DNA from: Bryobacterales bacterium
GTDB lineage: Bacteria > Acidobacteriota > Terriglobia > Bryobacterales > UBA6623
Length of the DNA stretch: 64,000 nt
NCBI GenBank assembly: GCA_965216215.1
Contig: CBDCFO010000008.1
Coordinates: 1,750,726 to 1,814,725 of the forward strand
Reading direction: 5' to 3'
Shown: positions 1 to 64,000 of the stretch, in pieces
How positions within the stretch are numbered: the first letter of the stretch is position 1
How the letters are laid out: each line of letters begins with the position of its first letter
Position numbers and translations under genes: made by a program
Notes under the pieces: generated by a model
Databases searched by the model: none
The model's input: the letters and a program-made list of their open reading frames with translations, nothing else
Told to the model about the DNA's origin: nothing

Positions 1-1845
1 GTGGAGGGCCTCGCGCAGCGCATCTCCAACGCTGTCGCACTACCGTTCCTGTCCGAGAAACGCATCCTCTCTCTCGACCTTTCGTTGATTGTCGCCGGCA
101 CCAAGTACCGGGGCCAGTTCGAGGAACGACTCAAGACCATCATGAAGGAGCTGATGGAGGATCGAAACTCCATGATCTTCATCGACGAATTGCACACGCT
201 CGTCGGCGCGGGTTCGGCAGAGGGGTCACTGGACGCAGCGAACATCCTCAAACCGGCCCTTTCGCGCGGCGAGATTCAATGCATCGGGGCGACGACCCCG
301 TCGGAGTTTCGCAAGTCGATCGAAAGGGACCGATCCTTGGAGCGGCGCTTCCAGGCAGTCAAGGTCAGCCCTCCCACTGAGCAGGAAGCGGTACACGTGT
401 TGATCGGCATCAAGGAGCGTTACGAGAAGTTCCACGCCGTCGTGTACACCGATGAGGCAGTGGAGGCAGCTGTCTACAGCTCGATCCGGTACATCCCGGA
501 CCGCTTCCTCCCCGACAAGGCGATCGACCTGCTCGACGAGGCCGGAGCGCGCGTCAAACTCCAGCAGACGAAGATCTCGGACGAGAGCGCCGAAATCCAC
601 AAGCGGATCAAGTACATCGTCCATCGCATGGAAAACGCGATCGCCAACCACGAGTTCGAGAAGGCGCGATTCTACTCGGACGAGGAGCGCAAGGAGCGCG
701 AGAACCTGCGCAACCTGCAAAAGAAGCAGGAAATCGACCAAGCGGTGACTGCCACCGTGAGCAAGGACGATATCGAGGAAGTCGTGGCCCGCTGGACCGG
801 CGTGCCGATGACGTCCATCAAGGAAGAAGAACTCGACAAGCTGCTGCGGATCGAGGAGGACCTCCACATGCGCATCGTGAGCCAGGACAGCGCCATCTCG
901 GCGCTCGCCCGCGCCATTCGGCGCTCGCGTGCGGGCCTGAAGCCCGTGAACCGACCGGCTGGCTCGTTCCTCTTTCTCGGCCCCACCGGCGTGGGCAAGA
1001 CCGAAGTGGCCAGGGCGCTGGCCGAGTGCCTGTTCGGAACCGCGAAAGCGTTGATACGGTTTGACATGTCGGAGTTCATGGAGAAGCACTCCGTATCGAA
1101 GCTGATCGGCTCCCCTCCCGGCTACGTCGGCTACGAAGAGGGTGGGCAGCTGACCGAACGCGTGAAGCGCGCGCCGTACTCGATCATCCTGCTAGACGAA
1201 ATCGAGAAGGCCCATCCGGACTTGTTCAGCATTCTCTTGCAAGTCTTCGAAGACGGCCAGCTGACGGACGGGCTGGGCACCGCGGTTGACTTCAAGAACA
1301 CCATCGTGGTGATGACATCGAATATCGGGGCGCGCCACCTTCAGTCCAAGACGCCTATGGGCTTCCAGGGAAAATCGCAGGACTACACCGACGCGAAGGC
1401 CGAGCAAGAAGTCCTGAACGAAGTCAAGCGGACATTCAACCCGGAATTCCTCAACCGGCTGGACGAGACCATTATTTTCCGCTCGCTCACGGACGAGGAC
1501 CTGCGAGCGATCGTGCAACTGCTGGTGGGCCAGATCAACGAAAACCTGATCAGCAAGGGACTTCGGATCCGGCTCCGCGACGATGCCGCGCAGTACATCC
1601 TCGACGAGACCCTCGGCGACCGGAACTACGGAGCGCGGCCGCTGCGGCGAGCGCTGCAACGTTGCATCGAGGATCCTCTCTCCGAGGCGCTGATTCAAGA
1701 CCAGCTACCTCGACCAGCCGAAATCGAGATCTTTCGGGGCCCCGACGGCATGTATTTCCGTCGGGTGGACCTTCCCGAGAGCGAAGACGATGGCGAAAGC
1801 GGTAGCGTGGCGGTCGCCGCTCAGACGCTACTGTTCTCGATCTAG
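1..1845 (+). CDS. clpC: ATP-dependent Clp protease ATP-binding subunit ClpC (5' end outside window)
   Basis: First AAA Walker B IFIDELH; UVR-like middle domain; second AAA module GPTGVGKT, DMSEFMEKHSVSKLIGSPPGYVGY, LLDEIEKAH, YGARPLRR. Confidence 0.9.
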   Translation: MEGLAQRISNAVALPFLSEKRILSLDLSLIVAGTKYRGQFEERLKTIMKELMEDRNSMIFIDELHTLVGAGSAEGSLDAANILKPALSRGEIQCIGATTPSEFRKSIERDRSLERRFQAVKVSPPTEQEAVHVLIGIKERYEKFHAVVYTDEAVEAAVYSSIRYIPDRFLPDKAIDLLDEAGARVKLQQTKISDESAEIHKRIKYIVHRMENAIANHEFEKARFYSDEERKERENLRNLQKKQEIDQAVTATVSKDDIEEVVARWTGVPMTSIKEEELDKLLRIEEDLHMRIVSQDSAISALARAIRRSRAGLKPVNRPAGSFLFLGPTGVGKTEVARALAECLFGTAKALIRFDMSEFMEKHSVSKLIGSPPGYVGYEEGGQLTERVKRAPYSIILLDEIEKAHPDLFSILLQVFEDGQLTDGLGTAVDFKNTIVVMTSNIGARHLQSKTPMGFQGKSQDYTDAKAEQEVLNEVKRTFNPEFLNRLDETIIFRSLTDEDLRAIVQLLVGQINENLISKGLRIRLRDDAAQYILDETLGDRNYGARPLRRALQRCIEDPLSEALIQDQLPRPAEIEIFRGPDGMYFRRVDLPESEDDGESGSVAVAAQTLLFSI

Positions 1846-3377
1846 GCGCTGTCAACACCCTGCATCTTTGGGAACAGATCCTTGAGCGCAGGATAGGCCT
1901 CGCGAAACGTCCGATATCCGTCCTGGTAGACGGATCGCAGCAACGGATCGGGATCTTCTCGGACCTGCTCGACGATCACATTCCGACAGGCTTCTTCGAC
2001 CGATCCGAACTCCCCTGTCCCGACCAGGGCCAAGAGCGCCGCGCCATAGGCCGATCCCTCCTGGGTTTGCAAGGTGGCGATCGGCTTGCCAAAGACGCCG
2101 GCGAGGATCCTCCGCCAGACCGCGGACTTCGCTCCGCCGCCGGACCCCCGCACGGCCGCGACCTCCGCCCCCAAGGACTCGATAATGCCGAGGCAGTCAT
2201 TGAGACTGTAGGCGACGCCCTCAAGAATCGACCGCACGAGGTGGGCCCGAGTATGCTTCGCTGTCAGGCCAACCCACCCGCCCCTGGCGAGAGGGTCCAG
2301 ATGCGGCGTCCGCTCGCCCATCAGGTAGGGAAGCCAGAACAGGCCTTCGGATCCCGGGGGAACTTCAGCCGCTTCGCGCGTCAGGATATCGTAGACGTCG
2401 GAGCCGCGTTCGGCGGCCTCCGCGGTAAGGTAGGTCGCAAGATTGTTGCGAAACCACTGCAAGCTCAGGCCCGCACCCTGCGTGACCCCCATCACGTGCC
2501 ACTTGCCGGGCACGGCGTGGCAAAACGTGTGCACCCGTCCCTCCGGGTCGTAGGCAGCCTCATCCAGATGCGAGAACACGACCCCGGATGTGCCGATCGT
2601 GCAGGAAACCAAGCCGGACTCGACAATCCCATTTCCCACGGCGCTGGCGGCTTGGTCGCCCGCTCCCCCAACCACAGGAGTGCCTTCCGCCAAACCGGTC
2701 TTCTCGGCGGCCACTGCTGACACCTTGCCTGTGAGTTCCGGCGATTCGACCACCTCCGGCAAGATCGAACCGTCGATTCCAAGGTTGTCGATCAATGGCG
2801 TCGCCCAGCGACGGCCGACAACGTCGAACAATGCCGTGCCCGAGGCATCCGAGACCTCGCTGACGTACTCACCGGTCAAGCAGAACCGAATGTAGTCCTT
2901 GGGAAGAAGCATCTTCCTGGTCCGCTCGTAGCTGGCCGGGTCGTGATCCCGAACCCATAGCAGCTTGGGCGCGGTGAACCCCGTCAGCACGGGGTTGGCA
3001 GTCTGCTCCAACACCGTCGCCGCGCCGGCCTTGGCGTTGATCCAGTCAACCTGCTCCTGGCTTCTCTGATCGCACCAGATCAGCGCGGGCCGAATGACAT
3101 CGTCCGAAGCGTCAAGCAAAGTGAGTCCATGCATCTGCCCGGACAGCCCGATGCCTGCGATCTCGTGGCCGCGCACGCCAGCCTTTGCCAACACCTCGCG
3201 AATCGCCTGGCATGCGGCCGACCACCAGTTCTCCGGACGCTGCTCGGCCCAAAGGGGGCGATGCATCAGAATGTCCTCGTGAGCCGCGGTCACTCCGCAG
3301 GCGACTGTTCCATCCGCTGTCACGAGCAGGGCCCGAGAGCCACCGGTGCCGATATCGATACCTAGCCAGTACTGCAT
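1842..3377 (-). CDS. xylB: Xylulokinase (FGGY carbohydrate kinase)
   Basis: MQYWLGIDIGTGG, GLSGQMHG, LIWCDQR, GGAGDQAA, YLMGERTPH. Start set at ATG 3377 behind a GGAGAG RBS; the longer ORF-track start overlaps plsC. Confidence 0.9.
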   Translation of the reverse strand: MQYWLGIDIGTGGSRALLVTADGTVACGVTAAHEDILMHRPLWAEQRPENWWSAACQAIREVLAKAGVRGHEIAGIGLSGQMHGLTLLDASDDVIRPALIWCDQRSQEQVDWINAKAGAATVLEQTANPVLTGFTAPKLLWVRDHDPASYERTRKMLLPKDYIRFCLTGEYVSEVSDASGTALFDVVGRRWATPLIDNLGIDGSILPEVVESPELTGKVSAVAAEKTGLAEGTPVVGGAGDQAASAVGNGIVESGLVSCTIGTSGVVFSHLDEAAYDPEGRVHTFCHAVPGKWHVMGVTQGAGLSLQWFRNNLATYLTAEAAERGSDVYDILTREAAEVPPGSEGLFWLPYLMGERTPHLDPLARGGWVGLTAKHTRAHLVRSILEGVAYSLNDCLGIIESLGAEVAAVRGSGGGAKSAVWRRILAGVFGKPIATLQTQEGSAYGAALLALVGTGEFGSVEEACRNVIVEQVREDPDPLLRSVYQDGYRTFREAYPALKDLFPKMQGVDSA

Positions 3378-3394
3378 GTTGTCTCTCCGTTGTG

Positions 3395-4147
3395 TCAAAG
3401 CGCCAAGGTGCCGCCAGGGTCTGTGGCGAGTTCCTCGATCGCGTGTCGCACGCGTTCTGTCAGCGCACTCGCGCTGATTCGGTTCGCTCCGCCAGTCGGA
3501 ATCGGCTCTCCGATGCGGATCTCCGCGACGCCTGGTCGCAAGTGAAGCGATCCCGGAGGCAGGATCCTGCGGGTGCCGGCAATGGCGACCGGCACGATTG
3601 GCACGCCCGCTTGATTGGCGATATGGGCTGCGCCGGTCTTGAACCGCCGAGTCGCATCGCCCCGGCGACGCCCGCCTTCCGGGAAAATTAAGATGGACCT
3701 GCCCTCGCGCACCTTGTCGGCGGCGTAGGCGATGTTCCGGGCCGCGATCCGTGGATTCGTGCGGTTGACTGGAAGATGTCCTGCGCGCCCCAAGTGCCAG
3801 CCAATGAACGGGATCTTCCAGAGGCCGGAACGGGCCAGGATCCGGAATGGCTGCGGCATGAGCCCAAACATTAGCGGCGTGTCGATCAAGCTGAAGTGGT
3901 TGGACGCGAAGACGTAAGGCTGCCCGGACTCCAGGCGCTCGCTCCCGGAAAGGCGCATTTCGACGAGAAAGACCGCCATCAGCATGCGCCCCCACCTGCG
4001 GGCGATTCTGTGCTGCATTTCGCCTCGGCTGTCGATTAGGGACGACAGGAGCGAGAGCAAGCCCATCACGCTAGTGATCAGCACGAGGAGCGGCACCATC
4101 CAGCAAACCGAGCGGATAGAGCTCAGAATCTCGCGGAACCAGCGCAA
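3395..4147 (-). CDS. plsC: 1-acyl-sn-glycerol-3-phosphate acyltransferase
   Basis: NHxSxxD (NHFSLID), FPEGGR and FKTGA motifs; N-terminal hydrophobic helix. Confidence 0.85.
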   Translation of the reverse strand: MRWFREILSSIRSVCWMVPLLVLITSVMGLLSLLSSLIDSRGEMQHRIARRWGRMLMAVFLVEMRLSGSERLESGQPYVFASNHFSLIDTPLMFGLMPQPFRILARSGLWKIPFIGWHLGRAGHLPVNRTNPRIAARNIAYAADKVREGRSILIFPEGGRRRGDATRRFKTGAAHIANQAGVPIVPVAIAGTRRILPPGSLHLRPGVAEIRIGEPIPTGGANRISASALTERVRHAIEELATDPGGTLAL

Positions 4148-4155
4148 GATCGATT

Positions 4156-5445
4156 TTAGCCGAGCAGGTCGCGGGCTTCTCCGACGAGGAACAGCGATCC
4201 GGTCACGACGATCCAGTCGCCGCTGCCCGAGCCGGCGTTCGCCATTCGGAGCGCAGCCTCGATGCCAGGTGCGGTTTCGATCCGCGAATGGTGATGGCCG
4301 GTAGCTTGCAATAGAATTCCGGGGGTTGCGGAGCGCTGCACTCTCGAGCGCGTCAGGACGACCCGGTCAGCGGCCGGAAACATCCAGCTGGCGATTTCGT
4401 CAACCGCCTTGTCCCGGGACGACCCGTAAATCAGGGTCACCTTGCGCCCATGTGCCTCGTGATCCAGAAACCTTGCCAGCGCTCGGGCGCCGTTCGGGTT
4501 GTGAGCGACGTCCAGCAGGACCCGGGGATCTCGTTTTGCAAATTCGAGCCGTCCCGGCCAGGTCGTCCGGCGCATGCCTGTCTCGATTGATTTCGAGGGA
4601 ATGCCGAGAGCGGTCAAGGCCGCGGTCGCCGTCAGCGCGTTCTCCATTTGGTGCTGGCCAGCGAGTGCCAAATCGATTTGAATCGATTCCGCTCCCTTGA
4701 CCGCAGCGAACCTCCAGCAGCCGCGTTCGCTCTTGGGATCACGGACCTGCCAATCGCTGCCAACATCAATGGTTTCGACGCCTGCGTTGGCACAGCACCG
4801 CAGGAGTACTCCACGCGCCTCCAGTGCCTGCGGTCCGATCACGGCGCGACATCCAGGCTTGACAATCGCCCCCTTCTCCGCGGCAATCCGATCCAAGCCG
4901 CGGCCAAGGTACTGCTCGTGGTCACAGCCGATGCGCGTCAGGACCGCCAGTTCAGGGAAAACGACATTGCTGGCGTCGAGGCGACCGCCGAGGCCTGTCT
5001 CCACAATCCGGTATTCAACCCTCGCCTGCGCAAAAAGCACCAGGCCGACCGCCGAAACCGATTCGAAGAATGTCGGATGGACGCCTCGGCCGTAGCGGGC
5101 CACAATTCGCTCGCTGGCCCGTCGGACCGGCTCGATGGCAGCCGCCAGTGCGTCGTTCGAGACCGGCTCCCCATTCAGCAAGAACCGCTCGTTGATGCGC
5201 GAAAGGTGGGGGGAAGTATACAGGCCGGTCGTGCGACCGGCCGCCCGCAGACCGCTCTCGATCATCGCCGCGGTCGATCCCTTGCCGTTCGTGCCGGCAA
5301 TGTGGATAATGCCGGCTGCCCGCTCGGGGTGGCCTACTTCGGCCATGAGTCTTTGCATTCGGTGCAGGCCGAAACTCTCCTTGCGGATCGATCCCAGCAA
5401 GGAGAACAGATAGTCGATGGAAGGGTTAGCGGGTTCCATCCGCAT
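4156..5445 (-). CDS. folC: Bifunctional folylpolyglutamate synthase/dihydrofolate synthase
   Basis: HIAGTNGKGST, YTSPHL, ETGLGGRLDASNV, WPGRLE, LDVAHNP; directly downstream of accD as in the common accD-folC operon. Confidence 0.93.
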   Translation of the reverse strand: MRMEPANPSIDYLFSLLGSIRKESFGLHRMQRLMAEVGHPERAAGIIHIAGTNGKGSTAAMIESGLRAAGRTTGLYTSPHLSRINERFLLNGEPVSNDALAAAIEPVRRASERIVARYGRGVHPTFFESVSAVGLVLFAQARVEYRIVETGLGGRLDASNVVFPELAVLTRIGCDHEQYLGRGLDRIAAEKGAIVKPGCRAVIGPQALEARGVLLRCCANAGVETIDVGSDWQVRDPKSERGCWRFAAVKGAESIQIDLALAGQHQMENALTATAALTALGIPSKSIETGMRRTTWPGRLEFAKRDPRVLLDVAHNPNGARALARFLDHEAHGRKVTLIYGSSRDKAVDEIASWMFPAADRVVLTRSRVQRSATPGILLQATGHHHSRIETAPGIEAALRMANAGSGSGDWIVVTGSLFLVGEARDLLG

Positions 5446-6279
5446 CTAGCGGGCAGCGCCGTCGAAGAACTCCAAGGCGTTCCCGAGATACTCTTTCAAT
5501 TCCGTGCGTGGGACGACCGCGTCCAGCATGCCGTGCTTGAGGAGGAATTCGGCGCGTTGGAAACCCTTAGGCAGCTTCTGCCGAATGGTCTGCTCGATAA
5601 CGCGGGGCCCGGCGAATCCGATCAAGGCCCCTGGCTCGGCAATGTTGAGGTCGCCCAGCATCGCGAAGCTGGCTGTCACGCCACCTGTCGTCGGATCGGT
5701 CAGCACGCTGATATAAGGCACTCTGGCCTGATCGAGCTTCTTGAGAGCGGCCGAAACCTTGGCCATCTGAACCAGGCTCACCATGCCCTCCATCATACGG
5801 GCGCCGCCCGAGGCGGAGACGATCACAAGAGGCACGCGGGAACCAGCGGAAAGCTCAGCCGCGCGCGTGAGCTTCTCGCCAACAACAGCGCCCATGCTGC
5901 CGCCGATGAAGCGATACTCCATGGCGCAGATGACGATGTCGCGCCCGTTCAGGCGGCCGCGCCCGCAAATGACCGCGTCGTCCAGGCCTGTCTTCTCCTT
6001 CGCGTCCTCAAGACGCTCGGAGTATTCCTTGCGGTCGGCAAACCTAAGGGCGTTCGTGGAGCAGAGATTGCCGCAGACATCCTCCCAGCAGCCTTCATCA
6101 AAGAGCATCTCTAGCCGTTGATAGGCTGTGATCTTGAAGTGGAAGCCGCACTTCCCGCAGACCATGCCTTCCAATTCGAGATCCTTCTTCCAAATCGGGG
6201 TCGCACAGGCATCACACTTGATCCAGAGACCTTCGGTGTGAACTCGCTTGGGTTCGTTCTCTCGGCGGAACCAAGGCAT
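5446..6279 (-). CDS. accD: Acetyl-CoA carboxylase carboxyltransferase beta subunit
   Basis: N-terminal C4 zinc finger, GGSMGAVVGEK, SGGARMMEG, PTTGGVTASFA, IGFAGPRVIEQT. Confidence 0.95.
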   Translation of the reverse strand: MPWFRRENEPKRVHTEGLWIKCDACATPIWKKDLELEGMVCGKCGFHFKITAYQRLEMLFDEGCWEDVCGNLCSTNALRFADRKEYSERLEDAKEKTGLDDAVICGRGRLNGRDIVICAMEYRFIGGSMGAVVGEKLTRAAELSAGSRVPLVIVSASGGARMMEGMVSLVQMAKVSAALKKLDQARVPYISVLTDPTTGGVTASFAMLGDLNIAEPGALIGFAGPRVIEQTIRQKLPKGFQRAEFLLKHGMLDAVVPRTELKEYLGNALEFFDGAAR

Positions 6280-6499
6280 AAATGACGGGCGCCGGCGAAA
6301 CGCGGCGCCTAGGATGATCCGATCATAGCCTTATCCGTCGACCTTCCTCAAACTGGCGGGCCGACGGCATTCCTGCCCACGAGGGCACGGGCCGTGCTCG
6401 GCCCCAGACAGCGCGACGCCGCCCTTGGATCACCAGATGGCATGGAACGAGGCGCGCCGCAAGGGACTCGAAGCTACACTCGATCCCTTGATGCCGACG

Positions 6500-7495
6500 C
6501 TAACGACAAGCTTGGTCGAACAGACCGAGTTGGTCAATGGGAATTGCCGTAAGAGCATCGACATCGGTTTCGGACTGGCCTGGGATGCGGCCGGACAGGC
6601 AGTGCTTGCGGCGGATTCGACCCAATTTCTCACCCAGCCATTCGCGGTACCCGGGCGATACGTACGCACCATGCCTGTAGTGATTCTTGTAGCGCGCCGC
6701 CAAGTGCGGGAACTCCGCTCTGAGAAACGGCATCAGCCGCTCCCTCGCGGCCGGCTGCAGGAATAGGGCATGAGCGTCCCAATACACGGCGTCGGCTCGC
6801 TTCGACGCCCGAGCGACGGCATCCAGCATCTCGGTAGTGTCGGTGATCAGCGGCAGAACCGGGGCCGAGAAGACGCCCGCTTCGATTCCGCGCCAGCGGA
6901 GTTCTCGAACAGCATCGATGCGCTTGAGCGGGTGCGCCGCTCGAGGCTCAAGGGCCCGTGCCAAGGCTGCGTCCATCGTCGTGATCGTGACATTGACATG
7001 AAGGTCGTTGTTCGCCGCGATGCTGCCCAAGAGATCGATGTCGCGCAGGATCAAGTCTGACTTGGTGGTAATTCCAATCCTGTTGCCAGAAACCTCGGCG
7101 AACGCCTCGAGGATGCCCCGCGTGGTCTCGAATCGGCGTTCCGCTGGCTGATATGGGTCGGTGCCGGTACCAACCGCGATCGCGCCTTCGACGCCACGCG
7201 CGAGTTCGCGTCGCAAGATCTCCTTGGCCTGGCTCTTCGAGTAGATCAGCGAGTCGAAGAGCCGTGGATCCTCGATACCCAGATACTTGTGGGTATACGC
7301 GGCGTAGCAGTAATGACAGCCGATCTCGCAGCCGCGATAGGGATTGACCGTCCAGCGGAAAGGCATCCTGCGATTGGCGCAACGATTGAGGATGCTCCTT
7401 GAAGGAAGGCTGCGATATTCCACGCAACGCTTCTTCCCAAGGATCGTGCCACGGGCAGCCATCCCCTCGAGTCCGGATCGATGCTGGTGTGTCAT
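6500..7495 (-). CDS. Radical SAM protein, Rv2578c/SplB-like family (start uncertain, open to 7768)
   Basis: NPYRGCEIGCHYCYA (CxxxCxxC), GTGTDPYQPAE, ITTKSDLILRD. Confidence 0.8.
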   Translation of the reverse strand: MTHQHRSGLEGMAARGTILGKKRCVEYRSLPSRSILNRCANRRMPFRWTVNPYRGCEIGCHYCYAAYTHKYLGIEDPRLFDSLIYSKSQAKEILRRELARGVEGAIAVGTGTDPYQPAERRFETTRGILEAFAEVSGNRIGITTKSDLILRDIDLLGSIAANNDLHVNVTITTMDAALARALEPRAAHPLKRIDAVRELRWRGIEAGVFSAPVLPLITDTTEMLDAVARASKRADAVYWDAHALFLQPAARERLMPFLRAEFPHLAARYKNHYRHGAYVSPGYREWLGEKLGRIRRKHCLSGRIPGQSETDVDALTAIPIDQLGLFDQACR

Positions 7496-8018
7496 GGCTA
7501 TAGTTTCGTATTTTATTCGCTCCTGTGCAAGTGTTTCCGGGGAGTTTTTCCTCAATTCAAGAAGATCTACACGAATTCGAGATCTAGGAGCCGGGCAGGA
7601 AGGGTGGTTGCAGTAGCTCCGGATCACGGTGGCAAGATGCTCTCGCTGCGCTTCCAGCGGCGCGGTGCGGTGCGTCTTGCACCTCTCGTTCACCGCCTTG
7701 ACGGCCGGTGCGAAACGGCTCTCGGCCGTGATCTTGTCCCAATCAGTTGGCTTGCTCCGACCGCTCATACATGGGGCAGGTCGAGGAAGTCCGACGTTGT
7801 GGGCGGATCATGGCGCCTCCCTCCAGCTGGGCGGAAGTCCACATTGCAGGTCTTGGTGGCACGGAGCGTCAAACCATAGCGCCCAAAACGCTTTCCCAGC
7901 CGTGCGCGTCACGCACGCTCCCGGATTGCTAGCATGGAACCCGCAGTTCCGAGCCGGATCGACGACCAACCGGCTAGTTCATAGCGCTCCTATGAACCCT
8001 GCCCGACTCAGGCTTTAG

Positions 8019-9086
8019 GTGATGTTGCCGCGCATGGAAGAAGTGAATCGGGCGGCGCTTGTAGTCCTGCTGGCTGCGGCAAGCGTCTCCGTTAGTGCCG
8101 GTCAGGTCGCGTGGGGCTCAGACATCCTCCGACAGGCGCCGGAATGGTATGCCTCGGTCGAGGCGCGAGCCGTAGCAGACAACGTCATCCAATACCAGTC
8201 GTCGCAAGGAGGTTGGCCCAAGAACACAGATCTGGCAACTCGGCCAACATCTGTTAGGGCGCAAGAGCCGGCCACGATCGACAACGACGCGACGACGAGG
8301 CCGATGCGCTTTCTCGCATTGATGGCACAGGCCGGCGGCGAGGCCAGATACCGCGAGGCGTTCATGCTGGGAATCGACTACCTGCTGTCAGCCCAGTACC
8401 CTAACGGCGGCTGGCCGCAGTACTTCCCACTCCGTGAGGGCTACTACTCCCGGATCACATACAACGACAACGCGATGGTCAACGTGCTGTCGCTTCTGCG
8501 CGATATCGGCGCGGGCAAGGCCCCCTACAGTTTCGTCGACGAGTCCCGCCAAGCCAAGGCTGCTGCCGCGGTAGCTCGAGGGACCGACTTGATCCTGCGC
8601 ACACAGGTAAAGCAGGACGGCAAACTCACCGCCTGGTGCGCCCAGCACGACGAAAACACACTCGATCCCGCGTGGGCGCGCGCCTACGAGCCGCCCTCAC
8701 TCTCCGGCAGCGAAACCGTTGGCATCGTTCGCTTCTTGCTCGCAATTGAGCGCCCTAGCCCAGACATCATTGCAGCCATCGAAGCCGCCGTGGCATGGCT
8801 CGACTCGGTCGGGGTCCGCGGGCTGCGCGTCGAGCAGTCCACCGGCGAGACCAGGGAGCGCGACCGCCGAGCCGTGCCCGACCCAACTGCGCCGGTGCTG
8901 TGGGCGAGGTTCTACGAATTGGGCACGAACCGCCCGATCTTCCTCGGACGCGACAGCGTCGTTCGCTACGACTTCAATGAAATCGAACGCGAACGTCGTC
9001 TTGGCTACGCCTATCTTGGAACCTGGCCGGCCAAGCTTCTCGTCGAGGACTACCCTCGATGGCAAGCAGGGCACAGGCAGCGCTAG
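8019..9086 (+). CDS. pelA: Secreted pectate lyase, polysaccharide lyase family 10
   Basis: Signal peptide; GGWPKN, TIDNDAT, GGWPQYFP, ITYNDNAM, WCAQHD, PAWARAYE, WARFYE. Confidence 0.85.
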   Translation: MMLPRMEEVNRAALVVLLAAASVSVSAGQVAWGSDILRQAPEWYASVEARAVADNVIQYQSSQGGWPKNTDLATRPTSVRAQEPATIDNDATTRPMRFLALMAQAGGEARYREAFMLGIDYLLSAQYPNGGWPQYFPLREGYYSRITYNDNAMVNVLSLLRDIGAGKAPYSFVDESRQAKAAAAVARGTDLILRTQVKQDGKLTAWCAQHDENTLDPAWARAYEPPSLSGSETVGIVRFLLAIERPSPDIIAAIEAAVAWLDSVGVRGLRVEQSTGETRERDRRAVPDPTAPVLWARFYELGTNRPIFLGRDSVVRYDFNEIERERRLGYAYLGTWPAKLLVEDYPRWQAGHRQR

Positions 9087-9588
9087 GCGTATTCCTACAA
9101 GGAATTCGGTTGGAAGGCATCATAGGAGGGGGCCTAGGGCCGCCCGCGTACGGCGTTTCCTGGAAGCGCCAGCCGCGAACCTCTTAGGGTATCCAGTTGC
9201 GTCCCAAGTCGTAACGCCGGATCGGTCGCCGGTTCTCGCAGCACCGGAAGGGAACCGAACCCTAGAGGCGATTCGATGGCAACGATTCCAGCGCAAAGCC
9301 CACGAACAACGGTCTGCCGTACCTGGGCTCCGAGTCGATGCTTCCAGAGGGGTTCTCGCAGCACACTCTTGACACAACCCGAAATGATCAAATTGGCGTC
9401 AGCCGGTCCGGCGACACCGCTCCGATCATGCTTCAATCGATTGTCCTGGAAGGATTCGCTGCGCCACTGCGGGGTTTCGCATTTATTGACGTAACGATGT
9501 CTGAGGCTACCGTTGTGAGGGTCCCGAGCGATCCAAGCGAGGCACGTCCCCGGGAGGATTGCGCCAGCCGATACACCCGATTCAGCGG

Positions 9589-10692
9589 CTAGCCGCGCTG
9601 CTCACGGAGAATGCCAAGCATCCTGCGGAGCGGTTCCGCCGCTCCCCATAGAAGCTGGTCGCCTACTGTGAACGCACCTAGGTACTCGGGTCCCATGCTC
9701 AACTTGCGCATGCGCCCCACGGCAATGTCCAACGTACCCGCCACCGCCGCCGGAGTCAGTTCTCGCAGGGTCGCTTGTTCAGAGTTCTCGACCAGCCGAA
9801 CCCAACAGTTTCCGCTCCGAACGATTGTCCTCAATTCATCAAGAGGAACGTTCCGGGCAAGCTTGATGCAGAGCGCTTGGCTGTGGCAGCGCATCGCGTC
9901 CACTCGGGCGCAAGTCCCATCGATAACCACAGGCGACTCGGACCCCAGCATCTTGGTTGCCTCGACGCTCGCCTTCCACTCCTCCCGCGTCTGCCCGCTG
10001 TCCATCACCCCGTCGATCCAAGGCAGGACGTTGCAGGCTAAGGGAGCGCCGAGCTCGGCCACGGGCAGGCTGTCCGATCCCTGGGCCCGCGTCACCTCCC
10101 GTTCGACTTGCACGCTTGAGAGCACGTCCAGATCAGCGCTGGGAAGGCTCATGTGCCCCATCTGCCGAGCGAGTTCCGTCAGTTTGCGCGCACCTGCACC
10201 GGAGACAGCCTGGTAGGTCGTGGTGTTCACCCATTCGACCAGGCCTTCGCGAAAAAGCCCCACGATCGCCATGAGCAGGAGGCTGACTGTGCAGTTGGCC
10301 CCCACAAAGGTCCGGCAGCCTTCCGCGAGATTCCGGCGGATCCTGTCGCCGTTCACCGGATCCAGTACGAGAGTGGCCTCACCGTCCAGGCGCAGCGCGG
10401 ACGCAGCGTCGATCCAGTAGCCACTCCATCCAGAGGACCTCAGCTGGGGGTACACCAGCGAGGTGTACGCTCCGCCCTGACACGTCAGCACGGCATCGCA
10501 GCGTCCGAGCTGGTCGATGTCTCCAGCGTCCTGGAGCAGTGGCTCGGCAGCTCCGTCAGGCGCGGCCCCCCCTGGGTTCGAGGTACTGAAGAAATGGAGT
10601 TCCAAACTACCCAGATCGCCTTGGGCGCGCATCCTCTCGAGCAGGACGGATCCAACCATCCCGCGCCAACCGACAAAAGCGATCCGTAACAC
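9589..10692 (-). CDS. asd: Aspartate-semialdehyde dehydrogenase, gamma/beta-proteobacterial type
   Basis: FVGWRGMVGSVL, YWIDAASALR, GANCTVSL (catalytic Cys), YQAVSGAGA, RCHSQA, GDQLLWGAAEPLRRML; GTG start at 10692 behind GGAG. Confidence 0.92.
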   Translation of the reverse strand: MLRIAFVGWRGMVGSVLLERMRAQGDLGSLELHFFSTSNPGGAAPDGAAEPLLQDAGDIDQLGRCDAVLTCQGGAYTSLVYPQLRSSGWSGYWIDAASALRLDGEATLVLDPVNGDRIRRNLAEGCRTFVGANCTVSLLLMAIVGLFREGLVEWVNTTTYQAVSGAGARKLTELARQMGHMSLPSADLDVLSSVQVEREVTRAQGSDSLPVAELGAPLACNVLPWIDGVMDSGQTREEWKASVEATKMLGSESPVVIDGTCARVDAMRCHSQALCIKLARNVPLDELRTIVRSGNCWVRLVENSEQATLRELTPAAVAGTLDIAVGRMRKLSMGPEYLGAFTVGDQLLWGAAEPLRRMLGILREQRG

Positions 10693-10747
10693 GCGATTAC
10701 TCCATTGGCGGCCCGACAAGGGCCAACAACCCGCCACGGCGAGTCAG

Positions 10748-10978
10748 CTACTCGAGTGTGGATTCCTGCGCTTCCCAATCTCGCCAAGCGCTGATTTTCA
10801 GCCGGCTGCAGACCCAGCAGAGACCGTCCGAGCGTTTCGTGGCTCCAGCCGTATTGCAGATCCGGCAGGGGAATCGCTCGACCGGCCTGGGCCGAAAGTC
10901 CCGCCCCCGAGCGGCATCAATCACTTTCGGATCGATAATCGGAAGCTCCAAGTTCTGAGTCTTGGTCGTCTTACGCAT
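10748..10978 (-). CDS. Small (76 aa) putative zinc-binding protein
   Basis: CRIC...CWVC pair of CxxC motifs; fills an otherwise empty gap, co-oriented with and just upstream of asd. Confidence 0.6.
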   Translation of the reverse strand: MRKTTKTQNLELPIIDPKVIDAARGRDFRPRPVERFPCRICNTAGATKRSDGLCWVCSRLKISAWRDWEAQESTLE

Positions 10979-11176
10979 CGCTCCGGCCGGTCCGCCAGTA
11001 TCCTTACTATAGGGGGTTTCCGGGGCCCGCGTCCATCGCCGGCACGGGACAGCCGGGAGCTTGCAGCACCGCTGGCTCTCGACTGCGGCAGCCGTGGCTT
11101 CGGTATCGATTCCTGTTGCCCAAGACAGCGTCCTACGCGGGAGCTAGAATGAATTTCGACGCCATACAATGGGGCA

Positions 11177-12373
11177 GTGTACCGGTCTCTGCTTGCAGCA
11201 TTGCTAGTGACATTCGCAGCTGGAGGAAGCGCCCAAGTGCGTGAATTCACGATTCGCCTGGAAGACTCAACGCTTGTCGATCTGAAGGCGAGGCTGGAGC
11301 GAACGCGGCTGCCTGGCCAAATCCCGGGGAGCGATTGGGAGTACGGATCCAACCGGGCATACATGGAGGAGCTTCTCGGGTACTGGCGTGCCGAGTACGA
11401 CTGGCGCCAGCACGAAGCCAAGTTGAACGAACTTCCAAACTTCAAGACCGAGATCGAGGGCATTGACCTGCACTTTGTCCACGTCAGGTCGAAACACGAG
11501 GACGCAATGCCGCTGGTGATCACCCACGGCTGGCCGGGCTCGGTCTACGAGTTCATGGACGTGATCGGCCCGCTGACCGATCCAGAGGCACACGGCGGTC
11601 ACGCGGAGGATGCCTTCCACGTCGTGCTGCCATCGATGCCCGGATACGGGTTCTCCAGCCCTGCCCTCGAAAGAGGCATGAGCGTAGACCGAGTTGCCGC
11701 GGTTGTGGCTCAACTAATGGAACGTCTCGGGTACGAGCGATACTCCGCCCAAGGCGGGGACTGGGGCTCCTCTGTCTCCGCATGGCTGGCCAGGGACCAT
11801 CCTGAGCGGCTCATCGGGATCCATCTCAACATGATCGGTGGAGGCCCGCCCCGGGGGATGGAGGATCCCGAGGAAGGCATTCCCGAATGGGAACTCAGGC
11901 GCTACAAGGAGCGGGCAGCTTGGTGGCAGGGGGAGAACGCGTACGGCAACATCCAAGGAACCAAGCCGTTGACTCTGGCGTACGGCTTGAACGACTCGCC
12001 AGCCGGCCTCGCGGCCTGGGTCGTTGAGAAGTTCCGCGCTTGGAGCGACTGCGGGGGCAACATCGAGAGTTGCTTCTCAAAAGATCAGCTGCTGACGAAC
12101 ATCATGCTGTACTGGGCAACCGAGACCATGCCGTCGGCGGTTCGCCTGTATTACGAGTCCCGTCGCAAGGGGCGCCGGGCCGGTCGCGTCGAAGTGCCTA
12201 CAGCTGTTGCGGTCTTCCCCGGAGAGATCTTTTTCTCACCGCGCAAGTGGGTCGAGACCCGCTACAACGTCGTTCAATGGACTGAGATGCCGCGGGGAGG
12301 GCATTTCGCGGCTATGGAGGAGCCGTCTCTATACGTAGCGGACGTCGCGAAGTTCTTCAGAAGCCTGCGATAA
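11177..12373 (+). CDS. Epoxide hydrolase (EHN + alpha/beta hydrolase) with signal peptide
   Basis: HGWPGS oxyanion motif, PSMPGYGFS, GGDWG nucleophile elbow, GGHFAAME. Confidence 0.88.
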   Translation: MYRSLLAALLVTFAAGGSAQVREFTIRLEDSTLVDLKARLERTRLPGQIPGSDWEYGSNRAYMEELLGYWRAEYDWRQHEAKLNELPNFKTEIEGIDLHFVHVRSKHEDAMPLVITHGWPGSVYEFMDVIGPLTDPEAHGGHAEDAFHVVLPSMPGYGFSSPALERGMSVDRVAAVVAQLMERLGYERYSAQGGDWGSSVSAWLARDHPERLIGIHLNMIGGGPPRGMEDPEEGIPEWELRRYKERAAWWQGENAYGNIQGTKPLTLAYGLNDSPAGLAAWVVEKFRAWSDCGGNIESCFSKDQLLTNIMLYWATETMPSAVRLYYESRRKGRRAGRVEVPTAVAVFPGEIFFSPRKWVETRYNVVQWTEMPRGGHFAAMEEPSLYVADVAKFFRSLR

Positions 12374-12421
12374 CCAATCCGGCAGGCAGCCAGTCCCCGC
12401 CAAGCGCCGCTCGCACGGTGT

Positions 12422-13768
12422 TCACTCGCCGTCCACGAAGTCTGCGAGCCTCGCCTGTATCTCGTCTTCCGGGAGCCAGCGGCCACGCACCATCACCCCC
12501 GCCCTGCGGGCCATGTTCGCCACGTCGTCGAGTGGACTGGCCTCCAGCAGGATGAGGTCTGCTCGCATGCCAATCGCCACTTGACCGAACTCCTCGCTTC
12601 CAAAGTGGTCAGCCGCGTTGCGAGTTGCGGATGCAAGGATCTCAAAGGGAGTCATGCCAGCCGATGCCATGATTGCCATCTCGCGATGGATCGAGAAACC
12701 AGGGACATTGAAAACCTGGGGAGCATCGGTGCCGAAAACGATTCGCACTCCGGCGTCTCGCAGTGCCCGAAGCACGCTCTTCCGTATCTCGATGACACGC
12801 CTGCCTGACTCGGGATTCAAGCGCCCGCGCCGGCTCGCCTGCGATTCGATCCATCCATTCACGGTCTCGCGTGGAAGATACTTCAGCTCCTCAAGCTCGG
12901 TGTATTCCTCGACCGGTACGTCGGCGTTGAATGTCTCCCACAATGCCATCGTGGGCACGACCGAGGCCCCCGCCAATTTCGTGGCCGCGGCCAAGGCGGG
13001 GATCTTTCGCTCGTCGGCGTGAAGACCCAACTCGCGGGAACGGGTCGACGGGTCAGCTTGCTCTATCGGCGAATCGTCGGCTTCGAGGGCCTCCAAGTAG
13101 TTGTCCAAGTGGTCGATGCTGCCCTGACCTGACGCCAAGGCATTCAGCAGGCCCACTGCGTTGGGGACATGCCCGCCGAACGGAATGCCCACCTGGCTTG
13201 CCTCGTCGGCAATTGCGTCATAGACATCAGCGCTGAGGCCCTCGAGGATTTTGAGCAGGTCGAAGCCGGCGTTCTTCTGCTCTCGAACCCGGGTGCGCGC
13301 CACCTCAATCGTCAGATCCGGCGTACCACGGAAGGCGGGGCCGGCCGCGTAAATGGTCGGACCCAATCGGTTGCCAGCCTCGATCTCCTGGCGCAGCTCA
13401 AGATGGAACGGACTGCCGAGCATGCCGCGCACCGTCGTAACACCGTTCGAGAGGAAGAGGTACAAAACGCGGTCCACCTCCTCAGGGGCTGTGTCTGGGC
13501 CCGGCAGGTGCCCGTGCATCTCGGCGAAGCCAGGCAGCAGGAACTTGCCTTGCCCGTCGATGACCAGGGAGCCCCGCGGAGCGCCGACTTCGCTGGAAGG
13601 GCCGATTCGGGCAATCCGCCCCTCCGAGACGATGACGGTCTGCGAATCCAGGACCCTCTCGTTGTCCATGGGTAGGACACTGACGTTTTCGAAGGCAACC
13701 GTACCCTCGGGAGCAACCTGGCAACCAAGCGCCAGAATGGCCGCCATGTATCCGATAACGTGTCTCAT
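12422..13768 (-). CDS. Amidohydrolase family protein, probable lipoprotein
   Basis: LPGFAEMHGH metal motif, GVTTVRGM, FGTDAP, ADLILL; N-terminal LALGC lipobox. Confidence 0.82.
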   Translation of the reverse strand: MRHVIGYMAAILALGCQVAPEGTVAFENVSVLPMDNERVLDSQTVIVSEGRIARIGPSSEVGAPRGSLVIDGQGKFLLPGFAEMHGHLPGPDTAPEEVDRVLYLFLSNGVTTVRGMLGSPFHLELRQEIEAGNRLGPTIYAAGPAFRGTPDLTIEVARTRVREQKNAGFDLLKILEGLSADVYDAIADEASQVGIPFGGHVPNAVGLLNALASGQGSIDHLDNYLEALEADDSPIEQADPSTRSRELGLHADERKIPALAAATKLAGASVVPTMALWETFNADVPVEEYTELEELKYLPRETVNGWIESQASRRGRLNPESGRRVIEIRKSVLRALRDAGVRIVFGTDAPQVFNVPGFSIHREMAIMASAGMTPFEILASATRNAADHFGSEEFGQVAIGMRADLILLEASPLDDVANMARRAGVMVRGRWLPEDEIQARLADFVDGE

Positions 13769-14190
13769 GCAGTACCTTGGCCTTGCTCGCGCGGGAAGCG
13801 CGGGAGCATTGCGATTGTAGCGCCGAAGGCCCCCAAGGCGAAGAGCTTGGTATCGGGCAGCCTCTGCGGCCCGACTGTCGGATCGGGGAATCAGGGATTC
13901 CGGACCCTACGTCGGAAGCTTGCTGACGCAAGGTCCGCTGCCTTCGAAGCGCTGCGCCTCTCGCCTTCCGGTTGATATCGGTCGGAGGCCGGGATGGAGC
14001 GTCAATACATCATCGAAGCCTGCTCCCCAATTGCGCTGGCCTCAGGCCAGCGAGGGAGCGGGGCGCGGGGCTGCGAAACCGCTCGCAACCACGCAATGAG
14101 GATTCGCTAGCATGGTTTCTTGGCTCGGCGGCGGCCGCCACCATGTCCGAGGGTCGGAACCTCGGCTTCAACTGTAGGCGCTAGATCTAC

Positions 14191-14571
14191 ATGAAACTCC
14201 TGCTTGCAGTTGCGCTTGGGGGCGCCTTCGGCGCATTGGCCCGGTTTCTGTCCACCGCCTGGTTCACACGCTCGCTGGGCTCGGCATTCCCGTACGGAAC
14301 GCTGTTTGTCAACGTAGCGGGATCCTTCGTTTTGGCCGTTATCGTCGAGTTCCTCGCCACCAAGTTCAGCGCCAGCACCGAGTTGCGGGCGTTCCTTGCG
14401 GTTGGCTTGCTGGGCTCTTTCACGACCTTCTCCAGCTTCTCGCTAGACGTTGCCGTGCTCTACGAGCGCGGTAATCTGCTGGCCGCGGGAGGCTACCTCG
14501 GGGCCAGCGTCACGCTTTCGATTCTTGCGCTGTTCTCAGGCCTGTGGATCGCAAGGGTTCTCTTGGTTTGA
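14191..14571 (+). CDS. crcB: Fluoride efflux channel FluC/CrcB
   Basis: GGAFGALARF, FPYGTLFVNVAGSF, GLLGSFTTFSSF; four hydrophobic helices. Confidence 0.95.
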   Translation: MKLLLAVALGGAFGALARFLSTAWFTRSLGSAFPYGTLFVNVAGSFVLAVIVEFLATKFSASTELRAFLAVGLLGSFTTFSSFSLDVAVLYERGNLLAAGGYLGASVTLSILALFSGLWIARVLLV

Positions 14572-14762
14572 GCGTCGAGCCCGTTGCTCCCGCCCTCCCG
14601 CCTGCGGTTCCGGGCGCCGAGGGGAAGGAATTTGCCATACGAGCAGCCGGACACAGCCCGGAGGCGTAAGGCGCGCAAGGCCGTGCCGGGAGACTCCCTG
14701 TCTCCGCAACGAGTGCCCCGAAACCGAAGAACCTCCGCCACGCTTTCCGAGACTCGCGGATC

Positions 14763-15242
14763 TCAATCTTCCGGTTCTTGGAAATTGTCGACCATATAGC
14801 TGTAGTAGGGTCCTCGCAGGAAGCCGAGGAAAATTTCGTTGACGAGCTTGAGCCCCTTGCTCACGGCGTAGTCCCAGTCGCCATCGAGGCTCTCGAGCGC
14901 GACGGACACATCGCCTTTGCGGTTCCTGCTGCGAACCTTGATCCGCTCCGGATCGATTCGGCGGTAAGTCGGAAGATCGGCGGATGTGCGCCCCCTCAGG
15001 AACTTCCGCAGATCCTTGTAGAGCGTCGAACCCAGCTCTAGATTCGGTAGCAGGCCGCGAAACTCCAGTGTCTTGCGTCGCGGGTCAAATACGAGTCGTG
15101 TCGGCTGCCCGCGCAGCCATACAAAGGAGCAGTCCAGCCTTCCGCGAATGCGGATGGATTCGAAAGACTGGAAGACCCCCCTGTCAGCACGGCTTCGAAG
15201 GAGGGCATCGACGGCGTCCGCGGGAGCGCACGAATCCCTCAT
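14763..15242 (-). CDS. Hypothetical protein (159 aa) translationally coupled to the ThDP enzyme
   Basis: Its ATG (15242-15240) overlaps the upstream TGA (TGATG); globular composition; no family recognised. Confidence 0.65.
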   Translation of the reverse strand: MRDSCAPADAVDALLRSRADRGVFQSFESIRIRGRLDCSFVWLRGQPTRLVFDPRRKTLEFRGLLPNLELGSTLYKDLRKFLRGRTSADLPTYRRIDPERIKVRSRNRKGDVSVALESLDGDWDYAVSKGLKLVNEIFLGFLRGPYYSYMVDNFQEPED

Positions 15243-17188
15243 CAGTGGTAGTACGCCATGCATCCAGGCTCGACTTTCTGCAGGAGTCCGGGCGAGTAGT
15301 CGCGCGCGCTCCAAAACTCCTTGATAGCCTGGCAATTGATGACGGTCGAGACACCCTCGGCTGCCGCAATCTCGTAGCTGCGCTGAAGCGCGGGCGCGAA
15401 ATCCTCCGCCTTGGTCACGTACTCGCCCCGCGCTCCGAGTGCCTCGCCGATCTTCTCGTAGCGCAGGTTCTCCTGAAAGAGGTACATGTGCTGGGCGCGC
15501 GCCGCGCCGCTACGACCCCCGCTCTCACCGCTGCGCCACACACCCCAAGCATTGTTGTTGTAGACCACGATCACCGCAGGAATGCGGTACTTACTGAGCG
15601 TCTCGACTTCCATGCCGGAATAAGCGAAGCCCGCGTCGCCAGTGACGGCAAGAACTGGCGCACCCTTGTAAGGCGCCTGCGGGCCGATTCCCTGCTGAAC
15701 TGCCGCGCCCACGCCAACCGTGTATCCGATGTCCGGCCCGATGGCACCGTATTGGTAGGCGCCATTGCAAATCTGGCCGGGTCGGAAGGCACGCATCCTG
15801 CGGCGGGTGTAGCGCGCGATGCCATAGCCGCCCGAGACGACCGTAGTCTGCTCCCTAGGCACCTTGCCGTTGTAGAGCAAGTCGCCGATTCCCTTCGCGA
15901 TCACTGCCGGATGGACGCAAGACGCTTGCTCGCTGTACTTGAGCCCCAAGCGATAGTGCTCGTCGTTTTCGGCCTCAAAGGCCGCTCGCGCAGCCGCGAG
16001 CTCGTCCCGCCATGCCGGGCGCTTCTTCGGGGGCAAGGCTTCCGCCAGCGCCTCCAAGGCCGCTCGCTCGCAGCTCACGATACCCAGTTCGATCGGAAGA
16101 TTGCGTCCAATGTCAGCAGCGTCCGGATCAATTCGAATATAAGGTACGTCAGGGTCAAAGGAGTATTCGCCGATAGACGGCATACAGTACTGGCCCACCA
16201 GCACGACAAGATCGGCGCTCAGAAGCGCCCCCGGCGCGGTGTTGGCCGAAAGGGGATGATCGTCCGCAAAGTGCCCGCGGCTGGGACCCGACTCCACGAC
16301 AGCGATGTCAGCCTTCTCTGCGGCAGTCTTCAGCGCGTTCCAGGCCTTGCTGTAGAACACTCCCGTGCTGGCAACTATGATCGGCCGCTCCGCCCTCGCG
16401 ATGAGGGCAACAGCCCTGGCAATCTCCTTGGCCGAAGGATGCGGCCTCGAGTCAGTGCGGTATTTCGACTTGTCATGGAAGTACCGCAAGTCCTCCGCGC
16501 TCTCGAACCGCCTGCGCGCGACTTCGCCGGGGAAATCAAGATGCACCGGGCGGGGGACTCCGCTCTTGAGCTGCCGGAAAGCATAGCCTGCGTACTCATG
16601 AACCCGCTCCGGGTTGATGAGCCGCTTTCCATACTTCTTCATGCCGATCGTCGTGGGCTGCTGGTAGACGCGTTGGATCCCTTGCTCGGTGTCCTCCAGC
16701 GCGAGCGTCATGTTGCTCGCGAGCACCAACAGCGGCGAACGCGCCGCGTTGGCCGCACCGATGTTCATGATCATGTTCGTGAAACCCGGGCCCTCTGTCC
16801 CAGACGCCGCAACAATCTCGCCAGTGACACGAGCGAAGCCATCGGCTGCCGAACACATCATCCCTTCGGTGCGGCCGCCGTAACACGGTATGCCCTCCGA
16901 AGCGATCGCATTGATCACGGAGTAGTTCCCGGGGGCGCAAAACAGCGCGGCAAGTCCCTCCCCTTTACATGCCCTGGCGAAGACCTGGGCGCCCGTCATG
17001 GGGAAGTCAGCGGGATTGGGTGCCTCTGCCAGGCTGGCCGGCACTTCGTCCGGGACCCTGATGTTCGAGTCGTGGAGTTCCGTGGTGGACGCCTTCGCAC
17101 CGGCAGCCACGGCGGCGGCGACCGCGCCCCGGGTCACGAACTTGCGCCGCGAGACCGCGCTCGCGTTGTCGTCTCGATCACTTGCCAT
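15242..17188 (-). CDS. Thiamine-diphosphate-dependent enzyme (2-hydroxyacyl-CoA lyase/oxalyl-CoA decarboxylase/ALS superfamily) with Tat-like leader
   Basis: ThDP motif [15 protein letters not shown]...VYNNNAWG; conserved Glu region [14 protein letters not shown]; GPGFTN; N-terminal SRRKFV plus Ala-rich helix. Confidence 0.85.
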
Positions 17189-17222
17189 CGTCAGTCTCCC
17201 TTAGATATCTTCGGCCGCGAGG

Positions 17223-17684
17223 CTAAGGCGTATCAGCCCGCAACCGCTCGGGGCCGATACTGCGCACAAACAGCACCAACTTCCAGATCGCCGTCTCGTC
17301 CAGCTGCTTGCCGAATGCCGGCATTTCATGTCCCGCACCATCCCGGATTGAGACAAAAATTTCGCCGTCCGAAATCCCATAGCGCCACTCGGCGGGATCA
17401 CGCAAGCTAGGTGCCTCGAAGTCGGGATTCGCTTGGGCCCGCCCGTCTGCGCCGTGGCAGTACTGGCACAGCCGCAGGTAGGTCTTCCGCGCATCCCGGA
17501 CGGCATCCGCGGTGTGCGGAACGGGGTTCTTTAGCTCGCGCGCCTTCCCGGCCCGGTCTGGCCCGTCCGCCGCGAGCGCCCAGCAGGCCCCAAGGGACGC
17601 AACCACGACCATTCGCGAGCCCCTCCGCGCGGCTTGGAGGATCCGGGACGCAACGGTTCCGGTTGCTAGCGAACTGGGGCACAT
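17223..17684 (-). CDS. Exported monoheme cytochrome c (start uncertain)
   Basis: CQYCHG heme motif, LKNPVP, SDGEIF, distal EMPAF; signal peptide ending WALAA. Confidence 0.8.
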   Translation of the reverse strand: MCPSSLATGTVASRILQAARRGSRMVVVASLGACWALAADGPDRAGKARELKNPVPHTADAVRDARKTYLRLCQYCHGADGRAQANPDFEAPSLRDPAEWRYGISDGEIFVSIRDGAGHEMPAFGKQLDETAIWKLVLFVRSIGPERLRADTP

Positions 17685-17794
17685 GCGCCGTCTGCCTGAC
17701 CTAAGACCGGGCTCGGCGACGATTCCGTCTCGCGAGGCCGGCACAGACAGGATAGACCAGCAACGCCAGGGCTGCCAAACCACCGAATGCCCCA

Positions 17795-17836
17795 AACAAA
17801 CAAAAAGAAGCCGAACACGGTCTCGCGTTCGGCTTC
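17795..17836 (-). terminator. Rho-independent terminator
   Basis: Perfect 10-bp stem GAAGCCGAAC/GTTCGGCTTC (17807-17816 and 17827-17836) followed on the minus strand by TTTTTGTTTGTTT. Confidence 0.85.
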
Positions 17837-17932
17837 GGCTATTGACCTAAAAGGTGCCGGAGGGGCTTTCAGGGGTCTTTGGTTGAGGATTGTTTTCTTA
17901 CGTTGGTGGGGTGTTTATTCCCCCCCGGCACT
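17800..17932 (-). ncRNA. Candidate stand-alone small RNA (~130 nt)
   Basis: Bounded by a consensus promoter and an intrinsic terminator; closing stem GUGCCGG/CCGGCAC, hairpin GGGG-AAUAAACA-CCCC, A/C-rich unpaired core; no usable ORF. Confidence 0.6.
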
Positions 17933-17937
17933 CATAT

Positions 17938-17966
17938 ACAATACTAGACACCATAGTCTTTGGCAA
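17938..17966 (-). promoter_or_regulatory. sigma70-type promoter with AT-rich UP-like tract upstream
   Basis: TTGCCA (17966-17961), 17-nt spacer, TATTGT (17943-17938); AT-rich tract 17967-18000 in a GC-rich genome. Confidence 0.75.
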
Positions 17967-18098
17967 GCAAAATCTACAAATTTCTGTATATTTTTTCTTG
18001 CAAGCGTCTAAGAGTCACGTTAACTCATTGTGTTTCAATCACTTGCGATCGGAAAAATGGAGTCATTAACAACACCGTCTGAATTCGTAATATGGAAT

Positions 18099-18877
18099 TC
18101 AGCCCATTGCAAGGGCCACTGGACGAATCGGAGAGCCCGTCCCGCCTTGGATCCGCAACGGAGCGGCTGCAAAGATGAACTCGCTCGCGCAAGACGCTGC
18201 GAGCGCTTCGAGATTCAGTGCCTCGATGATATGGATCCCGCTCTCCACGAGCAGATGCACATGCACTGGCATGGACGGCGCTGGCATGAATTCAAAGGCG
18301 ATCGTGTCCGAGCCGCCCGCGAGCACGTTCCTGGAACTCAGCCAGCCGACCGCCTCGCGGTTGATCCCGGGACAGTGCAGGTCATTGATGAACCGCCGCG
18401 GCTGCTGCCAGTAGAGTGCCCAGCCGGTGCGTACGAGGACGACATCACCTGCCCTCGCCTCGACGCCGGCCCGCTCGGGGCGCGCTGCAAGCACTCCGCG
18501 TCCACCACGAAGTCCGCGGGCAGCACGTCAAATCCCTCGCTGGCCGCAACGTCAAGCAGAACTCCGCGTCGGAAGATGGGATCGATCGTGTCGGCATGAT
18601 GCTCGCCGACGCCCGAAGCGTACGACTGGCAGCCGCCGGCATCGGCGCCGCCGAAGAGCTTGCCTCGGAACGAAATATGCGTGCCAACGTGACCGCCGAG
18701 AGCGATCGACTCAGCGGCAGCGCTCGATCCCCGGAACGAGTGATCGCCGTGGGCCTTGGTCAAGCCGTAGAGGAACGGCGGGTGACTGGGATGATGCGGC
18801 ATGCCGACGAAATAGGGCTGTGCCAAGTCAATTGTCCGGGCCTCTTCGACATGGCGCAGGAAGTCTTCGATGCCCAT
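18099..18877 (-). pseudogene. Cyclase/kynurenine formamidase family gene, frameshifted
   Basis: N-half (DLAQPY, HVGTH, RRGVLLDVA) and C-half (GDVVLVRTGW, GSDT, GIHIIEALNL, GGTGSPIRP) lie in different frames, switching near 18475-18485; the DAxxH part of HxGTHxDAxxH is missing. Confidence 0.75.
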
Positions 18878-19014
18878 TGCAGGGCATTCTAACCGGTTCC
18901 GGGTCATCGGGGGTCGAGCGCCGGGTCCTCGGGAGGTTGTGATATTCTCGAAACAGTTCGACGGCGTGTAGGCGGCTCGGCTTCGAAACGTAAGTGCCGA
19001 CCACCGCATCATCC

Positions 19015-19755
19015 ATGAATTGCAGTTTCAGCGGCCTCCCGGTCCCAACGGATAAGCTGTTCGTCCTCTACTACCCGCCAGCGGCGGCCCACGAAACGTG
19101 GGACCGTTCGTTCTTCGCTGCGGCGCGCGCGCGCGAGGCGCTGGCGGCGATCGTAGACGAACTCGAGCACTTCTTCCGCCGGTACGTGATCACCGGAAAG
19201 CTAGCCGCCGGCATTGCGGCTTGCTTGCTCGGCATTGCCCTCGGCGCGTACTGGGGAATCTCCGCATGGTCGGATTGGGACGCAATGGGCTCCGCGAGCC
19301 GCTACGGCCTGCCACTGCTTGCGCTTGCCAGCCTGCTTTTCGGACGCTCACGAGTGCGGGCATTCCTGCATCGCTGGAAAGTGTGGCGGGACGAATGCCG
19401 GGAGACGGTCGACAACGAACTCGCCGCGATGCGGCGCGTGATGGAAGGCATACCGACGGATCCGGACGCCGAGGAGGCCGCGGCCATCATGCGCCGCGAG
19501 TGCCCGGACATGGTATCGGCAATTGCGTTTTACGGAACGAACTTCAACGCCTTCACCTACATGGACTTCATCTTGAGCCCGAAGCTGAAGCACCCTTCAG
19601 AGCGCAAGGACCTGCCCGCGCAACACAGCCCGTACCGTGATGCCTACTACGTGGGAGACGTCGTCTACGACAACTGGCGCATGTTCAACAAGGACCACAG
19701 GACCCTTGCCGATCCGCGCTTCGTAGGCAGCCGCGGCCGCCGGGGCGTGATCTAG
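19015..19755 (+). CDS. Hypothetical membrane protein (two TM segments)
   Basis: 246-aa ORF divergent from the cyclase gene; hydrophobic hairpin; host-like codon usage. Confidence 0.6.
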   Translation: MNCSFSGLPVPTDKLFVLYYPPAAAHETWDRSFFAAARAREALAAIVDELEHFFRRYVITGKLAAGIAACLLGIALGAYWGISAWSDWDAMGSASRYGLPLLALASLLFGRSRVRAFLHRWKVWRDECRETVDNELAAMRRVMEGIPTDPDAEEAAAIMRRECPDMVSAIAFYGTNFNAFTYMDFILSPKLKHPSERKDLPAQHSPYRDAYYVGDVVYDNWRMFNKDHRTLADPRFVGSRGRRGVI

Positions 19756-20918
19756 CGGATCGCTTCGCGCAGCGATACCAATGGGTGCTCGCGATCACGA
19801 AGCGGAAAGTCAAGCACGCTGCGCTTCAGCTGCGAGCCGTACACACCCTGGGTCATCTCGACCGTCCAACGCCCGGCCCGCTCGCTGCATGCCGGCTCCC
19901 TGCCCGTCTCGATCGAATCGAGCAAGTCCTCCACCATCAGTGCATTCGCAGTCAGGTGGCGATGATCGCCGAAGCTGCGGTGCTCAGGTTCGATTCGCTC
20001 CCAAGCAACATCCCCGGACGGCACCCATGCAGGGGTCCGCAGGACAAAGGCCCTCGCCTCCCGACTGTAGATCTCGTTGGGCAGAAAGATCCTGCCTTTG
20101 GCACCGTAGATATCGGTGCCGAAGCGCCAGGGATGGGTAGCGCTGGACTGCTTCGAACCGAAGAAACCATGGCGCCCCTCGCCGAACGAGAACATTGCAG
20201 CCATTTGGCGACCGGCGATCGGGCCTATCGGCTCGCTGGGAGTACCTAGGTGGCCGGGGCCAAGCTCCTCACCCTCGGACGTGATGTGGGCGAAGACCCA
20301 CTCCGGATCGCCAAGCACCGCACGCATCATGTCGAAGATATGCGAGCCCAGGACTACCAGGTCCTCACCTCCGGCACGCCGGTCCTCCTTGCCTCGCCCG
20401 CGGACTTCATGGATTTCGCCGATCTCGCCGGCGTCGATCATCTGCAGCGCCTTGAGCGTGAACGGTGACGTCCGCATTTGGTGGGCCACTTGCACTTTGA
20501 CGCCCGCTCTGCGGATCGCATCGACCATCAGATCAGCCTCCGGCAGGGTCATCGCAAATGGCTTCTCGACGTACATGTGGCAGCCCGCTTTCGCCGCGGC
20601 CGCTACCATGTCCAGCCGTTGGTCCGGGTGGCGGGGACAGATACTGACGATGTCAGGCTTCTCCGTCGCGAGCAGTTCGTGGTAGTCGGCGTAAGCCCGC
20701 GCCGCCCGCGTGCGTTCCTTGGCCTCGGCTCGACCCTCCTCGTCAGGATCGGCGACAGCCACGACCTCCGCCTGAGGGAAGGCAGCCCAGACATCGCCGA
20801 TTCCATGGCCGAAATTGCCGCGCCCGGTATGGCCTATCACTCCCACCCGGTACCGCGGCGCGGCGCGAGAAGGGAGTGCCACGGCTGCGGAGGCCAGCAG
20901 AAAGCGCCTGCGTCGCAT
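19752..20918 (-). CDS. Gfo/Idh/MocA family oxidoreductase with Tat signal
   Basis: MRRRRFLL twin-arginine leader; GVIGHTGRG Rossmann motif; HMYVEKPFA. Confidence 0.88.
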   Translation of the reverse strand: MRRRRFLLASAAVALPSRAAPRYRVGVIGHTGRGNFGHGIGDVWAAFPQAEVVAVADPDEEGRAEAKERTRAARAYADYHELLATEKPDIVSICPRHPDQRLDMVAAAAKAGCHMYVEKPFAMTLPEADLMVDAIRRAGVKVQVAHQMRTSPFTLKALQMIDAGEIGEIHEVRGRGKEDRRAGGEDLVVLGSHIFDMMRAVLGDPEWVFAHITSEGEELGPGHLGTPSEPIGPIAGRQMAAMFSFGEGRHGFFGSKQSSATHPWRFGTDIYGAKGRIFLPNEIYSREARAFVLRTPAWVPSGDVAWERIEPEHRSFGDHRHLTANALMVEDLLDSIETGREPACSERAGRWTVEMTQGVYGSQLKRSVLDFPLRDREHPLVSLREAIR

Positions 20919-20959
20919 CTCTGACTTATGCTCGCCGCCGGCCTGCGAGGCTCATCGGA

Positions 20960-21403
20960 TCACTCGGAGGGATGGACCACGTCCTGGCCCCCGGCCTTCC
21001 AGCCCTCGATCCCACCGAACTGGATCTCGGCGTCGTAGCCGTTGTCTCGAAGTATGGCCGCCGCACGGGAGGCCCTTCCGCCGCGCCGTCAATACGCAAC
21101 GATCGGCTTGTCCCTGGGCACCTCCGCCAAGCGTGCTTCCAACGCATCGATCGGAATATGCGTGTAGCCCTCAATCGCGCCGTCTTGAACGAGCTCTTCA
21201 GGCGTGCGCACGTCCAAGAGGAAGATGTCCTCGCCCGCGGCCAAGCGAGCGGCGACGCCCTCCACATCGAGCTCTGTCGGCTCCGCCGGCGCGATGACTG
21301 CGGCCTCTGGCTCGGCAACGCTGCCTTCTTCGGGCGCGTCCGAGCAACCGAGCGATCCGCAGGCGACAGCCAGGGAAATGCCCATCCAAGGAATTGGTCT
21401 CAT
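20960..21403 (-). CDS. Rhodanese-like lipoprotein, probable selenoprotein (in-frame TGA at 21091-21089 = Sec at the catalytic position), 147 aa
   Basis: LLDVRTPEE...THIP...DKPIVAY-TGA-RRGGRASRAAAILRDNGY...GGIEGWKAGG; the frame stays open to TGA 20962-20960; lipobox SLGC. Confidence 0.8.
21056..21074 (-). promoter_or_regulatory. Candidate bacterial SECIS hairpin
   Basis: GGCC-U-CC-[CGUGC]-GG-C-GGCC, 15-33 nt after the UGA, with a G near the start of the loop; hand-folded only. Confidence 0.3.
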
Positions 21404-21416
21404 ACATTGCCTCCTG

Positions 21417-22310
21417 CTAGGCGTTCCAACCGAGGGTCGACGCTTCCGGAATTCTCCGGATCAGGTCCGAGAGTTCAATCTGGTTTTCTGCTCCGATCGT
21501 GAAGCAATCGATGCAGTCGAGCGCCATGGCGTGCTGCAGGGCCTCGCTGACCCGGTCCCGCATGACACCCTCTCCCAGGATCTTCATGCCGATCACGCCC
21601 TTGCCCGCAGCCTTGATCTTGCAGAGTTCTTCCACGACGGTCGCAGGATCGGCATCCATGCGAGCGCCGATCGGGTTGATCCTCGCCAGATCAACATCAA
21701 TGAACTCCTGGCGATGCACTTGCCTCAGGGCCGGGAGAGAGTGGCAAGAAATCCCGCGTGACCTGACGATCCCCTTCTGCTTGTACTCGTCAACCACTTC
21801 CATCGCGCCCTGCCGCTGGACAGGCCAGTCTTCTTCACGCACGGCGTGTAGCAACAGCAAGTCGATGTAGTCCGTGCCCAGCTCCCGGCGGAAGCGATCA
21901 ATATCCTCGCGCATCCCCTTGGCTGTCTTGGATACCGACTTGGTCATGATGACAACCCGTTCCCGGGGAATGTGCTGCAGCGCGCTCTTCAGATGGGGGT
22001 GGCTGCCGTACATGTCCGCCGTGTCCCAGAAGGTCAAGCCATTGTCGAAGCCGTACCGATAGAGATCCGTAAGCCCGCCAACACCGAGCTTGCGCGTCTG
22101 GTTGGAGGCGCCTCGGAAGCCCTTGGTCCCTGTCCCCATGGCAAGCCTCGATACCGGCAACTTGTCCGGACCCAGCGTCACGGCATCGTAGGCGAACCGG
22201 CGAGCGGGATTCTCGGTATATCCGTCCGAAGCTCCGAACAGCTGCTGCTGGACGGCTGCAATCGATGTCCCTGCGAGCAGGGTGTGGCGGATGAAATCGC
22301 GTCGCTTCAT
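21417..22310 (-). CDS. Aldo/keto reductase with Tat signal
   Basis: MKRRDFIR leader; SRLAMGT, FWDTADMYG, LGTDYIDLLLLH, GVIGMKILG. Confidence 0.88.
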   Translation of the reverse strand: MKRRDFIRHTLLAGTSIAAVQQQLFGASDGYTENPARRFAYDAVTLGPDKLPVSRLAMGTGTKGFRGASNQTRKLGVGGLTDLYRYGFDNGLTFWDTADMYGSHPHLKSALQHIPRERVVIMTKSVSKTAKGMREDIDRFRRELGTDYIDLLLLHAVREEDWPVQRQGAMEVVDEYKQKGIVRSRGISCHSLPALRQVHRQEFIDVDLARINPIGARMDADPATVVEELCKIKAAGKGVIGMKILGEGVMRDRVSEALQHAMALDCIDCFTIGAENQIELSDLIRRIPEASTLGWNA

Positions 22311-22387
22311 AGTGCGAAATCCGTAGTCAGCCTACCACAGTGGTGCGCTCAGTGAGGCCTTGCCGAGCCCCTTGTTCCACCTATGCG

Positions 22388-23083
22388 CTAGGGGCGGAGG
22401 TCGAACGCTGCAAGTAAGGCGCGATCTCGGGCGCGTGCCGCGCGGGGGAATCCCATTGGGTTGTATTCGTCCCGGAACACCACCTCGAACTCGGCACATT
22501 CCCGCCGCAAAGCCTCTTCGGTCGGAAACTCGAGCAACTCGGTCCGGATCCATCGCTCGACCAGGGAAGTGTCCAGACCGAAGCCGGAGAGGTACTCGTC
22601 GCGCCGTCTCGCCATCAGCCAGACCGCAGGCAGCAGGTATCCGCGGAACGGCCGGCGGCCCAAGGCAAACTCCCCGAGCATGCGGTCGCTCATACGCTGT
22701 AGCCGCAGCTGATTGAGTTCAGCAGGAGTGCACATGTCGAATTCCTGACGGCCGCAGTAGCGGGCGTCGTGCCAGACATGGCAAGCGCGACAGGCATCCG
22801 GCCGCGACCCATAGACCTGGCACTCGCCGCCAGCCAAGTACACGCACGGCCCGAGGTCCAGCAGACTGTTCAGGTCCGCATCAGGAGACAGGCGTCCCGC
22901 TGCCGACTCGACCGCTTCCGCAAGCTCAGGAGCGTCCTGGACTAGCGCGAGCGCCTCCGGGGATGAAATGATCACCGTCATGCGCTCGCAGCACGCAGAG
23001 CACCCAGGCGCGCAAGTCGGGCGCCCGATCGTGGCCTCCCACGATCGCAGGAGCTGGCCAATCGCAACGTCGATCGCGCTCAA
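22388..23083 (-). CDS. YkgJ-family cysteine-cluster (putative Fe-S/Zn) protein
   Basis: CAPGCSACC, CVYL...CQVYGSRPDACR. Confidence 0.75.
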   Translation of the reverse strand: MSAIDVAIGQLLRSWEATIGRPTCAPGCSACCERMTVIISSPEALALVQDAPELAEAVESAAGRLSPDADLNSLLDLGPCVYLAGGECQVYGSRPDACRACHVWHDARYCGRQEFDMCTPAELNQLRLQRMSDRMLGEFALGRRPFRGYLLPAVWLMARRRDEYLSGFGLDTSLVERWIRTELLEFPTEEALRRECAEFEVVFRDEYNPMGFPRAARARDRALLAAFDLRP

Positions 23084-23544
23084 CGGGCAGGCGAGACCTT
23101 GAGATTGCGGTAGTGCGCGACAGTCGAGCCCTCAAGCCAGAGTGCCACCTTCCCGGTCGCCCCGGCTCCGGACTTCACGTCGTTCACGATCAGTGTCGGC
23201 TGGTCAGCCCCGTTGACATAGAGCCGCGCTTTCTCGCCATCCACGACAATCTTGACCGGAATCCATTCACCCGGCACGATGTCGGCGTAAGTCTCGTACT
23301 TGCTGGGAGTCTCGCTGCGAAAGCGGTACCAGGTCCAATCCGGGTGCGAGATGTATTGCACCGTATGGTTGCGTCGCTCCTGGTCGTCGGCCCGGCCGTT
23401 GGTGGGCCTTAGATAGAAGCAATCGTAGTTCTTGTGGTCGTCCTGCAACCGCCAAGCGATTCCGACGAACCCGCGGGCGCCCTGCTGCGTCCCGGGAGCG
23501 GGCTGGCCGGAAACCTCGACTTCAATCGTGCCGTTGCCGAACTC
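23080..23544 (-). pseudogene. DUF1080-like (3-keto-disaccharide hydrolase-like) gene, 3' part
   Basis: FGNGTIEVEV...GFVGIAWR...FYLRPTNGRADDQERRNH; joins the 5' part in frame once the 12-kb insertion is removed. Confidence 0.85.
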
Positions 23545-23610
23545 AGAGGTGGTCCGGGGATTTGGACCACACGCTAAGGTGGACTTCGTCAAGGTTGAAA
23601 GGAGTCAACG

Positions 23611-23892
23611 ATGGCGAAGAGACGGACGTTCACGGCGGCGTTCAAGGCGAGGGTGGCGAAGGAAGCGTTGCGCGGGGACCGAACCGTGCAGCAGATCGCA
23701 GCCAAGCACGAACTGCATCCGAACCAGGTGAGCCAATGGAAGCGCACGGCCAGCGAGAGACTGGCCGAATTGTTCGAGCGGGCTGCCGGGCCCGGTCAGG
23801 ATGAGCGGGAGGCGGAGGTCCGCAAGCTGCACGAGAAGATCGGGCAGTTGGTGGTCGAACGGGATTTTTTGAAGCGCGCGTGGGAACGCTGA
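23611..23892 (+). CDS. IS3-family transposase OrfA (HTH)
   Basis: RRTFTAAFKARVAKEAL...HPNQVSQWK; GGAG RBS; slippery heptamer T TTT TTG at 23865-23871. Confidence 0.9.
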   Translation: MAKRRTFTAAFKARVAKEALRGDRTVQQIAAKHELHPNQVSQWKRTASERLAELFERAAGPGQDEREAEVRKLHEKIGQLVVERDFLKRAWER

Positions 23893-24734
23893 GCCGGACC
23901 ACGCGCAAGAGCTTGGTGCAGAGAGACCACCCGCAGGCGAGTCTGCGCCTGCAATGCCGGTTGCTGGGGGTGTGTCGGTCCGGGCTGTACTACCAGCCGC
24001 GGGAGGCGGATCCGGACCAGCTGGCGCTGATGCGGCGGATGGACGAGTTGTACACGGCGCATCCGTTTTACGGGACGCGGCAGATGAGCCGGCATCTGCA
24101 ACGGGAAGGCTATCCGGCCGGCCGGGACAAGGTGCGGCGGCTGATGCGCAAGATGGGCTTGGAGGCGGTCTACTGCAAGCCGCGCACGAGCCAGCCGGAT
24201 CCGGAGCACCGTGTCTATCCGTACCTGCTGCGGAACCTGGCGATCGAGCGGCCGCACCAGGCGTGGTGCGCAGACATCACCTACATTCCGATGCAGCGGG
24301 GATTCCTGTACCTGGTGGCGGTGATGGACTGGTTCAGCCGGGCGGTGCTGAGTTGGGCACTGTCGAACACACTGGACACGGAGTTCTGCCTGCTGGCGGT
24401 CGAGGAGGCGCTGGAGGGGTTCGGTCCGCCGGAGATCTTCAACACCGACCAGGGCAGCCAGTTCACGTCGCGGGCGTTCACGGGCTGTCTGGAAGCGGCC
24501 GGCGTGCGGGTGTCGCTGGATGGACGGGGCCGCTGGATGGACAACGTGTTCATCGAGCGGCTGTGGCGGTCGCTGAAGTACGAGGCGGTGTACTTGCAGG
24601 AGATGCCGGACGGGTTCGCGGCGCGCGCGGTCATCGGGGACTGGCTGGCGTTCTACAACCGGACCCGGCCGCATTCGGCGCTGGCGGGGAGGACGCCGTG
24701 GGAAATGCTGCCAGCGGGCAGCAGGCCGCGATGA
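23880..24734 (+). CDS. IS3-family transposase OrfB (DDE), -1 frame to OrfA
   Basis: WCADITY, FNTDQGSQF, DNVFIERLWRSLKYE, YNRTRPHSAL. Confidence 0.92.
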   Translation: MGTLSRTTRKSLVQRDHPQASLRLQCRLLGVCRSGLYYQPREADPDQLALMRRMDELYTAHPFYGTRQMSRHLQREGYPAGRDKVRRLMRKMGLEAVYCKPRTSQPDPEHRVYPYLLRNLAIERPHQAWCADITYIPMQRGFLYLVAVMDWFSRAVLSWALSNTLDTEFCLLAVEEALEGFGPPEIFNTDQGSQFTSRAFTGCLEAAGVRVSLDGRGRWMDNVFIERLWRSLKYEAVYLQEMPDGFAARAVIGDWLAFYNRTRPHSALAGRTPWEMLPAGSRPR

Positions 24735-25104
24735 GAGTGCGTGTGCGGGGTGCTGGCTGGGCCGGACGCCAACCGGCGGGCCGGAGAGGTCGGGCCGGAC
24801 GGGACCGCCTCGTTGTTCGGCACGCGGACGGCCCGCTGGTGCGCATGCCTCCGCTCGCGCTGGCGGAGAGAGTGCCGAGTGGACGCGAGATCGGCATGCA
24901 ACCAAAGGAGTTATGCGTGTCCGGGCGGCTCGGTTGCGGGCTCCATGCAACTGCATTCCAGCAATTGCGCCGACCCGCGCATGCAGGCCCCCCGCTGTTT
25001 GCTGGAACACCCGGACAAGCGCCACGGGTGTACGGCCGGAGACGTGGTAACGTTACCTGTTGCAGTGGCATCGGCCGCGGAGCGAGGAGGCGGAAGGAGA
25101 CGGC

Positions 25105-25442
25105 ATGGCCTTGCCGAACGCAGAGAAGCAACGGCGCTAGCGGGAGGGAGACCGGCCGGTCCGCTACCGCCGCCCGCAGGACCGGCGTTCGAATGCCCGG
25201 CGCGGGAGGGAGACCGGCCGGTCCGCTACCGCCGCCCGCAGGACCGGCGTTCGAATCCGCAACGCTGGCGCGACGCGGTGGCGGCCTTGGTGCAGTTGCA
25301 GGAGCACTATGGGGAGTGGCTGGAGAGCCTGCCGGAGAGTCTGCACGGGACGCCGCTGGGGGCGAAGCTGCGGGTGCTTAGCGAGGTGGAGCTCGACGAG
25401 TTGCAAGCCGTCGAGCCGCCGCTGGGCTACGGGCGGGACTGA
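25105..25442 (+). pseudogene. Passenger gene 1 (small basic/helical protein), inactivated
   Basis: GGAG RBS + MALPNAEKQRR, then TAG at 25138-25140; a 62-bp tandem duplication shifts the frame; intact-looking C-half RWRDAVAALVQLQ...EPPLGYGRD. Confidence 0.6.
25140..25256. repeat. 55-bp direct repeat x2, period 62 bp
   Basis: GCGGGAGGGAGACCGGCCGGTCCGCTACCGCCGCCCGCAGGACCGGCGTTCGAAT at 25140-25194 and 25202-25256. Confidence 0.95.
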
Positions 25443-25445
25443 GCG

Positions 25446-25694
25446 ATGAGGCTGCAGGCGGGCAGTGGGGGCTGGTTTGCCGCCGGCGAGGGGTGCGAGC
25501 GGGCGCTGCGGAGATTGAGCGATCCGGCGTTCAAGGTGTTGGCGTACGTGTGCCTGCGGGCCGAGCGGGCCAGCGGGTGGCTGGAGTTCGAGAGCAGCGG
25601 CTTGGCGCGGGAGTTGGGCAGGAGCCGTGCGAGCCTGGGACGCTGCCTGCGCGAGCTGGTCAGCCAGGGGATCTGCGAACTGGAGGCGGCCCCC
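25446..25694 (+). pseudogene. Passenger gene 2 (HTH-like protein), 5' part, interrupted by IS21
   Basis: LARELGRSRASLGRCLRELVSQGIC helix-turn-helix-like segment; continues in frame at 31210 after removing IS21 (ELEAAP|NQHRG). Confidence 0.75.
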
Positions 25695-26028
25695 TGTCCA
25701 GCGACAACTATTCTTGCCGGTGGCGACAACTAGAATTGCCGGTTGTGCTCCGTAAGTTGGAGGGCGGCAGAGGGAGCCCGAAGGGCGACCAATGCAGCCC
25801 TCGGATAGTAGCAGAGGGAGGGGGTAGCAGGGGGAAGCGCAGCCTCCCCCTCTCTGGGAGAGCAAGGCAGTCGGCAGTGCGAGAGGGGCCAGGGGGCGAG
25901 CCCCCTGGCCCGGAATTCGGCGCCGTTGGTCGGCTGCTTTTTTGGCGATCGTGTGACCGCCATAGCGGGGAAAGCGCGCGCGCTGTGGAACCGCCCCGGC
26001 TGGAGGCATTGCTGGAAGCGCTGCACGG

Positions 26029-26799
26029 CTACCTCTTCTCGCTTGCCTCGCCCTGGCGCCGGCGCGCTTGCTCGGCCCGGTAGCTGGCAATATCGAGTTC
26101 CAGAATCACCGAGTGGTGCACCACCCGGTCGACCGCCGCCGCCGCGGTCATCTTGTCAGGGAAAATGCTCTGCCATTGCGAGAAGACCAGATTGCTCGTC
26201 AGCATCACGCTGCGGCGCTCGTAGCGTTGCGCCAGCAGTTCGAAGAGCACTTCCATCTCGGCACGGTCCTGCCGGACGTAGCCGATGTCGTCGAGCAGCA
26301 GGCACTCGAAGCGGTCGAGGCGGTCGAGCTCGCGGCTCAGCCGTAGTTCGCGCTTGGCCCCGGCCAGGCGCTCGGTCAGCGCGCGCGCCGGGGCGAACAG
26401 CGTCGAGTGGCCACGCTGCACCAGTTCGGCACCCAGCGCCGCCATCAGATGGGTCTTGCCCGCGCCCGGATTGCCGAAGACACACACATTGACGGCGTCG
26501 GCCAGGAAATCCCCCTCGCACAGCACTGGCAGGCGGCCCCTCACGCCTTTGGGAAGACGCAGCAAGTCCAGCGTTTCCAGCGTCTTGCCCCGCGGCAGCC
26601 GGGCTTCCTTGGCCAGTCGCGCCACGCGCCGGTCGGCCCGCTCGACCGTCTCGACCGCGGCCAGTTCCGCCAGGTAGCGCAACGGGTCCCAGGCCTGCTT
26701 GCGGGCCTGTTCCGCCAGCCGTTCGCAATGCGCCGCGAACGACGGCAGGCGCAACTCCTTCAGGCGTCCTGGCAGCGCTGCCAGCTCCGGCCCCTTCAC
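26029..26799 (-). CDS. istB: IS21 helper ATPase IstB
   Basis: Walker A GNPGAGKT, Walker B LLLDDIGY, LTSNL, AAVDRVVHH. Confidence 0.93.
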   Translation of the reverse strand: MKGPELAALPGRLKELRLPSFAAHCERLAEQARKQAWDPLRYLAELAAVETVERADRRVARLAKEARLPRGKTLETLDLLRLPKGVRGRLPVLCEGDFLADAVNVCVFGNPGAGKTHLMAALGAELVQRGHSTLFAPARALTERLAGAKRELRLSRELDRLDRFECLLLDDIGYVRQDRAEMEVLFELLAQRYERRSVMLTSNLVFSQWQSIFPDKMTAAAAVDRVVHHSVILELDIASYRAEQARRRQGEASEKR

Positions 26800-27837
26800 G
26801 ACAGCCCCCGCGTGTCCGCCAGCAACTCGTCGTAGACGTCCAGGTCTGGTTCCGCGATGCGCACCTCCGGCGCCTCCGGCCGCGGCGGTGCCGCGGCCGC
26901 CCGGACGCGCTCGAACGACGGCCGCTCGCCAGCCTCCAGGCAGCCCTGCAGGGCCGCCTCCACACGGGTCTCCAGCGTCGTCGCCGCCAAGTGCAGGATG
27001 CGCACGTACTCGAGATCCGCGTGCCCCTGCGAGCGCCCCTCGCAGAGCTTGTCATAGGCCCGCCGGAAGGCCTCTGACGGAAACATCTCCTCGCGGTAGC
27101 GGTATTGCGCGAAGGCCCCCGGCTTGCGCAACAGCGCGTGCGCCACGTGCCGGTAGTCCACCCGGCCCGGCTGCTTGCCCAGCGCCCGGTCGTGGCGCGC
27201 CACCAGTTTCCCGCCGTAGTGCAATTCGACGCGATCGGTGTACAGCCGCGCCGTCAGCTGCTCCCCGATCAGCCGCGACGGCACCGAGTACGCCTTGCTC
27301 GCCACCCGCACCACGCTCCCGCGCGTCACCGTGCGCCGCTCTTCCCGGTACACCGGCAGCCGCCGCGGCGGCAGCGGCCGCAACGCCGCCTGCTCCGCCG
27401 CCAGCCGCTCCCCGCGCCGGCTGTTGCGCTGCCCGGCGATCTCGTCCAGCAACCGCGCGTAGCGCTCCACGGAACTGAAATCGCGTGTCCCGCTCAGGCG
27501 CAGCCGCTGGTCCACCGCGGTCTTGAAATGCCCGTGCGCCGCTTCCACGTCCCCGTTCTCGTGCGCGTTGCCCGGATAGTTCCGGCTCGCCGCCAGCCCG
27601 TAATGCGCCAGGAACTCCTCGTACGCCCGGTTGAACGCCCGCCCGCCGGACTGGCGCAACTCGTGCGTCGCCGCCGACAGATTATCGGTCCGGTGCTCCC
27701 GCGGCACCCCGCCCAGCTCCCACAGGCTCTCCTGCAGTCCGCCGACCAGCGCCTCGAACGTTTCCGAGCTCGCGATCGCCACGCTCTCCCAGTTCGAGTA
27801 CGGCAGCACGAAACGGTATACCAGGTGCTTGTACCGC
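26796..27837 (-). pseudogene. istA: IS21 transposase IstA, 3' part
   Basis: HLVYRFVLPYSNWE, RTDNL, ENGDVE; joins the 5' part in frame across the TSD (GERY|KHLVY). Confidence 0.9.
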
Positions 27838-27854
27838 CTAGCGACCGGACACAC

Positions 27855-27884
27855 TTGACACTGGCGCGGTGTTCTGTGTAGAAC
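27855..27884 (+). promoter_or_regulatory. Probable transposase promoter inside the IS4 left end
   Basis: TTGACA (27855-27860), 18-nt spacer, TAGAAC (27879-27884), just upstream of the GTG start. Confidence 0.5.
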
Positions 27885-27891
27885 GGGGGTA

Positions 27892-30201
27892 GTGCGGGTA
27901 GGGCTGCGCATTTTCCGTCCGCAGACGATCGCTTGGCTGCGAGAGGCATTACAGCTGGGCCAGCTGTCGCGGGCGGCCCTGGGTCGCGGGGTATGCGAGC
28001 GGGAGGACTGGCGCAACCCCAAGGGCGAGTATTGCACGGCCTCGGCGCGCAAGGTGCTGCCCGAGCTGGCCGGCCAGCTGGACCTGCCGCTGCCGCCGGC
28101 CCAGCCGGGTCCGCCCGCCTGCCGCCCGCGGTCCAGCCCGGACCCGCCCGTGCCGTCGACCGGCTTCACCGGCTCGCTGGCGGAACTCGGCGAGGTCCGC
28201 GTGCGTCTGGCCACCTCCGAGGCGGAGCGGCGGCTGTGCGCCGGACTGCTCGACCAGCACCATCCGCTGGGCCCGGGCCGGGCCCCCGGCTGTCGGCTGA
28301 GCTATCTGCTGGCAGCCGATTGCGGGCCGCTGGGCGTGCTCTCGTTCGTGGCGGCAGCGTTCCGGCTGGGGCCGCGCGATGCCTTCCTGGAGTGGGACGA
28401 CCGCACGCGCGGAGCGCACATCGAGCGGATCCTCAGCAACGACCGCTTTGTGCTGGTCCCGGGCGTGCAGGTCCCGAACCTGGCCTCGCACGTACTGGGG
28501 AAGACGATCAAGAGACTGGCCCGGGACTGGGAGCAGGCGCACGGAGTGCGGCCCTGGTTGGTGGAGACCTGCGTGCAAAGTTCGCGACCGGGCACGAGTT
28601 ACAAGGCGGCCGGCTGGCAGTGCGTGGGACCGACGCAGGGGCGGCCGCCGGGAGCGGGCGAGGCGGTGGAGACGAAGGCGGTCTGGCTGCTGGGTTTGGA
28701 TGCGAACTGGCAGCAGCAGCTGTGCCGGAAGCCGGAGCAGAAGCTGGGGCAGTACCCGGAGTTGGTGCTGGACGAGGAGGCGAACTGGGCACGGCGGGAG
28801 TACCTGCGTTCGGACCTGCCGGACGGGCGGCTGCGGCAGCGGCTGGAGCGGCTGGGGCAGAGCTGGGAGCGGCATCCGGGGGAGGATCTGCCGGCAATCT
28901 TCCCGCACCAGGGGGAGCTGCGGGCGGCGACGCGCCTTTTGCACAATGACAAGGTGCAGGATCGGGATATCTTGCAGCCGCACCGGGAGGCGTTGCTGGA
29001 GCGGGTGCAGGTGGAGTCGACAGTGTTGCTGGTACAGGACACGACGACGCTGAACTACACGAACCTGCAGGGTTGCACGAGCGGGTTGGGGCCGTTGCAG
29101 GACCGCGCGAGCAGTTCCCGGGGGCTGTTCGTGCACGCGACGGTGGGGTTCACGGAAGGCGGGCGTCCGCTGGGGGTGAGCGGGCTGGAGCGGTGGGCGC
29201 GGCCGGAGCAGGAGCCGGACCCGGAGGCGGAGCAGGAGCAGGAGAAGGAGAGCCGGCGCTGGTTGCGGGGGTTCGAGCAGGGTCAGGAGTTGGGGCGGGA
29301 GAGTCCGCAGGCGCGGGTCGTGGTGGTGGGGGACCGCGAGAGCGACATGTTCGAATTGTTCGAGCGGCAGGCGGAGCGGACGGAGGAAGCCGGGTTGCTG
29401 GTGCGGGTGCACTTGGGGCGGCAGCGCAAGGTGCGGGCGTGGGACGCGGCGTTCCGCTCGGAGATGATCCGGCCGATCGAGGCGCAGCCGGACTTCGAAG
29501 AGGCGGTGGTGACGGGCCGCAAGGTGGAGATCGAGTCGCAAGGGGGGCAGCGGGCGCGGCAGAAGCGGACGGCGGTGACGGAGATCCGGATCGGGCGGGT
29601 GGAGTTGCTGCCGCCGAAGGGGCGGGCCGGAGCGGTGGCGCCGGTGCCGGTGTGGCTGGTGCGGGTGCTGGAGCCGGACCCGCCGGCGGGGGAGGAGGCG
29701 TTGGAGTGGCTGCTGCTGTCGAGTGAGGGGGGGCGGACAGCGCAGTGGGCGGAGCGCATCGTGAGCTGGTACGAGCGGCGCTGGGGGATCGAGGAGTATT
29801 TCCGGCTGCTCAAGACGGGGACGCGGATCGAGGACCGGCGGTTGCGGGACGCGGAGGCGCTGGGCAAGTGCCTGGTGTTCGACGCGATCACGGCCTGGCG
29901 GGTGTTCAGCCTGGACCGCTACGCCCGGGACGCGCCGGACACGCCGGCGGAGGAGGTGCTCACGGCGGACGAGATGGCCGTGATCGAGGGCGTGACGGAG
30001 ACGGAGCGGTTGCGGCCGCCGCGGGAGCGGGGCCAGCCGGTGGGACCGGGCATTCGCAGTTGGGTCGTGCTGCTGGCGCGCATGCGGGGCTGGCGTCCGA
30101 AGAAGCACCGGGAACTGCCGGGGAACGAGGTGCTGTGGAAGGCGTACCAGCAACTGCAAACGATGGTGCGCTATCGGCAGGCGCTGCGAGGACCGCCGTA
30201 G
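27892..30201 (+). CDS. DUF4338 (DruA-like) domain fused to an IS4/Tn5-type DDE transposase, 769 aa
   Basis: N-part QHHPLG...LSNDRFVLVPGVQVPNLASHVLG...VETCV...YKAAGW...GPTQGR; C-part QDTTTL, VGDRESD, YERRWGIEEYFRLLK (YREK). Confidence 0.85.
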   Translation: MRVGLRIFRPQTIAWLREALQLGQLSRAALGRGVCEREDWRNPKGEYCTASARKVLPELAGQLDLPLPPAQPGPPACRPRSSPDPPVPSTGFTGSLAELGEVRVRLATSEAERRLCAGLLDQHHPLGPGRAPGCRLSYLLAADCGPLGVLSFVAAAFRLGPRDAFLEWDDRTRGAHIERILSNDRFVLVPGVQVPNLASHVLGKTIKRLARDWEQAHGVRPWLVETCVQSSRPGTSYKAAGWQCVGPTQGRPPGAGEAVETKAVWLLGLDANWQQQLCRKPEQKLGQYPELVLDEEANWARREYLRSDLPDGRLRQRLERLGQSWERHPGEDLPAIFPHQGELRAATRLLHNDKVQDRDILQPHREALLERVQVESTVLLVQDTTTLNYTNLQGCTSGLGPLQDRASSSRGLFVHATVGFTEGGRPLGVSGLERWARPEQEPDPEAEQEQEKESRRWLRGFEQGQELGRESPQARVVVVGDRESDMFELFERQAERTEEAGLLVRVHLGRQRKVRAWDAAFRSEMIRPIEAQPDFEEAVVTGRKVEIESQGGQRARQKRTAVTEIRIGRVELLPPKGRAGAVAPVPVWLVRVLEPDPPAGEEALEWLLLSSEGGRTAQWAERIVSWYERRWGIEEYFRLLKTGTRIEDRRLRDAEALGKCLVFDAITAWRVFSLDRYARDAPDTPAEEVLTADEMAVIEGVTETERLRPPRERGQPVGPGIRSWVVLLARMRGWRPKKHRELPGNEVLWKAYQQLQTMVRYRQALRGPP

Positions 30202-30648
30202 CAGCCCGCGCCGGGGCGGGCGGGGAGTGTCTGGTGGAACGGCATCCGCCGGTTCTCCGCAGGGGGCCGTCAGGGGGGAGTGCAGAACTCTCCCATGGAG
30301 GCACTGTCGTGGGCAGGGAAGCTTCTCGCCAGGGCTTGATGCGTGCCGCGTGTCGGGAACACCTTGGCGCAGCTCGAAGTCTGCCCGCTGTTCCCCAGTG
30401 ATCCGTTTTCCCAACCAATGCGTGACGGCCGAATGGGACCCATTCGCAACGCAATGACCGGAATGGCAACGCTGGCCGTGCAGCCCCAACCCGGTTCCGC
30501 CCGATGCGTGCGTCTGTCGTGCTGCGCTGGTCTCCCTCGTCTCGCCCCCCAGTATGCGGGCGGCCCATCCGGCACCATCAAGACCGAATGTGAGCATCAA
30601 TCCACGATTGCCTCGAAACTTCCAGCATCAACTATGTCCGGTCGCTAG

Positions 30649-31109
30649 TTGTACCGCTCGCCCCGGATCGTCACCCCCAGCGCGCCCATGTCGGTGAAGT
30701 CCGACTGGCACTGCGCCCCCGGCTCCCGCTCCTGCTCGAAATAGACTTCCCGGTCCGGACCCTGCCGCACGCGCCAGGCCCGGAATCGCCGCTGCAACGT
30801 CCGCAACTGCCCGGACTGCAATTGCCCCGGATGGCGCCGCTGCAGCTCCTCGAACACCACCTTCGCCTGCAGCCCCGGGTCCGCTCGCAGCAGGGCCTCC
30901 GCCTCTGGCCACAGCGCTTCCAACGGATCCTCCCGCGTCCGCCAGTGCCGCGCTGGACTGGGGTCGCTCGGAAGCTTCCCGCTATCGCGCCATTTGCGAG
31001 CCGTGCGCTCGCTCATGCCCGCTTTCGCCGCCGCCGTTGCCAGCGGCTTGTTCCTTCTTAGTTCCTTCATCAGTAGCCTCACTTGTTGGTTTTTGATCAA
31101 CGCCTCCAC
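30649..31109 (-). pseudogene. istA: IS21 transposase IstA, 5' part
   Basis: AAAKAGMSERTARKW HTH, WRTREDPL, LRTLQRR, QSDFT. Confidence 0.9.
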
Positions 31110-31203
31110 CCTCCCTGGGAAGGGTCGAGTCTAGCCGCCAACTACGAGGCTCACCCGGAACTTTTAATTGTCGTTACCCGGAATTTCTAATTGTCGCTGG
31201 ACA

Positions 31204-31743
31204 GCCCCCAACCAGCATCGCGGTTCGCGCTTGCGGGTGCGGGAGGAGTACTGGCCCTACGAGGGCCGGACGGAGGCGGCGGCGCGGACCGCGGCAGGTG
31301 CGGCCGGGGAGGTGGGTGCGTATGTCGAGCGGGTGCGGGAGATGTGCAGCAAGCCCGCCTGCGTGCAAGCTGGATTCGGGCCCGCCGACGAGCGTCTGGC
31401 GGCGGACTGGCAGCGAGCCGGGGTGAGTCTCGAAACGGTGCGGCGGGCGATCCTGCTGGGCAGCGTACGGCAGTTGACGAGCATGATCGACCGGCCTGGG
31501 AGCGAGCCGGTCCGCAGCCTGCGCTATTTCGCCGGTCTGGTGGAGGAAGTGCGCCAGGAGAGGCTGTCCGCTGGTTGCTGGAAGCACTTGGAGATCTCAC
31601 TCGAGCGCTGCGAACGGTACTGGCGGTCGCGGACCGAGCAAGTTGCGGGGCGTGCCTGTTCAGATTTGGACCAAGCAGCCCCTCTCGGAGGGGGCGAGAT
31701 CCCCTCAGCGGTCAAGCAAGAGCAAGACGAGCAGACGGGATGA
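31204..31743 (+). pseudogene. Passenger gene 2, 3' part
   Basis: PNQHRGSRLRVREEYWPY...VRRAILLGS...RSLRYFAGLVEEV; in frame with the 5' part. Confidence 0.75.
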
Positions 31744-31766
31744 TGATGATCTCCAATTGAGGTACA

Positions 31767-33777
31767 GTAGAGTCGGGGAGCGACGCGCGCACCTTAGCAA
31801 AGAGGCAGTAGCCGTTTGGGAGTAGTCCTACGGCTTTCGCCATGTGTAGGTGCCTCACTGGCCCTCTCGCCTAGCCACGTTTCCGCGCCCCGCTCGTCAA
31901 ACCGGACGTGCGGCTTTCCCGCATCCGGCTTTCAGTGCAGATCATGCCTTCGCCCACGGAAGGCTCTTGGTCGTCTGCGTCAGGCGCACGAGGCCGTACT
32001 CACCGTACAGCCGGGCGTCCGGGAACAGCACGTATTGCCCGGACTTCACCTTGTGTTTCCGACAGAGCCACTGGCGCAGCCGCCGGACCGCGTGGCGGTC
32101 AATCGCGTTGTACGCCGGACTCACCTGGCCCAGATGGAAGTAGTTCGCCCATCCGGTTAGGCACCGGTTCAGGCGTTCTACCATTTCCTCCCGGGTCAGT
32201 TGCCCGCTCCTCGGCGATGTCCGCTCGCTGATCTTGCGGCAGATGCTCTGGACGCTAGCCTTGCTTGGGCGGGTGCCGATATACGGTCCTTTCCCGCTGG
32301 GCCTGTAGTTGCGTCCTATGCGGTATCCGAGGAACTCGAACGGCTCCTCCGGGCACCGCAGGCATCGGGTCTTCCGTTCGTTGACCGGCAGTTTCAGCTT
32401 CCGCATCAGCCGCTGGACTTCCTCGAGCATTGCTGCTGCCGGAGCCCTGCCGAGCACGCAGAAGTCATCCGCATAGTTCACGATCTCCGCTCGGAAGCGC
32501 TCGGCGTGTCCCCGCACCTTCCAGCCCAGGATGAAGCGCCGCATGTAGAGGTTGCTGAGCAGAGGCGAGATCGGAGCCCCTTGCGGGGTCCCTTTCCGTG
32601 CCTGCCTCGCCCGGTTCGTGCGGTGTTTGCCGCCCTTGCCGTCATCCTCCTCCACGGCCATCTCCAGCCACGCCTTGACTAACCCCAGCAAGCGCCCGTC
32701 GCTCACGCGTCGGGCCACGCTCCGGAGCAGTTCGGCGTGCGGGATCTCTCCGAAGTAATTCGACAGATCGCCGTCAACCACTTCATTGCATCCCTTCCTC
32801 AGCAGGCTGTGGACGCGGCTCACCGCGTCGTTCGCGCTGCGTCCCGGCCGGTAGGCGTGCTGCTCCGGTTGCAGGTCCGCTTCGATGATCGGTGCCAGCA
32901 CCAGCAGGGCTGCCGTCTGCGCTACCCGGTCCCGGATGCAAGGTATGCCCAAGGGCCGGAACTTGCCGGGCTGCTTCTTCGGGATCAGCACCTGTCGCAC
33001 CGGTTGCGGTGCGTAGGTGCCGTCCTGCAGCTCCCTTGCCAGTTCCCCGAGCCACGCTTCCGCCCCTCGCTCCTCGATGTCGACGAAGCTCTCCCGGTCC
33101 ACTCCAGCACTGCCGCCGTTCCGGCGGACCTGCGCCAAAGCCTCCCGCAGGATATCCTCCCGCCACATCTTGTCGCTCAGCGCATGGAACCGTCGCCCCG
33201 GTTCTTCCTTCGCTTTCGCATGTAGCACGGTCTGGAGTTTCCGAACCCTAGCTGGCCCTGTTAGACGTTCGTCAGTGGCCATGCCTTGCCTCCTTTCCGT
33301 ACCTCTCTGCACTCAAGGCCCCTTCCCTCCACGGGCATTACCCCGCCTCTGCGGTAGTACGGGCCTATCCGCCACCCTGCCCGGCCCGGCCTGCCCCTCG
33401 CGGGGCTCCGGTTGATGCGTGCTGCATCACCGGCAGGGCTTCCCGTGTTGCTGCTTCCTTCCTCTTCCATGCGTGCCAGCGCCATTACCCCGGCGGGCGC
33501 GGGTCGGTGCCTGTGACGCTCTCTTCCCAACCCGCCGTCGGCCTTCCCCCTAATCACGAAAGGGTCGGCTCCCGCGTTAAATGTTTCGAGGCCTGCTCGG
33601 CGTTCACTCGCGTTCTAGCCCGCATGCTCGCTGAGCCGCCCAAGGCGGCCCTTTGACACCAGAGTGCTTCAGCCCATTTCGTTACCTCCATGAACCGCCC
33701 TGGCTGCTACCAGCCGGAGCATCAGTTGCTGGACGGGATTCGCACCCGCTGAATGGAAGCGCCTTTCCACGGCGCAC
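31767..33777 (-). mobile_element. Group II intron (2,011 nt) with RT/maturase
   Basis: 5' end GUGCG (33777); domain V AAGCCGGAUGCGGGAAAGCCGCACGUCCGGUUU; domain VI ending CCCCGACUCUAC (31767). Confidence 0.93.
31942..33282 (-). CDS. ltrA: Group II intron reverse transcriptase/maturase (no endonuclease domain)
   Basis: RPLGIPCIRDR, GTPQGAPISPLLSNLYM, YADD, FEFLGY, domain X LTGWANYF; ATG 33282 behind AGGAGG. Confidence 0.93.
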   Translation of the reverse strand: MATDERLTGPARVRKLQTVLHAKAKEEPGRRFHALSDKMWREDILREALAQVRRNGGSAGVDRESFVDIEERGAEAWLGELARELQDGTYAPQPVRQVLIPKKQPGKFRPLGIPCIRDRVAQTAALLVLAPIIEADLQPEQHAYRPGRSANDAVSRVHSLLRKGCNEVVDGDLSNYFGEIPHAELLRSVARRVSDGRLLGLVKAWLEMAVEEDDGKGGKHRTNRARQARKGTPQGAPISPLLSNLYMRRFILGWKVRGHAERFRAEIVNYADDFCVLGRAPAAAMLEEVQRLMRKLKLPVNERKTRCLRCPEEPFEFLGYRIGRNYRPSGKGPYIGTRPSKASVQSICRKISERTSPRSGQLTREEMVERLNRCLTGWANYFHLGQVSPAYNAIDRHAVRRLRQWLCRKHKVKSGQYVLFPDARLYGEYGLVRLTQTTKSLPWAKA

Positions 33778-33886
33778 GCAGTTCTCAATTTGGCCTTTTT
33801 CTATCTCGCGAGCCGCTGAGGGGCCGGTAGCAAGGGACCAGTTTCTGGGGGCTTAACTTTGCGGACACCGCTTTCAAACATAAAAT

Positions 33887-35215
33887 GTGCCCTCCGTTTC
33901 CAATTCCCGGGTGCTCGATTCCCTTCTGGACCGCTTCCAACAAGCCGCCTCCGCCCTGCCCGACCCCCGGACCGGCTCCAACAAGCGCTACGCCGTCTCC
34001 GATGCCGCTGTCTGCGCCCTCTCCACGTTCTTCTTCCAGTCCCCCTCCTTCCTCGACTTCCAGCGCCGCATGCACGAGGAGTCCGCCCGCTCCAACTGCC
34101 ACTCCCTCTTCGGCGTCAGCAAGATTCCGAGTGACAATCAGATTCGGAATCTGCTCGACGGTCTCGACCCCTCCCTGTTCGCCGACCTGTTCCCCCTCTG
34201 CCTCGACACCGTCCGCGACCAAGGGGGCCTCGACGGGATCCAGTTCCATGGCTCGGACTCCATCCATTGCGAGCAGTGCTCCACCCGCCATGTCGGCAAG
34301 CACAAAACCAAGCAGTTCTTCCACACCATGCTCTCGGCCACTGTCGTCGCCGACGGCCACAACCGCGTCCTCCCGCTCATGCCGCTGTTCGTCCAGCCCC
34401 AGCACGACCCCGCCGCCAACCGGCCCGACCTGACCGAAGACCAGCGCAAGCAGGATTGCGAGCGCAACGCTGCCAAGCGCTGGCTGCCCGCCCACAGCCC
34501 CGCTCTGCGCCCCTACCGGCCGGTCCTGCTCGGCGACGATCTGTACTGCTGCCAGCCCCTCTGCAAACTCGTCGCCGACCTCGGCGCGGACTTCCTCTTC
34601 ATCTGTAAGCCCAGCAGCCACAAGACGTTATACAAACAGCTCCCCAACCGCCGCATCTGGTCCACTGGCTGGATCCGCACCCGCAACCACCGCCAGCAGA
34701 TCGAGTCCCATCGCTACCAGTGGAGAAACAACGTGCCGCTGCGCGCCGGCGACGACGCCCTGAAGGGCACCTGGATCGACTTCGAGATCGGCCGCAACGG
34801 CGAGCGCACCTACCACAATTCGTGCTTCACCCGCCTCAAGGTCACCGCTGACAACGTGGCCGCGATCGCCCGGGCGGGCCGCGCCAGATGGAAAATCGAG
34901 AACGAGCAGTTCAACTGCTTGGCGCGGCAGGGCTACAACCTCAAGCACAACTGCGGGCACGGCCGCCAGGGCCTGGCCAATCTGCTCGCCACGCTGAACC
35001 TGTTCGCCTTCGCGCTGCATGCGGTCCTGGACTGCGTGTCCGACCTGTGGCGGCAATGTCGGGCGCGCGTCGGCACCCGGCGCAAGTTCTTCGCGACCCT
35101 GGGCTTCCTCACGGAGTGGTTCTGCTTCCGCAGTTGGACCGCCCTGTTCGAGACCGTGTTGAGGAAGCGCCCGCCACCGCCCGCTCCCGGGGCGGCCGCG
35201 TGCGCCCCCGCATGA
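33887..35215 (+). CDS. ISNCY-like DDE transposase
   Basis: LPDPRTGSNKRY, IPSDNQIRNLLD, LDG, GDDLY, GRARWKIENE; may carry a short in-frame deletion before the first Asp. Confidence 0.8.
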   Translation: MPSVSNSRVLDSLLDRFQQAASALPDPRTGSNKRYAVSDAAVCALSTFFFQSPSFLDFQRRMHEESARSNCHSLFGVSKIPSDNQIRNLLDGLDPSLFADLFPLCLDTVRDQGGLDGIQFHGSDSIHCEQCSTRHVGKHKTKQFFHTMLSATVVADGHNRVLPLMPLFVQPQHDPAANRPDLTEDQRKQDCERNAAKRWLPAHSPALRPYRPVLLGDDLYCCQPLCKLVADLGADFLFICKPSSHKTLYKQLPNRRIWSTGWIRTRNHRQQIESHRYQWRNNVPLRAGDDALKGTWIDFEIGRNGERTYHNSCFTRLKVTADNVAAIARAGRARWKIENEQFNCLARQGYNLKHNCGHGRQGLANLLATLNLFAFALHAVLDCVSDLWRQCRARVGTRRKFFATLGFLTEWFCFRSWTALFETVLRKRPPPPAPGAAACAPA

Positions 35216-35538
35216 CGCAACCTGCCCGCCATCCTGCCAGCGACAGGCTCCTCTTCCAGTGGCCCTCAGTGGGGGTGCGTTGCGGCCAGTCCATGACCGC
35301 GTCATTGCCGCTGCCAGACGCCTCGACCCCCCGGATACCGAGTCAACAGCCGTCCGATCACCCCGCAACGGGTTCCAACGGCGCACACAAACGCTCGCAG
35401 ATTCCACCCCACACGAGTCAGACCCCCATTCTGAGAATCGCTGATTGAGGTATACTCACCTTGGTCGGTAGGTCAGAGCAGTAGCGGAGTCCACTTTAAA
35501 TTCACCGACCAGTGGTCTAAACACATCGGACCACCTCA

Positions 35539-35853
35539 CTCCACTCCCTCAATAACCGCAAGATGGTTCGTGCGCAGGCTCTCGAAGGTCCCCGGCCCGC
35601 GGACCTGCTCGCCCCGGGCGCTCATTTCCTCGATCATCTTGCGACGCTTGGCGGCAGCCGCTTGCAAGACCTCCGGATCAGCAGCTAGCTTGAGACCCTG
35701 ATGGCCATCCAGGGTATCGGGAGTGGCCTCCACGTTCACCAGTTCCAGGCCATCCGCAGAATCCAAAGCGAACTCCTGACCGGACGCCGCCAACGCGGCG
35801 ACCGCTAGTCCAACGGCTACCTTCGCAACTGGCCTGATGCACCAAGTGCTCAT
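35539..35853 (-). pseudogene. DUF1080-like gene, 5' part (signal peptide)
   Basis: Signal peptide, then ...NHLAVIEGVE; the ORF stops at the TGA supplied by the IS3 IR. Confidence 0.85.
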
Positions 35854-35881
35854 GGCGAGGCCCTCGCTTACAAGCCGCGGA

Positions 35882-36424
35882 CTAGTTGCTCCAGGGCGGA
35901 ACGACGCCGTTGACGCGACCGTATGCGATCAACTGGCCCAGGTGCTCGCTGAGATGCGTGAGCGCCATCGTGAGCGCGCCACGCGTGGTCGTGTCGCGAC
36001 CGAACAGCTTCATCGGCTTTTCCGCGTCATCCGCACCGAACTTCCCCATCGCGCTTTGGAGGTGATCGAACGACATCTTCACTTTCGAAATGACTTCCTG
36101 CTTGTCCGTCGTCGACTTCTCGAGCCCGCGCAAATCAAGCCCTTCGGGCGGCATCGTACCCAGCGCACGCGAGACAAAGTAGTTGGCACCCGCTACATGC
36201 AGCAACACCTCGCTCACCGAGCGGACACCTTCGCCGGGCCGGTAGGTGTACTTGTCAGCGGGCATCGCTTCAGCCAAGCCCGCGAACTTTTCAGCCGAGG
36301 CGCTCGAGACCGCTTGCGCCTCCTTCACAAATGCGTGTCCGTCGGCGCACAACAGCGGCGCTACGGCAACAGCCAGCACGCACAGCAATGCCGTACGTCG
36401 GATGGTTTCAAGCATGGGATTCAC
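35882..36424 (-). CDS. DinB family protein, exported
   Basis: AEAMPADKYTYRP, RSVSEVLLH, HLSEHLGQLIAYGR, PPWS. Confidence 0.85.
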   Translation of the reverse strand: MNPMLETIRRTALLCVLAVAVAPLLCADGHAFVKEAQAVSSASAEKFAGLAEAMPADKYTYRPGEGVRSVSEVLLHVAGANYFVSRALGTMPPEGLDLRGLEKSTTDKQEVISKVKMSFDHLQSAMGKFGADDAEKPMKLFGRDTTTRGALTMALTHLSEHLGQLIAYGRVNGVVPPWSN

Positions 36425-36565
36425 TCCTTAGGTCACTTCGCATTAACGGAACGGGCCCTGAATTGGCCCCTCCTTCTCAGGAATCTGCAGACGAGGCACT
36501 ACCCCGCTGCTCTTGGAATAGGCAGTCCCCTTACCATCTAGGTTACGGGGGAAGCCGGCTGAAAC

Positions 36566-36787
36566 TCAACCAAGTCCCAAATCCGCTGCCGATTCCAGGA
36601 TGGACCCGCAGTCCGTGCACACCAAGCTGCCGCAATGGGGGCAACTCGCAGACCGCACGCCACCCTTCCAGCAGACCGGGCAATACTGGTCCGGATCGGT
36701 GGGCGATGCCGGAGCGCGGTCGCATTCCGGATCCAGCAACAACTGGCAATCGCCGCATCGAATGCGCTGGGATCCCGGCTCGGTCAT
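36566..36787 (-). CDS. Small cysteine-rich putative zinc-finger protein (start uncertain)
   Basis: CGDC, CPVC, CPHC and CTDC in about 73 aa. Confidence 0.55.
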   Translation of the reverse strand: MTEPGSQRIRCGDCQLLLDPECDRAPASPTDPDQYCPVCWKGGVRSASCPHCGSLVCTDCGSILESAADLGLG

Positions 36788-36926
36788 TCCACGCACCAGC
36801 GGACAATCTCCAGTCTAGCCACACGCCTGCCCGCATTGGCTTGGCACTGTGGACCTAAACTAGGTGTGGCTGTCTGAACGCACGGCTCTGCCGGCCACGG
36901 GCCGCGGCCCATGTGGTCCGGGAGAG

Positions 36927-37980
36927 ATGCAAGGTATGCAATCCGGTCGGGTACGAGTCAACCAACTTACGACGCGCCTGTTCGCCATGCTTGTGGCTAG
37001 CTGCTGCGCTAATTGTGCCGTATCTCCTGCGCCGCCAGCGCAGGAAGAAATCTACTACTCCCGCAACGGCGTCGAGTTGCTAGCCGGAATCGAACCCGAC
37101 TCGCCAGTCAGTGACATCCTCGAATTCGACACCCCAGATTCTCGAAACGCACCGTAGCTACGTGCGGATTCGAACGACCGGCGAGCTCGAGGGCTGGCTC
37201 CCCCGGGCATTGCTCCTGGGCCATCTCGACCGGCGAGCCTTGCGGCTACTAACCCGCCAGTGCGAGAGGATTCCCGGCCAGGGGCTCTTCCGATCCCGCG
37301 ACACGCTCAACGTCCATGTGGAACCGTATCGCTGGTCTCCGACCTTCTATCAGCTAGAGAAAGACGAGGCCTTCGAGGTGCTCGACCGGATGCTGGTCGA
37401 CCGGTTGCCCGCGTCCGCGGCCACGTCGAGGCAGCCCCCCGCGCCGACCGGCCAGGACCATTGGTATCTGGTGCGTGTTCCGGACATCGATCAAGCTGGC
37501 TGGCTGATCGGCAACATGGCCTATGCCGACATCCCCCTCGAAGTCGCAAGGCTGGCACAGGGGCGAGCCATCAATGCTTACTTCGCGATCGGCAGTGTCG
37601 ATGACGAGTCCCTGGGAACGAGCATGCCTACCTGGCTCTGGGTTCAGGCGGACCACGGGAACCAAGCCCATGACTTCGACCGGCTCATGGTGTTCCGGTG
37701 GAACAACCGCCTCGACCGCTATTCGATCATCCGGCAGGACTTCAACCTAACGGGCTACCTGCCAATCGAGACGATCCCCGACTTCGAGACGGAACACGGC
37801 ACCGGCACAGGCTTCCGGGTATTGGTTGACTCGGAGGGCAAGTTGCATGAACGCACGTACGCTTACATCAACAACCGGGTTTATTTCTTTGCCGAGGAAC
37901 CGGTCACGGGCGTGCCTCTCCGTATTCCGCCCGGTGGCTTCGGAGGAATTTACCGGAGACCCTCTATCCCCCGCTACTGA
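36927..37980 (+). pseudogene. Exported SH3-like domain protein, frameshifted near 37131-37136 (or sequence error)
   Basis: Signal/lipoprotein N-half ends ILEFDTP; the next frame continues QILETHRSYVRIRT...EGW (SH3-like) and runs to 37980. Confidence 0.65.
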
Positions 37981-38091
37981 AGCTGTCGCTCTAGGGCCAC
38001 GATCCCTGCTGACGGCTCTCGACAGTTCCGGTGGATAGCTGTAAGTAGTATCTGGTCAATGACTTACTGTGTCAGTTGATATAGTGGAGCG

Positions 38092-39126
38092 ATGCCGGGG
38101 CGATTCCTGCGCGCATGCGCTCGCAAGCCAACGGACTGCACTCCGGTTTGGTTCATGCGGCAGGCGGGACGCTACATGGCGGACTACCGCTTGCTGCGAA
38201 AGAGCCACTCGATCCTGGAGATCTGCAAGACGCCGCGCCTTGCCGCGGAGGTCACCCAGCAGCCGATCGAAGCCCTGGATGTTGACGCTGCGATCATATT
38301 CGCCGATCTGCTGCTGCCGCTCGAGCCTATGGGACTCGGTATCGAGTTCGTGGCCGGGGACGGTCCTAGGATCAACCATCCGGTCCGCCTGCCAGCTGAT
38401 GTCCGCAGGCTTGCAACGAACCGCGTGGCAGAACTTGGCTACGTGGCGGAATCCATCGCGCTGGCACGGAAGAACCTAGGCGGCCGGGTGCCGGTGATCG
38501 GCTTCGTGGGAGCGCCATTCACATTGGCGAGCTACATGATCGAGGGCGGCAGCTCTCGTCACTACGCCCACACGAAACGCCTGATGTGGTCAGAGCCGGA
38601 AGCTTGGCAGGACTTGATGGAGCGGCTTGTCAACGTACTCGCCCCGTTCGCCGCCTCGCAGGTTGCAGGAGGCGCAGCAGCCATCCAAATGTTCGACAGC
38701 TGGGTTGGCGCGCTGGCTCCTTCCGACTACCAGCGCTATGTCTTGCCCCACTCCCGGGAACTGGTTCGCCGCATTCGTTCCGAGGGAGCTCCGGTCATCC
38801 ATTTCGGAACGGGCAACGGCGCGTTTCTCGAGACGTTCAGCAAGGCGGGTGGCGACGTGCTCGGACTAGACTGGCGAGTCGAGCTCGGCCCGGCATGGGA
38901 GCGCGTGGGACACAACGTGGCCGTGCAAGGCAACCTCGATCCGATCGCCCTGCTAGCGCCGGCACCGGAACTGGAGGCCAAGGTGCGTTCCATCCTAGAC
39001 GGCGCGGCGGGAAGGCCGGGCCATATCTTCAACCTTGGGCACGGGATCATTCCCGAGACGCCGGTCGAGAGCGTTCGCGCTGTCGTGCGCATGGTCCGGG
39101 ACTACGCCGCCGAGCCACGGCCATGA
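38092..39126 (+). CDS. hemE: Uroporphyrinogen decarboxylase
   Basis: WFMRQAGRY, DAAIIFADLL, QMFDSW, VQGNLDP, HIFNLGHGI. Confidence 0.96.
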   Translation: MPGRFLRACARKPTDCTPVWFMRQAGRYMADYRLLRKSHSILEICKTPRLAAEVTQQPIEALDVDAAIIFADLLLPLEPMGLGIEFVAGDGPRINHPVRLPADVRRLATNRVAELGYVAESIALARKNLGGRVPVIGFVGAPFTLASYMIEGGSSRHYAHTKRLMWSEPEAWQDLMERLVNVLAPFAASQVAGGAAAIQMFDSWVGALAPSDYQRYVLPHSRELVRRIRSEGAPVIHFGTGNGAFLETFSKAGGDVLGLDWRVELGPAWERVGHNVAVQGNLDPIALLAPAPELEAKVRSILDGAAGRPGHIFNLGHGIIPETPVESVRAVVRMVRDYAAEPRP

Positions 39127-40478
39127 GACAGGTTGCCATCGTCGGTGGCGGCATTTCGGGCCTGTCGGCTGCGTACTACCTCGGACGCAAGGGAATCCCT
39201 TGCAAGCTATTCGAGGAACGCTCCCGACTGGGCGGCACAATCCTGACAGAGCAGTTGGACGGATGCCTGGTCGAAGCTGGCCCCGACAGCTGGCTGGCCG
39301 AGAAGGCTTGGATGCTGGATTTCGCCCGGGACCTCGGCCTAGCGGACCAAGTCATCGGATCCAAGGACTGGAAACGGCGGACATTCGTGGTCCGCAACGG
39401 CGCGCTCGCACCCCTGCCGGAGAGCATGCGGCTGCTCGCGCCTTCCAAACCGTGGCAGATTGCGACAACCCCGCTGCTCGGACTGCCGGCCAAAGTGCGT
39501 TTTGCGCTGGAATGGTTCCGTCGCCCGGCCCAGCATGGCGACCGCTCCGTTGCGGACTTCGTTCGCGACCACTTCGGTGACGAAGCAGTCGAGTACCTCG
39601 CCCAGCCGATGCTCGCGGGAGTTTACGGCTCGCCACCCGAGCGGCTATCAGCGAACCAGGTCATTCCCCGATTCGTCGACTACGAGCGCAGTCACGGAAG
39701 CATTCTAAGGGGCATGGTCGCCAATCGGCACCGCAATCCGCCAAGCCCCCTTTTCCTTACCCTGCGCCACGGGATGGGCTCCCTGATCAGCGCCCTCGAA
39801 CAGGCGGTCTCAGTGACGTGCGAAGTCATTCATCATCGCGTCCAGTCCCTGGAGCGATCCACAAACGGCTGGCAAGTCCGCTGCGCGGGCCAGTCGGTCG
39901 GTGCCGAGGCGGTTGTGGTGGCGACGCCAGCTCACGAAGCGGGCCGATTGATGGGCGCCGCTGACGTGGACCTAGCCCGGTCGCTTAACGCAATTAGCTA
40001 CACCTCGTCGGTCGTCGCGGGCCTCGTCTATCCCGCAGAAGGATTCGGACGCCCGCTGGACGGCTTCGGGTTCGTGGTCCCTCGCAAGGAACAAGCTTCC
40101 CTGGCCGCCTGCACGTGGGTTAGCACCAAATTCTCGGACCGGGTGCCCGAGGACAAGATCCTCCTCCGTGCGTTCCTGGCAGGGAGTGCCGCCACCGATG
40201 CCCTGCAAGCCAATCAGGACACGATCCTCTCGGCCGCCGATTCCGAGTTGCGGAAGTGGATGGGATTCCGGCCCGCTCCGACCGCAGGCCGAGTGTATCG
40301 ATGGCAGCGCTCGATGCCGCAATACGCCGTTGGGCATGCCACGCTGGTGCGCCAATTGGAAGACCGTGCCCGCGATGTGCCCGGATTGCACCTAGCAGGG
40401 AACGGATATAGCGGGCTGGGAATTCCGGACTGCGTGCAGCGCAGCAGGCGAATCGCTGATGCAATTGCCGCAAATTGA
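39123..40478 (+). CDS. hemG: Protoporphyrinogen/coproporphyrinogen oxidase (HemY-type)
   Basis: IVGGGISGLSAAY, EAGPDSW, GFGFVVP, MPQY, GLGIPDCV; ATGA overlap with hemE. Confidence 0.92.
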   Translation: MRQVAIVGGGISGLSAAYYLGRKGIPCKLFEERSRLGGTILTEQLDGCLVEAGPDSWLAEKAWMLDFARDLGLADQVIGSKDWKRRTFVVRNGALAPLPESMRLLAPSKPWQIATTPLLGLPAKVRFALEWFRRPAQHGDRSVADFVRDHFGDEAVEYLAQPMLAGVYGSPPERLSANQVIPRFVDYERSHGSILRGMVANRHRNPPSPLFLTLRHGMGSLISALEQAVSVTCEVIHHRVQSLERSTNGWQVRCAGQSVGAEAVVVATPAHEAGRLMGAADVDLARSLNAISYTSSVVAGLVYPAEGFGRPLDGFGFVVPRKEQASLAACTWVSTKFSDRVPEDKILLRAFLAGSAATDALQANQDTILSAADSELRKWMGFRPAPTAGRVYRWQRSMPQYAVGHATLVRQLEDRARDVPGLHLAGNGYSGLGIPDCVQRSRRIADAIAAN

Positions 40479-40501
40479 CGACTGGCGATCGCCAGTCACG
40501 T

Positions 40502-41824
40502 TCAATCCGCCATGCGCTTCACGGCCATGATGGTCATGTCGTCGCCCTGAGCGGCGTCGCCGCAAAACTCGCTGACCTCGGCCAGGAGGGCATCCAGCAG
40601 TTCGCGAGGAGGCAAGCCAGCATGCGTCTCCGCCGACGACCGCAGCCGGGCGTCGCCAAATTCGTCGAGCCGGGGGTTCATGGCCTCGCTAAATCCGTCG
40701 CTGTACACCAGGAGCGTCTGACCCGGCATGAATTCCACCTCGCCGCGCTCGTAGGGAAACCCTTCCATCACTCCCAAGACAGGGCCGCCGGTTTCGAGCA
40801 GTACCGGTCCGCCGCTTCCGCCTAGCATGATCGGCGGGTTGTGTCCGGCGTTGCAGTACTCCAGGCGATGCGCTTCGGTGTCCAGCACGGCGTAGAACAT
40901 GGTCACGAACTTGTCCGAGTCGGTGCTCGCATACAGCATGTCATTGGACTGCGACACGCACGCGCCGGCGTCGGGGGCGAGCCGCCCTTGGCTGCGAATG
41001 GTCGCTTGCACATTGGACATGAGCATCGCGGCCGTGATCCCCTTGCCCGAGACGTCGGCTAGGCATAGCCCTAGCCGACCGTCACCGAAATCAAGGAAAT
41101 CGAAGTAGTCACCGCCAACGCGCTTGGCGGGCTCGGAGACCCCCACGACATCATAGCCGGGGACATGAGGCGATTCCTTGGGAAGCAGCTTCTTCTGGAT
41201 CTCCCGGGCAAGCCGCAGCTCCTCTTCCAAGAGTTCGAGTGCCTTGCGCTGCTCCATCAGGCGCGCGTTCTCCAGGATCTGAGCAGACTGCGAGGCGATG
41301 ATGCTGAGCAATCGCTGGTCTCCCGCGCTGAACCCGACACCGCCGGTCTTGTTGAACACATTCACTACGCCGATCAAACGGCCCTTGAGTTTCATCGGCA
41401 CGCACAGCAACGAGTGGATCCCGCCACGATCGGACGGGGCTCGGAAACGCTTCTCCGTGTCGAAATCGTTGACGATCAGCGGCTTTTGATGTCTCAGCAT
41501 CCAGCCTGTGATCTGGTCGCCGAGCCGCATCGGAATCGCGCCGGTGACCTTGTCGACCTTCCGGATCATCGTTCGAAGCGCCGAGCCTTGCTCGAGCGTG
41601 TCGAACAGGAGCACTGCGCCTTGCTCGACCTTGAGATGCTTGACGCACTTCTGGACGATGAGGTCGACAGTGGCGTCCAAAGAAGAGGTCGAAGAGACGG
41701 CGGTCGACACCTCATTGAGAATCGATAGCTCCTCGACGGCGAGCTTTAGCCGCGAGTTTTCTGCGAGCAGCTGCTCGACTCGCTTCCTGTCGTGAATTGA
41801 GCTGTCGGTGTTCAGGCTATCCAT
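40502..41824 (-). CDS. GAF + PP2C/SpoIIE phosphatase (RsbU-like)
   Basis: GAF domain, then VGGDYFD, ADVSGKG, YSDG, DDMT. Confidence 0.88.
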   Translation of the reverse strand: MDSLNTDSSIHDRKRVEQLLAENSRLKLAVEELSILNEVSTAVSSTSSLDATVDLIVQKCVKHLKVEQGAVLLFDTLEQGSALRTMIRKVDKVTGAIPMRLGDQITGWMLRHQKPLIVNDFDTEKRFRAPSDRGGIHSLLCVPMKLKGRLIGVVNVFNKTGGVGFSAGDQRLLSIIASQSAQILENARLMEQRKALELLEEELRLAREIQKKLLPKESPHVPGYDVVGVSEPAKRVGGDYFDFLDFGDGRLGLCLADVSGKGITAAMLMSNVQATIRSQGRLAPDAGACVSQSNDMLYASTDSDKFVTMFYAVLDTEAHRLEYCNAGHNPPIMLGGSGGPVLLETGGPVLGVMEGFPYERGEVEFMPGQTLLVYSDGFSEAMNPRLDEFGDARLRSSAETHAGLPPRELLDALLAEVSEFCGDAAQGDDMTIMAVKRMAD

Positions 41825-41845
41825 GCCGCTTGCTTGTCCCAAACC

Positions 41846-42259
41846 TCAATCCGCGGTGGTGCGTTCGACGAGTTCGAGCAATACTCCCCCGGCACTGGCC
41901 GGATGAACGAATACATAACGATACCCTTCCGCGCCGATTCGGATCTTGTCGACCACCAACCGCCGGCCCGAACGGCGCACGGCCTCGGCGGCGGCCTCGA
42001 TGTCCTCAACCTGCAACGCGAGATGGTGCATGCCCTCGCCGCGACGCTCGAGGAAACGGGCAATCACGGAATCGCCCGAGGTTGGTTCCAGCAGTTCGAT
42101 GCGGCCGCCACCGGCCGGCAGCATAGCTGCTTCCACATGCTCCGGCTCGACCCGGGCGCGGTGCACCGGCTCGACCCCTAGCACGTCGTGGTAGAACTCC
42201 AGTGCCCGGTCGATCGAGCGCACGGCAATGCCAATGTGGTCAATGGTCATCGATTCCAT
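41846..42259 (-). CDS. mce: Methylmalonyl-CoA epimerase
   Basis: IDHIGIAV, IELLEP, GEGMHHLA, FVHP, GGVLLELVE. Confidence 0.9.
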   Translation of the reverse strand: MESMTIDHIGIAVRSIDRALEFYHDVLGVEPVHRARVEPEHVEAAMLPAGGGRIELLEPTSGDSVIARFLERRGEGMHHLALQVEDIEAAAEAVRRSGRRLVVDKIRIGAEGYRYVFVHPASAGGVLLELVERTTAD

Positions 42260-43173
42260 TGTTGCTGCAAACGCTCCAGAATCTGCTGGGCATAGGCATA
42301 CGGGTTCAACGATCCCGTGGCTACCGCCTCGGCGGCATCGTCTAGGTCTAGACCCGATCCAAGACCCGCAGCCAGCATTCCCTGAAACTCGCCTCCGATA
42401 CGGCTCAGCAGGAGCCGCTTCCAGTAGTCGACGTCAGGACGCCGCGATTCGGCGGTTCGCAGTTCAGCTAGCAACTCGCCGACCCCCTCGCAACGGATGG
42501 CGGCTGTGCGCAAAACAGGCGGCTTGGCGCGGCCATGGGGGGTTAGCGAAATCATTGCAAGAAGCTGTCGCTCCAACTCGTCGGCCCCCGGCTGGTCGGC
42601 CTTGTTGATGACGAACAGATCGGCGATCTCCATAATGCCAGCCTTGGCGGCCTGGATGTCATCGCCAGTCGCGGGAGTCAGGACTACGGCGACTGTCCCG
42701 GCCACTTGCATGACATCAACCTCGCTCTGCCCCACGCCCGCCGTTTCGATCAGCACGGCATCGTGCCCAGACGATTCAAGGAGCGTCAACGCTTCGCTTA
42801 CTGCGGGAGCGAGACCTCCAAGCTCCCCTCTCGAGGCCATCGAGCGAATGAACACGCCGGAATCGGCGTGATGCCGCTGCATGCGCACCCGGTCCCCTAG
42901 CACTGCACCGCCACTGAAAGGGCTGCTTGGATCGACAGCCAGGATCGCGACCCTAGCCCCCTCGTGGCGCAGCTCCGCCGCGATGCAGTCGACGAGCGTG
43001 CTCTTGCCCACGCCAGGGGCGCCGGTGATGCCAATCCGCAGGACTCCGCCTCCCGGCCGATGCAAGTCGACGAGCAGGGCGCCAGCCTCGGGCAAGCGAT
43101 TCTCGATCAGGGTCAGCCCGCGCGCCAATGCCCGAGGATCGCCGCTACGGATCCGCTCCGCGAGAACGCTCAT
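42247..43173 (-). CDS. meaB: Methylmalonyl-CoA mutase-associated GTPase
   Basis: GITGAPGVGKSTL, AVDPSSPFSGGAVLGDRVRM, FIRSMASRG, ETAGVGQSE, NKAD. Confidence 0.93.
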   Translation of the reverse strand: MSVLAERIRSGDPRALARGLTLIENRLPEAGALLVDLHRPGGGVLRIGITGAPGVGKSTLVDCIAAELRHEGARVAILAVDPSSPFSGGAVLGDRVRMQRHHADSGVFIRSMASRGELGGLAPAVSEALTLLESSGHDAVLIETAGVGQSEVDVMQVAGTVAVVLTPATGDDIQAAKAGIMEIADLFVINKADQPGADELERQLLAMISLTPHGRAKPPVLRTAAIRCEGVGELLAELRTAESRRPDVDYWKRLLLSRIGGEFQGMLAAGLGSGLDLDDAAEAVATGSLNPYAYAQQILERLQQQWNR

Positions 43174-43361
43174 TGAATGACTCCCCCCGGCTTGATGCGA
43201 CGGGGCATCGCCGGACGGGGCGGCCGGAAAGCTAGTGCAAGTGGCCACGGGGGTTTCATGCTGCCGGAACTCCCGATTGTAGGCCCCGCAGCACGAAGCG
43301 GTCGGACATGCCGATCGTCGGCTTCGGCTGGAACCGCGGCGGTACACTGAGAAAAGCTCGA

Positions 43362-46300
43362 GTGCAGAGGAAGGCATCCAAGGTAAGTGCAGTAGTCGCC
43401 GAAAAGCCATCGGTCGCCCGCGACATTGCCAAGGCACTGGGCGCAAGCGAACGCGCGAATGGATATTTCTCTGGCGACGGCTTGATCATTACCTGGGCAA
43501 TCGGCCATTTGGTGCAATTGGCCGAGCCGCATCAAATCAATCCCGCGTGGAAAGCTTGGCGGCGTTCCGCGCTTCCCATCCTGCCTCAGGAATGGCCGTT
43601 GGTCGTTGACGAGGGCCGCAGCGACCAGTTCGAAGTCGTCAAGAGGATTCTCACGAGTTCCCGCGTCGGGCGCGTGGTCTGCGCAACAGATGCAGGGCGG
43701 GAGGGTGAACTCATCTTCCGTCAGCTCTACGAGGCGGCAGGCTGCACGAAACCCGTGGATCGCCTGTGGATCTCGTCCTTGACGCCCGCGGCGATTCGCG
43801 ACGGCTTCTCGCAACTCCGTCCTTCGCGGGAGTTTGACAATCTCGGAGACGCCGCCCGCGCCAGGAGCCGCGCCGACTGGCTGGTCGGAATGAATCTCAC
43901 GCGGGCATACACCCTGGATCACAGTCCGCGCGAAATGGGCAGTTCCGAGGTGCTTTCTGTCGGCCGGGTCCAGACACCGACGCTGGCAATGCTCGTGGAA
44001 AGGGAGATCGCGATTCGCGACTTCGTTCCGGAGGACTACATCGAGGTCCTGGCTGACTTCGACGCCGGCGAGAACCGCGTCTATCGCGGGACGTACTTCA
44101 AGATCGAGAAAGGCAAGCGCCAGACGCGCCTCTCGGCCGACGGCAAGCAAGCTGCGGCAATCCTCGATCGCGCCAGGCTCGGGCAAGCGGACATAGAATC
44201 CGTGAGGAAAACTCCCAAGCGCCTGTCGCCGCCTTTGCTGTACGACCTCACGGAATTGCAGCGGCACGCCAACCGGCTGTACGGCTTCAGCGCTAGCCGG
44301 ACCTTGGAACTGGCGCAGCTGCTGTACGAGAAGCATAAGGCGATCACGTACCCCCGAACGGACAGTCGGCACCTCTCGTCCGCAATCGCGAGCCAGCTGC
44401 CGGGAATCGCCGGGCGTGTCGCCCGAGAGTTCGACAGCAGCCTCGTGGCCGAAGGGACCGGCACGCGACCGCTCGGCCAGCGCTACATCGATGACTCGAA
44501 AGTTACGGACCACCACGCGATCATCCCGACTGGTGCGGGCGGTTCTGCCGTGGACCGCAATGCGCCGGAGGCGAAGATTCTCGACCTAGTGAACCGCCGA
44601 TTGCTGCAGGCGTGGCATGGCGACCACAAGTTCTCGTCCACTACGGTGATCACGCGGATCGTCCACAAGGCCGACGCCGACCAGTACTTGTCTATCGGCA
44701 CCGCAGTCGATGACCCGGGCTGGAAGGTCCTGGACGTACCGTCGGCCCGCATGGGCCGCTCGGTCGAGGAGCCGAGACTGCCGGGGAGCTTGGCAACAGG
44801 TCAGCGAGTCGCCCTGCTCAAGGCCGAGGCCATCAAGAAGCAAACCCGACCACCGCCGCGATTCACCGAGGGGACGCTGCTGACAGCGATGGAATCGGCA
44901 GGCAAGACGCTCGATAGCAAGCAGCTCTCGGACGCGATGAAGGAACGCGGGATCGGAACGCCCGCCACACGTGCCTCGATTATCGAAACACTGCTCAAGC
45001 GAGGGTATATAACCCGGGACAAGAAGCAGTTGAGCGCAACATCCAAGGGCATACAGCTCTTGGAGATCGTCCACCCCAAGGTCCGGAGCCCGGAGATGAC
45101 CGGCGAATGGGAATCGAAGCTGCGTGCGATCGAACGCGGCCGGGGCGGCTTTGAAGCGTTCATGCAGGGGATCGAGGATTTCGTTCGCGAGGTCGTTGGT
45201 ACCGGCGAGGGCGGCGTGTCGGCCTCCCCCGTGCAAGCAGCGAAACGCAGGGCCGCCGCCGATGAGTCGGAATTCACCTCCGAGCTACCGCCCGTCGAAG
45301 TCCTAGAATCGGAGCCGTCCCGGCGCCCTGCGGCGCCGCCAGAGCAACAGAAAGCGGCCACGGACAGTCCCCCGACCCGTCGCAGGGAATCGGCGGAAGC
45401 GATCGGATCCGCCTCCGAGGCCCGGCAAGACATGACGAATGGGCGGCTGCGATCTCTCGTGTCGCGAACGCCCGCGCAGGCGGCGCCCGTCGCAGTCCGC
45501 GCAGGCCCGGCGGCACCTCCCCGGATTCCGCCCGAGGCTCTGGGTGAGCTCCTGCGAAGTCGATTCGGCCACGACAGTTTCCGGCCCCATCAGGAAGACG
45601 TCTGCCGCCAAGTTACCGCCGGCCGGGACGTCCTGGTCGTGATGCCCACCGGAGCCGGCAAGTCGCTGTGCTACCAGCTCCCGGGAATCGCGCGCGGCGC
45701 GACGACCCTCGTGATCAGTCCGCTGATCGCGTTGATGGAAGACCAGACAGAGAAGCTAAGGCAGCAGGGGTTCAAGGCGGAGCGCATCCACTCCGGCCGG
45801 GATCGACTGGAATCTCGCCGGGTCTGCAAGGAATACCTCGAAGGCGAGCTTGACTTCCTGTACATTGCGCCGGAACGGCTCGCAGTGCCGGGCTTCCCGG
45901 AATTTCTGGCCCGCCGGACGCCGGGTCTGGTCGCTATTGACGAAGCGCACTGCATCTCGATGTGGGGCCACGACTTTCGACCGGAATACCGGCGTTTGCG
46001 CGAGCGCATTCCGACGCTACGGCCGGCCCCCGTGATTGCTCTGACGGCAACGGCCACGCCGCTCGTCCAGCGGGACATCGTGCAGCAGCTCGGCCTGGTT
46101 GATTGCGACCGCTCCATCCACGGCTTCCGGCGCGACAATCTGGAGATCGAGCTCGTTGAGCTCCCCCCGTCGTTGCGCCCGCCGGCGCTAGTGCGCCTGC
46201 TGCGGGATGAGGCCCGCCGGCCGGCGATCGTTTACGCGCCGACGCGCAAGGCGTCCGAGGAGCAAGCCGAAGCCTTGCAGGGCGGACTGCGCGCCGCCGC

Positions 46301-47597
46301 ATACCACGCCGGCATGGAAGGAGAGCAGCGCGACCGGGTCCAGACCGCGTTCCTCTCCGGCGATCTCGACATCATCGTCGCGACAATCGCCTTCGGCATG
46401 GGCATTGACAAGCCCAACGTCCGCAGCGTCGTCCACACTGGCCTGCCGGGATCGATCGAGAGCTACTACCAGGAAATCGGCCGCGCGGGGCGTGACGGCC
46501 TGCCCTCGAAGGCGATCCTGCTGCACTCGTGGGCGGACCGCAAGACTCACGAGTTCTTCCTCGACCGGGACTACCCCGAACCGGCGGTGCTCATGGGCCT
46601 CTTCAGCGCCCTGAAGGCCAAATCGGTCCCGATGGCGGAACTCCGGGATGGATTCAGGGGCGAGCCGCAGAAGTTCGAGACCGCGATCGAGAAGCTTTGG
46701 ATTCATGGCGGCGTGCAGATTGACGAGAACGATAACGTCTCTCCCGGGGACGCCGTTTGGCACGAGAAGTACATCCGGCAGCGGGACCACAAGATCGAGC
46801 AGCTCGACCTCGTGACAAACTTCACGCGATCCCAACAATGCCGCATGCTCGACCTCGTGCGGCACTTCGGCGACCTCGAGGACTCGCTCAAGCCGTGCGA
46901 GCACTGCGATATCTGCGATGCGGAAGGCTGCGCCGTCAAGACCTTCCGGTCGGCCACAACGCAAGAAACCAAGGTCGTCGACTCGGTGCTGTGGTCGTTG
47001 CGGGACCATGACGGCCAGTCCGTCGGGAAGCTGTTCCGGGATTGGGCCGAGCCTGTCAAGCTCCAGCGCACCGCCTACGAGCGGTTGATCGACGCGTTGG
47101 TGCGAGCGGATCTCGCACGCATTGAGAATGATTCGTTCGTCAACAGGGAGGGTCAGCTCATCGAGTTCCGGAGACTCGCACTGACGGCCGAGGGCCGCCA
47201 GACATCGAATCCCGCCCGCTTGGTCAAACTGCCCGCCGAGGGCGCCGGCCTGGCGCGCGGCCCGAATCTCAAGCGCGCAAAGAGTCAGTCCCGGAAACGC
47301 AAGCCCTCCCAGCGAAACGGGAAGCCGACTGGGAAGCAATTGCGGCTGGACGAGGTGCCCGCCCGAGACGGGGCAGATGAACTGCTCATGGCAGGACTGC
47401 GGGCATGGCGCAAGACCGAGGCACAGAGACAGGCAGTGCCCGCGTTCCGGATCTTTCCTAACCGGACATTGGAAGCCCTCGTGGAAGCAAAGCCGGCTAA
47501 TGAAGCCGAGCTGCTCACGGTGTCGGGCATCGGACCGGCCGTCGCGAAAAAATACGGAGCTAAACTTCTCCAGGTCATCCGAACCGCGAGCGATTGA
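43362..47597 (+). CDS. Fusion: DNA topoisomerase III - linker - RecQ helicase - RQC - HRDC (about 1,410 aa; start uncertain)
   Basis: AEKPS, ATDAGREGE, GRVQTPTL, catalytic ITYPRTDS; then MPTGAGKSLCYQ, DEAH, GHDFRP, TATA, GMGIDK, QEIGRAGRDG, Zn-Cys cluster, HRDC; no internal stop. Confidence 0.92.
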   Translation: MQRKASKVSAVVAEKPSVARDIAKALGASERANGYFSGDGLIITWAIGHLVQLAEPHQINPAWKAWRRSALPILPQEWPLVVDEGRSDQFEVVKRILTSSRVGRVVCATDAGREGELIFRQLYEAAGCTKPVDRLWISSLTPAAIRDGFSQLRPSREFDNLGDAARARSRADWLVGMNLTRAYTLDHSPREMGSSEVLSVGRVQTPTLAMLVEREIAIRDFVPEDYIEVLADFDAGENRVYRGTYFKIEKGKRQTRLSADGKQAAAILDRARLGQADIESVRKTPKRLSPPLLYDLTELQRHANRLYGFSASRTLELAQLLYEKHKAITYPRTDSRHLSSAIASQLPGIAGRVAREFDSSLVAEGTGTRPLGQRYIDDSKVTDHHAIIPTGAGGSAVDRNAPEAKILDLVNRRLLQAWHGDHKFSSTTVITRIVHKADADQYLSIGTAVDDPGWKVLDVPSARMGRSVEEPRLPGSLATGQRVALLKAEAIKKQTRPPPRFTEGTLLTAMESAGKTLDSKQLSDAMKERGIGTPATRASIIETLLKRGYITRDKKQLSATSKGIQLLEIVHPKVRSPEMTGEWESKLRAIERGRGGFEAFMQGIEDFVREVVGTGEGGVSASPVQAAKRRAAADESEFTSELPPVEVLESEPSRRPAAPPEQQKAATDSPPTRRRESAEAIGSASEARQDMTNGRLRSLVSRTPAQAAPVAVRAGPAAPPRIPPEALGELLRSRFGHDSFRPHQEDVCRQVTAGRDVLVVMPTGAGKSLCYQLPGIARGATTLVISPLIALMEDQTEKLRQQGFKAERIHSGRDRLESRRVCKEYLEGELDFLYIAPERLAVPGFPEFLARRTPGLVAIDEAHCISMWGHDFRPEYRRLRERIPTLRPAPVIALTATATPLVQRDIVQQLGLVDCDRSIHGFRRDNLEIELVELPPSLRPPALVRLLRDEARRPAIVYAPTRKASEEQAEALQGGLRAAAYHAGMEGEQRDRVQTAFLSGDLDIIVATIAFGMGIDKPNVRSVVHTGLPGSIESYYQEIGRAGRDGLPSKAILLHSWADRKTHEFFLDRDYPEPAVLMGLFSALKAKSVPMAELRDGFRGEPQKFETAIEKLWIHGGVQIDENDNVSPGDAVWHEKYIRQRDHKIEQLDLVTNFTRSQQCRMLDLVRHFGDLEDSLKPCEHCDICDAEGCAVKTFRSATTQETKVVDSVLWSLRDHDGQSVGKLFRDWAEPVKLQRTAYERLIDALVRADLARIENDSFVNREGQLIEFRRLALTAEGRQTSNPARLVKLPAEGAGLARGPNLKRAKSQSRKRKPSQRNGKPTGKQLRLDEVPARDGADELLMAGLRAWRKTEAQRQAVPAFRIFPNRTLEALVEAKPANEAELLTVSGIGPAVAKKYGAKLLQVIRTASD

Positions 47598-47727
47598 CCG
47601 CTCGCCCGCGTCGACGGCGAACGTCGCGGCCCGTCCGGCCTACAATTGATATCGAAACCGAGACGGACCGGCCTCAAGGAGCCTGCGCCTGCTGGCGACG
47701 ACTCGCACGGACCCGGACAGACCACCG

Positions 47728-48345
47728 ATGCCCACCCATTGCACTTGCGGGAGCCCATTGCCGGAGGGGGCATCCTTCTGCCCGAATTGCGGGCGGCCCC
47801 TGGCTCCCGGCATCGGCGAGCCGGCTGCTCCGCCGCAAGAGCCCGTCAAAGAGGAACCGCCTGTGCAGAACTGGCGGCGCTCGGAAGCTTTCTTGAAGGC
47901 CTCGCTGATCCCAGCTCTATGCGCAATCTTCCTGCGGGTTGTCCTTGTCGCGCCGACCCCCCTGTCCATGCTGTTCTCGTACTTGATTCCGGCATGCGCG
48001 GGATACGCGGCGGTTCGGATTTTTGAGAAGCGGTACATCAGTTTGCCGAAGATCTCGATGGGCGGTGCGTTGGGCTTGCTCACCGGGATGCAATGCGCGC
48101 TCGCTTTCTTGATCCTGAACTCGATGGTGATCATGTCCCAAGGCAAGGAAGTGCTCCTGGCACCTCTGCGCGACCATCCCGAAATGAGTTCCATGGCGCC
48201 GCAAGTCGCGGAAGCGCTAGAGCATCCCGGGACATTTGTGACGGCCGTCGCAATCGCGTTCTTCGTTGACGCAGCGCTCGTCGCAGGCTCGGCGGCGGCC
48301 GGTGGGGCGGTCGCGGTAAAGGTGGCTCGCAGCCGTCCTCGATAG
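47728..48345 (+). CDS. Zinc-ribbon-domain membrane protein
   Basis: CTCG...FCPNCG N-terminus followed by about four TM helices. Confidence 0.75.
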   Translation: MPTHCTCGSPLPEGASFCPNCGRPLAPGIGEPAAPPQEPVKEEPPVQNWRRSEAFLKASLIPALCAIFLRVVLVAPTPLSMLFSYLIPACAGYAAVRIFEKRYISLPKISMGGALGLLTGMQCALAFLILNSMVIMSQGKEVLLAPLRDHPEMSSMAPQVAEALEHPGTFVTAVAIAFFVDAALVAGSAAAGGAVAVKVARSRPR

Positions 48346-48414
48346 CTGGCACCCGCGCCAGCAACCTAGCTCGGTGGGCCCGGCTCCAGCCGCCTACTGG
48401 GGTATACTTGCGCC

Positions 48415-49350
48415 GTGGAGTCAGCTAGGGCTTCGGAGACCTACACGAGATCCGAAATCCGGCGGATTCTCGGCATTGACGAGGGCCGGCTGCGTTCATG
48501 GGAGCGCAGTGGGCTAACCGAGATTCAGGACAGCTACAATTTCTCGGACCTGATCTCTCTCAGGACCCTGAAAAACTTGCGGGAGAACAACACCTCTCCG
48601 AAACGTATACGTGAAGCGCTCCAGCAGCTTCGACTCCGCTTGGAGGATGTCGAGCGCCCCCTGGAAGAACTGAAGATCGTCTCCGACGGCCGCAACATCG
48701 CAGTCGAACTGCCCGGAGAAAAGATGGAGGCGATCACCGGCCAGATGCTGTTCGACTTCGAGGCAGACAGGTTGAGCTCTGTGTCGACCCTTGACCCGCA
48801 GAGTGATTCGGGGCTCGCGGTGAGCGGTGAGACATGGTTCCAACACGCGCTCGACCTCGAGGCCTCGGGGGCTCCACCAGACGAGGTCATGGAGGTCTAT
48901 GAAAAGGTCTTGCTCAAAGATCCACGGGCTGCGGGAGCCTGGGTCAACCTGGGCACATTGCAATACCGCCAAGGCTGGCTGGAGCGCGCGGAGTTGAGCT
49001 ATCGGGAGGCGGTGCATGCATTTCCGGAATACGCGCTCGCACACTTCAACCTAGGCAACGTGTACGACGACCTAGGGCGGCTCGATGAGGCTGTGGAACA
49101 CTACGAAACAGCCCTTCGATACAAACCCGATTACGCTGATGCGCATTTCAACCTGGCCCTCTTGCAGGAGCGACGCAAGCACTTTCTCGTCGCAATCAAG
49201 CACTTGCAGGCCTACCTGGAGATTGATTCGTCGAGTCCGTGGTCGAAGATTGCGCGAAGGCGGCGGAATGACCTGCTGCATGCGGCGAATCCTGATGAAG
49301 CATCGGCAGACGAGTCCCTGCGCAAGCCATCGAAGGACGCGCGAGAATAG
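48415..49350 (+). CDS. MerR-like HTH + tetratricopeptide repeat protein
   Basis: YTRSEIRRILGIDEGRLRSWERSGL...YNFSDL; TPRs AWVNLG, AHFNLG, AHFNLA. Confidence 0.8.
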   Translation: MESARASETYTRSEIRRILGIDEGRLRSWERSGLTEIQDSYNFSDLISLRTLKNLRENNTSPKRIREALQQLRLRLEDVERPLEELKIVSDGRNIAVELPGEKMEAITGQMLFDFEADRLSSVSTLDPQSDSGLAVSGETWFQHALDLEASGAPPDEVMEVYEKVLLKDPRAAGAWVNLGTLQYRQGWLERAELSYREAVHAFPEYALAHFNLGNVYDDLGRLDEAVEHYETALRYKPDYADAHFNLALLQERRKHFLVAIKHLQAYLEIDSSSPWSKIARRRRNDLLHAANPDEASADESLRKPSKDARE

Positions 49351-49395
49351 CTCGGGCCGGGAAAGCCCGGTGGGCCATTCGATACTATCGAGGAC

Positions 49396-50100
49396 ATGGC
49401 GCAAGCGCTGGCCGGAGTTCGCACGCTGACCTTCGATATGTTCGGCACTGTGCTGGACCTGTCAGGCAGCCTCGTCCCCGCGCTCCGCAAGTTCTTCGGC
49501 GAATCCGACGCGGACATTGACCCGGACCAGTTCTGGGCCGAATGGCGCGCAAGGCAGCGCCTGGAGCAGCACCAGGACACGATTCTGATGCTCGGCCACC
49601 GTGGCTACCTTGATTCCGCCCGCCGGGCCCTGCGACACACGCTGCGACGGCACGGCCTGCAACGTGACGCGGGAGCCGTGCGGGAGCTGCTCCGGACATT
49701 CGAGCAACTGAACGCGTTCGACGACGCTCAAGAGGGTCTGTTGCGCCTGGCCCAGCACTACCGGCTCGTGGCGCTTTCTAACGGCGACCGCTCACTGGTG
49801 GAGCATCTGGCCACGAATCATGTCGAAGCGCGATTCGACCGGTGCATCTCCGTCGATCGCGTGGGTCGGTTCAAGCCGCATCCGTCGGTGTACCGCATGG
49901 CCGCGGCCGAATTGGAATGCGAGCCGGGCGAGATCCTGATGGTCGCGGCGCATGCCTTCGACATCCTGGGGGCTCGAGCCTGCGGCTACCGTGGTGCGTA
50001 TGTGAACCGGTACGGCTTGCCGTACGAGGACTCGCATCTGCTTCCGGATCTGGAAGTGAGAGACTTCCGGGAGTTGGCCGACCGCCTGTTGGCCTGCTGA
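49396..50100 (+). CDS. Haloacid dehalogenase type II
   Basis: FDMFGTVLD, LSNG, FKPHPSVY, VAAHAFDILGA. Confidence 0.88.
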   Translation: MAQALAGVRTLTFDMFGTVLDLSGSLVPALRKFFGESDADIDPDQFWAEWRARQRLEQHQDTILMLGHRGYLDSARRALRHTLRRHGLQRDAGAVRELLRTFEQLNAFDDAQEGLLRLAQHYRLVALSNGDRSLVEHLATNHVEARFDRCISVDRVGRFKPHPSVYRMAAAELECEPGEILMVAAHAFDILGARACGYRGAYVNRYGLPYEDSHLLPDLEVRDFRELADRLLAC

Positions 50101-50229
50101 CTGGCGGGCTCCGGCATGCTACCGCTCCGGCAACTAGCCGCTTCCCGGGTTCAGTGTGACCTCGCTGCGATCACCCTCCCCGACTTGATCGGAGCAGGAG
50201 GAGCGGCAAGCGCGTCAGAGCGCGCCGCC

Positions 50230-50736
50230 TCAACCAGCTGAGTCAACGGCGTCGATTCGCGTCGCCGCGGTGTCCTCCAGAAGCGCCCGCACGAGAGAAG
50301 CCCCCTGCTCGCATTCGACTTGCACGACAGCACCCTCGTCGGGCAGGTCCGGCACGGGCGCATGGCGGCGAGAACGGACTAGGCCGGCTTCCTTCAACAG
50401 CATGACGAAGATGCCGAAGACCGCTCCGGCCATCGTGGTTTCGAATGTCACCACAGCGGTCGCCCAGCCCGAAACGATCGGCATCCCGCCTGTAACCAGG
50501 GGATAGTCCTGTTGAATCCAGAACATCAGCGCAGTCGCCCCGGATCCAACAGCAACCGCGGAGAGCACGGCGCCCACGGACATCCGGCTGCGCCGCGGCA
50601 GCAAGGGCGGCTCCGTCTCGAGCGGCCGGCGAGAATACAGTTCGAGAGCGCGGCGCGGCACGCCCCCTCGCTGTAGCAGCCGGATCGCAGCGGCCACGTC
50701 TTCAGTGCGTTTGTACTCAGCGTGCAGATATTCCAT
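50230..50736 (-). CDS. DUF3341 / ActD-like membrane subunit
   Basis: YPLVTGGMPI, VTFETT, two TM helices; last gene of the act-like operon. Confidence 0.75.
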   Translation of the reverse strand: MEYLHAEYKRTEDVAAAIRLLQRGGVPRRALELYSRRPLETEPPLLPRRSRMSVGAVLSAVAVGSGATALMFWIQQDYPLVTGGMPIVSGWATAVVTFETTMAGAVFGIFVMLLKEAGLVRSRRHAPVPDLPDEGAVVQVECEQGASLVRALLEDTAATRIDAVDSAG

Positions 50737-52036
50737 CGTCGTATTCCCAGATGGCAATGATTGGAAAAGCCTTGACGAAAAGCAGGTAAAGCAACGCCAT
50801 TGCAGCAAACGTCCCAGCGGTGATCGACAGCTCGACCCAGCTCGGGGCGTAGTCCCCCCACGCGGCAGGCAGGTACGGCGTTGAGAGAGTGGGGACCACG
50901 ATCAGGAACCGCTCGATCCACATGCCGATGAGGACGGCAAAGCTGCTGATGGCAATCGTGGAAATGCTGCGCAGCCTTGAGATCCCGAGCAGCACGAACG
51001 GGATTGCGAAATTGCAGGCGACCATCGTCCAGAACAGAAACCCGTAAAGTCCGTGCTCGCGTATGTTGAAGACCCGAATCTCGCCCGGCAGGTTCCCGTA
51101 CCAAGTGGTGAGGTGCTCGGAGAAAGTGAAATACAGCCAGACCAGGCTCATCAGGATCAGCAGCTTCCCGAGATTCACGAAGTGGATCTCCCGAAGGTAT
51201 TCCTCCAGGCGCATCAGCTTGCGCAGGGCCGCCATCACGAGCACAAGGGCAGCAATCCCGCTGAAGATAGCGCCGACAACGAAATACGGCGCAAAGATCG
51301 TATTGTGCCAAGTGGGCGCGACCGACATCGAGAAGTCGTAGGCTACAACCGAATGCACCGAGACGGCGATTGCCAGGATCACTATCGACATGAGTTTCAT
51401 CGCCCGCTCGAGCGCTTGCCATTGCCGGTCCGCACCTGTCCAGCCCAAAGACAGGAGCCGGTAGACCCTGCGCTTGAATCCGGCACTGCGGCACGCCATC
51501 TCGGCTAGATCAGGGATCAGCGGAAGGTAGAGGTAAATCAAGCTGCCGGAGAGATAAGTCAGAATCGCTGTCAGATCCCAGAACAGCGGAGAACGGAAGT
51601 TCGGCCAGAGTAACCTCTCGTTCGGGTAGGGGAACATCCAGTAGAAGAGCCACACACGGCCGATATGGATCAGCGGAAACATGCCGCCGATCATCAGGCA
51701 GAACACGGTAATCGCTTCCGCAGCTCGCGTTACCGGCTTGCGCCAATTCGCTCCCGTGAGCCGCAGGATTGCCGAGATCAGCGTTCCGGCATGGGAAATC
51801 CCGATCCAGAAGACGAAATTGATAATGTAGAAGCCCCAATAGGTGGGCCTGCGGATCCCCGTGTGGCCGAACCCCCCAAAGATCTGATAGCACCAAGCCA
51901 CGAAAGCCCAAGCCACAATGGCACCGCAAACCGCCACCGCCGCGATATAGGTCCCGCTCGCGCCGGACATGCGAGCAAGGATGTCGTCTCGCACGCGCGC
52001 GGCGCTCTTCGGCTCAGATTTGGCTAGAGATTCCAT
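50717..52036 (-). CDS. NrfD/PsrC-family quinol-binding subunit (ActC-like)
   Basis: WGFYIINFVFWIGISHAGTLISA, HIGRVW, FRSPLFWD, SVHSVV, WHNTIFAPYFVVGAIFSG. Confidence 0.9.
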   Translation of the reverse strand: MESLAKSEPKSAARVRDDILARMSGASGTYIAAVAVCGAIVAWAFVAWCYQIFGGFGHTGIRRPTYWGFYIINFVFWIGISHAGTLISAILRLTGANWRKPVTRAAEAITVFCLMIGGMFPLIHIGRVWLFYWMFPYPNERLLWPNFRSPLFWDLTAILTYLSGSLIYLYLPLIPDLAEMACRSAGFKRRVYRLLSLGWTGADRQWQALERAMKLMSIVILAIAVSVHSVVAYDFSMSVAPTWHNTIFAPYFVVGAIFSGIAALVLVMAALRKLMRLEEYLREIHFVNLGKLLILMSLVWLYFTFSEHLTTWYGNLPGEIRVFNIREHGLYGFLFWTMVACNFAIPFVLLGISRLRSISTIAISSFAVLIGMWIERFLIVVPTLSTPYLPAAWGDYAPSWVELSITAGTFAAMALLYLLFVKAFPIIAIWEYDDGISAR

Positions 52037-52136
52037 TCACTCCTCGGTTGCCCTGCGTCGCGATGCATGTCGGGGAAAGCGAGCCTCCAGTCGAGTCCCC
52101 GGTGATGTCTGGTCGTCCGATGGTCACAGCAAGAGG

Positions 52137-52865
52137 CTAATCGGCCTTCGACAGGTAGAACACACGAGGCTTCGTTCCCAGTTCCGACAGCAGCTGCTCC
52201 GAGCGACCGCTCGCAATCATCTTCGAAACTCGACTGTCTGGATCGCTCTTGTCGCCGAAGACCATCGCCTCGGCCGGACACGATTGAACACAAGCCGGCT
52301 GCACCTCTCCGTCGACGAGTTTCCGATCCTCCGCGGCGGCATCAAGCTTCGCACGCTTGATCCTCTGGACGCAAAAGGTGCATTTCTCTACAACCCCCGC
52401 CGGCCGTATGGAAACGTCGGGGTTGAGCTGCAAGTCCAGCGGCCCGTCCCATTCGGGGGCGAACCAGTTGAAGAACCGAACGGTGTAGGGGCAGTTGTTG
52501 GCGCAGTAGCGCGTTCCGATGCACCGGTTGTAAATCTGGACATTGAGCCCCTCGGCGTTCTGGTAGGTCGCGAACACAGGGCAAACGGGTTCGCACGGAG
52601 CGTCGTCGCACTGCTGGCAAAGAACCGGCCGGTACTTGACCTTGATGTTCGGGAATTCCCCTTCGTAGTAACGGTCAATGCGAATCCACTGCTTGGACCG
52701 TCCCATGGCCGCCTGTTCCGGCCCTGCGGTGGGGATGTTGTTCTCCGACGAGCAGGCCACCACGCAGGCTTCGCAGCCAGTGCAGCGGTCCAGGTCGATT
52801 GACATCGCCCACTGGGGCACAGCCGGGGGGGGGGCCTCAACGTGGTTCTCGGTATTCTCGGCCAT
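52137..52865 (-). CDS. 4Fe-4S dicluster subunit (ActB2/QrcC-like)
   Basis: CTGCEACVVAC, CQQCDDAPCEPVCP, CIGTRYCANNCPY, KCTFC; ATG 52865 behind AGGAGG. Confidence 0.9.
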   Translation of the reverse strand: MAENTENHVEAPPPAVPQWAMSIDLDRCTGCEACVVACSSENNIPTAGPEQAAMGRSKQWIRIDRYYEGEFPNIKVKYRPVLCQQCDDAPCEPVCPVFATYQNAEGLNVQIYNRCIGTRYCANNCPYTVRFFNWFAPEWDGPLDLQLNPDVSIRPAGVVEKCTFCVQRIKRAKLDAAAEDRKLVDGEVQPACVQSCPAEAMVFGDKSDPDSRVSKMIASGRSEQLLSELGTKPRVFYLSKAD

Positions 52866-52879
52866 CGCTACTCCTCCTG

Positions 52880-55042
52880 TCACACCCTGTGCGGTGGGGC
52901 GTCACGGTCCTGTCGTGAGAATTGGATCAACCCCCCATCCCCGCTTGCCTTCTCAAGGGTTACCGGTGTCGGCCCCAGCGCGGAGGCCCCCGTCTCCCGA
53001 TCGCGAAGGTCGCCGACAACGGTCATCGGGTTCGCCCCCAGCCCGGATGCGTAGCGCCCGTAGTGCTGGTGCCCGTGGCCCAGAGCCATCGAGACAACGC
53101 CCGGAATGGCCGCCGGATTGATGTAGACGGGAGCTTCCAGCGAGCCATGCTGGGATTCGATTCGGACCATGTCTCCGTTGCTGACACCGAGCTCGCCCGC
53201 CGTGCCCGGGTCCATTTCTGCGGGCATTCCCCACATCGCACTCGAAGTAGGATCGGGCAGTTCCTGCAGCCAGGGGCGGTTCGCGCCGCTTCCGTCGCCG
53301 AACTGCGCCGACGGATAAGCCTGGAACACCAGCTGGTCCGGCCTCGAATCGGTCGCAAAAACTCCCAGTCGCGGTGTCGGCGCCGGCTCTCTAGCCGGGC
53401 GCTCCCCTTGCCATCCCCCTCGACGGAGGCTCTCGCCGACGAAGCCCTGCGGGTCGGGATCGGCCGAGCCCGATTCCAACGCAGAGTGCAACTGCGTCAG
53501 GCTCGATTCAACGGTAAACTCCTCATAAGGCTTGCCGACGGCGCCGGCCAGTGCGGCCAGCACGGCTTCGGTCGGGCGGGATTCGTGCAAGGGCGCCACG
53601 AATGCAGCCGCCGCCGCAACCGACGGCAGGGGTGAGGCGTCAGGGACGGCTAGGACGGATCGCTCCAATGGATCGTGATCCGGCAGGATCAGGTCGGCAA
53701 GGGCCGAAGAGTCATCCAGGAAGGGCGAAAAGCTGATCACGGTCCCGGCAGCGGCCAATGCAGCCGCGCTATGCGGGGCGGTGTAGGCCGGATTGACTCT
53801 GTCCAGGAAGACCAATTCCGCTTCCGCCAGACGCTCGACCCAGTCGCTGGAAGCGGGCCTCCCGGTTTCGAGGCCCGTGCCCGAGTCTGACGCGGGCACT
53901 ACACCACCGACCTTGCCGACTCTTCCCAGCAATACGTTCAGTGCGCTGGCCGCCGTCACCGCATCAGCCGAATTCTGGCGTACGATCGACGCCCCTGCCA
54001 CCACGAGCGGGCTGGAGGCAGCCGCGAGATCAGCCGCCACTTCGCGCATCGCTCCGTAGGGAATTCCCGAGGCAGCCTGTATCCAATCCAGGTCGGTGTC
54101 CGCAAACGTCGAAACGACGCTAGCCGGTACCTCTTCCAAAGTCGACAGTAGGTTCTCTGCTACGAGGGCGCGGCCGATGCCGAGCGCTAGAGCCAACTCT
54201 CCGCCAGGCTGCACTGGGAGCCACCGGTCGGCGTTCCAGGCGGTCAGGGAAAACCGTGATTCTGCATGGACCAAACGCCCGCGCAGCTCGCGCCGGCCCT
54301 GCCGCATGTGGCCATAGCGGCGCGTGTACAGGACCGGAGAAACCCATCCACCCAAGAAATCAGCACCGATGGACAGCACCATGGTGGCGTCCTGGATTTC
54401 GTAGACAGGAAGCCCATGCCAGCCGAAGGCCCGGCTGGCCCCCTCGAGTTCCGCAGCGAAATCTCCGAATCCGATTGACCGGGCCGGAGGAGCCCCTAGG
54501 GATCCAAGAAAGCGCGCCGTATTCGCGGCTCTCGAACCGACGCGTGGTGGTGACAAGAAGAGTATCCGGCTGGGGTCGGAGGAAGCAACGCGGGCCAAGA
54601 CTTCGGAAACCTCGCCCAGTGCAGCATCCCAGGAAATCGGTTCGAACTTTCCCGACCCGCGCTCGCCGGCACGCTTGAGCGGCTGGCTCAAGCGGTCTGG
54701 GTTGTACAGCGACTGCAGCGCGGAATGGCCGCGGGCGCACAGCCGCCCGCCGCTAACCGGGTCTTCCGGGTTCCCCTCGATCTTCTTGATCGCTGCAATC
54801 CTCTGACGAAGCCGCTCTCCGTCGACTTCGATTTCCCGCTCGGAAGCCATCACCCTGGCGACCGTGCCGCACGCGGCCCCGCATTCCAGGCAAACGCTCG
54901 CGTGCCACTCCTCAACTCCGGGGAGGATTTCGTCCTCAGGAACCAGCAGGGGGATGATTTCCTCGGCCTGCTTGCCGCATGCACCGGACATCACGCCGCC
55001 AGAAGCGGTGCCGACCAGTTTGAAGAAATTACGACGGTCCAT
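52880..55042 (-). CDS. Molybdopterin-oxidoreductase-like subunit (ActB1/QrcB-like) with Tat signal
   Basis: MDRRNFFK; CLECGAACG...LCARG; YNPDRL; PWLQELPDP; GHQHYGRYA. Confidence 0.88.
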   Translation of the reverse strand: MDRRNFFKLVGTASGGVMSGACGKQAEEIIPLLVPEDEILPGVEEWHASVCLECGAACGTVARVMASEREIEVDGERLRQRIAAIKKIEGNPEDPVSGGRLCARGHSALQSLYNPDRLSQPLKRAGERGSGKFEPISWDAALGEVSEVLARVASSDPSRILFLSPPRVGSRAANTARFLGSLGAPPARSIGFGDFAAELEGASRAFGWHGLPVYEIQDATMVLSIGADFLGGWVSPVLYTRRYGHMRQGRRELRGRLVHAESRFSLTAWNADRWLPVQPGGELALALGIGRALVAENLLSTLEEVPASVVSTFADTDLDWIQAASGIPYGAMREVAADLAAASSPLVVAGASIVRQNSADAVTAASALNVLLGRVGKVGGVVPASDSGTGLETGRPASSDWVERLAEAELVFLDRVNPAYTAPHSAAALAAAGTVISFSPFLDDSSALADLILPDHDPLERSVLAVPDASPLPSVAAAAAFVAPLHESRPTEAVLAALAGAVGKPYEEFTVESSLTQLHSALESGSADPDPQGFVGESLRRGGWQGERPAREPAPTPRLGVFATDSRPDQLVFQAYPSAQFGDGSGANRPWLQELPDPTSSAMWGMPAEMDPGTAGELGVSNGDMVRIESQHGSLEAPVYINPAAIPGVVSMALGHGHQHYGRYASGLGANPMTVVGDLRDRETGASALGPTPVTLEKASGDGGLIQFSRQDRDAPPHRV

Positions 55043-55125
55043 CCTCAGGGCCCCTCTGACCGGGCAAATGGAGCGCCCACCTGCCTCTTGCTGCCGGTGG
55101 TCATCGTAGGCCTCTCCGACACTCC

Positions 55126-55632
55126 CTAGAAATGGCAGGCCAGGCAGTCATCGCTGGCGCCATTCTGCCGGTGGCAAGTCACGCAGGTGCCCATGGTATG
55201 ACGCACGGCTTCGACCGCAACCGTCATGGAGGCCACATCGCCGTGGCACTTCGAGCAAGCGATCTCGGCGCGGGCGTGCGGCGCGTGGCGGAATTGAACC
55301 GCCGCCTGCTCGTCGAAACCATACACCCGTACCCAAGGCACCTCGTGCTTCCGTTGCCAGTATTCCGTGAGGCGGACGACTTCGGGCAAGTCCTGTCCGA
55401 TGAACTGATGGCAGAGCATGCACTTGCGAATCGAGGGAATCACGGCGGCGTCTCGCGAGACGGCTCCAGCATGGCAGTCGACGCACTGCATGCTGGCCTT
55501 CTCGATATGCGCCTTGTGCGAGAACCCGACAGGCTGTTGAGCCGCTGCTGAGGCAGCGAGAAGAGTGAGCAGGGTTGCTAGCATGAGCCGGCCAAGGACG
55601 CTGGCGGTTGAAAAACGACTAGGATACCCCAC
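55126..55632 (-). CDS. Pentaheme cytochrome c3-family subunit (ActA/QrcA-like)
   Basis: Five CxxCH (CVDCH, CMLCH, CSKCH, CVTCH, CLACH); FSHKAH and FRHAPH axial His motifs. Confidence 0.9.
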   Translation of the reverse strand: MGYPSRFSTASVLGRLMLATLLTLLAASAAAQQPVGFSHKAHIEKASMQCVDCHAGAVSRDAAVIPSIRKCMLCHQFIGQDLPEVVRLTEYWQRKHEVPWVRVYGFDEQAAVQFRHAPHARAEIACSKCHGDVASMTVAVEAVRHTMGTCVTCHRQNGASDDCLACHF

Positions 55633-55670
55633 CTCAGCGGCCGGGTCGGCCGTGGCACTTGGAGCCCTTT

Positions 55671-56285
55671 CTAGTTACCGCTGGCGCCCGCCTCTGGAGA
55701 GGGCTCCAGAGCAGATTGCATCAAGTCCGCGCAAGGAGGCGAATGATCGATCGTAAGCGCCGCCTTCCGGCCTGCCTCCGACATCTTCTTCCAGGTGCGT
55801 TGCAGGATGTTGACGATGCTGTCCCGGTCCTGTTCCTCGGCAAACGTCTCGAAATAGTGCTCCAAGAAGACCAGGCACGCCACATCCTCGAGGCGCTGCG
55901 CCCAAGGGTCCGCCTTGAATCGCTCCTTGCGGATCACAGACTGGACCCGAGCCACAGTCTCGCCGTCGTATCCGCATTCGCGCATGATCGTGCCCGCAAC
56001 GTCGGCATGGTATCGGCCCAAGTCCCGTCGCCATTGGAGGTAGGCGGTTCTCCCTTTGGGATAGGAATCCCGCGGGATCTCCCAGCGACGGATATGCTGA
56101 GCGCGGACCGCCAGACGTAACTCGACAGGAGCCTCCGGATCCAGCCGCTCCAACCATTCAGACATGCGTTGGGCGTATGCGAGTGCCTTGGGCGAGCCAT
56201 CCGGCTCAAGGCCGGGATCCTCTGCGTTCGCTGCGTCGAATCGCGCGAGGCAGGTGCGCAACCGGGCGGCTTCGAACTCCGTCAC
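55671..56285 (-). CDS. DUF4202 family protein
   Basis: FDAANAEDP, RAQHIRRWEIPR, QRLEDVACLVFL, TWKKMS. Confidence 0.85.
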   Translation of the reverse strand: MTEFEAARLRTCLARFDAANAEDPGLEPDGSPKALAYAQRMSEWLERLDPEAPVELRLAVRAQHIRRWEIPRDSYPKGRTAYLQWRRDLGRYHADVAGTIMRECGYDGETVARVQSVIRKERFKADPWAQRLEDVACLVFLEHYFETFAEEQDRDSIVNILQRTWKKMSEAGRKAALTIDHSPPCADLMQSALEPSPEAGASGN

Positions 56286-56995
56286 TTCCCCGTCTCCGCA
56301 GCGTGGTTGGCAGACAAGACAGCGGCGACCGCCACTGCGGCTGTCTCGGAGCGAAGGATCGTGCGACCAAGATCGACGGTCTTGAGGCCTCTCCCGCTGG
56401 CCATGCTGGCCTCCTCATCGGTCCATCCACCCTCGGGGCCGATCAGGAACACGGACGAGCCGCGACAGGCATCCGCGACGGGAGACCCGCCTGGATGCGC
56501 CAGGAGACCGGCTCCGGTGGGACAGTCGCGGACTGCCTGCTCGAAAGGAGTCGGCGATGCCAAAGTCGGTGCGGCGATCCGCCGCGATTGCTGTGCTGCC
56601 TCAAACGCTATGCGGTGCCAGCGGGAGGCTCTCTTGGACGCGGTGGAGACTAGCTTTGTGTCGCTGCGCGCCGCGATGACGGGAATGATGGAACGGACGC
56701 CGAGTTCGGTCAGTTTCTCAATCGCCCACTCGAAGCGTGGAAACCTGACTATGGCGAGGGCCGCGTCGATGCAGGGGACCGGCCCGGGGGCCGGCAGGGG
56801 CTCCTCGATGCGAAACCGGACCTCGGCGGGCGAGCACGACTCTGTCACTGCCAAGTAGGCCCGCACCTGGTCGGAAATCTCGACCTGCTCACCTTGTTGC
56901 AACCGGACTACGCTGGCAAGGTGGCGCGCGGAGCTTCCACGCGCCAGGGCTGTACCGTCCTCGATCAAGTCTACAAAGACACGGCGCAATGCCAT
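56282..56995 (-). CDS. rsmE: 16S rRNA m3U1498 methyltransferase
   Basis: HLASVVRL, IEKLTELGV, EAAQQSRR, IGPEGGW, ILRSETAA. Confidence 0.92.
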   Translation of the reverse strand: MALRRVFVDLIEDGTALARGSSARHLASVVRLQQGEQVEISDQVRAYLAVTESCSPAEVRFRIEEPLPAPGPVPCIDAALAIVRFPRFEWAIEKLTELGVRSIIPVIAARSDTKLVSTASKRASRWHRIAFEAAQQSRRIAAPTLASPTPFEQAVRDCPTGAGLLAHPGGSPVADACRGSSVFLIGPEGGWTDEEASMASGRGLKTVDLGRTILRSETAAVAVAAVLSANHAAETGK

Positions 56996-57130
56996 TGTCC
57001 ATCCAGAATAGCCCGCAAGGCCGCGCCGCAGTCGACGAGAATCCCAACCGAGGGTTTCCCAGTCGTAGGTGAGAGCGGTGATAAGGGTAGGAGCTTGCGG
57101 CACGGATCCGGCATCCCAAACCGAAAAGGT

Positions 57131-57526
57131 TCAGCGGTTCTCAAGCACCTTGAAGCCATGCCCGGCCAGCAGCTTGGCATCTGAAGTCACGAGATGCAGA
57201 TCGAGCACGGCAGCAGTGGCGGCTAGGAATCGGTCGGCCGGATCCCGGTGCGGGACCTCGATTCGATCCAATGCGCGGACAATTTCTCCTGTCAGTGGCG
57301 CCTCACGGATTGGTGCGGATCGCTGCGCTGCATCAATCCAACTCCAGAGGCTGCCGCGTAGCACGACTCTCCCTTTCTCGGCCAGGACCGCAAGCTCCCA
57401 CAGCGAGATCGATGACAGCCATAGTTCTGAATTGCCGTGCCGGAGCAACTCCCTGACTCGCCGGTCAAGCTTGGATGGGTCCAAGACACTCCATAGCCAA
57501 ATGTGTGTGTCGAGGAGCAACCTCAT
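57131..57526 (-). CDS. vapC: PIN-domain (VapC-like) toxin
   Basis: LLLDTHIWLW, SSISLWE, HRDPADRFL, LVTSD. Confidence 0.9.
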   Translation of the reverse strand: MRLLLDTHIWLWSVLDPSKLDRRVRELLRHGNSELWLSSISLWELAVLAEKGRVVLRGSLWSWIDAAQRSAPIREAPLTGEIVRALDRIEVPHRDPADRFLAATAAVLDLHLVTSDAKLLAGHGFKVLENR

Positions 57527-57765
57527 TCGCGTTCCGCGTCCCAATCGACCAACTCGCTGGTTGGAACGGTGATGTCGCCCATTATCCGCGCAGTACCGGC
57601 CATCGAGCCTAGCCAGTCTCCAGACCGCTCAGGTGGTCCTGGCGGAACAACATCCGCAATTGGCTTGCCGAACCGCGTCACGCGAATCGGCTGGCCGGTC
57701 GTGCGGACCTGCTTCAATACCGCGAGGCAAGTCGCCTTGAACTTGGAGATGGATATTGATTCCAC
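57523..57765 (-). CDS. Phd/YefM family antitoxin
   Basis: ISISKFKATCLAVLKQV, IRVTRFGKPIADVVP; overlaps the toxin start. Confidence 0.9.
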   Translation of the reverse strand: MESISISKFKATCLAVLKQVRTTGQPIRVTRFGKPIADVVPPGPPERSGDWLGSMAGTARIMGDITVPTSELVDWDAERE

Positions 57766-57771
57766 GACCTG

Positions 57772-57800
57772 AAGCTAACATAGTCAATAACAATAGTCAA
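57772..57800 (-). promoter_or_regulatory. TA promoter overlapped by a direct repeat; likely leaderless mRNA
   Basis: TTGACT (57800-57795), 17-nt spacer, TAGCTT (57777-57772); GTG start 6 nt further; ATAGTCAA at 57780-57787 and 57793-57800. Confidence 0.6.
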
Positions 57801-58196
57801 AATGCTGCCGCTTCAGGCTTGAGGCGATCCGAAAGCGTCCAATTGTCAAGCGCTGAACGAAACGTGCCGGCGCGTGCTGCCCCGGTCCGGGCGTATCGTA
57901 TCCGCGATGATCCGCGAGTGGAGCTGCAGCGTCCGAGTCCGGAGTACAGCCAGTGCCTGTGGGAAGCGGGACTTGGGGTCGCCTCAAGAGCGGACCGCAG
58001 AGCGCGGTAGTGTCATCGCCTCGAGCAAACGATGCGGAAGGCAGCTTATGGGCGGCCTGAAGTACTATCGCAAACCCGGACGAATCAAGGGCTGTCGCGG
58101 TTTGCGGGATCTTCATGAACAATCCCGGCCAGAGAATGCTGCCACCGTGGAAACTTACCCTGTCGGCCGCGCGCCAAGGCACATCGATAATGGAAG

Positions 58197-59432
58197 TTGG
58201 CACCCCAAAGGAGCGGGACCGACCTGGCCGAGGCACGCGCCCGCCACGATTGGACAGATATGGAGCGGATCGTCAGGGATCGATTGCGCCCGCGTTTCGA
58301 CACTCTGGCGCGGTGCCAATCGACAGCCGAACTGGTGGCTTGCCCGCACTACCAGGAGCTCAAGCCTCTCGCCGACCGTGTTCTCGACTCGATCGAAACG
58401 GGTGAGTTCGCCACGGCAGGAAAACCGGCCCAGCCGGCATACCGGGTCGTGGCTTGGAACCTCGAACGGGGGATCGAGTACGAAGGCCAGTTGGCCGCAC
58501 TTCGCAGCCACCCCTATCTCTCATCCGCAGACATCTTTCTGGTCACCGAGACCGACGTTGGCATGGCACGCTCGGCTAACCGCAACGTCGCCCGCGATCT
58601 TGCCTGCGAACTCGGGCTGGACTACGCCTTCGCGCCGTGCTACCTGAACCTGTCCAAGGGGGCGGGCATCGAGAGCGAAGTAACCGGCAACAACGATCTT
58701 GGCCTCCACGGAAACGCTATCCTCAGCCGCTACCCGATTCGCAATCCCCGGTCCATTGCTCTTGGAAACGGCAAGGACAAGATGCGCGGACGCGAGAAAC
58801 GGCTTGGGCAGCAGACCGCCATTGTCGCCGAGATCGAGTTTCCCGACTTTGAAATCACAGTCTGCTCCGTGCACCTGGACGCCCAATCAAGCCAAGGCCA
58901 TCGCCGCAATCAAATGGCAGCGGTACTTGAGGGGCTGCCTCCCTCCGGGCCCACGCTGATCGGCGGCGACTGGAACACCACAACGTTCAACTCTTCAAGC
59001 GCGGCGTCCGCCATCGCGGGCTACTGGGTACGCGTCATGCTCGGCGCTCGAAACACGATTCGAAACCACTTCTTGCGGCCCTACACATTCTTCGAGCGGG
59101 ACCTGTTCCGCCTGCTCGACCAGCGCGGATTCGATTGGCGCGGACCGAACAAGCTCGACGAAAGAACGACTTCATACAATGTCGACGACGCCAAGACCCA
59201 CAAGAACCTTCTAGAGTGGGTGCCCGCCTGGTGTTTCGACTTCATCCGCTGGGCCTTGCGGGAATTCGACGGAAAATGCCCGCTTAAGATTGACTGGTTT
59301 GCAGCGCGAGAACTGCAAACTGACGCGCCGGTGGTGCTGCACGAGTTCCGCGAGGGCCGCGAACCGCCGTTGTCCGATCATGACGCGATCGGCGTGGACC
59401 TACTGCCAACGGCGCGGTCCCGACTGTCGTGA
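58197..59432 (+). CDS. Endonuclease/exonuclease/phosphatase family protein
   Basis: VVAWNLERG, TETDVGM, GNAILSRYP, SVHLD, GGDWN, SDHDAI. Confidence 0.85.
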   Translation: MAPQRSGTDLAEARARHDWTDMERIVRDRLRPRFDTLARCQSTAELVACPHYQELKPLADRVLDSIETGEFATAGKPAQPAYRVVAWNLERGIEYEGQLAALRSHPYLSSADIFLVTETDVGMARSANRNVARDLACELGLDYAFAPCYLNLSKGAGIESEVTGNNDLGLHGNAILSRYPIRNPRSIALGNGKDKMRGREKRLGQQTAIVAEIEFPDFEITVCSVHLDAQSSQGHRRNQMAAVLEGLPPSGPTLIGGDWNTTTFNSSSAASAIAGYWVRVMLGARNTIRNHFLRPYTFFERDLFRLLDQRGFDWRGPNKLDERTTSYNVDDAKTHKNLLEWVPAWCFDFIRWALREFDGKCPLKIDWFAARELQTDAPVVLHEFREGREPPLSDHDAIGVDLLPTARSRLS

Positions 59433-59511
59433 AGAACGGGCGCTGAGGCGGAGCCGGGACTGATCGAAACGCTCTCGGCGAGTCCCAAACATATAATCAG
59501 GAGAGCATTCG

Positions 59512-60135
59512 ATGCCTGTGCTGGAGGCCAAGGACATAGGGTTGGTACCAAACCTGCTGGCTAGGGAGGACTACCGGATCATGTCCGACCTTATCGAGGA
59601 ACACTCGAGCGTGCTCGACCTTGGCTGTGGCGAGGGTGATCTGCTTGCATGGCTGGAGCAGCGCAAGAGTGTTCAAGGCCGGGGCGTTGAGATCGCCCCG
59701 GAGAAAGTCAGGCGCTGCGTGGAGCTCGGGCTCTCGGTGTACCAAGGCGACATCAACAAGGGCTTGGCCGACTACCCGGATTCCTGCTTCGACTACGTGA
59801 TCCTGAGCCAGACGCTGCAGGTCGTGCGGAAACCTCTTGAGCTGTTGCGAGAGCTGCGGCGCGTCGGGCGCCGGGTGATTGTGGCGTTTCCCAACTTCGG
59901 CCATTGGTCCGTGCGGCTTTCCCTGCTCTGTAAGGGGAGAGCTCCGACGACAGGGCATCTGCCGTACGACTGGTACGACTCCCCAAACATCCGCGTCCTG
60001 ACGATCCTGGACTTTGAAGAACTGCTGCAAAGAGAGGGAATGCGCGCCGAGAATGCCTACTTCCTGCGACAGGGCAAACGTGTCAAGCGTTGGCGCAACA
60101 TGCGGGCCGAGTCAGCCGTTTACCTCCTCAAGTAA
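59512..60135 (+). CDS. metW: Methionine biosynthesis protein MetW (SAM-dependent methyltransferase-like)
   Basis: VLDLGCGEG, FDYVILSQTLQ, FPNFGHW, WYDSPNI. Confidence 0.88.
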   Translation: MPVLEAKDIGLVPNLLAREDYRIMSDLIEEHSSVLDLGCGEGDLLAWLEQRKSVQGRGVEIAPEKVRRCVELGLSVYQGDINKGLADYPDSCFDYVILSQTLQVVRKPLELLRELRRVGRRVIVAFPNFGHWSVRLSLLCKGRAPTTGHLPYDWYDSPNIRVLTILDFEELLQREGMRAENAYFLRQGKRVKRWRNMRAESAVYLLK

Positions 60136-61159
60136 TGGCCTGCGAATCCGCCAGCAACTCGGCCACCGCCTGCAAGACGGACGCTGGCTCGACGGATAGT
60201 ATGCAGCGGGGCTCATCGAACGCGTAGCACCGATCGCCGGGACAGGGCTTGCAGTCCCAAGGCGTCTCGATCACGCGGTGCGCCGTCTTCCATGGATGCC
60301 AGACCGCCGAGTCAGAAGATCCGAAGACGACCGCGCACGGAACTGCGAACGCAGCGGCTACGTGTGCAGGTCCCGAATCGTTGCCGACAAATAGCCGTGC
60401 CCCCGCAAGCAACGATTTCAAGGCGGCAAGGGAAAGCCCCGCTCGAATCTCGAAGCCCGAAAGCCGCTCGGAGAGGTCCGTGTCGCCGGGACCCGCTACG
60501 AAGACCGGGTCCAAGCAGTGGAGTTTCTTGATTTCCGTGGCGACGGCGCGAAAATGCTCCGTCGCCCACCGTTTTGTGGAGTAGGCGGCGCCAACGTGAA
60601 GAACGGCGTAGCCAGACCGGTCCGAAGCGGGCTCGGCATCTAGCCGGGCAGGCGGAATTGCGCCCTCTCCCACACCCAGATGGATCATCGCCGCTGCATG
60701 GTGCTCTGCAGTATGCACCTTCGATGCAGGCGGCCGGCGCAAGACTTCCTGGGCGCGCGGAATCCGCTCGTTGTAGGCCCACGAATGCCGAAAATGAGCG
60801 AAGCCTGCACGCCAGCGCGCTCCCGAGAGAGCAGTTAGCCATGCGGCGGTGGATCCGCCGTGCATGTCCAAGCAAAGACTGGGTCTCAGAGCACGGATCC
60901 GTCGCAGCAGGCGGGCCTTTGCCAACGCCCCAGCGGGTGAGCTGACCTCTAGAACCCCGTCGATATCCGGATTGCCAGCAAGTACATCGGCGAACTTCCG
61001 ATCCATCGCAACATGAATAGTGGCACCCGGGATCGCCCGGCGCAGCATCGCGAAGGAGGGCGTCGCCAGCACTGTGTCTCCGAGTGACCGCAGGCGCACC
61101 AAGACGATCGAGGGCGCCGGGCCCAGCCGGGCAAGAACAGGCTCGCCTCCGGCCGGCAT
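60128..61159 (-). CDS. Glycosyltransferase family 9 (heptosyltransferase-like)
   Basis: RLRSLGDTVL, KRWATEHF, GNDSGPAHVAAA. Confidence 0.88.
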   Translation of the reverse strand: MPAGGEPVLARLGPAPSIVLVRLRSLGDTVLATPSFAMLRRAIPGATIHVAMDRKFADVLAGNPDIDGVLEVSSPAGALAKARLLRRIRALRPSLCLDMHGGSTAAWLTALSGARWRAGFAHFRHSWAYNERIPRAQEVLRRPPASKVHTAEHHAAAMIHLGVGEGAIPPARLDAEPASDRSGYAVLHVGAAYSTKRWATEHFRAVATEIKKLHCLDPVFVAGPGDTDLSERLSGFEIRAGLSLAALKSLLAGARLFVGNDSGPAHVAAAFAVPCAVVFGSSDSAVWHPWKTAHRVIETPWDCKPCPGDRCYAFDEPRCILSVEPASVLQAVAELLADSQAIT

Positions 61160-61810
61160 CTACGCCGCACGCGACTCGGCCACGATATCCAGGAACCCCC
61201 GTGCCGCCGTCTCGATACGCTCGAACTCGCAGTCGACCAGCCAGTGCTTGTTCACCAGCTCGGAACCGACCGCAACAGCGCTAGCTCCGGCCTCGAAGAA
61301 CGCTAAGGCGTTCGTCAGATTCACTCCGCCCGTCGGGACCAGCGGCACTTGCGGCAAGGGCGCCTGCAGCGCCCTGATATAGCTCGGGCCCCCGAGCGCA
61401 CTGACCGGAAAGACCTTGACCAGCGTCGCTCCCGCGTTCCAGGCCGTCATGATCTCGGTCGGCGTCAGAGCACCCGGAACCACGCACTTCGAGTAGCGGT
61501 TGCAGATCTCGATGGTCTGGACGTCAAGGGAAGGCGTCACGCAGAACTCGGCACCGGCCAGCATGCAGTGGCGGGCAGTCGTAGCGTCCAGCACGGTGCC
61601 TGCACCCAGAATCATGCTGTCGCCGAACTCGTCACACGCCTTCTCGAGAATCTTCAGTGCTCCCGGTACGGTCATCGTGACCTCCAGCACCGGGATGCCC
61701 GCGCCGTGGATCACCTCGATCGCTTTCAGTGCGTGGCTCGCGGTATCGGTGCGGACGATCGGAATGATGCCCGAATTCAGGATGGTGTTCAAGACGTCTT
61801 GCTTCGCCAT
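61160..61810 (-). CDS. eda: KDPG/KHG aldolase
   Basis: LEVTMT, GAGTVL, PGALTPTEI, VKVFP, PTGGV, AVGS. Confidence 0.92.
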   Translation of the reverse strand: MAKQDVLNTILNSGIIPIVRTDTASHALKAIEVIHGAGIPVLEVTMTVPGALKILEKACDEFGDSMILGAGTVLDATTARHCMLAGAEFCVTPSLDVQTIEICNRYSKCVVPGALTPTEIMTAWNAGATLVKVFPVSALGGPSYIRALQAPLPQVPLVPTGGVNLTNALAFFEAGASAVAVGSELVNKHWLVDCEFERIETAARGFLDIVAESRAA

Positions 61811-62387
61811 GGCGCGCGAGAACCTCAGCCGATACAGTAACAGAGCGGCGGGCTGACGCCGCTTCGGTCCCTGCCAGGGTCAAGAATCCCGGCAGCCAGC
61901 CAGCCGAGTGCGGCTGTCTCGGAACGCTGGACCAAGCAGTTCCCCGCCCCGCACTGGCAGGCCATTCCCGGCCAGGTGACCGCTCGACAGGCTGGATTGC
62001 GGAAACGGTGGAGGCAGGCGTCCCGCTCGATCCCTGAACCGGTAGACAGGCAAACGTCATCTGGACGGGATAGTGATCGTCACAGGAGCTGACAGCTCCG
62101 ACAAGCCCTCGCGCACCGCAGACGCGGCGGCAAGGCCGATAAGGCAGGTGATCCCGAGAATCTCGTGCTGTCCATCGCGGGTGCTGTCGTCCAGGCGCAG
62201 GGCCCTGGGGTAAGCCACCAGTGCGTCCCGATCAGTGCCAAGGTGCCGAAGCCATCGATGCGGTGTCAGGATTCCTCGCCGACGGCTCTTTCCGGGACGC
62301 CTTGCGGATGGCCTGTGAGCGCCATCCGATGCCCCTGACACCTGCCCTCAGGTCCTCTGCAGCGCGAAGGCACCGCTACACTGGGGC

Positions 62388-63602
62388 ATGGCCTCGCAAG
62401 AGTTGGCCCTGTCCGGCGGAGAGCCGATTCGCAAAGCCGGCTACCCGGATTGGCCTAGGCTCGGCCCGGGCGACCTGGACCGGATTCGCGAAGTTCTTGA
62501 GAGCAACTACTGGGGCGGCGAAAACCCGTCCGTGCGGTCGTTCGCGGAGCTCTTCGCGCAATTCCACGACGCAAGATTCGGCATCGCAGTCTCCAGTGGA
62601 TCGATGGCGCTCGAACTGGCTTTGCACTCAGCCGGTATTGGGAAAGGCGACGAAGTGATCGTTCCCGCTCACAGTTTCATCGCCACCGCTACCGCCGTGA
62701 GCCGGGTCGGGGCGGAACCGGTATTCGTGGATGTCGATGGCGACAGCTTCAACATTGACTCCGCCCAAGCGGCGGAAGCGATTTGTGACAAGACCCGGGC
62801 AATCATTCCCGTGCATTTCGGGGGCGTCATGGCGGAGATGGACCGCCTTGCAGACATTGCCTCGTCGAACGGGCTGATGCTCCTGGAAGACGCGGCGCAC
62901 GCGCACGGTGCCGAATGGTACGGAACACGAGCGGGCGGGCTGGGCAGGGCTGGGATCTTTAGCTTTCAGAACTCGAAGGCAATGACGGCCGGAGAGGGTG
63001 GCATCGTCATCACGAGCGACGAGAGCCTGGCGGAAACCGCACACTCGATCACGAATGCGGGAAGGCACCCGGAGGGCGGTTGGTTCGAACACTTCGAGCT
63101 CGGCACTAACCTTCGGATGACCGCGCCACAAGCGGCGGTGCTGCTGGCACAGCTGGAGCGCCTCCCGCACGAGATTCAATTGCGAGCAACCAATTTCGCG
63201 CGATTCGAGGAGGAGCTTGGCGAAGTCGAAGGGATCGCCCTGCAGAAAGCTCCAGCCGGGGCGACGGCGCAGACCCGCTACATCTTGCCGGGACGGATCA
63301 TGGAGAAGCAGTTCGGCGGCGATCGCGATCGTTTCGTCGAAGCATTGCAGGCGGAGGGCGTGCCTGTGCGGCCGTTCTATCCCCACCCGCTGTATGCGAA
63401 TCCAGTGTTCGGGGAGTGGCCTCACCGCAAGCTGCAGTGCCCCGTCGCCGAGCAATTGACCCGGGATTCGTTCTGGATTCCAATGCGGGTCTTCATGGCA
63501 TCGGAAAGCGATGCCGCAGACGCAGGCAGGGCGATCGCCAAAGTGCATCAGGCGCTCAAGCCGAGCCGTCGCAGTTCCACGAACGGATTGCCGGCTGCGT
63601 AG
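62388..63602 (+). CDS. DegT/DnrJ/EryC1/StrS family aminotransferase
   Basis: GDEVIVP, PVHFGG, LEDAAHAHG, FSFQNSKAMTAGEGG. Confidence 0.9.
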   Translation: MASQELALSGGEPIRKAGYPDWPRLGPGDLDRIREVLESNYWGGENPSVRSFAELFAQFHDARFGIAVSSGSMALELALHSAGIGKGDEVIVPAHSFIATATAVSRVGAEPVFVDVDGDSFNIDSAQAAEAICDKTRAIIPVHFGGVMAEMDRLADIASSNGLMLLEDAAHAHGAEWYGTRAGGLGRAGIFSFQNSKAMTAGEGGIVITSDESLAETAHSITNAGRHPEGGWFEHFELGTNLRMTAPQAAVLLAQLERLPHEIQLRATNFARFEEELGEVEGIALQKAPAGATAQTRYILPGRIMEKQFGGDRDRFVEALQAEGVPVRPFYPHPLYANPVFGEWPHRKLQCPVAEQLTRDSFWIPMRVFMASESDAADAGRAIAKVHQALKPSRRSSTNGLPAA

Positions 63603-63879
63603 GGACTGCGGCCCGCAACGTCAGGTTCCGGTCGAATCGCACGCGGTCAGACGGCCTCATGGACGGGCAAGATTCCGTGCGCAGGGCTCGAAACGACCAG
63701 CATCCTACGGCTTCTCATCGCGCAAACCGCAGTCCGCACCGCTGGGATTTCCAGCAGACGCGGCTGGAGCGCCCTTCGACGAGCCAGACAACTCAGCGAG
63801 CAACAACGCGACCGCCGGCAACGCAGTGCCCGTGGATGCTTCCTCCCACGGGCCGTCGTCAGGAGATCACCTGCCGACG

Positions 63880-64000
63880 TCACTGAACGCCAAGGCAGTA
63901 CAGATACTCGGCGGTGCGGATGAAGATCCGGTTCCCCGCTTCGGCGGGCGATGCAAGGGTGTAGTCATCGAGTCGATTAACGGCCAGGATTTCGAATTCG
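63880..64000 (-). CDS. C-terminus of a PQQ-like beta-propeller protein (runs off window)
   Basis: EFEILAVNRLDDYTLASPAEAGNRIFIRTAEYLYCLG-stop, typical of the BamB/PQQ-like repeat tail. Confidence 0.7.
   Translation of the reverse strand, partial: EFEILAVNRLDDYTLASPAEAGNRIFIRTAEYLYCLGVQ

Follow-up and report, generated by a model that had tools for sequence, protein, structure and literature searches.

Organization of the locus

The stretch of DNA analysed here (64,000 nucleotides, referred to as the window) contains three neighbouring genes on the minus strand. The first, at 17223..17684, encodes a monohaem c-type cytochrome of 153 amino acids, recognized by its Pfam matches and a CQYCH haem motif. 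The second, at 15242..17188, encodes the 648-residue precursor of a ThDP-dependent enzyme with the Pfam domains TPP_enzyme_N, TPP_enzyme_M and TPP_enzyme_C; its first 33 residues (17090..17188, minus strand) make up a putative Tat leader with SRRKFV, an h-region and A-K-A in the sequence. The third, at 14763..15242, encodes a partner protein of 159 amino acids that has no signal peptide and was modelled with a secretion-chaperone-like fold. The initial annotation had described a three-gene operon, and all three open reading frames were found again on the minus strand at these positions. Re-reading the sequence also returned the 34 nt gap between the cytochrome stop codon, which ends at 17223, and the enzyme ATG at 17188, as well as the TGATG overlap, in which the enzyme TGA and the ATG of the small open reading frame have one base in common. 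A GGGAG ribosome-binding site lies 8 nt ahead of the enzyme ATG. As judged from the sequence, the genes for the enzyme and the 159-residue protein are translationally coupled in the window through the TGATG overlap.

A consensus scan gave a sigma-70-like candidate for the operon promoter (TTGGCA N18 TATCCT; 17749..17778, minus strand), which is kept in 12 related loci. Beyond it, at 17800..17966 on the minus strand, lies a conserved upstream unit whose link to the operon is uncertain. This unit consists of a promoter-like site at 17966-17938, a structured RNA candidate of roughly 130 nt and a strong intrinsic terminator at 17836-17807; it is present once in the genome and has no Rfam match. 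In an Rfam scan of positions 13500-19500 (E up to 1), the DNA ahead of the operon matched neither a TPP riboswitch nor any other known RNA, and the sole match in the scanned region was a sub-threshold, snoRNA-like hit at 19408-19462.

Conservation of the three genes was examined in 80 homologous loci from Acidobacteriota, Gammaproteobacteria, Gemmatimonadota and Sumerlaeota. The cytochrome gene lies within 5 kb of the ThDP gene, directly upstream, in 76 of the 80 loci. Of the 74 loci whose sequence extends far enough downstream, 72 have the small gene in place, and in the other two it is located elsewhere in the genome. The trio occurs together in about 72 of the 80 loci and in several phyla; given this spread, and a twin-arginine motif in all 80 enzymes, the arrangement is not due to chance. 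In a set of 401 Acidobacteriota genomes, 21 contained the enzyme; the small protein was found in the same 21 and in one more, in which the adjacent enzyme gene is frameshifted, so that its distribution follows that of the enzyme in 22 of 22. The module is carried by about 5% of the sampled Acidobacteriota, and it also occurs in oligotrophic marine Gammaproteobacteria and in metagenome-assembled genomes that, going by their isolate names, may belong to sponge and coral symbionts. The three proteins diverge in parallel, their pairwise distances giving Spearman r values of 0.82-0.90 (Mantel p 0.001), which are inflated by the relatedness of the loci. The co-conservation that the initial annotation had put forward for a synteny check is thus borne out by linkage in most of the 80 loci and by correlated divergence. 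Outside the trio, conservation of neighbouring genes does not reach further than close relatives; a PQQ dehydrogenase, an XDH-family molybdoenzyme, a penicillin amidase and FG-GAP proteins are each confined to one lineage.

Sequence features of the ThDP-dependent enzyme

The enzyme matched TPP_enzyme_N, TPP_enzyme_M and TPP_enzyme_C with 72.9, 77.0 and 68.2 bits, all above the Pfam cut-offs. Its family forms a discrete offshoot in the Oxc/HACL/BAL clade, with members at 43% identity or more and generic ThDP enzymes down at 33%. All NCBIfam equivalog cut-offs were failed by a wide margin, with scores of 165.8 bits for NF006721 (Oxc, cut-off 557), 154.2 bits for TIGR03254 (Oxc, cut-off 739.4) and 140.2 bits for NF058623 (HACL, cut-off 600). 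The initial annotation had suggested that the chemistry may differ from that of HACL and Oxc, a view that fits the wide failure of both sets of cut-offs.

Comparison with the structures of Oxc, HACL/HACS, BAL/formolase and BbmA (2q27, 2c31, 8vza, 7pt1, 2ag0, 8x3x) indicated the same three-domain ThDP fold, with target-normalised Foldseek TM scores of 0.79-0.84, 21-26% identity and profile E-values of 1e-58 to 1e-43. A DDHPLSA sequence in the middle domain, the GD(A/S)..NNN motif and the cofactor-activating Glu are common to both. G517-D518-A-G and N544-N545-N546 align with the GDS...NNN of Oxc, leaving the ThDP/Mg motif intact, and E108 aligns with the activating E50 of BAL; the columns of GDAG/NNN and E108 are invariant or nearly so across the family. 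On these motifs the ThDP chemistry looks intact. The enzyme departs from these relatives in a 63-residue N-terminal extension with the Tat leader, in a longer post-NNN loop and in a C-terminal tail of its own that could not be aligned. It is further set apart by its linked cytochrome c and by a small partner that is obligate.

Several further positions differ from those of the relatives. The invariant N88-Y89 align with A28-H29 of BAL, which is a catalytic position in a lyase, and with I-P of Oxc. In the alignment of the middle domain, ASTG stands at the LGKG of Oxc and the GARLNW loop is swapped for a shorter GQYCMP. The Lys of LGKG, which we take to be ADP-binding, is here a Thr, and ASTG presumably occupies the place at which flavin-binding relatives have GGG. 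No flavin-type GGG motif was seen in the enzyme sequence, and no conserved Cys cluster able to hold an Fe-S centre was found in the enzyme family.

Tat leader and export

Residues 13-18 of the enzyme are SRRKFV, followed by an Ala/Gly-rich stretch and then A-K-A, so that the twin-arginine motif, the mildly hydrophobic h-region and the AxA site of a Tat substrate can all be read from the sequence. All 80 homologues have a twin-arginine motif of the form S/T-R-R-x-F-[VLI], followed by an h-region rich in A/G and by the AxA site, while the flanking residues vary. The leader segment is disordered in the monomer model, with a pLDDT under 50 for residues 1-43. The initial annotation had proposed the twin-arginine leader and had noted that a true start downstream of the motif would remove it; because all 80 homologues show protein-level conservation ahead of the first Pfam domain, the twin-arginine motif included, the start does not lie downstream of the motif. 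The same genome encodes TatC (194 bits, above the cut-off) and a haem-copper oxidase, and it has genes for cytochrome c maturation. None of the three findings that had been named as refuting the proposal (a start downstream of the motif, a cytoplasmic enzyme, a lack of co-conservation) was made. Export and partnership of the enzyme are well supported predictions.

Some proteins retain an uncleaved twin-arginine leader as a membrane anchor, and export of the present enzyme is predicted from sequence. The motif might be non-functional as an export signal, in which case the enzyme would stay in the cytoplasm or be held at the membrane by a leader that is not cleaved. This appears very improbable, since the motif, h-region and AxA site are maintained across phyla between variable flanks, the enzyme is linked to a cytochrome c that is itself exported, and the cytoplasmic ThDP paralogues of the same genome have no such N-terminal extension.

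The monohaem cytochrome c

The cytochrome matched the Pfam families Cytochrome_CBB3 (PF13442, 45.5 bits, cut-off 27) and Cytochrom_C (PF00034, 27.9 bits, cut-off 21.3). Its signal peptide ends at ALA/ADG and its haem site is CQYCH, and the homologues keep Sec-type signal peptides and an (E/D)MPxF region for the Met ligand. The protein therefore combines the CxxCH motif, distal Met region and export signal of a class I c-type cytochrome, and the exported monohaem cytochrome c that had been placed upstream of the enzyme is confirmed by the Pfam matches, the haem motif and the signal peptide. A lipoprotein form was considered and rejected: the LGAC sequence in the window resembles a lipobox, but the Cys is absent at this position in most homologues.

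Structure and predicted binding of the partner protein

The 159-residue protein gave no Pfam or NCBIfam match at E 0.01 or better, and so has no TorD/DmsD or NapD membership. It was modelled with a pLDDT of 92.4. The highest-ranking VIA-align matches were mostly T3SS class I chaperones and YbjN proteins, and DR_1245, 2plg, SycN-YscB, InvB, SigE, Spa15 and SicP aligned over 98-124 residues with Z scores of 7-8.7, a range in which a match signifies a common arrangement of secondary structure and not a common function. Foldseek with the same model returned nothing at E 0.001 or better, the best match being ExsC (E 6e-3, TM 0.49-0.55), and it is the VIA-align ranking on which the fold was assigned. 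An Atlas lead connected the partner to DUF2299 clusters with a score of 0.94. At the level of fold only, the modelled partner is a secretion-chaperone-like alpha-beta sandwich of the T3SS class I chaperone/YbjN/DUF2299 type. It has the same fold as SycN-YscB (1xkp), InvB (2fm8), DR_1245 (4h5b) and AmyR (5fr7), at 5-13% identity in the structural alignments and with no detectable relationship in sequence, and differs from the T3SS chaperones in that its client would be an enzyme with a Tat leader and not a type III effector.

Prediction of the enzyme-partner complex gave a score of 0.72, compared to 0.00 for the best control. In the benchmark, 58 of 80 solved complexes attained this score, as did 2 of 110 mismatched pairs, counts that hold roughly here as our own alignments were used. 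The runs had at least 91% of contacts in common, with a partner pLDDT of at least 86. The partner is predicted to bind the middle-domain loops, the post-NNN loop and the C-terminal tail of the enzyme and not its leader, through enzyme residues 323-347, 365, 396, 550-559 and 628-638 and partner residues 18-25, 42-44, 91-94 and 128-148. The contacted enzyme segments 338-341, 548-572 and 624-648 are low-confidence parts of the monomer model. Interface residues of the partner are conserved above the rest of the protein (0.70 vs 0.54, p 0.0015), and those on the enzyme side are not conserved above the rest of the enzyme. What had been described as a coupled protein of no assigned identity occurs only together with the enzyme, has a modelled chaperone-like fold and is predicted to bind the folded body of the enzyme.

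Two roles for the partner were considered. It could be a stable subunit that hitchhikes through the membrane on the enzyme with the Tat leader and, once in the periplasm, shapes the lid of the active site or the surface on which the cytochrome docks, a possibility we place just short of an even chance. The predicted binding to the folded body and not to the leader, the conserved partner interface, the translational coupling through TGATG in the window and the one-to-one co-occurrence, with gene copy numbers agreeing in four of the five genomes that have two enzyme matches, are all consistent with a subunit. The fold, on the other hand, is that of cytoplasmic secretion chaperones, the mean pairwise distance of the partner is 0.53 compared to 0.24 for the enzyme, so that it evolves about twice as fast, and no longer protein containing the 159-residue protein was found, although the lack of a fused form is weak evidence.

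Alternatively, the partner could stay in the cytoplasm as a chaperone dedicated to the export or assembly of this one enzyme, in a role like that of TorD. It would hold the cofactor-dependent loops and the C-terminal lid until the enzyme has taken up ThDP, or maintain it in an inactive state, and would be released before transport. The torCAD operon has the gene order cytochrome c, Tat enzyme and small protein without a signal peptide, which is identical to that of the trio. Together with the fold match, the faster divergence and the contacts to segments that are disordered in the monomer, including the loop beside the ThDP motif, this makes a chaperone role nearly an even proposition. It is weakened by the lack of a sequence relation to known Tat chaperone families or of a Pfam match, by the prediction of a complex that leaves the signal peptide uncontacted, and by the fact that a common fold does not prove a common function.

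Discussion

That the three genes specify an oxidising enzyme system which works in the periplasm with ThDP is, in our estimate, about as likely as not; the enzyme itself probably oxidises small carbonyl compounds outside the cytoplasm. In the proposed mechanism the 648-residue precursor would fold and take up ThDP and Mg2+ in the cytoplasm, as its intact motifs suggest, and join the partner through the predicted contacts with the middle-domain loops, post-NNN loop and C-terminal tail. The folded enzyme would then leave by the Tat pathway, as indicated by the universal leader in the homologues and by TatC. In the periplasm, by analogy with the superfamily, a small carbonyl compound (a 2-oxo acid, or an aldehyde or alpha-hydroxyketone) would be attacked to give a ThDP-bound carbanion/enamine, from which two electrons would pass singly to the Sec-exported monohaem cytochrome c, a step suggested by gene linkage, and from the cytochrome to the respiratory chain. 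The acyl-ThDP intermediate would be hydrolysed to the acid. The partner would act either as a co-exported small subunit or as a cytoplasmic export or assembly chaperone, like TorD in torCAD. Both the electron transfer to the cytochrome and the nature of the substrate are inferred.

Oxidation of a ThDP-enamine with transfer of the electrons to an external acceptor, as proposed here, occurs in pyruvate oxidase, PoxB ('pyruvate dehydrogenase [cytochrome]') and pyruvate:ferredoxin oxidoreductase. Those enzymes differ in being cytoplasmic or located on the cytoplasmic face and in relaying electrons via FAD or Fe-S, and the matches to the present enzyme are distant (C-terminal domain, PoxB E 3e-6 and pyruvate oxidase 6e-6; middle domain, pyruvate oxidase 1e-5). 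Several observations count against the oxidising system: a redox cofactor to bridge ThDP and haem is not evident, a conserved Cys cluster for an Fe-S centre is lacking, the closest relatives are the non-flavin Oxc/HACL/BAL enzymes, the predicted interface shows no raised conservation on the enzyme side, and where a PQQ gene is linked, the cytochrome could be the acceptor for the quinoprotein and not for the ThDP enzyme. We know of no characterised precedent for direct transfer from ThDP to haem.

The enzyme could instead be an exported non-redox ThDP lyase or carboligase, with the cytochrome serving periplasmic dehydrogenases such as PQQ enzymes, whose products would be its substrates, either alpha-hydroxyketones or 1,2-diketones to be cleaved or aldehydes to be condensed. 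None of the nearest relatives (HACL/HACS, Oxc, benzaldehyde lyase, formolase and the BbmA synthase) is oxidative, the enzyme shows neither a flavin nor an Fe-S signature, and N88-Y89 fall at the catalytic position of a lyase. A soluble PQQ dehydrogenase gene lies directly upstream of the cytochrome gene on the same strand in about eight gammaproteobacterial loci and in locus L084, and the host genome has about 18 PQQ dehydrogenase genes. In most lineages, however, the cytochrome gene is the first of the unit, most loci have no PQQ gene nearby, and cytochrome and enzyme co-diverge, so that we consider a non-redox function rather unlikely. The PQQ neighbour of a second ThDP family with a Tat motif was not found within 1.5 kb in 13 homologous loci.

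The oxidising system would have parallels among known periplasmic modules. As with PQQ alcohol dehydrogenases and cytochrome c550/cL, NicA2 and CycN, and SorAB, a periplasmic enzyme would stand beside its own small c-type cytochrome, and the presence of a PQQ dehydrogenase in the same operon, directly upstream, in some Gammaproteobacteria places the module among periplasmic dehydrogenases. Its catalytic cofactor would be ThDP, in contrast to the PQQ, flavin or molybdenum of those enzymes. CoA thioesters are not expected in the periplasm, which sets the enzyme apart from the CoA-dependent Oxc and HACL. The likeness to torCAD of the E. coli TMAO reductase extends from the gene order to an enzyme that must load its cofactor before export and to an enzyme-specific small protein. 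Here the cofactor would be ThDP instead of molybdopterin, electrons would run from enzyme to cytochrome and not from a membrane-anchored cytochrome to the enzyme, and the small protein has a secretion-chaperone-like fold in place of a TorD/DmsD or NapD domain.

A full-text literature search returned no relevant paper on an exported or periplasmic ThDP enzyme, and a search for BbmA gave no useful return. To our knowledge, a location in the cytoplasm or in organelles is assumed for ThDP enzymes, and the listed cofactors of Tat substrates do not include ThDP. More tentatively, and at clearly less than even chances, the system may represent a 'ThDP dehydrogenase (cytochrome c)', in which ThDP is a new class of Tat-carried cofactor, enamine electrons pass directly to a c-type haem without flavin or Fe-S, and the partner has the fold of a T3SS chaperone. 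Should electrons pass straight to the cytochrome, the enzyme would be the first of the ThDP type to be linked to haem with no flavin or Fe-S relay in between. With three small genes, the module is a compact target for heterologous expression.

The enzyme family would change both the cytoplasmic-only view of ThDP enzymes and the list of Tat cofactors, and as an exported family it would widen periplasmic chemistry to the cleavage and formation of C-C bonds at carbonyl groups. If the proposed function is correct, it would constitute a new electron entry point into respiratory chains, through which soil, marine and sponge-associated bacteria would respire small 2-oxo acids or aldehydes with no need to take them up, and the module may play a part in how small dissolved carbonyl compounds are turned over.

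Organization of the gene cluster

The three-gene cluster at 14763–17684 of the window consists of co-directional ORFs on the minus strand. The first (17684..17223) encodes a monoheme cytochrome c of 153 residues with a CQYCH heme site, which matched the Pfam families Cytochrome_CBB3 (45.5 bits) and Cytochrom_C (27.9 bits) and whose N-terminus reads as a signal peptide ending ALA/ADG. After a spacer of 34 nt containing GGGAG comes the ThDP enzyme (17188..15242, 648 residues), in which all three ThDP-enzyme Pfam domains were matched, the first of them beginning at residue 64 and being preceded by SRRKFV, an Ala/Gly-rich hydrophobic stretch and A-K-A. The ATG of the third ORF (15242..14763) shares one base with the TGA of the enzyme gene (TGATG), and the small protein of 159 residues that it encodes has no signal peptide and no match in Pfam or NCBIfam. 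The initial annotation had reported these ORFs, the twin-arginine leader, the 34-nt spacer and the TGATG overlap, and it was correct in every detail.

The neighboring genes encode a putative cyclase, a GFO/IDH/MocA oxidoreductase and an aldo/keto reductase upstream (18338–22310, minus strand), and a CrcB fluoride channel, an amidohydrolase and an epoxide hydrolase downstream (12422–14571). Those on both sides are kept only in approximately 12 close relatives and have no evident tie to the cluster.

A conserved non-coding unit is located just upstream of the cytochrome gene (17800–17966, minus strand). It opens with a sequence matching a sigma-70-like promoter, TTGCCA N17 TATTGT, followed by an RNA candidate of approximately 130 nt in which a 12-bp closing helix (GUGCCGGGGGGG/CCCCUCCGGCAC) encloses a 54-nt C/A-rich loop with CCUC and ACCCC motifs, and an intrinsic terminator of 13 bp with a T-run marks the end of the unit. 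The candidate gave a folding z of −4.68, is single-copy in the genome and had no match in Rfam. Its core is nearly invariant across 12 Bryobacterales loci, while the terminator stems vary in sequence with the hairpin retained, and the unit could represent a small RNA or an operon leader.

Conservation of the leader and of gene linkage

Scanning one genome for each prokaryotic species gave 219 stretches that encode an enzyme relative; the comparison covered the best 80 of these loci. They derive throughout from metagenome-assembled genomes (MAGs) and, by their record titles, cover the Acidobacteriota (Bryobacterales, Thermoanaerobaculia/‘Multivorans’, Holophagales, Vicinamibacteria and Terriglobia), the Gammaproteobacteria (Pseudohongiella and the OM182 group), Gemmatimonadota and Sumerlaeota; several isolate names resemble those of sponge and coral symbiont bins. 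The motif S/T-R-R-x-F-[VLI], an A/G-rich h-region and an AxA-type site preceded the first ThDP domain in all 80 loci, while the n-region flanking the motif was freely variable, which shows at the sequence level that the leader is translated and is maintained by selection. A start downstream of the twin-arginine motif is thus excluded, and the Tat leader proposed in the initial annotation stands.

The proposed linkage of the three genes was also borne out. A cytochrome c homolog was found within 5 kb of the enzyme gene in 76/80 loci, nearly always directly upstream, and these homologs have ordinary Sec-type signal peptides, a CxxCH site and a conserved (E/D)MPxF region. A profile search located the small protein in 72 of the 80. 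Of the eight loci lacking it, six stop a few hundred bases or less from the enzyme gene; the other two are real exceptions, with the small gene located elsewhere in the same genome, once adjoining a second copy of the enzyme gene. No further neighbor of the cluster was kept beyond close relatives in the 80 loci.

Some loci were irregular. In one Bryobacterales MAG (L021/L088; L021:6947–9976) the enzyme and small genes are approximately 2.5 kb apart, and a 46-residue duplicate of the C-terminus of the enzyme lies directly ahead of the small gene. An insertion or rearrangement is suggested by this arrangement, and no cytochrome gene was found within 5 kb. In locus L091 (G110:C1:3522000–3534000) the gene order is enzyme, small gene, cytochrome, and the enzyme gene occupies two frames with a break near residue 340. 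Locus L045 has an in-frame stop near position 5070, in the conserved FPMNGA/VFA region. The last two enzyme genes are possibly broken, or either may contain a sequencing error.

Co-occurrence was measured in 401 evenly sampled Acidobacteriota genomes from 228 genera. The distribution of the enzyme was patchy (21 genomes, 12 genera), and the small-protein profile matched the same 21 genomes and one extra, in which the small gene adjoins a frameshifted copy of the enzyme gene. Where a genome had two enzyme matches the small protein was likewise present twice in 4/5 cases; in the fifth, one small gene accompanied a second enzyme match that was partial. Over 65 loci, the pairwise distances between homologs of each of the three proteins correlated strongly (Spearman r 0.82–0.90, Mantel p 0.001), figures that are inflated by kinship of the loci. 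The correlation fits a cluster that is inherited and transferred as a single unit.

Family and motifs of the ThDP enzyme

The enzyme belongs to a discrete family: in an exhaustive search without a profile over 1.8 billion cluster representatives, full-length members were at no less than 43–60% identity, followed by a drop to 33% or below for generic ThDP enzymes. No NCBIfam equivalog was reached, by a wide margin: the best, PRK05858, gave 190 bits against a cut-off of 587, and that of oxalyl-CoA decarboxylase (Oxc) gave 166 bits against 557. The closest solved structures by sequence and fold were 2-hydroxyacyl-CoA lyase/synthase (HACL/HACS), Oxc, benzaldehyde lyase (BAL)/formolase and BbmA, while the flavin-dependent ThDP relatives are more distant than the Oxc/HACL/BAL group.

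Domain-by-domain alignment revealed both shared and distinctive features. The GDAG..NNN ThDP motif is intact, Glu108 aligns with the cofactor-activating glutamate of BAL, and the middle domain has DDHPLSA in common with Oxc and HACL. The same domain reads ASTG where Oxc has LGKG, the GQYCMP loop is shorter than the GARLNW region of Oxc, and beyond the ThDP motif the loop is longer and the C-terminal tail fails to align. Asn88-Tyr89, invariant in the family, align with Ala28-His29 of BAL and with Ile-Pro of Oxc. Since His29 is a catalytic residue of BAL, the alignment indicates that the family has its own polar pair at a catalytic position. The family alignment contained no run of conserved cysteines able to hold an Fe-S cluster, and the enzyme lacks GGG, the flavin-type motif of acetolactate synthases. 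The monomer model (mean pLDDT 78.3, pTM 0.83) was disordered at residues 1–43 (the leader), 163–187, 338–341, 548–572 and 624–648.

A second ThDP enzyme with a twin-arginine motif, LSRRGLF, is encoded in the same genome (G000:C8:836582–838399, minus strand; L092:7580–9400). It is 25% identical to the enzyme of the cluster and looks unrelated. Its gene lies directly upstream of a PQQ dehydrogenase with its own TRRTFLK leader (L092:5349–7247). The motif is kept in 13/13 homologs, and so exported ThDP enzymes may comprise more than one family. This second family was found in 12/301 Acidobacteriota genomes; in genomes other than this one, neither a cytochrome gene nor a small partner nor a PQQ gene turned up within 1.5 kb.

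Fold and predicted binding of the small protein

The small protein, modeled from an alignment of 36 homologs, gave a confident structure (pLDDT 92.4, pTM 0.87) with the order helix, four strands, helix, two strands and two helices. Foldseek returned weak matches only, headed by the type III secretion chaperone ExsC. All-against-all comparison with 48,161 PDB representatives ranked type III class I chaperones and YbjN-like proteins highest, among them DR_1245, 2plg, SycN-YscB, InvB, SigE, Spa15, the AvrPphF chaperone, SicP, AmyR and SycH; the Z values of 7–8.7, over 98–124 aligned residues, are only middling, yet the top matches are mutually consistent. Independently, a language-model atlas pointed to DUF2299 clusters. 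The modeled likeness to secretion chaperones, YbjN and DUF2299 is at the level of fold only.

A single prediction was made for the complex of the full enzyme precursor with the small protein, using a separate alignment for each. It scored 0.72 (0.72, 0.72 and 0.76 in three runs) against 0.00 for the best control; in the calibration of the method that score was reached by 58/80 solved complexes and 2/110 mismatched pairs, counts that apply only approximately here because custom alignments were supplied for the prediction. The runs had at least 91% of contacts in common, with a small-protein pLDDT of at least 86. The binding is a prediction that carries the confidence of the model; no comparable solved complex is known to us, which makes it unlikely that the model reproduced a known structure. 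The predicted contacts on the enzyme (residues 268, 323–347, 365, 396, 550–559 and 628–638) are in middle-domain loops, the loop after the ThDP motif and the C-terminal tail, largely the segments disordered in the monomer model, with no contact to the leader. Those on the small protein include the invariant Ala19-Arg21-Gly22-Phe24 region, His93-Arg94 and the Phe138–Tyr149 helix, and are more conserved than the remainder (0.70 vs. 0.54, p 0.0015); the enzyme side of the interface had no conservation enrichment. In Oxc and similar relatives the active site is covered by the C-terminal tail, and the small protein may therefore be near the substrate entrance.

A co-exported subunit fits the predicted binding to the folded body of the enzyme, the one-to-one co-occurrence and the translational coupling of the two genes. 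A cytoplasmic chaperone resembling TorD fits as well: the fold is that of secretion chaperones, the predicted grip is on cofactor-dependent loops of the enzyme, the protein diverges at approximately double the rate of the enzyme (mean distance 0.53 vs. 0.24), and the gene order resembles that of torCAD, the Escherichia coli TMAO reductase operon encoding a c-type cytochrome, a Tat enzyme and the chaperone TorD.

Proposed function and periplasmic context

The reading best supported by these comparisons is that the enzyme would be exported by Tat as a ThDP-loaded, folded and probably oligomeric protein, with a dedicated partner and its own cytochrome c. The superfamily, the export route and the type of electron partner are each known, while the combination is undescribed; no account of an exported ThDP enzyme came up in full-text literature searches. 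The enzyme would oxidize a 2-oxo acid or an aldehyde through the ThDP enamine, and the cytochrome c would accept the electrons and pass them to a terminal oxidase. That ThDP enamines can be oxidized by one-electron acceptors, ferricyanide for example, is classical enzymology. The main weakness of this mechanism is that there is no evident relay cofactor between ThDP and heme, and direct transfer between the two would to our knowledge be new. In the main rival reading the enzyme would be a lyase or ligase with no redox role that acts on what periplasmic dehydrogenases produce, and the cytochrome would serve those dehydrogenases.

The host genome (6.67 Mb, 96% complete) belongs to the Bryobacterales, judged by its closest relatives. 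Genes for TatC, cytochrome c maturation proteins and a heme-copper oxidase are all present. It also contains approximately 18 genes for PQQ-dependent dehydrogenases (31 matches, contigs C3–C8), an unusually large set that points to heavy reliance on periplasmic oxidation. In approximately eight gammaproteobacterial loci, among them L064, L066, L075, L076, L077 and L085 (approximately 2180–4480), the gene immediately ahead of the cytochrome gene and on its strand encodes a soluble PQQ dehydrogenase. This protein is of the glucose/quinate/shikimate type but without membrane anchor, and its gene is only a few bases from the cluster in L076, giving what looks like a four-gene operon in those loci. 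A TonB-dependent receptor often precedes this arrangement, a second PQQ dehydrogenase lies downstream in L064 and L066, and in L084 a PQQ gene is directly upstream of the enzyme gene. In twelve gammaproteobacterial loci a convergent gene downstream encodes a molybdoenzyme of the XDH/aldehyde-oxidase family. These lineage-specific neighbors place the cluster, without naming its substrate, among the systems for periplasmic alcohol and aldehyde oxidation.

Follow-up and report, generated by a model that had tools for sequence, protein, structure and literature searches.

A candidate small RNA gene carried almost throughout the Bryobacterales that displays a large C-rich loop on a G-C clamp

The question raised by this locus is whether a short intergenic gap in a Bryobacterales genome holds a small RNA (sRNA) gene in its own right or the leader of the genes that follow it, and how such an RNA might act. 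The window (the whole stretch of DNA that was analyzed, 64,000 nucleotides in length) contains, on the minus strand, a gap of 300 bp that is flanked by a frameshifted cyclase gene with its end at 18099 and by an operon for a cytochrome c and a ThDP enzyme. The original prediction placed a self-contained sRNA there, in a rare AT-rich island, and named an attenuating leader of the operon as the alternative. The island was confirmed, since the GC fraction is 0.39 to 0.45 at 17800-18100 compared to 0.60 to 0.71 in the flanks, and this is the only AT-rich stretch of the neighborhood. All of the sequence features that had been named were likewise found on the minus strand at the positions assigned to them, and only the fold proved to be different. 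The RNA sequence is present as a single copy in its own genome. The cyclase gene (PF04199) that lies 5' of the RNA (18099-19012, minus strand) consists of two overlapping open reading frames in different frames (18338-19012 and 18099-18494), and its halves align in a single frame in about 20 relatives; the split looks like a frameshift, reflecting either a pseudogene or a sequencing error.

A promoter scan of a 2-kb region returned 5 promoter-like sites, compared to 0.5 expected from shuffled sequences. Among the predicted elements, the UP-like tract and the sigma-70-type promoter TTGCCA-17-TATTGT were borne out both by the scan (17966..17938) and by conservation throughout the order, in that a TTG(C) box and a TAnnnT box stand at a constant distance from the closing helix of the RNA (P1) in 88 distinct copies from 50 genera. 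The tract 5' of the promoter is also maintained, with an A-run and (T/A)CTACA...TGTAGA/GGA kept in the copies from the genus of the window and an A/T-rich ATACA..TTTTT kept in the remainder of the order. The promoter is conserved along with the RNA, as would be expected of an independently transcribed sRNA. At the other end, a terminator with a U-tract was found as predicted, but its stem comprises 13 bp rather than 10 bp, with 8 G-C pairs and a 4-nt loop (17836..17807), and is followed by TTTTTGTTTG. In the genus, 24 copies each possess a hairpin of -19 to -29.5 kcal/mol with a U-tract, located 32 to 47 nt 3' of P1, and the sequence of the stem differs each time. A 3' end defined by an intrinsic terminator is therefore a property of the genus copies; outside the genus, a clear canonical terminator is mostly missing. 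Among the remaining genera of the family, a C/U-rich tail that contains CCUCC (for example, CCCUUUUAACCUCCCC) comes after the clamp, with a terminator after the tail in a few cases. The second family has, in place of the tail, a small hairpin with a tetraloop, GCCC[GAAA/GCAA/UUCG]GGGU. The features of the window copy are listed in Table 1.

Table 1. Features of the sRNA locus (positions are those of the window)
Feature	Position	Strand	Basis
A/T-rich UP-like tract with imperfect palindrome TATACA-N6-TGTAGA, just 5' of the -35 box	17973..17996	-	Sequence
Sigma-70-type promoter TTGCCA-17-TATTGT	17938..17966	-	Promoter scan; conservation in 88 distinct copies
-35 box TTGCCA	17966-17961	-	
17-nt spacer of the sRNA promoter, containing conserved CTATG	between 17961 and 17943	-	
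-10 box TATTGT	17943-17938	-	
Predicted transcript, ~131-135 nt, start near G17931, end in the U-tract	17797..17931	-	Inferred from position of -10 box and terminator
P1, 5' strand GUGCCGGGGGGG (conserved 10 bp, 17929-17920)	17920..17931	-	Fold, covariation, RNAalifold
G-poor single-stranded loop of 54 nt with three conserved blocks	17866..17919	-	Alignment of 89 copies, RNAalifold
Loop block 1, CCCACCAA	17910-17903	-	(Near-)invariant in 89 copies
Loop block 2, AUCCUC (order-wide form A(A/U)CCUC)	17890-17885	-	(Near-)invariant in 89 copies
Loop block 3, AGACCCCUGAA	17878-17868	-	(Near-)invariant in 89 copies
P1, 3' strand CCCCUCCGGCAC	17854..17865	-	Fold, covariation, RNAalifold
Single-stranded linker CUUUUAGGUCAAUAGCC, P1 to terminator	17837..17853	-	Fold
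Intrinsic terminator: 13-bp hairpin (17836-17807) and U-tract (17806-17797)	17797..17836	-	Terminator scan, genus copies
Promoter of downstream cytochrome c/ThDP operon, TTGGCA-18-TATCCT (neighbor, outside the RNA)	17749..17778	-	Promoter scan

The 136-nt transcript folded with a minimum free energy (MFE) of -49.5 kcal/mol, compared to -32.2 ± 3.4 kcal/mol for 200 shuffled sequences (z = -5.05), none of which equaled it. Both the MFE structure and the conserved fold consist of a single 12-bp closing stem, GUGCCGGGGGGG/CCCCUCCGGCAC (17931-17920 with 17865-17854), and the 54-nt loop inside it. Previously, a 7-bp GUGCCGG/CCGGCAC closing stem and a separate GGGG/CCCC hairpin had been proposed; the closing stem was recovered at its greater length of 12 bp, while neither the fold nor the alignment retained the separate hairpin. 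The proposed check for covariation in relatives was carried out on a model-based alignment of 89 copies, 84 of them distinct. Standard pairing was observed at the 10 core pairs of P1 in 100% of 838 cells from the 84 distinct sequences, compared to 54 to 69% for slid controls, and 5 of the 10 pairs exhibited compensatory changes (at one position, 43 A-U, 33 G-C, and 8 G.U). RNAalifold recovered the P1 helix independently and predicted no pairs within the loop. Moreover, 45 of the P1 cells are G.U pairs, which would be A.C mismatches on the opposite strand, and this assigned the RNA to the minus strand. The local GGGG/CCCC (or GGAG/CUCC) hairpin, or a switch based on it, was not supported as a conserved element, with 85.7 to 87.1% pairing in the two registers tested; it has a single covarying pair, accompanied by 18 A.C mismatches, and its register varies between clades. 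It would compete with the distal half of the P1 clamp as the weaker of the two pairings, and it may form transiently.

The loop held by P1 contains the unpaired C/A-rich motifs that had been pointed out earlier (CACCCC, AUCCUC, and GACCCC), all of which are present. Only 3 of the 54 nt in the window copy are G, and the other copies, with loops of ~55 nt, are similar. Block 2 is mostly trailed by AACCAAA, such that blocks 1 and 2 resemble a duplicated CCYCA(A)CCAA motif; around block 2, AAUCCUC versus UAACCUC is a change specific to genus. The linkers that separate the blocks are variable and tolerate insertions of up to 13 nt, two of which are found in the window copy and its nearest relative. 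Since 1-nt insertions and deletions occur in these linkers, a coding frame is excluded.

A covariance model built from 19 copies was used to establish how widely the RNA is distributed. It matched 149 of 151 Bryobacterales genomes, representing 50 of 51 genera, nearly always with one copy per genome; the two genomes of the order that lack the RNA are fragmented assemblies. The matches had E-values of 1e-7 to 1e-17 and scores of 63 to 99 bits, where the E-values of a homemade model are rough but the scores are nonetheless far above noise. In about 397 genomes of other Acidobacteriota, the model gave no match. By BLAST, the promoter and RNA body were found in 28 of the 30 genomes that belong to the same genus, and also in further genera of the family, with the terminator sequence not matched. 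Public records that contain the exact core carry the titles Bryobacterales, Bryobacteraceae, Solibacteraceae, Ca. Solibacter, Ca. Sulfopaludibacter, or Acidobacteria gp3, and the RNA is common in soil, peat, and bog metagenomes. Many of the metagenome contigs (loci L248-L327) start or stop within ~30 to 60 nt of the RNA core, for which the simplest explanation is that assemblies break at a sequence that co-occurring Bryobacterales populations have in common.

These contig ends also bear on the possibility that the conserved sequence acts as DNA, as a protein-binding site, a repeat, or an insulator, or that it is a coincidental pairing of promoter and terminator. Metagenome contigs do break at repeats in the same manner, and mechanically called plus-strand open reading frames overlap the RNA. 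However, the compensatory changes and the 45 strand-specific G.U cells in P1 would not be expected of such an element, nor would a promoter conserved at constant spacing; moreover, there is one copy per genome, unlike a repeat family, and the 1-nt linker indels rule out a coding frame. We therefore regard a DNA-level element as extremely improbable. Rather, the locus is very probably a real, independently transcribed RNA gene that is under selection.

Two neighborhoods of the RNA were distinguished. About 25 genomes from the genus of the window share the gene order cyclase, RNA, cytochrome c, and ThDP enzyme. In the remainder of the order, the RNA is located 45 to 80 nt after a 3-hydroxyisobutyrate-dehydrogenase-like gene and 60 to 550 nt before dxr (41 loci fetched). 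The dxr gene of the present genome is on a different contig with other neighbors and lacks the RNA, and with filters off the model gave no match at this genome's own dxr locus. The RNA gene must therefore have moved along with its promoter, and the ancestral dxr locus is rearranged in this genome. The 400 bp 5' of dxr here (G000 C7, L407) contain the end of a multiheme-cytochrome-like open reading frame with several CxxCH motifs, and the dehydrogenase gene is missing. An older origin of the RNA at the dxr locus was considered and rejected, as 23 dxr loci from sister orders gave no model match with filters off.

Further copies of the RNA occur at other loci, and there are tandem pairs ~300 bp apart with distinct promoters; the dispersed paralogues, too, are each preceded by a promoter of their own. 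In one genome, G016, three tandem units of sRNA gene and cytochrome c gene lie ~750 bp apart (L030, G016:C2:124181-128795), and each of these sRNA gene copies has its promoter, RNA, and terminator. Another member of the genus, G018, possesses two divergent paralogues 1.8 kb apart (L375 and L376; G018:C5:3035623-3037496). These paralogues keep the clamp, CCCACCAACGCA, and the CCUCCCCAACCAAA motif, have lost the third block, and share the first block but differ in the middle (CGGCAGUCCCCAGCCGAUGCACCUCCCCAACCAAA). The RNA family may thus be wider than the present covariance model detects.

The arrangement of the copies relative to their neighbors is relevant to the proposal that the RNA is a cis-acting 5' leader or attenuator of the dxr or cytochrome c/ThDP mRNA, controlling read-through via Rho loading or the terminator. 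Indeed, the RNA always lies 5' of, and in the same orientation as, the next gene (dxr at 41 loci and cytochrome c at about 25 genus loci), and in G016 the RNA and cytochrome c gene were triplicated in tandem as a unit. The leader model also keeps some weight because there is no canonical terminator between the RNA and dxr outside the genus. However, dxr and cytochrome c are functionally unrelated, and each has its own conserved promoter-like boxes. In the genus loci, a promoter-like element, TTGGCA-N18-TAT(C/G)CT plus GTCTGTGC, is conserved between the RNA and the start codon of cytochrome c, with TTGGCA...TAT(C/G)CTGTCTGTGC conserved 3' of the terminator in genus relatives; this element presumably serves the operon for the exported cytochrome c and the Tat-signal ThDP enzyme as promoter and leader start. 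A promoter-like box of the TGATATCAT or TATGTTAGG type likewise stands 3' of the RNA and ahead of the dxr start codon. In loci of the second family (L069, L076, L096, L101-L105, and L110-L118), the sequence directly 5' of dxr includes a conserved TGATATCAT/TGATATGAT box, palindromic in part, which is either an extended -10 promoter with a very short leader or an operator.

The structure of the RNA also argued against a leader. The strong terminators of the genus differ in sequence and alternative pairing is not conserved; since the terminator stems share no sequence, a conserved antiterminator is impossible, in agreement with the earlier remark that none could be seen. Moreover, extra copies of the RNA are dispersed elsewhere, there were no matches to Rfam riboswitches or leaders, and one hairpin whose loop lacks structure does not resemble an aptamer. 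A riboswitch or leader would be associated with one gene family and with an expression platform based on alternative pairing, and this was not what was found; the RNA is not bound to one downstream gene, as seen from the two syntenies and the dispersed paralogues. Together, the two neighborhoods, the dispersed copies, the downstream promoters, and the variable terminators favor a free-standing RNA that acts in trans over a leader, and we consider the leader model improbable. In particular, attenuation of the cytochrome c/ThDP operon by a leader, the alternative raised originally, is disfavored, given that the operon has its own conserved TTGGCA-N18-TATCCT promoter, while the order-wide conservation, the two neighborhoods, and the dispersed paralogues lend strong support to a self-contained sRNA that has a promoter and a terminator of its own.

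How such an RNA functions is a separate matter. The best explanation overall, to which we assign an even chance, is an order-specific, nearly universal, free-standing sRNA gene of ~130 nt that acts by base pairing; taken by itself, a base-pairing mechanism is plausible at slightly below even chances. According to this model, a strong sigma-70-type promoter with its UP-like tract would drive a transcript that opens directly with the 10- to 12-bp G-C clamp P1, and P1 would keep an almost G-free loop of ~55 nt open, exposing three C-rich blocks. The RNA would then act in trans, the C-rich blocks pairing with G-rich stretches of mRNA, typically Shine-Dalgarno regions (whose GAGG core is complementary to CCUC), and the CCUCC-rich 3' tail of the sister genera may add to this pairing. 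The predicted consequence would be a block of translation, altered mRNA stability, or both. Such action would proceed without Hfq, and G-C-rich seeds may lessen the need for a chaperone, as in RNAs of the RsaE/RoxS type. Hfq was not detected in this genome, which is 96% complete, by tblastn or with the Pfam model PF17209, and CsrA was not detected in it by tblastn. The C-rich loop with CCUC, the CCUCC tails, and the lack of Hfq therefore make Hfq-independent pairing to G-rich ribosome-binding regions the best-supported mechanism. Consistent with pairing, the loop has no predicted internal structure and almost no G, and its C-rich blocks are set on indel-tolerant linkers; moreover, P1 and the C-rich motifs are all that the divergent paralogues have retained.

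Searches for targets were carried out on 4318 translation-initiation regions of this genome alone, a crude set in that gene starts were crudely called. Duplex-energy prediction over these 4318 regions gave the same distribution for the loop as for 22 shuffled loops. Seed counts in the same regions were also at the level of chance, with 117 seeds of at least 8 nt (123 expected) and 26 of at least 9 nt (28.5 expected). The top seed matches, all within chance, were in genes for a Tat-signal Gfo/Idh/MocA oxidoreductase, a PQQ dehydrogenase, rpsP, and cytochrome oxidase subunit I; rpsP was rejected as a target because even members of the genus do not conserve the site. A genome-wide search for an antisense partner of at least 18 nt yielded none beyond chance. 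Two properties of the loop itself also speak against pairing: a true anti-Shine-Dalgarno core is found in just one block (CCUC), and the ~45 nt of near-invariant unpaired sequence are more than seed pairing usually needs. Such a length of near-invariant unpaired sequence would be accounted for by a protein ligand no less well than by pairing.

A protein-titrating or decoy RNA has to be weighed, in which the G-free C/A-rich loop with its CCYCA(A)CCAA repeats, presented by the clamp, would sequester an RNA-binding protein such as a KH- or S1-type protein or Rho, as CsrB and CrcZ do for CsrA and Hfq/Crc. We judge this to be unlikely. The ~45 unpaired nt are strongly conserved throughout the order and the motif is internally repeated; the UP-like element and good promoter suggest high expression; the mRNA targets showed no detectable enrichment or conservation; and global regulators typically have such a near-universal, single-copy distribution. 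Set against this, the genome has no Hfq or CsrA that could be detected, and GGA motifs are missing from the loop.

Rho, which is present in the genome, merits separate mention among the potential partners. Primary sites of Rho are preferentially C-rich, G-poor single strands of ~60 nt, and the loop is rut-like (54 nt, C-rich, 3 G, and similar in all copies), a resemblance in composition alone. In a more specific form of the decoy model, which we regard as a long shot, the RNA would act in trans as a protein decoy of a novel type, whose closed, G-free, C-rich loop of ~55 to 60 nt approximates the primary-site footprint of a Rho hexamer, cannot be threaded, and so traps Rho or another C-specific protein. 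However, rho copy number does not track the RNA, there being one rho in the second family and two in this family and in some other orders, and binding by Rho needs no precise sequence, which leaves the invariance of the loop unexplained. A link between the RNA and Rho duplication was accordingly dismissed, as co-distribution with Rho paralogues was negative. The two full-length rho genes of this genome lie outside the window, at C8:1437751-1438989 and C7:403860-405104 (G000), and one of them has an N-terminal extension of ~200 amino acids that is rich in Arg, Asp, Glu, and Ser and probably disordered. A sister genus also has two copies of rho. If the decoy reading were true, an abundant RNA would tune termination or translation genome-wide in a lineage devoid of Hfq and CsrA.

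Whether the RNA pairs with mRNAs, as we prefer, or acts otherwise, it represents a core gene, uncatalogued in Rfam, of a lineage in one of the most abundant soil phyla. It offers a testable entry into posttranscriptional regulation in the absence of Hfq, with Bryobacter, Paludibaculum, and Ca. Solibacter as cultivable members, and the covariance model is usable at once for annotating several hundred genomes and metagenome-assembled genomes. The design itself, a clamp with a very large G-free loop, leaves room for another mechanism, for example, a protein decoy.

With regard to known RNA families, cmscan with the 4227 families of Rfam 15 on the region 17000-19000 (E up to 10) left the RNA unmatched, with a best E-value of >1, and Rfam 15 likewise gave no matches at the RNA in 19 distant homologous loci. 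The original statement that the RNA matches no recognizable riboswitch or housekeeping RNA was thus upheld by the cmscan check proposed for it; none of the 6S, SRP, tmRNA, and RNase P models was reported at 17000-19000 at E up to 10. Full-text literature searches returned no paper on sRNAs of Bryobacterales and, for the Acidobacteriota, no small regulatory RNA that has been characterized. Acidobacterial motifs published as candidate RNAs that act in trans are Acido-1 (RF01686), Acido-Lenti-1 (RF01687), and Solibacter-1 (Weinberg et al. 2010, PMC2864571), some of them from Ca. Solibacter usitatus, which belongs to the Bryobacterales. These differ from the present RNA in sequence and in architecture, with either a pair of hairpins whose loops are G-rich or a three-stem repeat, and their covariance models were unmatched at the RNA locus and its homologues. 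Acido-1 was also considered as a G-rich partner or sponge, as its loop GGAGGGGUCU is complementary to AGACCCCU in block 3, but it was discarded since it occurs in 3 of 61 relatives and is absent here. About 1.2 kb 5' of one sRNA copy (L041:285-340), a subthreshold match to Acido-Lenti-1 (RF01687) was seen (30.6 bits compared to a gathering threshold of 37; E = 0.004).

Similarities were more apparent with sRNAs that are built around C-rich motifs. In RsaE/RoxS of Bacillales, sX13 of Xanthomonas, and the alphaproteobacterial CcsR ("cuckoo") RNAs, such motifs are thought or have been shown to pair with G-rich ribosome-binding sites. The present RNA shares with them an own promoter, a length of ~100 to 130 nt, several unpaired C-rich motifs, a presumed lack of strict dependence on Hfq, conservation across an order or class, and occasional paralogues. 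The unpaired C-rich motifs typical of RsaE are indeed found in the loop (CCCACCAA, CCUC, and ACCCCU), a likeness in mode of action only, since the RsaE model was unmatched by cmscan at the locus and at the 19 homologous loci. There is no homology to these RNAs, which belong to different phyla and expose their motifs in small hairpin loops, whereas the RNA described here has one loop of ~55 nt on a long clamp. Yfr1 of cyanobacteria, with ~55 to 65 nt, carries a motif of ~10 nt between two hairpins. Both Yfr1 and the Bryobacterales RNA are near-universal and usually single copy in one lineage, with an extremely conserved unpaired C-rich sequence that is held by helices; however, the Bryobacterales RNA is twice as long, has three blocks in a closed loop, and is not homologous to Yfr1. 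Repeated single-stranded motifs, probably strong expression, and a distribution like that of global regulators are features in common with CsrB/RsmZ and CrcZ, except that the motif here is the C-rich CCYCA(A)CCAA, with 2 or 3 occurrences, rather than GGA or the A-rich CA motif. The RNA is a new family, outside the known families of C-rich-motif sRNAs, and is set apart by its unusual design of one clamp and one giant loop.

Follow-up and report, generated by a model that had tools for sequence, protein, structure and literature searches.

The gene and its surroundings

On the minus strand of the window, by which is meant the whole 64,000-nucleotide stretch of Bryobacterales DNA that was analysed, an open reading frame starts at an ATG (21403-21401), meets its first in-frame TGA at 21091-21089 after the residues ...DKPIVAY, and then stays open for a further 42 codons (RRGGRASRAAAILRDNGYDAEIQFGGIEGWKAGGQDVVHPSE) until the true stop, a second TGA at 20962-20960 (Table 1). 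An earlier note on this DNA had described a frame ending at PIVAY* and a 42-codon continuation, and both are present at these coordinates; its description as a whole, which comprised the frame, a TGA at a Cys column and a hairpin, matches what is found in the sequence. The gene belongs to a conserved minus-strand cluster of five, made up of genes for a 3-keto-disaccharide-hydrolase-like protein, a CxxCxxCC protein, a Tat-type aldo/keto reductase, the rhodanese, and a Tat-type Gfo/Idh/MocA oxidoreductase. The aldo/keto reductase gene adjoins the rhodanese gene in 32 of 36 loci of the TGA-bearing (Sec-type) form, and the Gfo/Idh/MocA gene is present in 30 of them. No promoter- or terminator-like site was seen within the cluster, and the aldo/keto reductase and rhodanese genes are probably co-transcribed. 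Genes of selenium or sulfur metabolism were not found near the rhodanese gene, the neighbours being periplasmic-type sugar or carbonyl oxidoreductases, so that the gene context favours no particular substrate. The same window also holds a MopB-FeS-NrfD cluster, about 30 kb from the rhodanese gene.

In this window of 64% GC there are 347 TGAs with at least 40 codons before and at least 25 after them, among which the rhodanese TGA alone has convincing coding composition on both flanks; that its position is not random is nevertheless a matter of comparative evidence and not of the single sequence. No further convincing TGA-interrupted coding frame emerged from a screen of the window and of 51 loci. 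Codon reassignment is excluded, for TGA serves as a normal stop across the window, ending 16 of its 41 long ORFs, the rhodanese gene among them.

Table 1. Features of the rhodanese locus (window coordinates)
Feature	Position	Strand	Basis or remark
Complete gene of the proposed Sec-rhodanese	20960..21403	-	147 codons plus stop; proposed Sec at codon 105; same architecture in 36 orthologues
Predicted signal peptide and lipobox, residues 1-20, MRPIPWMGISLAVACGSLG-C	21344..21403	-	Cys20 conservation; PROSITE PS51257-type pattern
Acidic Ala/Pro/Glu-rich tether, residues 21-44	21272..21343	-	Composition; links the putative lipid anchor to the domain
Rhodanese homology domain, residues 50-137, split by the UGA	20993..21256	-	PF00581, 4.6e-14; PDB rhodanese alignments
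In-frame UGA at the catalytic-Cys position, proposed Sec codon	21089..21091	-	Codon 105; TGA in 37/37 clade members and 13/13 third-subclade contigs
Proposed SECIS hairpin, nt 18-36 with the U of the UGA as nt 1	21056..21074	-	Silent-site entropy; compensatory changes; folding
GAAG...CUUC lower-stem extension, window-specific	21049..21078	-	MFE structures; missing from most aligned relatives
Shine-Dalgarno-like AGGAGG	21410..21415	-	Sequence; 6 nt 5' of the ATG, 1 nt past the TAG of the upstream aldo/keto reductase gene
Aldo/keto reductase, N-terminal twin-arginine-like motif MKRRDFIRH...	21417..22310	-	PF00248; upstream, gap 13 nt
Gfo/Idh/MocA oxidoreductase, twin-arginine-like N-terminus MRRRRFLLA...	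19752..20918	-	PF01408, PF22725, PF02894; 41 nt past the true stop

The rhodanese domain and its catalytic position

With Cys put in place of the TGA, the translation matches PF00581 at 53.1 bits against a gathering cut-off of 22.2, over model positions 5-101 of 102 and across the TGA, which bears out the claim that the codons downstream complete the domain; an alpha/beta rhodanese fold is predicted from sequence homology. In alignments to solved rhodanese domains the TGA column coincides with the catalytic Cys of 3NTA/4OCG and 3TP9, with GlpE, PspE and Sud among the further matches to solved structures, and the TGA stands opposite TGC or TGT in the 21 homologues of the Cys type for which an active-site motif could be located. 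The placing of the UGA at the rhodanese catalytic Cys, as first proposed, is thus upheld by structures and homologues alike. The loop, U-R-R-G-G-R followed by A-S, is of the six-residue sulfurtransferase type C-x-x-G-x-R and not of the seven-residue phosphatase type. Sec would be the sole redox-active residue of the mature protein, which has no other Cys, and an intramolecular redox cycle of the CxxU type is therefore not available to it.

Conservation of the UGA and selection on the downstream frame

The TGA occupies the catalytic column in all 36 close Bryobacterales species (GTDB species representatives), which together with the window gene make up the 37 genes of the Sec-type clade, and again in 13 of 13 contigs of a third subclade, drawn from several samples. 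At the same column 15 genes of a sister clade have TGC, and Cys-type homologues occur also in Chloroflexota and other groups. The TGA form is found on complete chromosomes, among them OZ242259.1, OZ241997.1, OZ242276.1 and OX638379.1, and a 3.45-Mb contig has the same gene as the window. In a neighbour-joining tree (100 bootstraps) the branching among the Sec subclades, three in number, and the Cys clade had 11-58% support only.

A lone sequence with an in-frame stop would look the same if it were a nonsense-mutated pseudogene or if the TGA were a sequencing or assembly error, and the labelling of the relatives at NCBI as short hypothetical proteins would fit such a reading. The comparative data have already refuted it, and its remaining probability is close to nil: the 36 species keep TGA and frame intact at protein identities down to about 60%, and dN/dS downstream of the UGA is 0.24 (dS 1.06; codons +12 to +36), with 0.13 upstream. 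The earlier note had envisaged that reads might show TGC or TGT, or that no other TGA-bearing orthologue might exist; what was found is the same TGA with the same flanks in five independent assemblies, and orthologues bearing it in every one of the 36 species and in the 13 contigs besides.

It could also be argued that function rests mainly or wholly on a truncated protein of 104 residues, the 42 codons being either a remnant or a small ORF with its own start. Every gene caller stops at the TGA, and in two subclades the UGA is followed by an AUG, at which one caller annotated a 42-residue ORF. A protein that ended at the UGA, however, would have no active-site loop and would miss the final quarter of the Pfam model. 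Across at least 37 species, moreover, the downstream frame is open, of constant length (41-50 codons from the UGA to the true stop in all 37 genes) and subject to purifying selection, and the codon that follows the UGA in the clade of the window gene is CGG, which is no start codon. A truncated functional product is accordingly regarded as highly improbable. The alignments show a conserved UGA followed by a frame that, to judge from its substitutions, is translated under selection.

The same habit of gene callers explains why the public records of the family are truncated at the Sec codon. In the public collection some 90 protein clusters, formed at 90% identity, end at ...P[IV]V[AT]Y or ...PVAVY; this widespread rhodanese lipoprotein family, which also takes in at least 36 species-level genomes, is on record only as hypothetical proteins of 100-110 residues, and among NCBIfam models none was found for it.

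A candidate SECIS element downstream of the UGA

The GC hairpin that had been claimed 15-33 nt downstream of the UGA exists (GGCC-U-CC CGUGC GG-C-GGCC, with a U.C mismatch; -8.7 kcal/mol), and it is selected as RNA, as both nucleotide-level constraint and compensatory base-pair changes show. Its stem is of 7 bp and its loop, CGUGC, contains an invariant G26 and U27, and one common SECIS core, CCCGUGCGG, is found in the three Sec subclades. In the Sec genes the silent sites of codons +6 to +11 have an entropy of 0.09 bits, compared with 1.47 bits at other codons (Mann-Whitney p = 6.5e-5); in Cys-type genes the corresponding values are 1.27 and 1.09 bits, and the freeze is thus limited to Sec genes. 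Compensatory changes, which represent a few clade-level events and not many independent ones, are seen at three of the seven stem pairs: pair 18-36 is GC, AU, UG, CG or GU across the sequences, pair 21-33 is CG, UA or UG, and the U.C mismatch at 22-32 becomes UA, GC or UG. The covariation of the hairpin is 0.217 compared with 0.107 in shuffles, none of 500 of which reaches that score, and 88% of the hairpin cells are paired as opposed to 42-59% in slid controls. The counterparts of this region in Cys-type genes form other and weaker folds (-3.6 to -6.2 kcal/mol).

Folding of single sequences gave no stability above that of shuffled GC-rich sequence, and with Z-scores that are not significant in such a context the hairpin cannot be upheld on thermodynamic grounds alone. 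Searched against Rfam at E up to 10, the region gave no SECIS family, only a spurious lncRNA match; the lack of a family match is expected, as Rfam-type families cover the SECIS elements of bacteria poorly. The RNAalifold consensus prefers a competing hairpin at nt 6-29 with its loop at nt 15-19. This alternative fold, which may still form in the window's own clade, is nearly invariant and hence uninformative; it has zero covariation and loses three consecutive pairs in one relative (L086), and the hairpin at 18-36 is preferred to it, since that one explains all six frozen silent sites and shows the compensatory changes.

The geometry of the 18-36 hairpin is similar to that of the SECIS of E. 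coli fdhF, in which G23 and U24 of the loop contact SelB; G26 and U27 are their counterparts here. Working criteria for bacterial SECIS elements call for a stem-loop right after the UGA with a small apical loop that contains a G (PMC1088965), and the hairpin has both this position and such a loop.

Selenocysteine machinery in the order

Searches for the Sec machinery close to the gene were negative: ARAGORN found no tRNA in the window and no tRNA-Sec in 36 related loci, Pfam scans found no SelA, SelB or SelD among 40 ORFs of the window, and tblastn with the SelA of Solibacter usitatus found no match in about 1.55 Mb of related-locus DNA. S. usitatus, a member of the same order, has SelA, SelB and a Sec-containing FdhA (PMC1794560). 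A homology search with its SelA gave abundant homologues, the matches listed being close soil relatives at 72% identity or more, and three of those listed are Bryobacteraceae or Acidobacteriia MAGs by source naming. As far as these genomes indicate, the Sec trait is documented at the level of the order. A search of the literature found nothing on Bryobacterales with selenocysteine or with sponge symbionts.

It has to be considered whether the UGA could be read without any Sec machinery, by a near-cognate tRNA (Trp or Cys) at low efficiency and with the aid of the hairpin, in which case the UGA would serve as a translational throttle. A UGA followed by C, the arrangement in the main clade, is a leaky context in E. 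coli, a hairpin downstream of the UGA, such as is present here, can stimulate read-through in other systems, and the Sec machinery has been seen at order level only. The leaky context is not conserved, however, for the UGA is followed by A in two subclades; the spacing of the hairpin and its small G/U loop are of the bacterial SECIS type, the order has the Sec trait, and Trp at the catalytic position would mean a dead enzyme. The UGA also falls exactly at a catalytic residue at which Cys and Sec are exchangeable, a signature of selenoproteins (PMC1088965). Near-cognate read-through is for these reasons considered very unlikely, and the residue inserted at the UGA is most plausibly Sec.

Export, proposed function and significance

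The N-terminus of the protein points to a lipoprotein. Cys20 (GSLGC), the candidate for lipidation, is kept by at least 90% of the homologues in an alignment of 50; Cys15 (LAVAC) also satisfies the lipoprotein pattern. The distance from the lipobox Cys to the domain is 21-35 residues across homologues. Of the 37 Sec-type genes, 32 fit the PROSITE PS51257-type pattern, in agreement with the earlier note's assignment of a membrane-anchored protein, but so do 10 of 15 Cys-type relatives, and the description of such an anchored form as unusual was overstated. From these features the protein is predicted to be held by a lipid anchor on the periplasmic side of the membrane.

The reading preferred here, to which a probability of roughly 85% may be given, is that 21403-20960 encodes a 147-residue single-rhodanese lipoprotein in which the catalytic UGA is read as Sec. 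On meeting the UGA at codon 105, with the 19-nt hairpin beginning 15 nt beyond it, the ribosome would be served by SelB, which would bind the hairpin through a CGUGC loop with its invariant G and U while carrying Sec-tRNA(Sec), and Sec would be inserted in place of termination by RF2; translation would then supply the loop U-R-R-G-G-R and the final 42 residues. The precursor would be exported via the Sec translocon and its lipobox Cys lipidated, an acidic linker of about 25 residues tethering the domain at the periplasmic side of the membrane. By analogy with the family, the protein would catalyse sulfur transfer: thiosulfate, polysulfide, a persulfide or a similar donor would give up a sulfane sulfur to the selenolate, and the resulting Se-S intermediate would hand it on, with a thiol, sulfite or cyanide as the acceptor.

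Two wider readings are more speculative and, on balance, unlikely. The Sec-rhodanese may act within the five-gene cluster as a lipid-anchored selenium redox or persulfide relay for exported oxidoreductases, which, if true, would extend the periplasmic role of selenium beyond the cases of formate dehydrogenase, hydrogenase and Dsb-like proteins. It is also conceivable that Sec is the ancestral state of the lipoprotein family and that several replacements of Sec by Cys followed; one Sec subclade has a LysR/HpcH neighbourhood in common with Cys-type genes.

The picture of selenoproteins as a class is left unchanged by this gene. A corrected annotation would give these acidobacteria one more selenoprotein and one more requirement for selenium. 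The close Sec-type and Cys-type versions of one exported sulfurtransferase, together with a compact SECIS candidate supported by covariation, amount to a natural experiment, and such Sec/Cys pairs could show what is gained from selenium, be it a higher rate of sulfane transfer or, in an oxidising compartment, protection against over-oxidation.

Comparison with known rhodaneses

Sec-rhodaneses themselves are already known as a predicted group, dating back to 2005, and a rhodanese-related sulfurtransferase is listed in the Sargasso Sea and GOS selenoproteomes; the gene of the window adds to this established type a member that had escaped annotation. As in those predictions, Sec takes the place of the catalytic Cys, a SECIS-like hairpin with a small G-bearing loop follows, and Cys-type homologues are abundant. 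A 2026 review distinguishes forms 1-5 of Sec-containing rhodanese-like proteins, of which forms 2 and 4 have a UxxG motif and are represented by MBM9537886.1 and MCY3690685.1 (PMC13188914). The U-R-R-G of the present protein fits the class of PF00581 with UxxG, a likeness to forms 2 and 4 that is one of motif alone. The Sargasso sequence AACY01016424 (...IYTYuQAGVRAAH...), assigned to COG2897, differs from the window protein in its loop and flanks, and the accessible descriptions of predicted Sec-rhodaneses do not mention a lipoprotein or periplasmic location, unlike that predicted here. NCBIfam NF041203 (rhodanese_LYCAU, form 3) likewise comprises single rhodanese domains with Sec members, but the window protein scores 22.8 bits against a cut-off of 115 and has UxxG where that family has CxU, and it was not assigned to it.

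Among rhodaneses with Cys, the PspE of E. coli (2JTQ) resembles the window protein in being small, exported and made of a single domain, and in having one catalytic chalcogen residue and a loop of six residues, which in PspE is CNAGRQ. The alignment to PspE covers residues 63-133 of the window protein, whose scores against the PspE models NF007627 and TIGR02981 (33.1 and 27.3 bits) stay below the cut-offs of 102 and 126, and membership was rejected. PspE is a periplasmic thiosulfate sulfurtransferase that is soluble and uses Cys, whereas the window protein would be a lipoprotein that uses Sec. The periplasmic polysulfide-sulfur transferase Sud of Wolinella succinogenes (1QXN) has the same type of fold and aligns over residues 45-139 (E = 1.8e-8); it is a precedent for the delivery of sulfane sulfur in the periplasm to a membrane enzyme. 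Sud is soluble, uses Cys and has polysulfide reductase as its partner, while no such partner adjoins the window gene. The best matches to solved structures (E = 4e-13 to 1e-9) are 3NTA/4OCG, the NADH-dependent persulfide reductase of Shewanella, the metallo-beta-lactamase-rhodanese 3TP9, whose loop CRTGGRS is close to the URRGGRA of the window protein, and BpPRF, 5VE3. In all of these the rhodanese is a cytoplasmic fusion domain with Cys; in the window protein, by contrast, it is a stand-alone domain, predicted to be exported and to carry Sec.

Reading frame and protein

The ATG of the rhodanese gene is preceded by AGGAGG, and beyond the in-frame TGA at codon 105 the frame runs on for 42 codons (RRGGRASRAAAILRDNGYDAEIQFGGIEGWKAGGQDVVHPSE) before the true stop. 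When Cys is substituted at the TGA, residues 50-137 match Pfam Rhodanese over model positions 5-101 of 102; this match spans the TGA, so the domain is complete only with read-through. Alignment of the protein with solved structures places its TGA column at the catalytic Cys in the 3NTA/4OCG and 3TP9 rhodanese domains, and further matches include GlpE, PspE and Sud. The active-site loop, U-R-R-G-G-R, has the six residues of the sulfurtransferase type and is closest to CRTGGRS of 3TP9.

Residues 1-20 form a predicted signal peptide ending in a lipobox, and at least 90% of homologues share its Cys20. The PROSITE-type lipoprotein pattern is found in 32 of the 37 Sec-type genes (the window gene and 36 close relatives with TGA at the catalytic column) and in 10 of 15 Cys-type genes, most failures being near misses. 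An Ala/Pro/Glu-rich tether of 21-35 residues separates lipobox and domain. The mature protein has no Cys beyond the lipidated one in any pattern-matching Sec-type gene except the window gene and L041, a related locus, each with two candidate lipobox cysteines; with no further Cys, Sec would be the sole redox-active residue. The earlier note had given the gene's coordinates, its frame, the TGA at the catalytic Cys and the 42-codon continuation exactly, and its proposal of a lipoprotein agrees with the lipobox data.

Features of the window
Feature	Position	Strand	Remark
253-residue ORF	18994-19755	+	overlaps Gfo/Idh/MocA gene end by 4 nt
Gfo/Idh/MocA oxidoreductase	19752-20918	-	twin-arginine-like N-terminus; 41 nt downstream of rhodanese
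Rhodanese gene	20960-21403	-	147 residues
True stop TGA	20962-20960	-	42 codons beyond in-frame TGA, same frame
Hairpin	21074-21056	-	nt 18-36 from U of UGA; formed by frozen stretch
In-frame TGA, codon 105	21091-21089	-	ORF list halts here after ...EVPRDKPIVAY
Start ATG	21403-21401	-	read from sequence
AGGAGG	21415-21410	-	ahead of ATG; read from sequence
Aldo/keto reductase	21417-22310	-	twin-arginine-like N-terminus; 13 nt upstream of rhodanese
CxxCxxCC-domain gene	22388-23083	-	same tight row as rhodanese
3-Keto-disaccharide-hydrolase-like gene	23080-23592	-	same tight row as rhodanese
rve-type integrase	23880-24734		mobile-element block
IS21-type IstB	26029-26799		mobile-element block
769-residue protein	27892-30201		mobile-element block; DruA, Tnp_DNA_bind and DDE domains
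Group II intron reverse transcriptase/maturase	31942-33312		mobile-element block
DDE transposase	33887-35215		mobile-element block
Topoisomerase-RecQ fusion	43308-47597	+	1429-residue single ORF; domain matches
Four-gene row	50717-55632	-	~30 kb from rhodanese

Conservation of the UGA codon

The single sequence by itself does not set the feature apart from chance, as the window (64% GC) holds 347 TGAs with long open stretches on both sides and single-sequence folding gives the hairpin downstream of the UGA no stability beyond that of shuffled sequence; the decision comes from the comparative data. About 90 clusters of 94-111 residues, all ending in ...P[IV]V[AT]Y or ...PVAVY, came up in a protein search, together with full-length homologues of 143-163 residues that carry Y-C-M-R-G-G-R-A-S. 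An orthologue scan with one genome per species yielded 79 loci, among which the Cys column is TGA in all 36 closest (all labelled Bryobacterales or Terriglobia MAGs), followed by the conserved continuation R/M-R-G-G-R-A-S-R-A..., and TGC in the next 15. A further 13 contigs yielded a third Sec subclade (...PVAVY-U-M/Q-R/M-GGRASRAE...).

A nonsense pseudogene is rejected on these comparative data, both the conservation of the TGA and the constraint beyond it: the downstream segment measures 41-50 codons in 37/37 Sec-type genes, with a dN/dS of 0.24 at a dS of 1.06 (0.13 upstream), and is translated and under selection. Sequencing error is likewise rejected, since the window's exact gene, with identical TGA and flanks, is present in five separate assemblies, and reassignment of the codon fails because TGA ends 16 of the 41 long window ORFs, the rhodanese gene included. 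The comparison of relatives shows the UGA to be read through, and the probability that it is a genuine Sec codon is put at roughly 0.85.

The Tyr codon at -1 (window 21092-21094) is TAT in 37/37 Sec-type genes and 13/13 of the third subclade, and 14 of the 15 Cys-type genes use TAC. Such a synonymous preference, outside the hairpin and just before the UGA, suggests that recoding depends on the local sequence context.

A candidate SECIS element

Codons +6 to +11 (GCC UCC CGU GCG GCG GCC) are nearly without synonymous variation in the 37 Sec-type genes, with a mean entropy of 0.09 bits versus 1.47 at comparable four-/six-fold codons elsewhere (p = 6.5e-5), whereas in Cys-type genes the same amino acids are encoded freely (1.27 versus 1.09 bits). 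The frozen stretch forms a hairpin (G18-C36, G19-C35, C20-G34, C21-G33, a U22.C32 mismatch, C23-G31, C24-G30) closed by the loop C25-G26-U27-G28-C29, and each of the six silent positions is either paired in the stem or is the loop U. The third Sec subclade shares the core CCCGUGCGG with the window's clade and keeps the loop, while 18-36 becomes A-U, U-G or C-G, 21-33 becomes U-A and the 22-32 mismatch becomes U-A (G-C in two main-clade genes). Among 25 distinct sequences, 3 of the 7 pairs show double changes, 88% of cells are paired versus 42-59% with partners slid, and the covariation score is 0.217 versus 0.107 when shuffled (0/500 shuffles as high), a statistic not to be over-read because it reflects a handful of clade-level events, although its direction is clear. 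A competing hairpin at nt 6-29, the choice of RNAalifold, is disfavoured: its pairs do not covary, and in L086, a third-subclade locus, it is disrupted.

The hairpin resembles the E. coli fdhF element, in whose loop G23 and U24 contact SelB. It also has the features used in selenoproteome surveys, namely a stem-loop soon after the UGA and a small loop with a G (PMC1088965). Altogether this putative SECIS is unusually well supported by the alignments; the earlier note had pointed to a hairpin with a G-containing loop downstream of the UGA, now borne out by the silent-site freeze and compensatory changes. The other TGA-containing orthologues whose absence that note named as a refutation exist in the 36 closest loci and the 13 third-subclade contigs.

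Proposed mechanism and Sec machinery

SelB carrying Sec-tRNA(Sec), recruited by the hairpin, would insert Sec at codon 105, and the protein, given its signal peptide and lipobox, would be exported and lipidated, with the flexible acidic tether holding the domain at the periplasmic membrane face. Following family chemistry, the selenolate would take up sulfane sulfur and pass it, through a Se-S intermediate, to a thiol, to sulfite or to cyanide as acceptor; there is about an even chance that periplasmic sulfane-sulfur transfer is the specific function. The lack of a partner Cys rules out a thiol/selenol redox cycle within the molecule. A selenenic-acid route is possible, like the DsbA-bypass activity reported for PspE.

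The Sec machinery is the weak point of the case. The window has no tRNA genes at all, a Pfam scan of 40 of its ORFs found no SelA, SelB or SelD, no tRNA-Sec was found in the 36 related loci, and SelA was not found in 1.55 Mb of fetched related DNA. In the related loci ARAGORN reported a 92-nt tRNA-Arg (anticodon GCG; L009 417-508), unusually long for a bacterial tRNA-Arg. The trait is documented for the order: in the supplements of a 2006 bacterial selenoproteome study (PMC1794560), SelA, SelB and two FdhA proteins with Sec are recorded for Solibacter usitatus. The protein collection contains more than 120 close relatives of this SelA, of which the three with organism names are Bryobacteraceae or Acidobacteriia MAGs.

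Genomic context

The rhodanese lies in a tight five-gene row, and a search inside the row turned up no promoter- or terminator-like site. The flanking aldo/keto reductase recurs in 32/36 and the Gfo/Idh/MocA gene in 30/36 Sec-type loci, and both in none of the Cys-type loci; this conserved order may be mere shared descent. The 253-residue ORF, without a match in the Pfam scan, adjoins the cluster in 30/36 Sec-type loci. The third-subclade gene is flanked by a LysR regulator and an HpcH/HpaI aldolase, an arrangement also seen for four Cys-type genes, and this shared neighbourhood, together with the SECIS core in common with the window's clade, implies at least one Sec/Cys switch within the family, whose direction a bootstrapped NJ tree leaves unsettled. 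No neighbour in the row or in the LysR/HpcH loci is indicative of sulfur or selenium metabolism.

A dense mobile-element block (23611-35215) lies just upstream of the cluster. In L081, another assembly with the same strain-level rhodanese gene, a DruA/Tnp_DNA_bind gene lies on the opposite side, past the Gfo/Idh/MocA gene and its 246-residue neighbour, so insertion sites differ among close relatives. Elsewhere, the 1429-residue ORF combines Toprim, type IA topoisomerase and RecQ-type helicase domains (DEAD, Helicase_C, RecQ_Zn_bind, HRDC). The four-gene row encodes a multihaem cytochrome c3/c7-like protein (168 aa), a molybdopterin-oxidoreductase-family subunit (720 aa), a 4Fe-4S dicluster protein (248 aa) and an NrfD-type membrane subunit (439 aa), and looks like a quinone-interacting module of the Psr/Qrc/alternative-complex-III type.

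Relation to known Sec-rhodaneses

On the comparative evidence the rhodanese gene is a real, well-supported and previously unannotated selenoprotein gene. NCBI entries for its relatives are hypothetical proteins of 105-108 residues (MDE0108075.1, MDE0104337.1), and the best 120 matches in a collection of 5.8 billion proteins, where a full-length Sec-clade entry would outscore truncated ones, include none. The window protein attains no NCBIfam cut-off, scoring 22.8 bits against NF041203 (cut-off 115) and 33 against PspE (cut-off 102).

The gene belongs to an already-known kind and is no surprise in that respect; its rhodanese family has Sec-type and Cys-type sisters side by side. Rhodanese-like proteins with Sec in place of the catalytic Cys have figured among predicted selenoproteins since the Sargasso Sea (2005) and GOS (2008) surveys, and a 2026 review (PMC13188914) describes five Sec-rhodanese forms, two with a UxxG motif. 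The Sargasso sequence AACY01016424 (YuQAGVR), assigned to COG2897, is clearly of a different family. The URRG of the window protein fits the UxxG motif, and the protein is possibly the same as form 2 or 4 of that review.

Follow-up and report, generated by a model that had tools for sequence, protein, structure and literature searches.

A nest of insertion sequences and a group II intron, three layers deep, in a Bryobacterales chromosome

Nests in which one insertion sequence (IS) lies within another belong to the general biology of insertion sequences in IS-rich bacterial genomes and plasmids. The canonical members of the IS3 family (IS3, IS150 and IS911) are about 1.2-1.6 kb long, and ISs that carry extra genes are known from the IS66 family and as 'transporter IS'. 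Insertion sequences can also be targets for retroelements: the group II intron RmInt1 homes into ISRm2011-2, an IS630-family element of Sinorhizobium meliloti, and its insertion blocks the spread of that IS (PMC5894124).

We analysed a 64,000-nucleotide stretch of DNA (the window) from a member of the Bryobacterales (Acidobacteriota) that contains such a nest. As in known IS-in-IS nests, the elements appear to have inserted successively, each IS has its own inverted repeats (IRs) and target site duplication (TSD), genes of the outer elements are inactivated, and the order of events follows from the nesting. Compared with those nests, this one holds five elements, each of a different kind, in three layers, with perfect TSDs throughout and an uninterrupted reference for each layer. 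It is a cleaner example than most, not different in kind. What sets it apart is a single feature, an uncharacterised but conserved third gene common to IS3- and IS21-family elements, and this accessory gene is a more useful lead than the nest itself. The nest provides a clean teaching example of IS and group II intron mobility in soil Bryobacterales, and for annotation it delimits five elements, so far unnamed, to the base, together with their TSDs.

All five elements, their ends and the four TSDs were confirmed base by base. The nesting topology and every TSD given in an earlier sequence-only reading of this DNA can be read directly from the letters, and our protein-family matches agree with its family labels. 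The chance of finding identical 9-mers at two prescribed positions is p about 4e-6 for each of the 9-bp TSDs. Excision of each layer left sequence that was 99-100% identical, over its full length, to uninterrupted copies on independent metagenome contigs. Simpler versions of the layers, for which the reading had suggested a search, exist: the IS3 element without IS21 or ISNCY insertions (L001, L002, L006, L007), IS21 without IS4 (L003, L011, L012, L014), the ISNCY-type element without the intron (L011) and the chromosome without any layer (public runs X2, X6 and part of X4). Joints for every form that lacks a layer were found in four runs, among them 27828->30649 (IS21 without IS4), 25688->31204 and 31755->35444. 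Every layer is multicopy in the metagenome, with a depth about 5-15x that of the flanks, and no other copy of any layer lies within the window. As all layers are at least 99% identical to other copies, everything in the nest is recent. We conclude that the nest is very probably genuine and arose by recent, successive transposition events and retrohoming in a Bryobacterales genome rich in ISs. That the outer element came first and the inner ones later follows from the topology alone.

The outermost layer is an IS3-family element (23545-35538) with the ends AGAGGTGGTCCG... and ...CGGACCACCTCA. Its TSD, CTC, is read directly at 23542-23544 on the left and at 35539-35541 on the right. A 4-bp duplication (ACTC) also fits the window, and the relatives of the element decide for 3 bp. 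Elsewhere, the TSD is GTT in L001 and a perfect 3-bp repeat in five of five copies of the L022-L027 relatives; two of three bases match in L003, and copies L002, L004 and L006 have no matching TSD. The left IR (AGAGGTGGTCCG...GACCAC...AAGGTGGACT) occupies 23545-23600 and the right IR (ending ...CGGACCACCTCA) 35483-35538, both given on the plus strand. The right terminus is ...CCTCA, the left terminus is AGAGG, not TGAGG, in all copies, and 11 of the 12 terminal bases are complementary. On the plus strand, orfA (23611-23892) encodes 93 aa with a Pfam HTH_Tnp_1 domain, and orfB (23880-24734) encodes 284 aa with HTH_21, rve and rve_3 domains and matches NCBIfam transpos_IS3 at 271 bits against a cutoff of 160. 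From a slippery heptamer, T TTT TTG (23865-23871), the -1 frame runs on into orfB. The outer IRs and OrfAB had looked intact in the earlier reading. This is true of OrfA and of OrfB, whose protein sequence is identical on 10 other contigs; in the left IR one T is missing at 23560, relative to four other aligned copies and contigs from four runs. The element also retains the remnant of a 95-aa ORF (25105-25442, plus strand), which has a stop at 25138-25140 because of a 50-bp tandem duplication (exact copies at 25140-25194 and 25202-25256).

When the inner layers are excised, the IS3 element measures 2789 bp, a native size of about 2.8 kb, and it is at least 99% identical over its full length to L001, L002, L006 and L007, which have different flanks. 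It shares with other members of the IS3 family the pair orfA (HTH) and orfB (rve DDE) with a -1 frameshift between them, the 3-bp TSD and the ...CA at its right end. It does not have the compact, transposase-only format of 1.2-1.6 kb, as the native element carries the 95-aa ORF and a 260-aa gene. Unlike the canonical elements, it is natively 2.8 kb long (2.1 kb in the L022-type relatives, of 2083 bp, in which the accessory gene overlaps orfB), its left end is AG rather than TG, and its slippery site is U UUU UUG. The extra length in both groups is due to the conserved third gene.

The sequence-only reading had all of the elements landing in mobile DNA. The outer IS3 element sits instead in a chromosomal gene of the 3-keto-disaccharide hydrolase/DUF1080 family, and the genes flanking the nest are housekeeping genes. 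The 3' half of the interrupted gene lies at 23080-23544 (minus strand) and the 5' half at 35542-35853; its product is a secreted protein of 258 aa, and the gene is uninterrupted in empty-site contigs. The empty site (...GCCGAACTCCACTCC...) was found in public runs X2 and X6 and in part of X4, and the 11,997-bp skip that corresponds to it has full flank depth in X2 and X6. The occupied site was found in X1, X3 and X5, and in X3 and X5 contigs of 2665 nt cross the right junction between IS3 and flank at flank depth. Empty and occupied alleles thus coexist in public samples, and both are present in sample S1.

Within the accessory gene of the IS3 element lies an IS21-family element (25695-31203, minus strand; ends TGTCCAGCGACAA...TTGTCGCTGGACA), which is 5509 bp long with its IS4 insertion and 2689 bp without it. 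Its TSD, GCCCCC, is read directly at 25689-25694 and 31204-31209. The element is canonical for the IS21 family, with two genes (istA and istB), TGT...ACA ends and a 6-bp TSD, and it has repeated subterminal CGACAA motifs. The intact istB (26029-26799, minus strand) encodes the 256-aa AAA+ helper IstB_IS21 (NCBIfam IS21_help_AAA, 238 bits against a cutoff of 200). On the same strand, istA is divided into a 5' part with the HTH region (30658-31109) and a 3' part with rve and Mu-transpos_C_2 domains (26796-27837), and NCBIfam transpos_IS21 matches both pieces; the gene is uninterrupted (484-494 aa) in L012-L016. Without IS4, the element is 99.6-99.9% identical over its full length to L003, L011, L012 and L014. 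The copies in L011, L012 and L014 have their own 6-bp TSDs, and L003 has 5 bp and an extra short duplication. The window and L003 have independent insertions of this IS21 at two different points of the same accessory gene.

The element that divides istA belongs to the IS4 family (27838-30648, plus strand). It is 2811 bp long with 27-nt IRs that are 85% complementary, and its TSD (TTGTACCGC) is read directly at 27829-27837 and 30649-30657. Its transposase gene (27892-30201) encodes 769 aa, with an N-terminal DruA/DUF4338-like domain (E = 1e-17) followed by Tn5-type DNA-binding, DDE and dimerisation domains; it matches NCBIfam transpos_IS4_3 at 288 bits against a cutoff of 160, as well as Tnp_DNA_bind. 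The DDE_Tnp_1 domain, Tn5-type N-terminus, short IRs and 9-bp TSD are those of IS50/Tn5-like members of the IS4 family. The element is 100% identical to L019, and the L017 copy has a 9-bp TSD. In L025, a related DruA-IS4 lies within the orfB of a related IS3 element.

Near the right end of the IS3 element lies an ISNCY-type element (31765-35443, plus strand), which is 3679 bp long with its intron and 1668 bp without it. Its TSD (ATTGAGGTA) is read directly at 31756-31764 and 35444-35452, and the left copy lies about 13 nt beyond the stop codon of the accessory gene. The IRs are 18 nt long; the left IR is CAGCAGTTCTCAATTTGG after removal of the intron, and the right IR, as reverse complement, is CAGCGATTCTCAGAATGG. 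The transposase ORF (33887-35215, plus strand) encodes 442 aa. Its closest annotated relatives are labelled 'ISNCY family transposase', come from cyanobacterial plasmids and share 35-40% identity over more than 90% coverage. ISNCY is a holding category rather than a family, and we assigned the element to it by similarity to transposases so labelled; Pfam DDE_Tnp_1 is matched just at threshold (23.0 bits), and NCBIfam gave no match. A 42-bp in-frame deletion near 34228 takes out PFLRLDGRLLIALD, so the window's transposase is probably inactive. An exact look-up of this protein returned nothing; contigs from the runs have the undeleted form. The intron-free element in L011 has a 9-bp TSD.

The group II intron (31767-33777, minus strand; 2011 nt) interrupts the ISNCY-type element in its left IR, between bases 2 and 3. 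It has the end motifs (5' GUGCG, 3' ...CUAC), a domain V/VI core (31767-31933), D1-D4 (33608-33751) and a reverse transcriptase with a maturase domain, and Rfam models RF00029 (42.6 bits, gathering 40) and RF02003 (77.5 bits, gathering 49) match. The ORF (31942-33312) encodes 456 aa with RVT_1 and GIIM domains (TIGR04416, 323.5 bits against a cutoff of 300); the searches revealed no endonuclease domain in this protein. The same intron occupies the same left-IR position in a 78%-identical relative of the ISNCY-type element (L012), and in run X1 the IS tip and intron adjoin several different flanks. Among the inner insertions, it is for the intron only that these sequence comparisons support a target preference. 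A candidate EBS1, GCGGUUC (intron nt 80-86, presumed to belong to domain I), could pair with GAACUGC of the 5' exon. We propose that the 5'-exon recognition sequence lies within the left IR, so that every copy of that IS family would be a homing site. As the intron parts the tip of the IR from the remainder, it would immobilize the IS copy that it enters. The intron resembles RmInt1, which as a bacterial group II intron also has a multicopy IS, and relatives of that IS, as its natural target and blocks the IS on insertion. Unlike RmInt1, which has its site inside the IS, the window's intron sits at the very tip of a terminal IR, and its host is an ISNCY-type element with DDE_Tnp_1. It is a further, probable case of a group II intron homing into an IS, here at the tip of an inverted repeat, and thereby disabling it.

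Could real insertions have been threaded by the assembler into one path, with the layers not all on one molecule? The source is a metagenome and every layer is present in many copies, which would make such a chimera conceivable. For the IS21 left-end and ISNCY right-end junctions, no contig in X1, X3, X4 or X5 spans the joint, and contigs stop at the repeat ends; a search for the IS21 left junction (60-nt query, 31-mers across) gave no matching run, and exact protein look-ups of two junction-specific ORFs returned nothing. That all layers lie on one molecule therefore rests on the assembly and the matched TSDs. As repeat ends are where De Bruijn contigs should break, this silence weighs little, and we regard these null results as uninformative rather than as evidence against the nest. 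However, a switch of path would pair foreign flanks, and each inner IS layer has the same TSD on both sides (6, 9 and 9 bp); the flanks rejoin to sequence 99-100% identical to intact copies, and the outer junctions were confirmed in independent runs. A chimera is thus very improbable. Another possibility is that the nest was built elsewhere and then moved into this gene as one 12-kb unit bounded by the IS3 ends. The IS3 element encodes intact OrfA and OrfB, the latter the same as in other copies, both IRs are present, all layers are recent, and the chromosomal site is either empty or carries IS3 ends, a form of data that cannot reveal intermediates. However, short contigs could not have detected intermediates at the locus in any case, our searches found none of the inner junctions a second time, the arrangement is absent from all ten other contigs with this OrfB, and the left IR has its private 1-nt deletion. 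The suggestion that the 12 kb might move as one unit has thus found no evidence, and we consider such a move quite unlikely.

The sequence-only reading also raised the possibility of targeting. As described above, this gained support for the intron. For the three inner ISs (IS21, IS4 and ISNCY-type), an active preference for mobile elements, beyond mere survival there, would account for the same IS21 in two different sites of the accessory gene (window and L003), for its copy inside an IS5-like transposase gene (L011) and for the DruA-IS4 inside orfB in L025. However, the insertion sites of the inner ISs have no common consensus, nor do the target sites of the IS21 copies, and the same IS21 is also found in a type I-E CRISPR array (L016) and, in unrelated DNA, beside unrelated genes. 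Two of eight IS21 copies in IS3 DNA fits survival bias in a genome with many ISs. We therefore doubt that the inner ISs prefer such targets; neutral survival in selfish DNA suffices as an explanation.

We propose the following history for successive insertions into this site. A 2.8-kb IS3 element would have entered the 3-keto-disaccharide-hydrolase-family gene and duplicated CTC. Subsequently, in either order, the 2.7-kb IS21 element would have inserted into the accessory gene (6-bp TSD) and the 1.7-kb ISNCY-type element into the short stretch of non-coding sequence that precedes the right IR (9-bp TSD). Last, the 2.8-kb IS4 element would have inserted into istA (9-bp TSD), and the group II intron would have reached the left IR of the ISNCY-type element by retrohoming. 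The insertions of ISs into other ISs probably persist because they hit dispensable selfish DNA, the loss of which costs the host nothing, and intact copies could still serve the interrupted elements in trans. At present, the outer transposase, IS4 and istB are intact. In contrast, istA is split, the ISNCY-type element has a deletion in its transposase and a split left IR, and the accessory gene and the 95-aa ORF are broken.

The accessory gene was earlier called a passenger gene. It is a conserved gene, the third one in elements of the IS3 and IS21 families. In the window it is cut by IS21 into a 5' part (25446-25694, plus strand; codons 1-83, winged helix) and a 3' part (31210-31743, plus strand; codons 84-260, five-helix domain). 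In Bryobacterales, the conserved 260-aa protein is the product of the gene that comes last in multicopy elements of the IS3 and IS21 families, and its family comprises 774 cluster representatives at E <= 1e-10. In IS21 relatives from the same bacterial order (3485 bp), a 250-aa accessory gene is third and overlaps istB by 4 bp, within the IRs; it is an addition to the canonical istA and istB of the window's IS21 element. The relatives' elements that carry the gene are multicopy with clean TSDs and have it within their IRs, and its translation is coupled to that of the last transposition gene. A full-text literature search found no paper on a third ORF in IS21 elements. Like the IS66 family and 'transporter IS', these elements have conserved genes besides the transposase. 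Unlike them, they share one extra gene family between two IS families (IS3 and IS21), and it has no known relatives or function.

We tentatively suggest that the accessory protein is not cargo but a new factor for transposition or its regulation that has been exchanged in Bryobacterales between the IS3 and IS21 families, which look unrelated but are similar in mechanism. A role in transposition or in its control would make it a new component for two well-studied transposon families. Our searches for a family assignment found none. A sequence pattern and a PHROG DnaD-like match (E = 0.37) had suggested a DnaD-like protein, and the full-length model weakly matched 9a5c_B, a DnaD-containing integrative model (E = 3e-3, TM 0.23). 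We rejected this identity because a confident model of the C-terminal domain (pLDDT 89.6) had no match in the PDB (best E = 0.32) and the profile, searched against PDB sequences, found generic winged-helix regulators only. A link to defence was also rejected, as PADLOC gave no match for the accessory protein, the 95-aa ORF or the IS4 transposase. Finally, a hidden sixth layer between orfB and the accessory gene was considered and rejected: the corresponding gap in L004 is a deletion between short GCCGG.GAGG repeats, which also takes away the conserved N-terminus of the accessory protein.

Direct reading of 23400-36000, with every boundary re-extracted by script, bore out the anatomy and the nesting order that the sequence-only reading had given to these five mobile elements, and its family labels agree with Pfam and NCBIfam. 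The outermost layer is an IS3-family element (23545-35538, 11,994 bp) with the ends AGAGGTGGTCCG... and ...CGGACCACCTCA and the target-site duplication (TSD) CTC. Its orfA and orfB were identified by Pfam and NCBIfam (271 bits in NCBIfam), and orfA leads into orfB via a -1 frameshift at T TTT TTG (23865-71). The accessory gene of this element (25446-25694 plus 31210-31743) holds an IS21 element (25695-31203; TSD GCCCCC), which ends in TGTCCAGCGACAA and TTGTCGCTGGACA and carries repeated subterminal CGACAA motifs. Within istA lies an IS4 element (27838-30648; 27-nt inverted repeats, or IRs; TSD TTGTACCGC). Both IstA halves were recognised, IstB scored 238 bits and the IS4/Tn5-type transposase 288 bits. 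Near the right end of the outer element is an ISNCY-type element (31765-35443; 18-nt IRs starting CAG; TSD ATTGAGGTA). Its transposase is just at the DDE_Tnp_1 threshold and no higher, and the closest annotated relatives, on cyanobacterial plasmids and labelled ‘ISNCY family transposase’, are 35-40% identical. A group II intron on the minus strand (31767-33777, 2011 nt; 5' GUGCG, 3' ...CUAC; no TSD) interrupts the left IR of this element after its second base, in the order CA / intron / GCAGTTCTCAATTTGG. The Rfam hits for its domains V/VI (31767-31933) and for D1-D4 (33608-33751) both exceed the gathering scores, and its RT/maturase scored 323.5 bits. No further copy of any layer was found elsewhere in the 64-kb window.

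The nest was most likely built by sequential transposition plus retrohoming of the intron, with the insertions surviving in selfish DNA. The mechanism is ordinary, and the nest is a known kind of thing, made from new members of known families. Each layer was excised in silico, and the healed sequence (the element with its inner layers cut out) was compared with contigs found through exact-protein look-ups. An ‘empty-site’ reference was found for every layer, as the sequence-only reading had suggested looking for. The healed outer element (2789 bp) matches four loci end to end at 99% or more (L001, L002, L006 and L007), all with different flanks. The healed IS21 (2689 bp) matches L003, L011, L012 and L014 at 99.6-99.9%; its own 6-bp TSD surrounds it at each of the last three, and at L003 it has a 5-bp TSD, GCGTC, and an unusual further duplication some 13 nt long. 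The IS4 is 100% identical to the copy at L019 and has a 9-bp TSD at L017. L011 also carries the ISNCY-type element in intron-free form; its left IR is contiguous there (CAGCAGTTCTCAGTTTGG), and its TSD is 9 bp. The IS3-element copies at L002, L004 and L006 are on low-coverage long-read contigs and are without matching 3-bp TSDs, which may stem from recombination of one copy with another or from switches in the assembly; L004 and L006 have the right flank CTCTGCG in common.

The region was also compared with public sequencing runs holding the chromosomal flank (X1-X6). X2 and X6 show the empty chromosomal site: a contig exactly at flank depth runs directly from 23540 to 35538, without the 11,997 bp that separate them here. 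The right IS3 junction is crossed at flank depth by a 2665-nt contig in X3 and X5, and the left one is crossed in X1. X4, which comes from the same sample as X1, contains both empty and occupied forms. Joints of IS21-less, IS4-less and ISNCY-less forms were found in all four of X1, X2, X3 and X6. Depths in X3 relative to the flank, which are rough, were 5-6 for the IS3 element, 15 for IS21, 8 for IS4, 12 for the ISNCY-type element and 14 for the intron; this suggests approximate community-wide copy numbers relative to the flank.

The nest could instead be an assembly chimera, in which layers from different loci were threaded together. In narrow windows at the IS21 left end and the ISNCY right end, no run contig crosses and contigs break at repeat ends; words spanning the IS21 left junction matched no run, and exact look-ups of two junction-specific ORFs gave no match. 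The co-linearity of all layers therefore rests on the assembly plus the logic of TSDs and healing. A path switch inside a repeat would join flanks of different loci, whereas each inner IS layer has one and the same duplication (6 or 9 bp) on its two flanks, and these rejoin into sequence that is known. We consider a chimera unlikely. Movement of the whole 12 kb as one unit, which the sequence-only reading had also raised, is possible in principle and without support.

That reading further stated that all of the elements had landed in mobile DNA, and took this to suggest a safe haven or targeting. The statement fails for the outer element: without the nest, the minus strand has an unbroken reading frame across the site for a 258-aa secreted protein of the 3-keto-disaccharide hydrolase (DUF1080) family, so that a chromosomal gene was interrupted. 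The genes nearby encode a TPP enzyme, oxidoreductases, an aldo-keto reductase, DinB, uroporphyrinogen decarboxylase and a GAF-SpoIIE phosphatase, and the 64-kb window has no tRNAs. Relatives of the outer element are nearly all in Bryobacterales MAGs, which makes this order its likely source.

Evidence of targeting exists for one layer, the intron. L012 has its first 179 nt, 100% identical, at the equivalent left-IR position of an IS relative that is only 78% identical; the two junctions compared read GAGAATTGC/GTGCG against GAGAACTGC/GTGCG. In X1, the IS tip plus intron is adjoined by several different flanks. Group II introns read the 5' exon by base pairing. Here the 5' exon is inside the IS and the 3' exon holds only two IS bases; therefore, every copy of the ISNCY-type IS would be a homing site. 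RmInt1, whose natural target is ISRm2011-2, an IS that is blocked by the insertion, is a precedent for such homing to an IS (PMC5894124). For the ISs themselves, the evidence for targeting of mobile DNA is at most suggestive. At L003:2540-5260, an independent insertion of the same IS21 lies in the same accessory gene, about 180 bp downstream of the site in the window, and at L011 this IS21 lies in an IS5-like transposase gene; a related IS4 lies in orfB of a related IS3 element at L025. The same IS21 is also present in unrelated DNA, and its target sites are without a shared consensus. At L016:3100-7800, beside cas genes, it is inside a type I-E CRISPR array (29-nt repeat CTGTTCCCCGCACACGCGGGGATGAACCG, 61-bp period), with a DruA-type IS4 just beyond. 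To account for the IS pattern, it suffices that insertions survive in dispensable DNA.

The layers differ in how intact they are. OrfB is identical to OrfB on ten other contigs; the outer left IR is without one T at 23560 when compared with four other aligned copies. A 50-bp tandem duplication (25140-25256; 62-bp period, two exact 55-nt copies), private to this IS3-element copy, breaks the 95-aa ORF ahead of the accessory gene with a stop codon. The accessory gene and istA are split, by IS21 and IS4 respectively; istB is intact, as is the IS4 transposase. Near 34228, the ISNCY-type transposase has lost 42 bp in frame between CCTCGAC repeats, a deletion that takes out PFLRLDGRLLIALD directly ahead of an LDG that is conserved. 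Judging from other DDE transposases, this would be the strand that bears the first catalytic aspartate. L011 and contigs of X1, X2 and X3 have the undeleted form. This ISNCY-type copy is very probably dead because the intron splits its left IR.

What merits following up is the accessory gene, which is common to IS3- and IS21-family elements. When healed, it encodes 260 aa with only a weak HTH_36 match. The family comprises at least 167 close relatives and 774 representatives at E <= 1e-10 in a 50%-identity library; every source-named member is a ‘hypothetical protein’, and NCBIfam, PHROG and PADLOC gave no assignment. In multicopy elements of both families, the gene comes last in the gene order (loci L022-L027, L028-L039 and L040-L119). 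The IS3 type (orfA-orfB-gene, 2083 bp) has the termini of the element in the window, a 4-bp overlap of the gene with orfB, and perfect 3-bp TSDs in five of five copies. In the IS21 type (istA-istB-gene, 3485 bp), the IRs enclose the gene, and this type has TSDs of 5-6 bp. Directly upstream of the gene, at 80 loci in species-representative genomes, is IstB in 53 and IS3 OrfB in 17. The family is almost wholly in Bryobacterales MAGs, and one genome has dozens of copies of three subfamilies.

In the AlphaFold prediction, the protein begins with a winged helix and ends with a confidently modelled five-helix domain (pLDDT 89.6), and the model of the latter had no match in the PDB (best E = 0.32). 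A DnaD-like identity was not supported. Our best guess is that the protein may bind DNA and act in transposition as an accessory or regulatory factor. Damage to the gene is frequent: IS21 insertions (the window and L003), an N-terminal deletion (L004) and a frameshift; therefore, persistence does not require the gene in cis. An extra A near 31521 (31520-31521) in L001, L002, L007 and contigs of X1, X2 and X3 is a +1 frameshift that shifts the last ~70 codons and gives a 266-aa form; the window and L006 keep the family-matching frame (260 aa). L004 has a deletion variant of the IS3 element (at L004:4950-5010), in which 692 bp between short GCCGG.GAGG repeats are missing; the loss includes the 95-aa ORF and also the N-terminus, a conserved part, of the accessory protein.

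The IS4/Tn5-type transposase (27892-30201) has an N-terminal domain that matches DruA (Pfam, E = 1e-17). DruA was formerly DUF4338 and takes its name from the Druantia defence protein; this transposase had no match among the PADLOC models. Related versions of 777-779 aa are found at L016 and L025.
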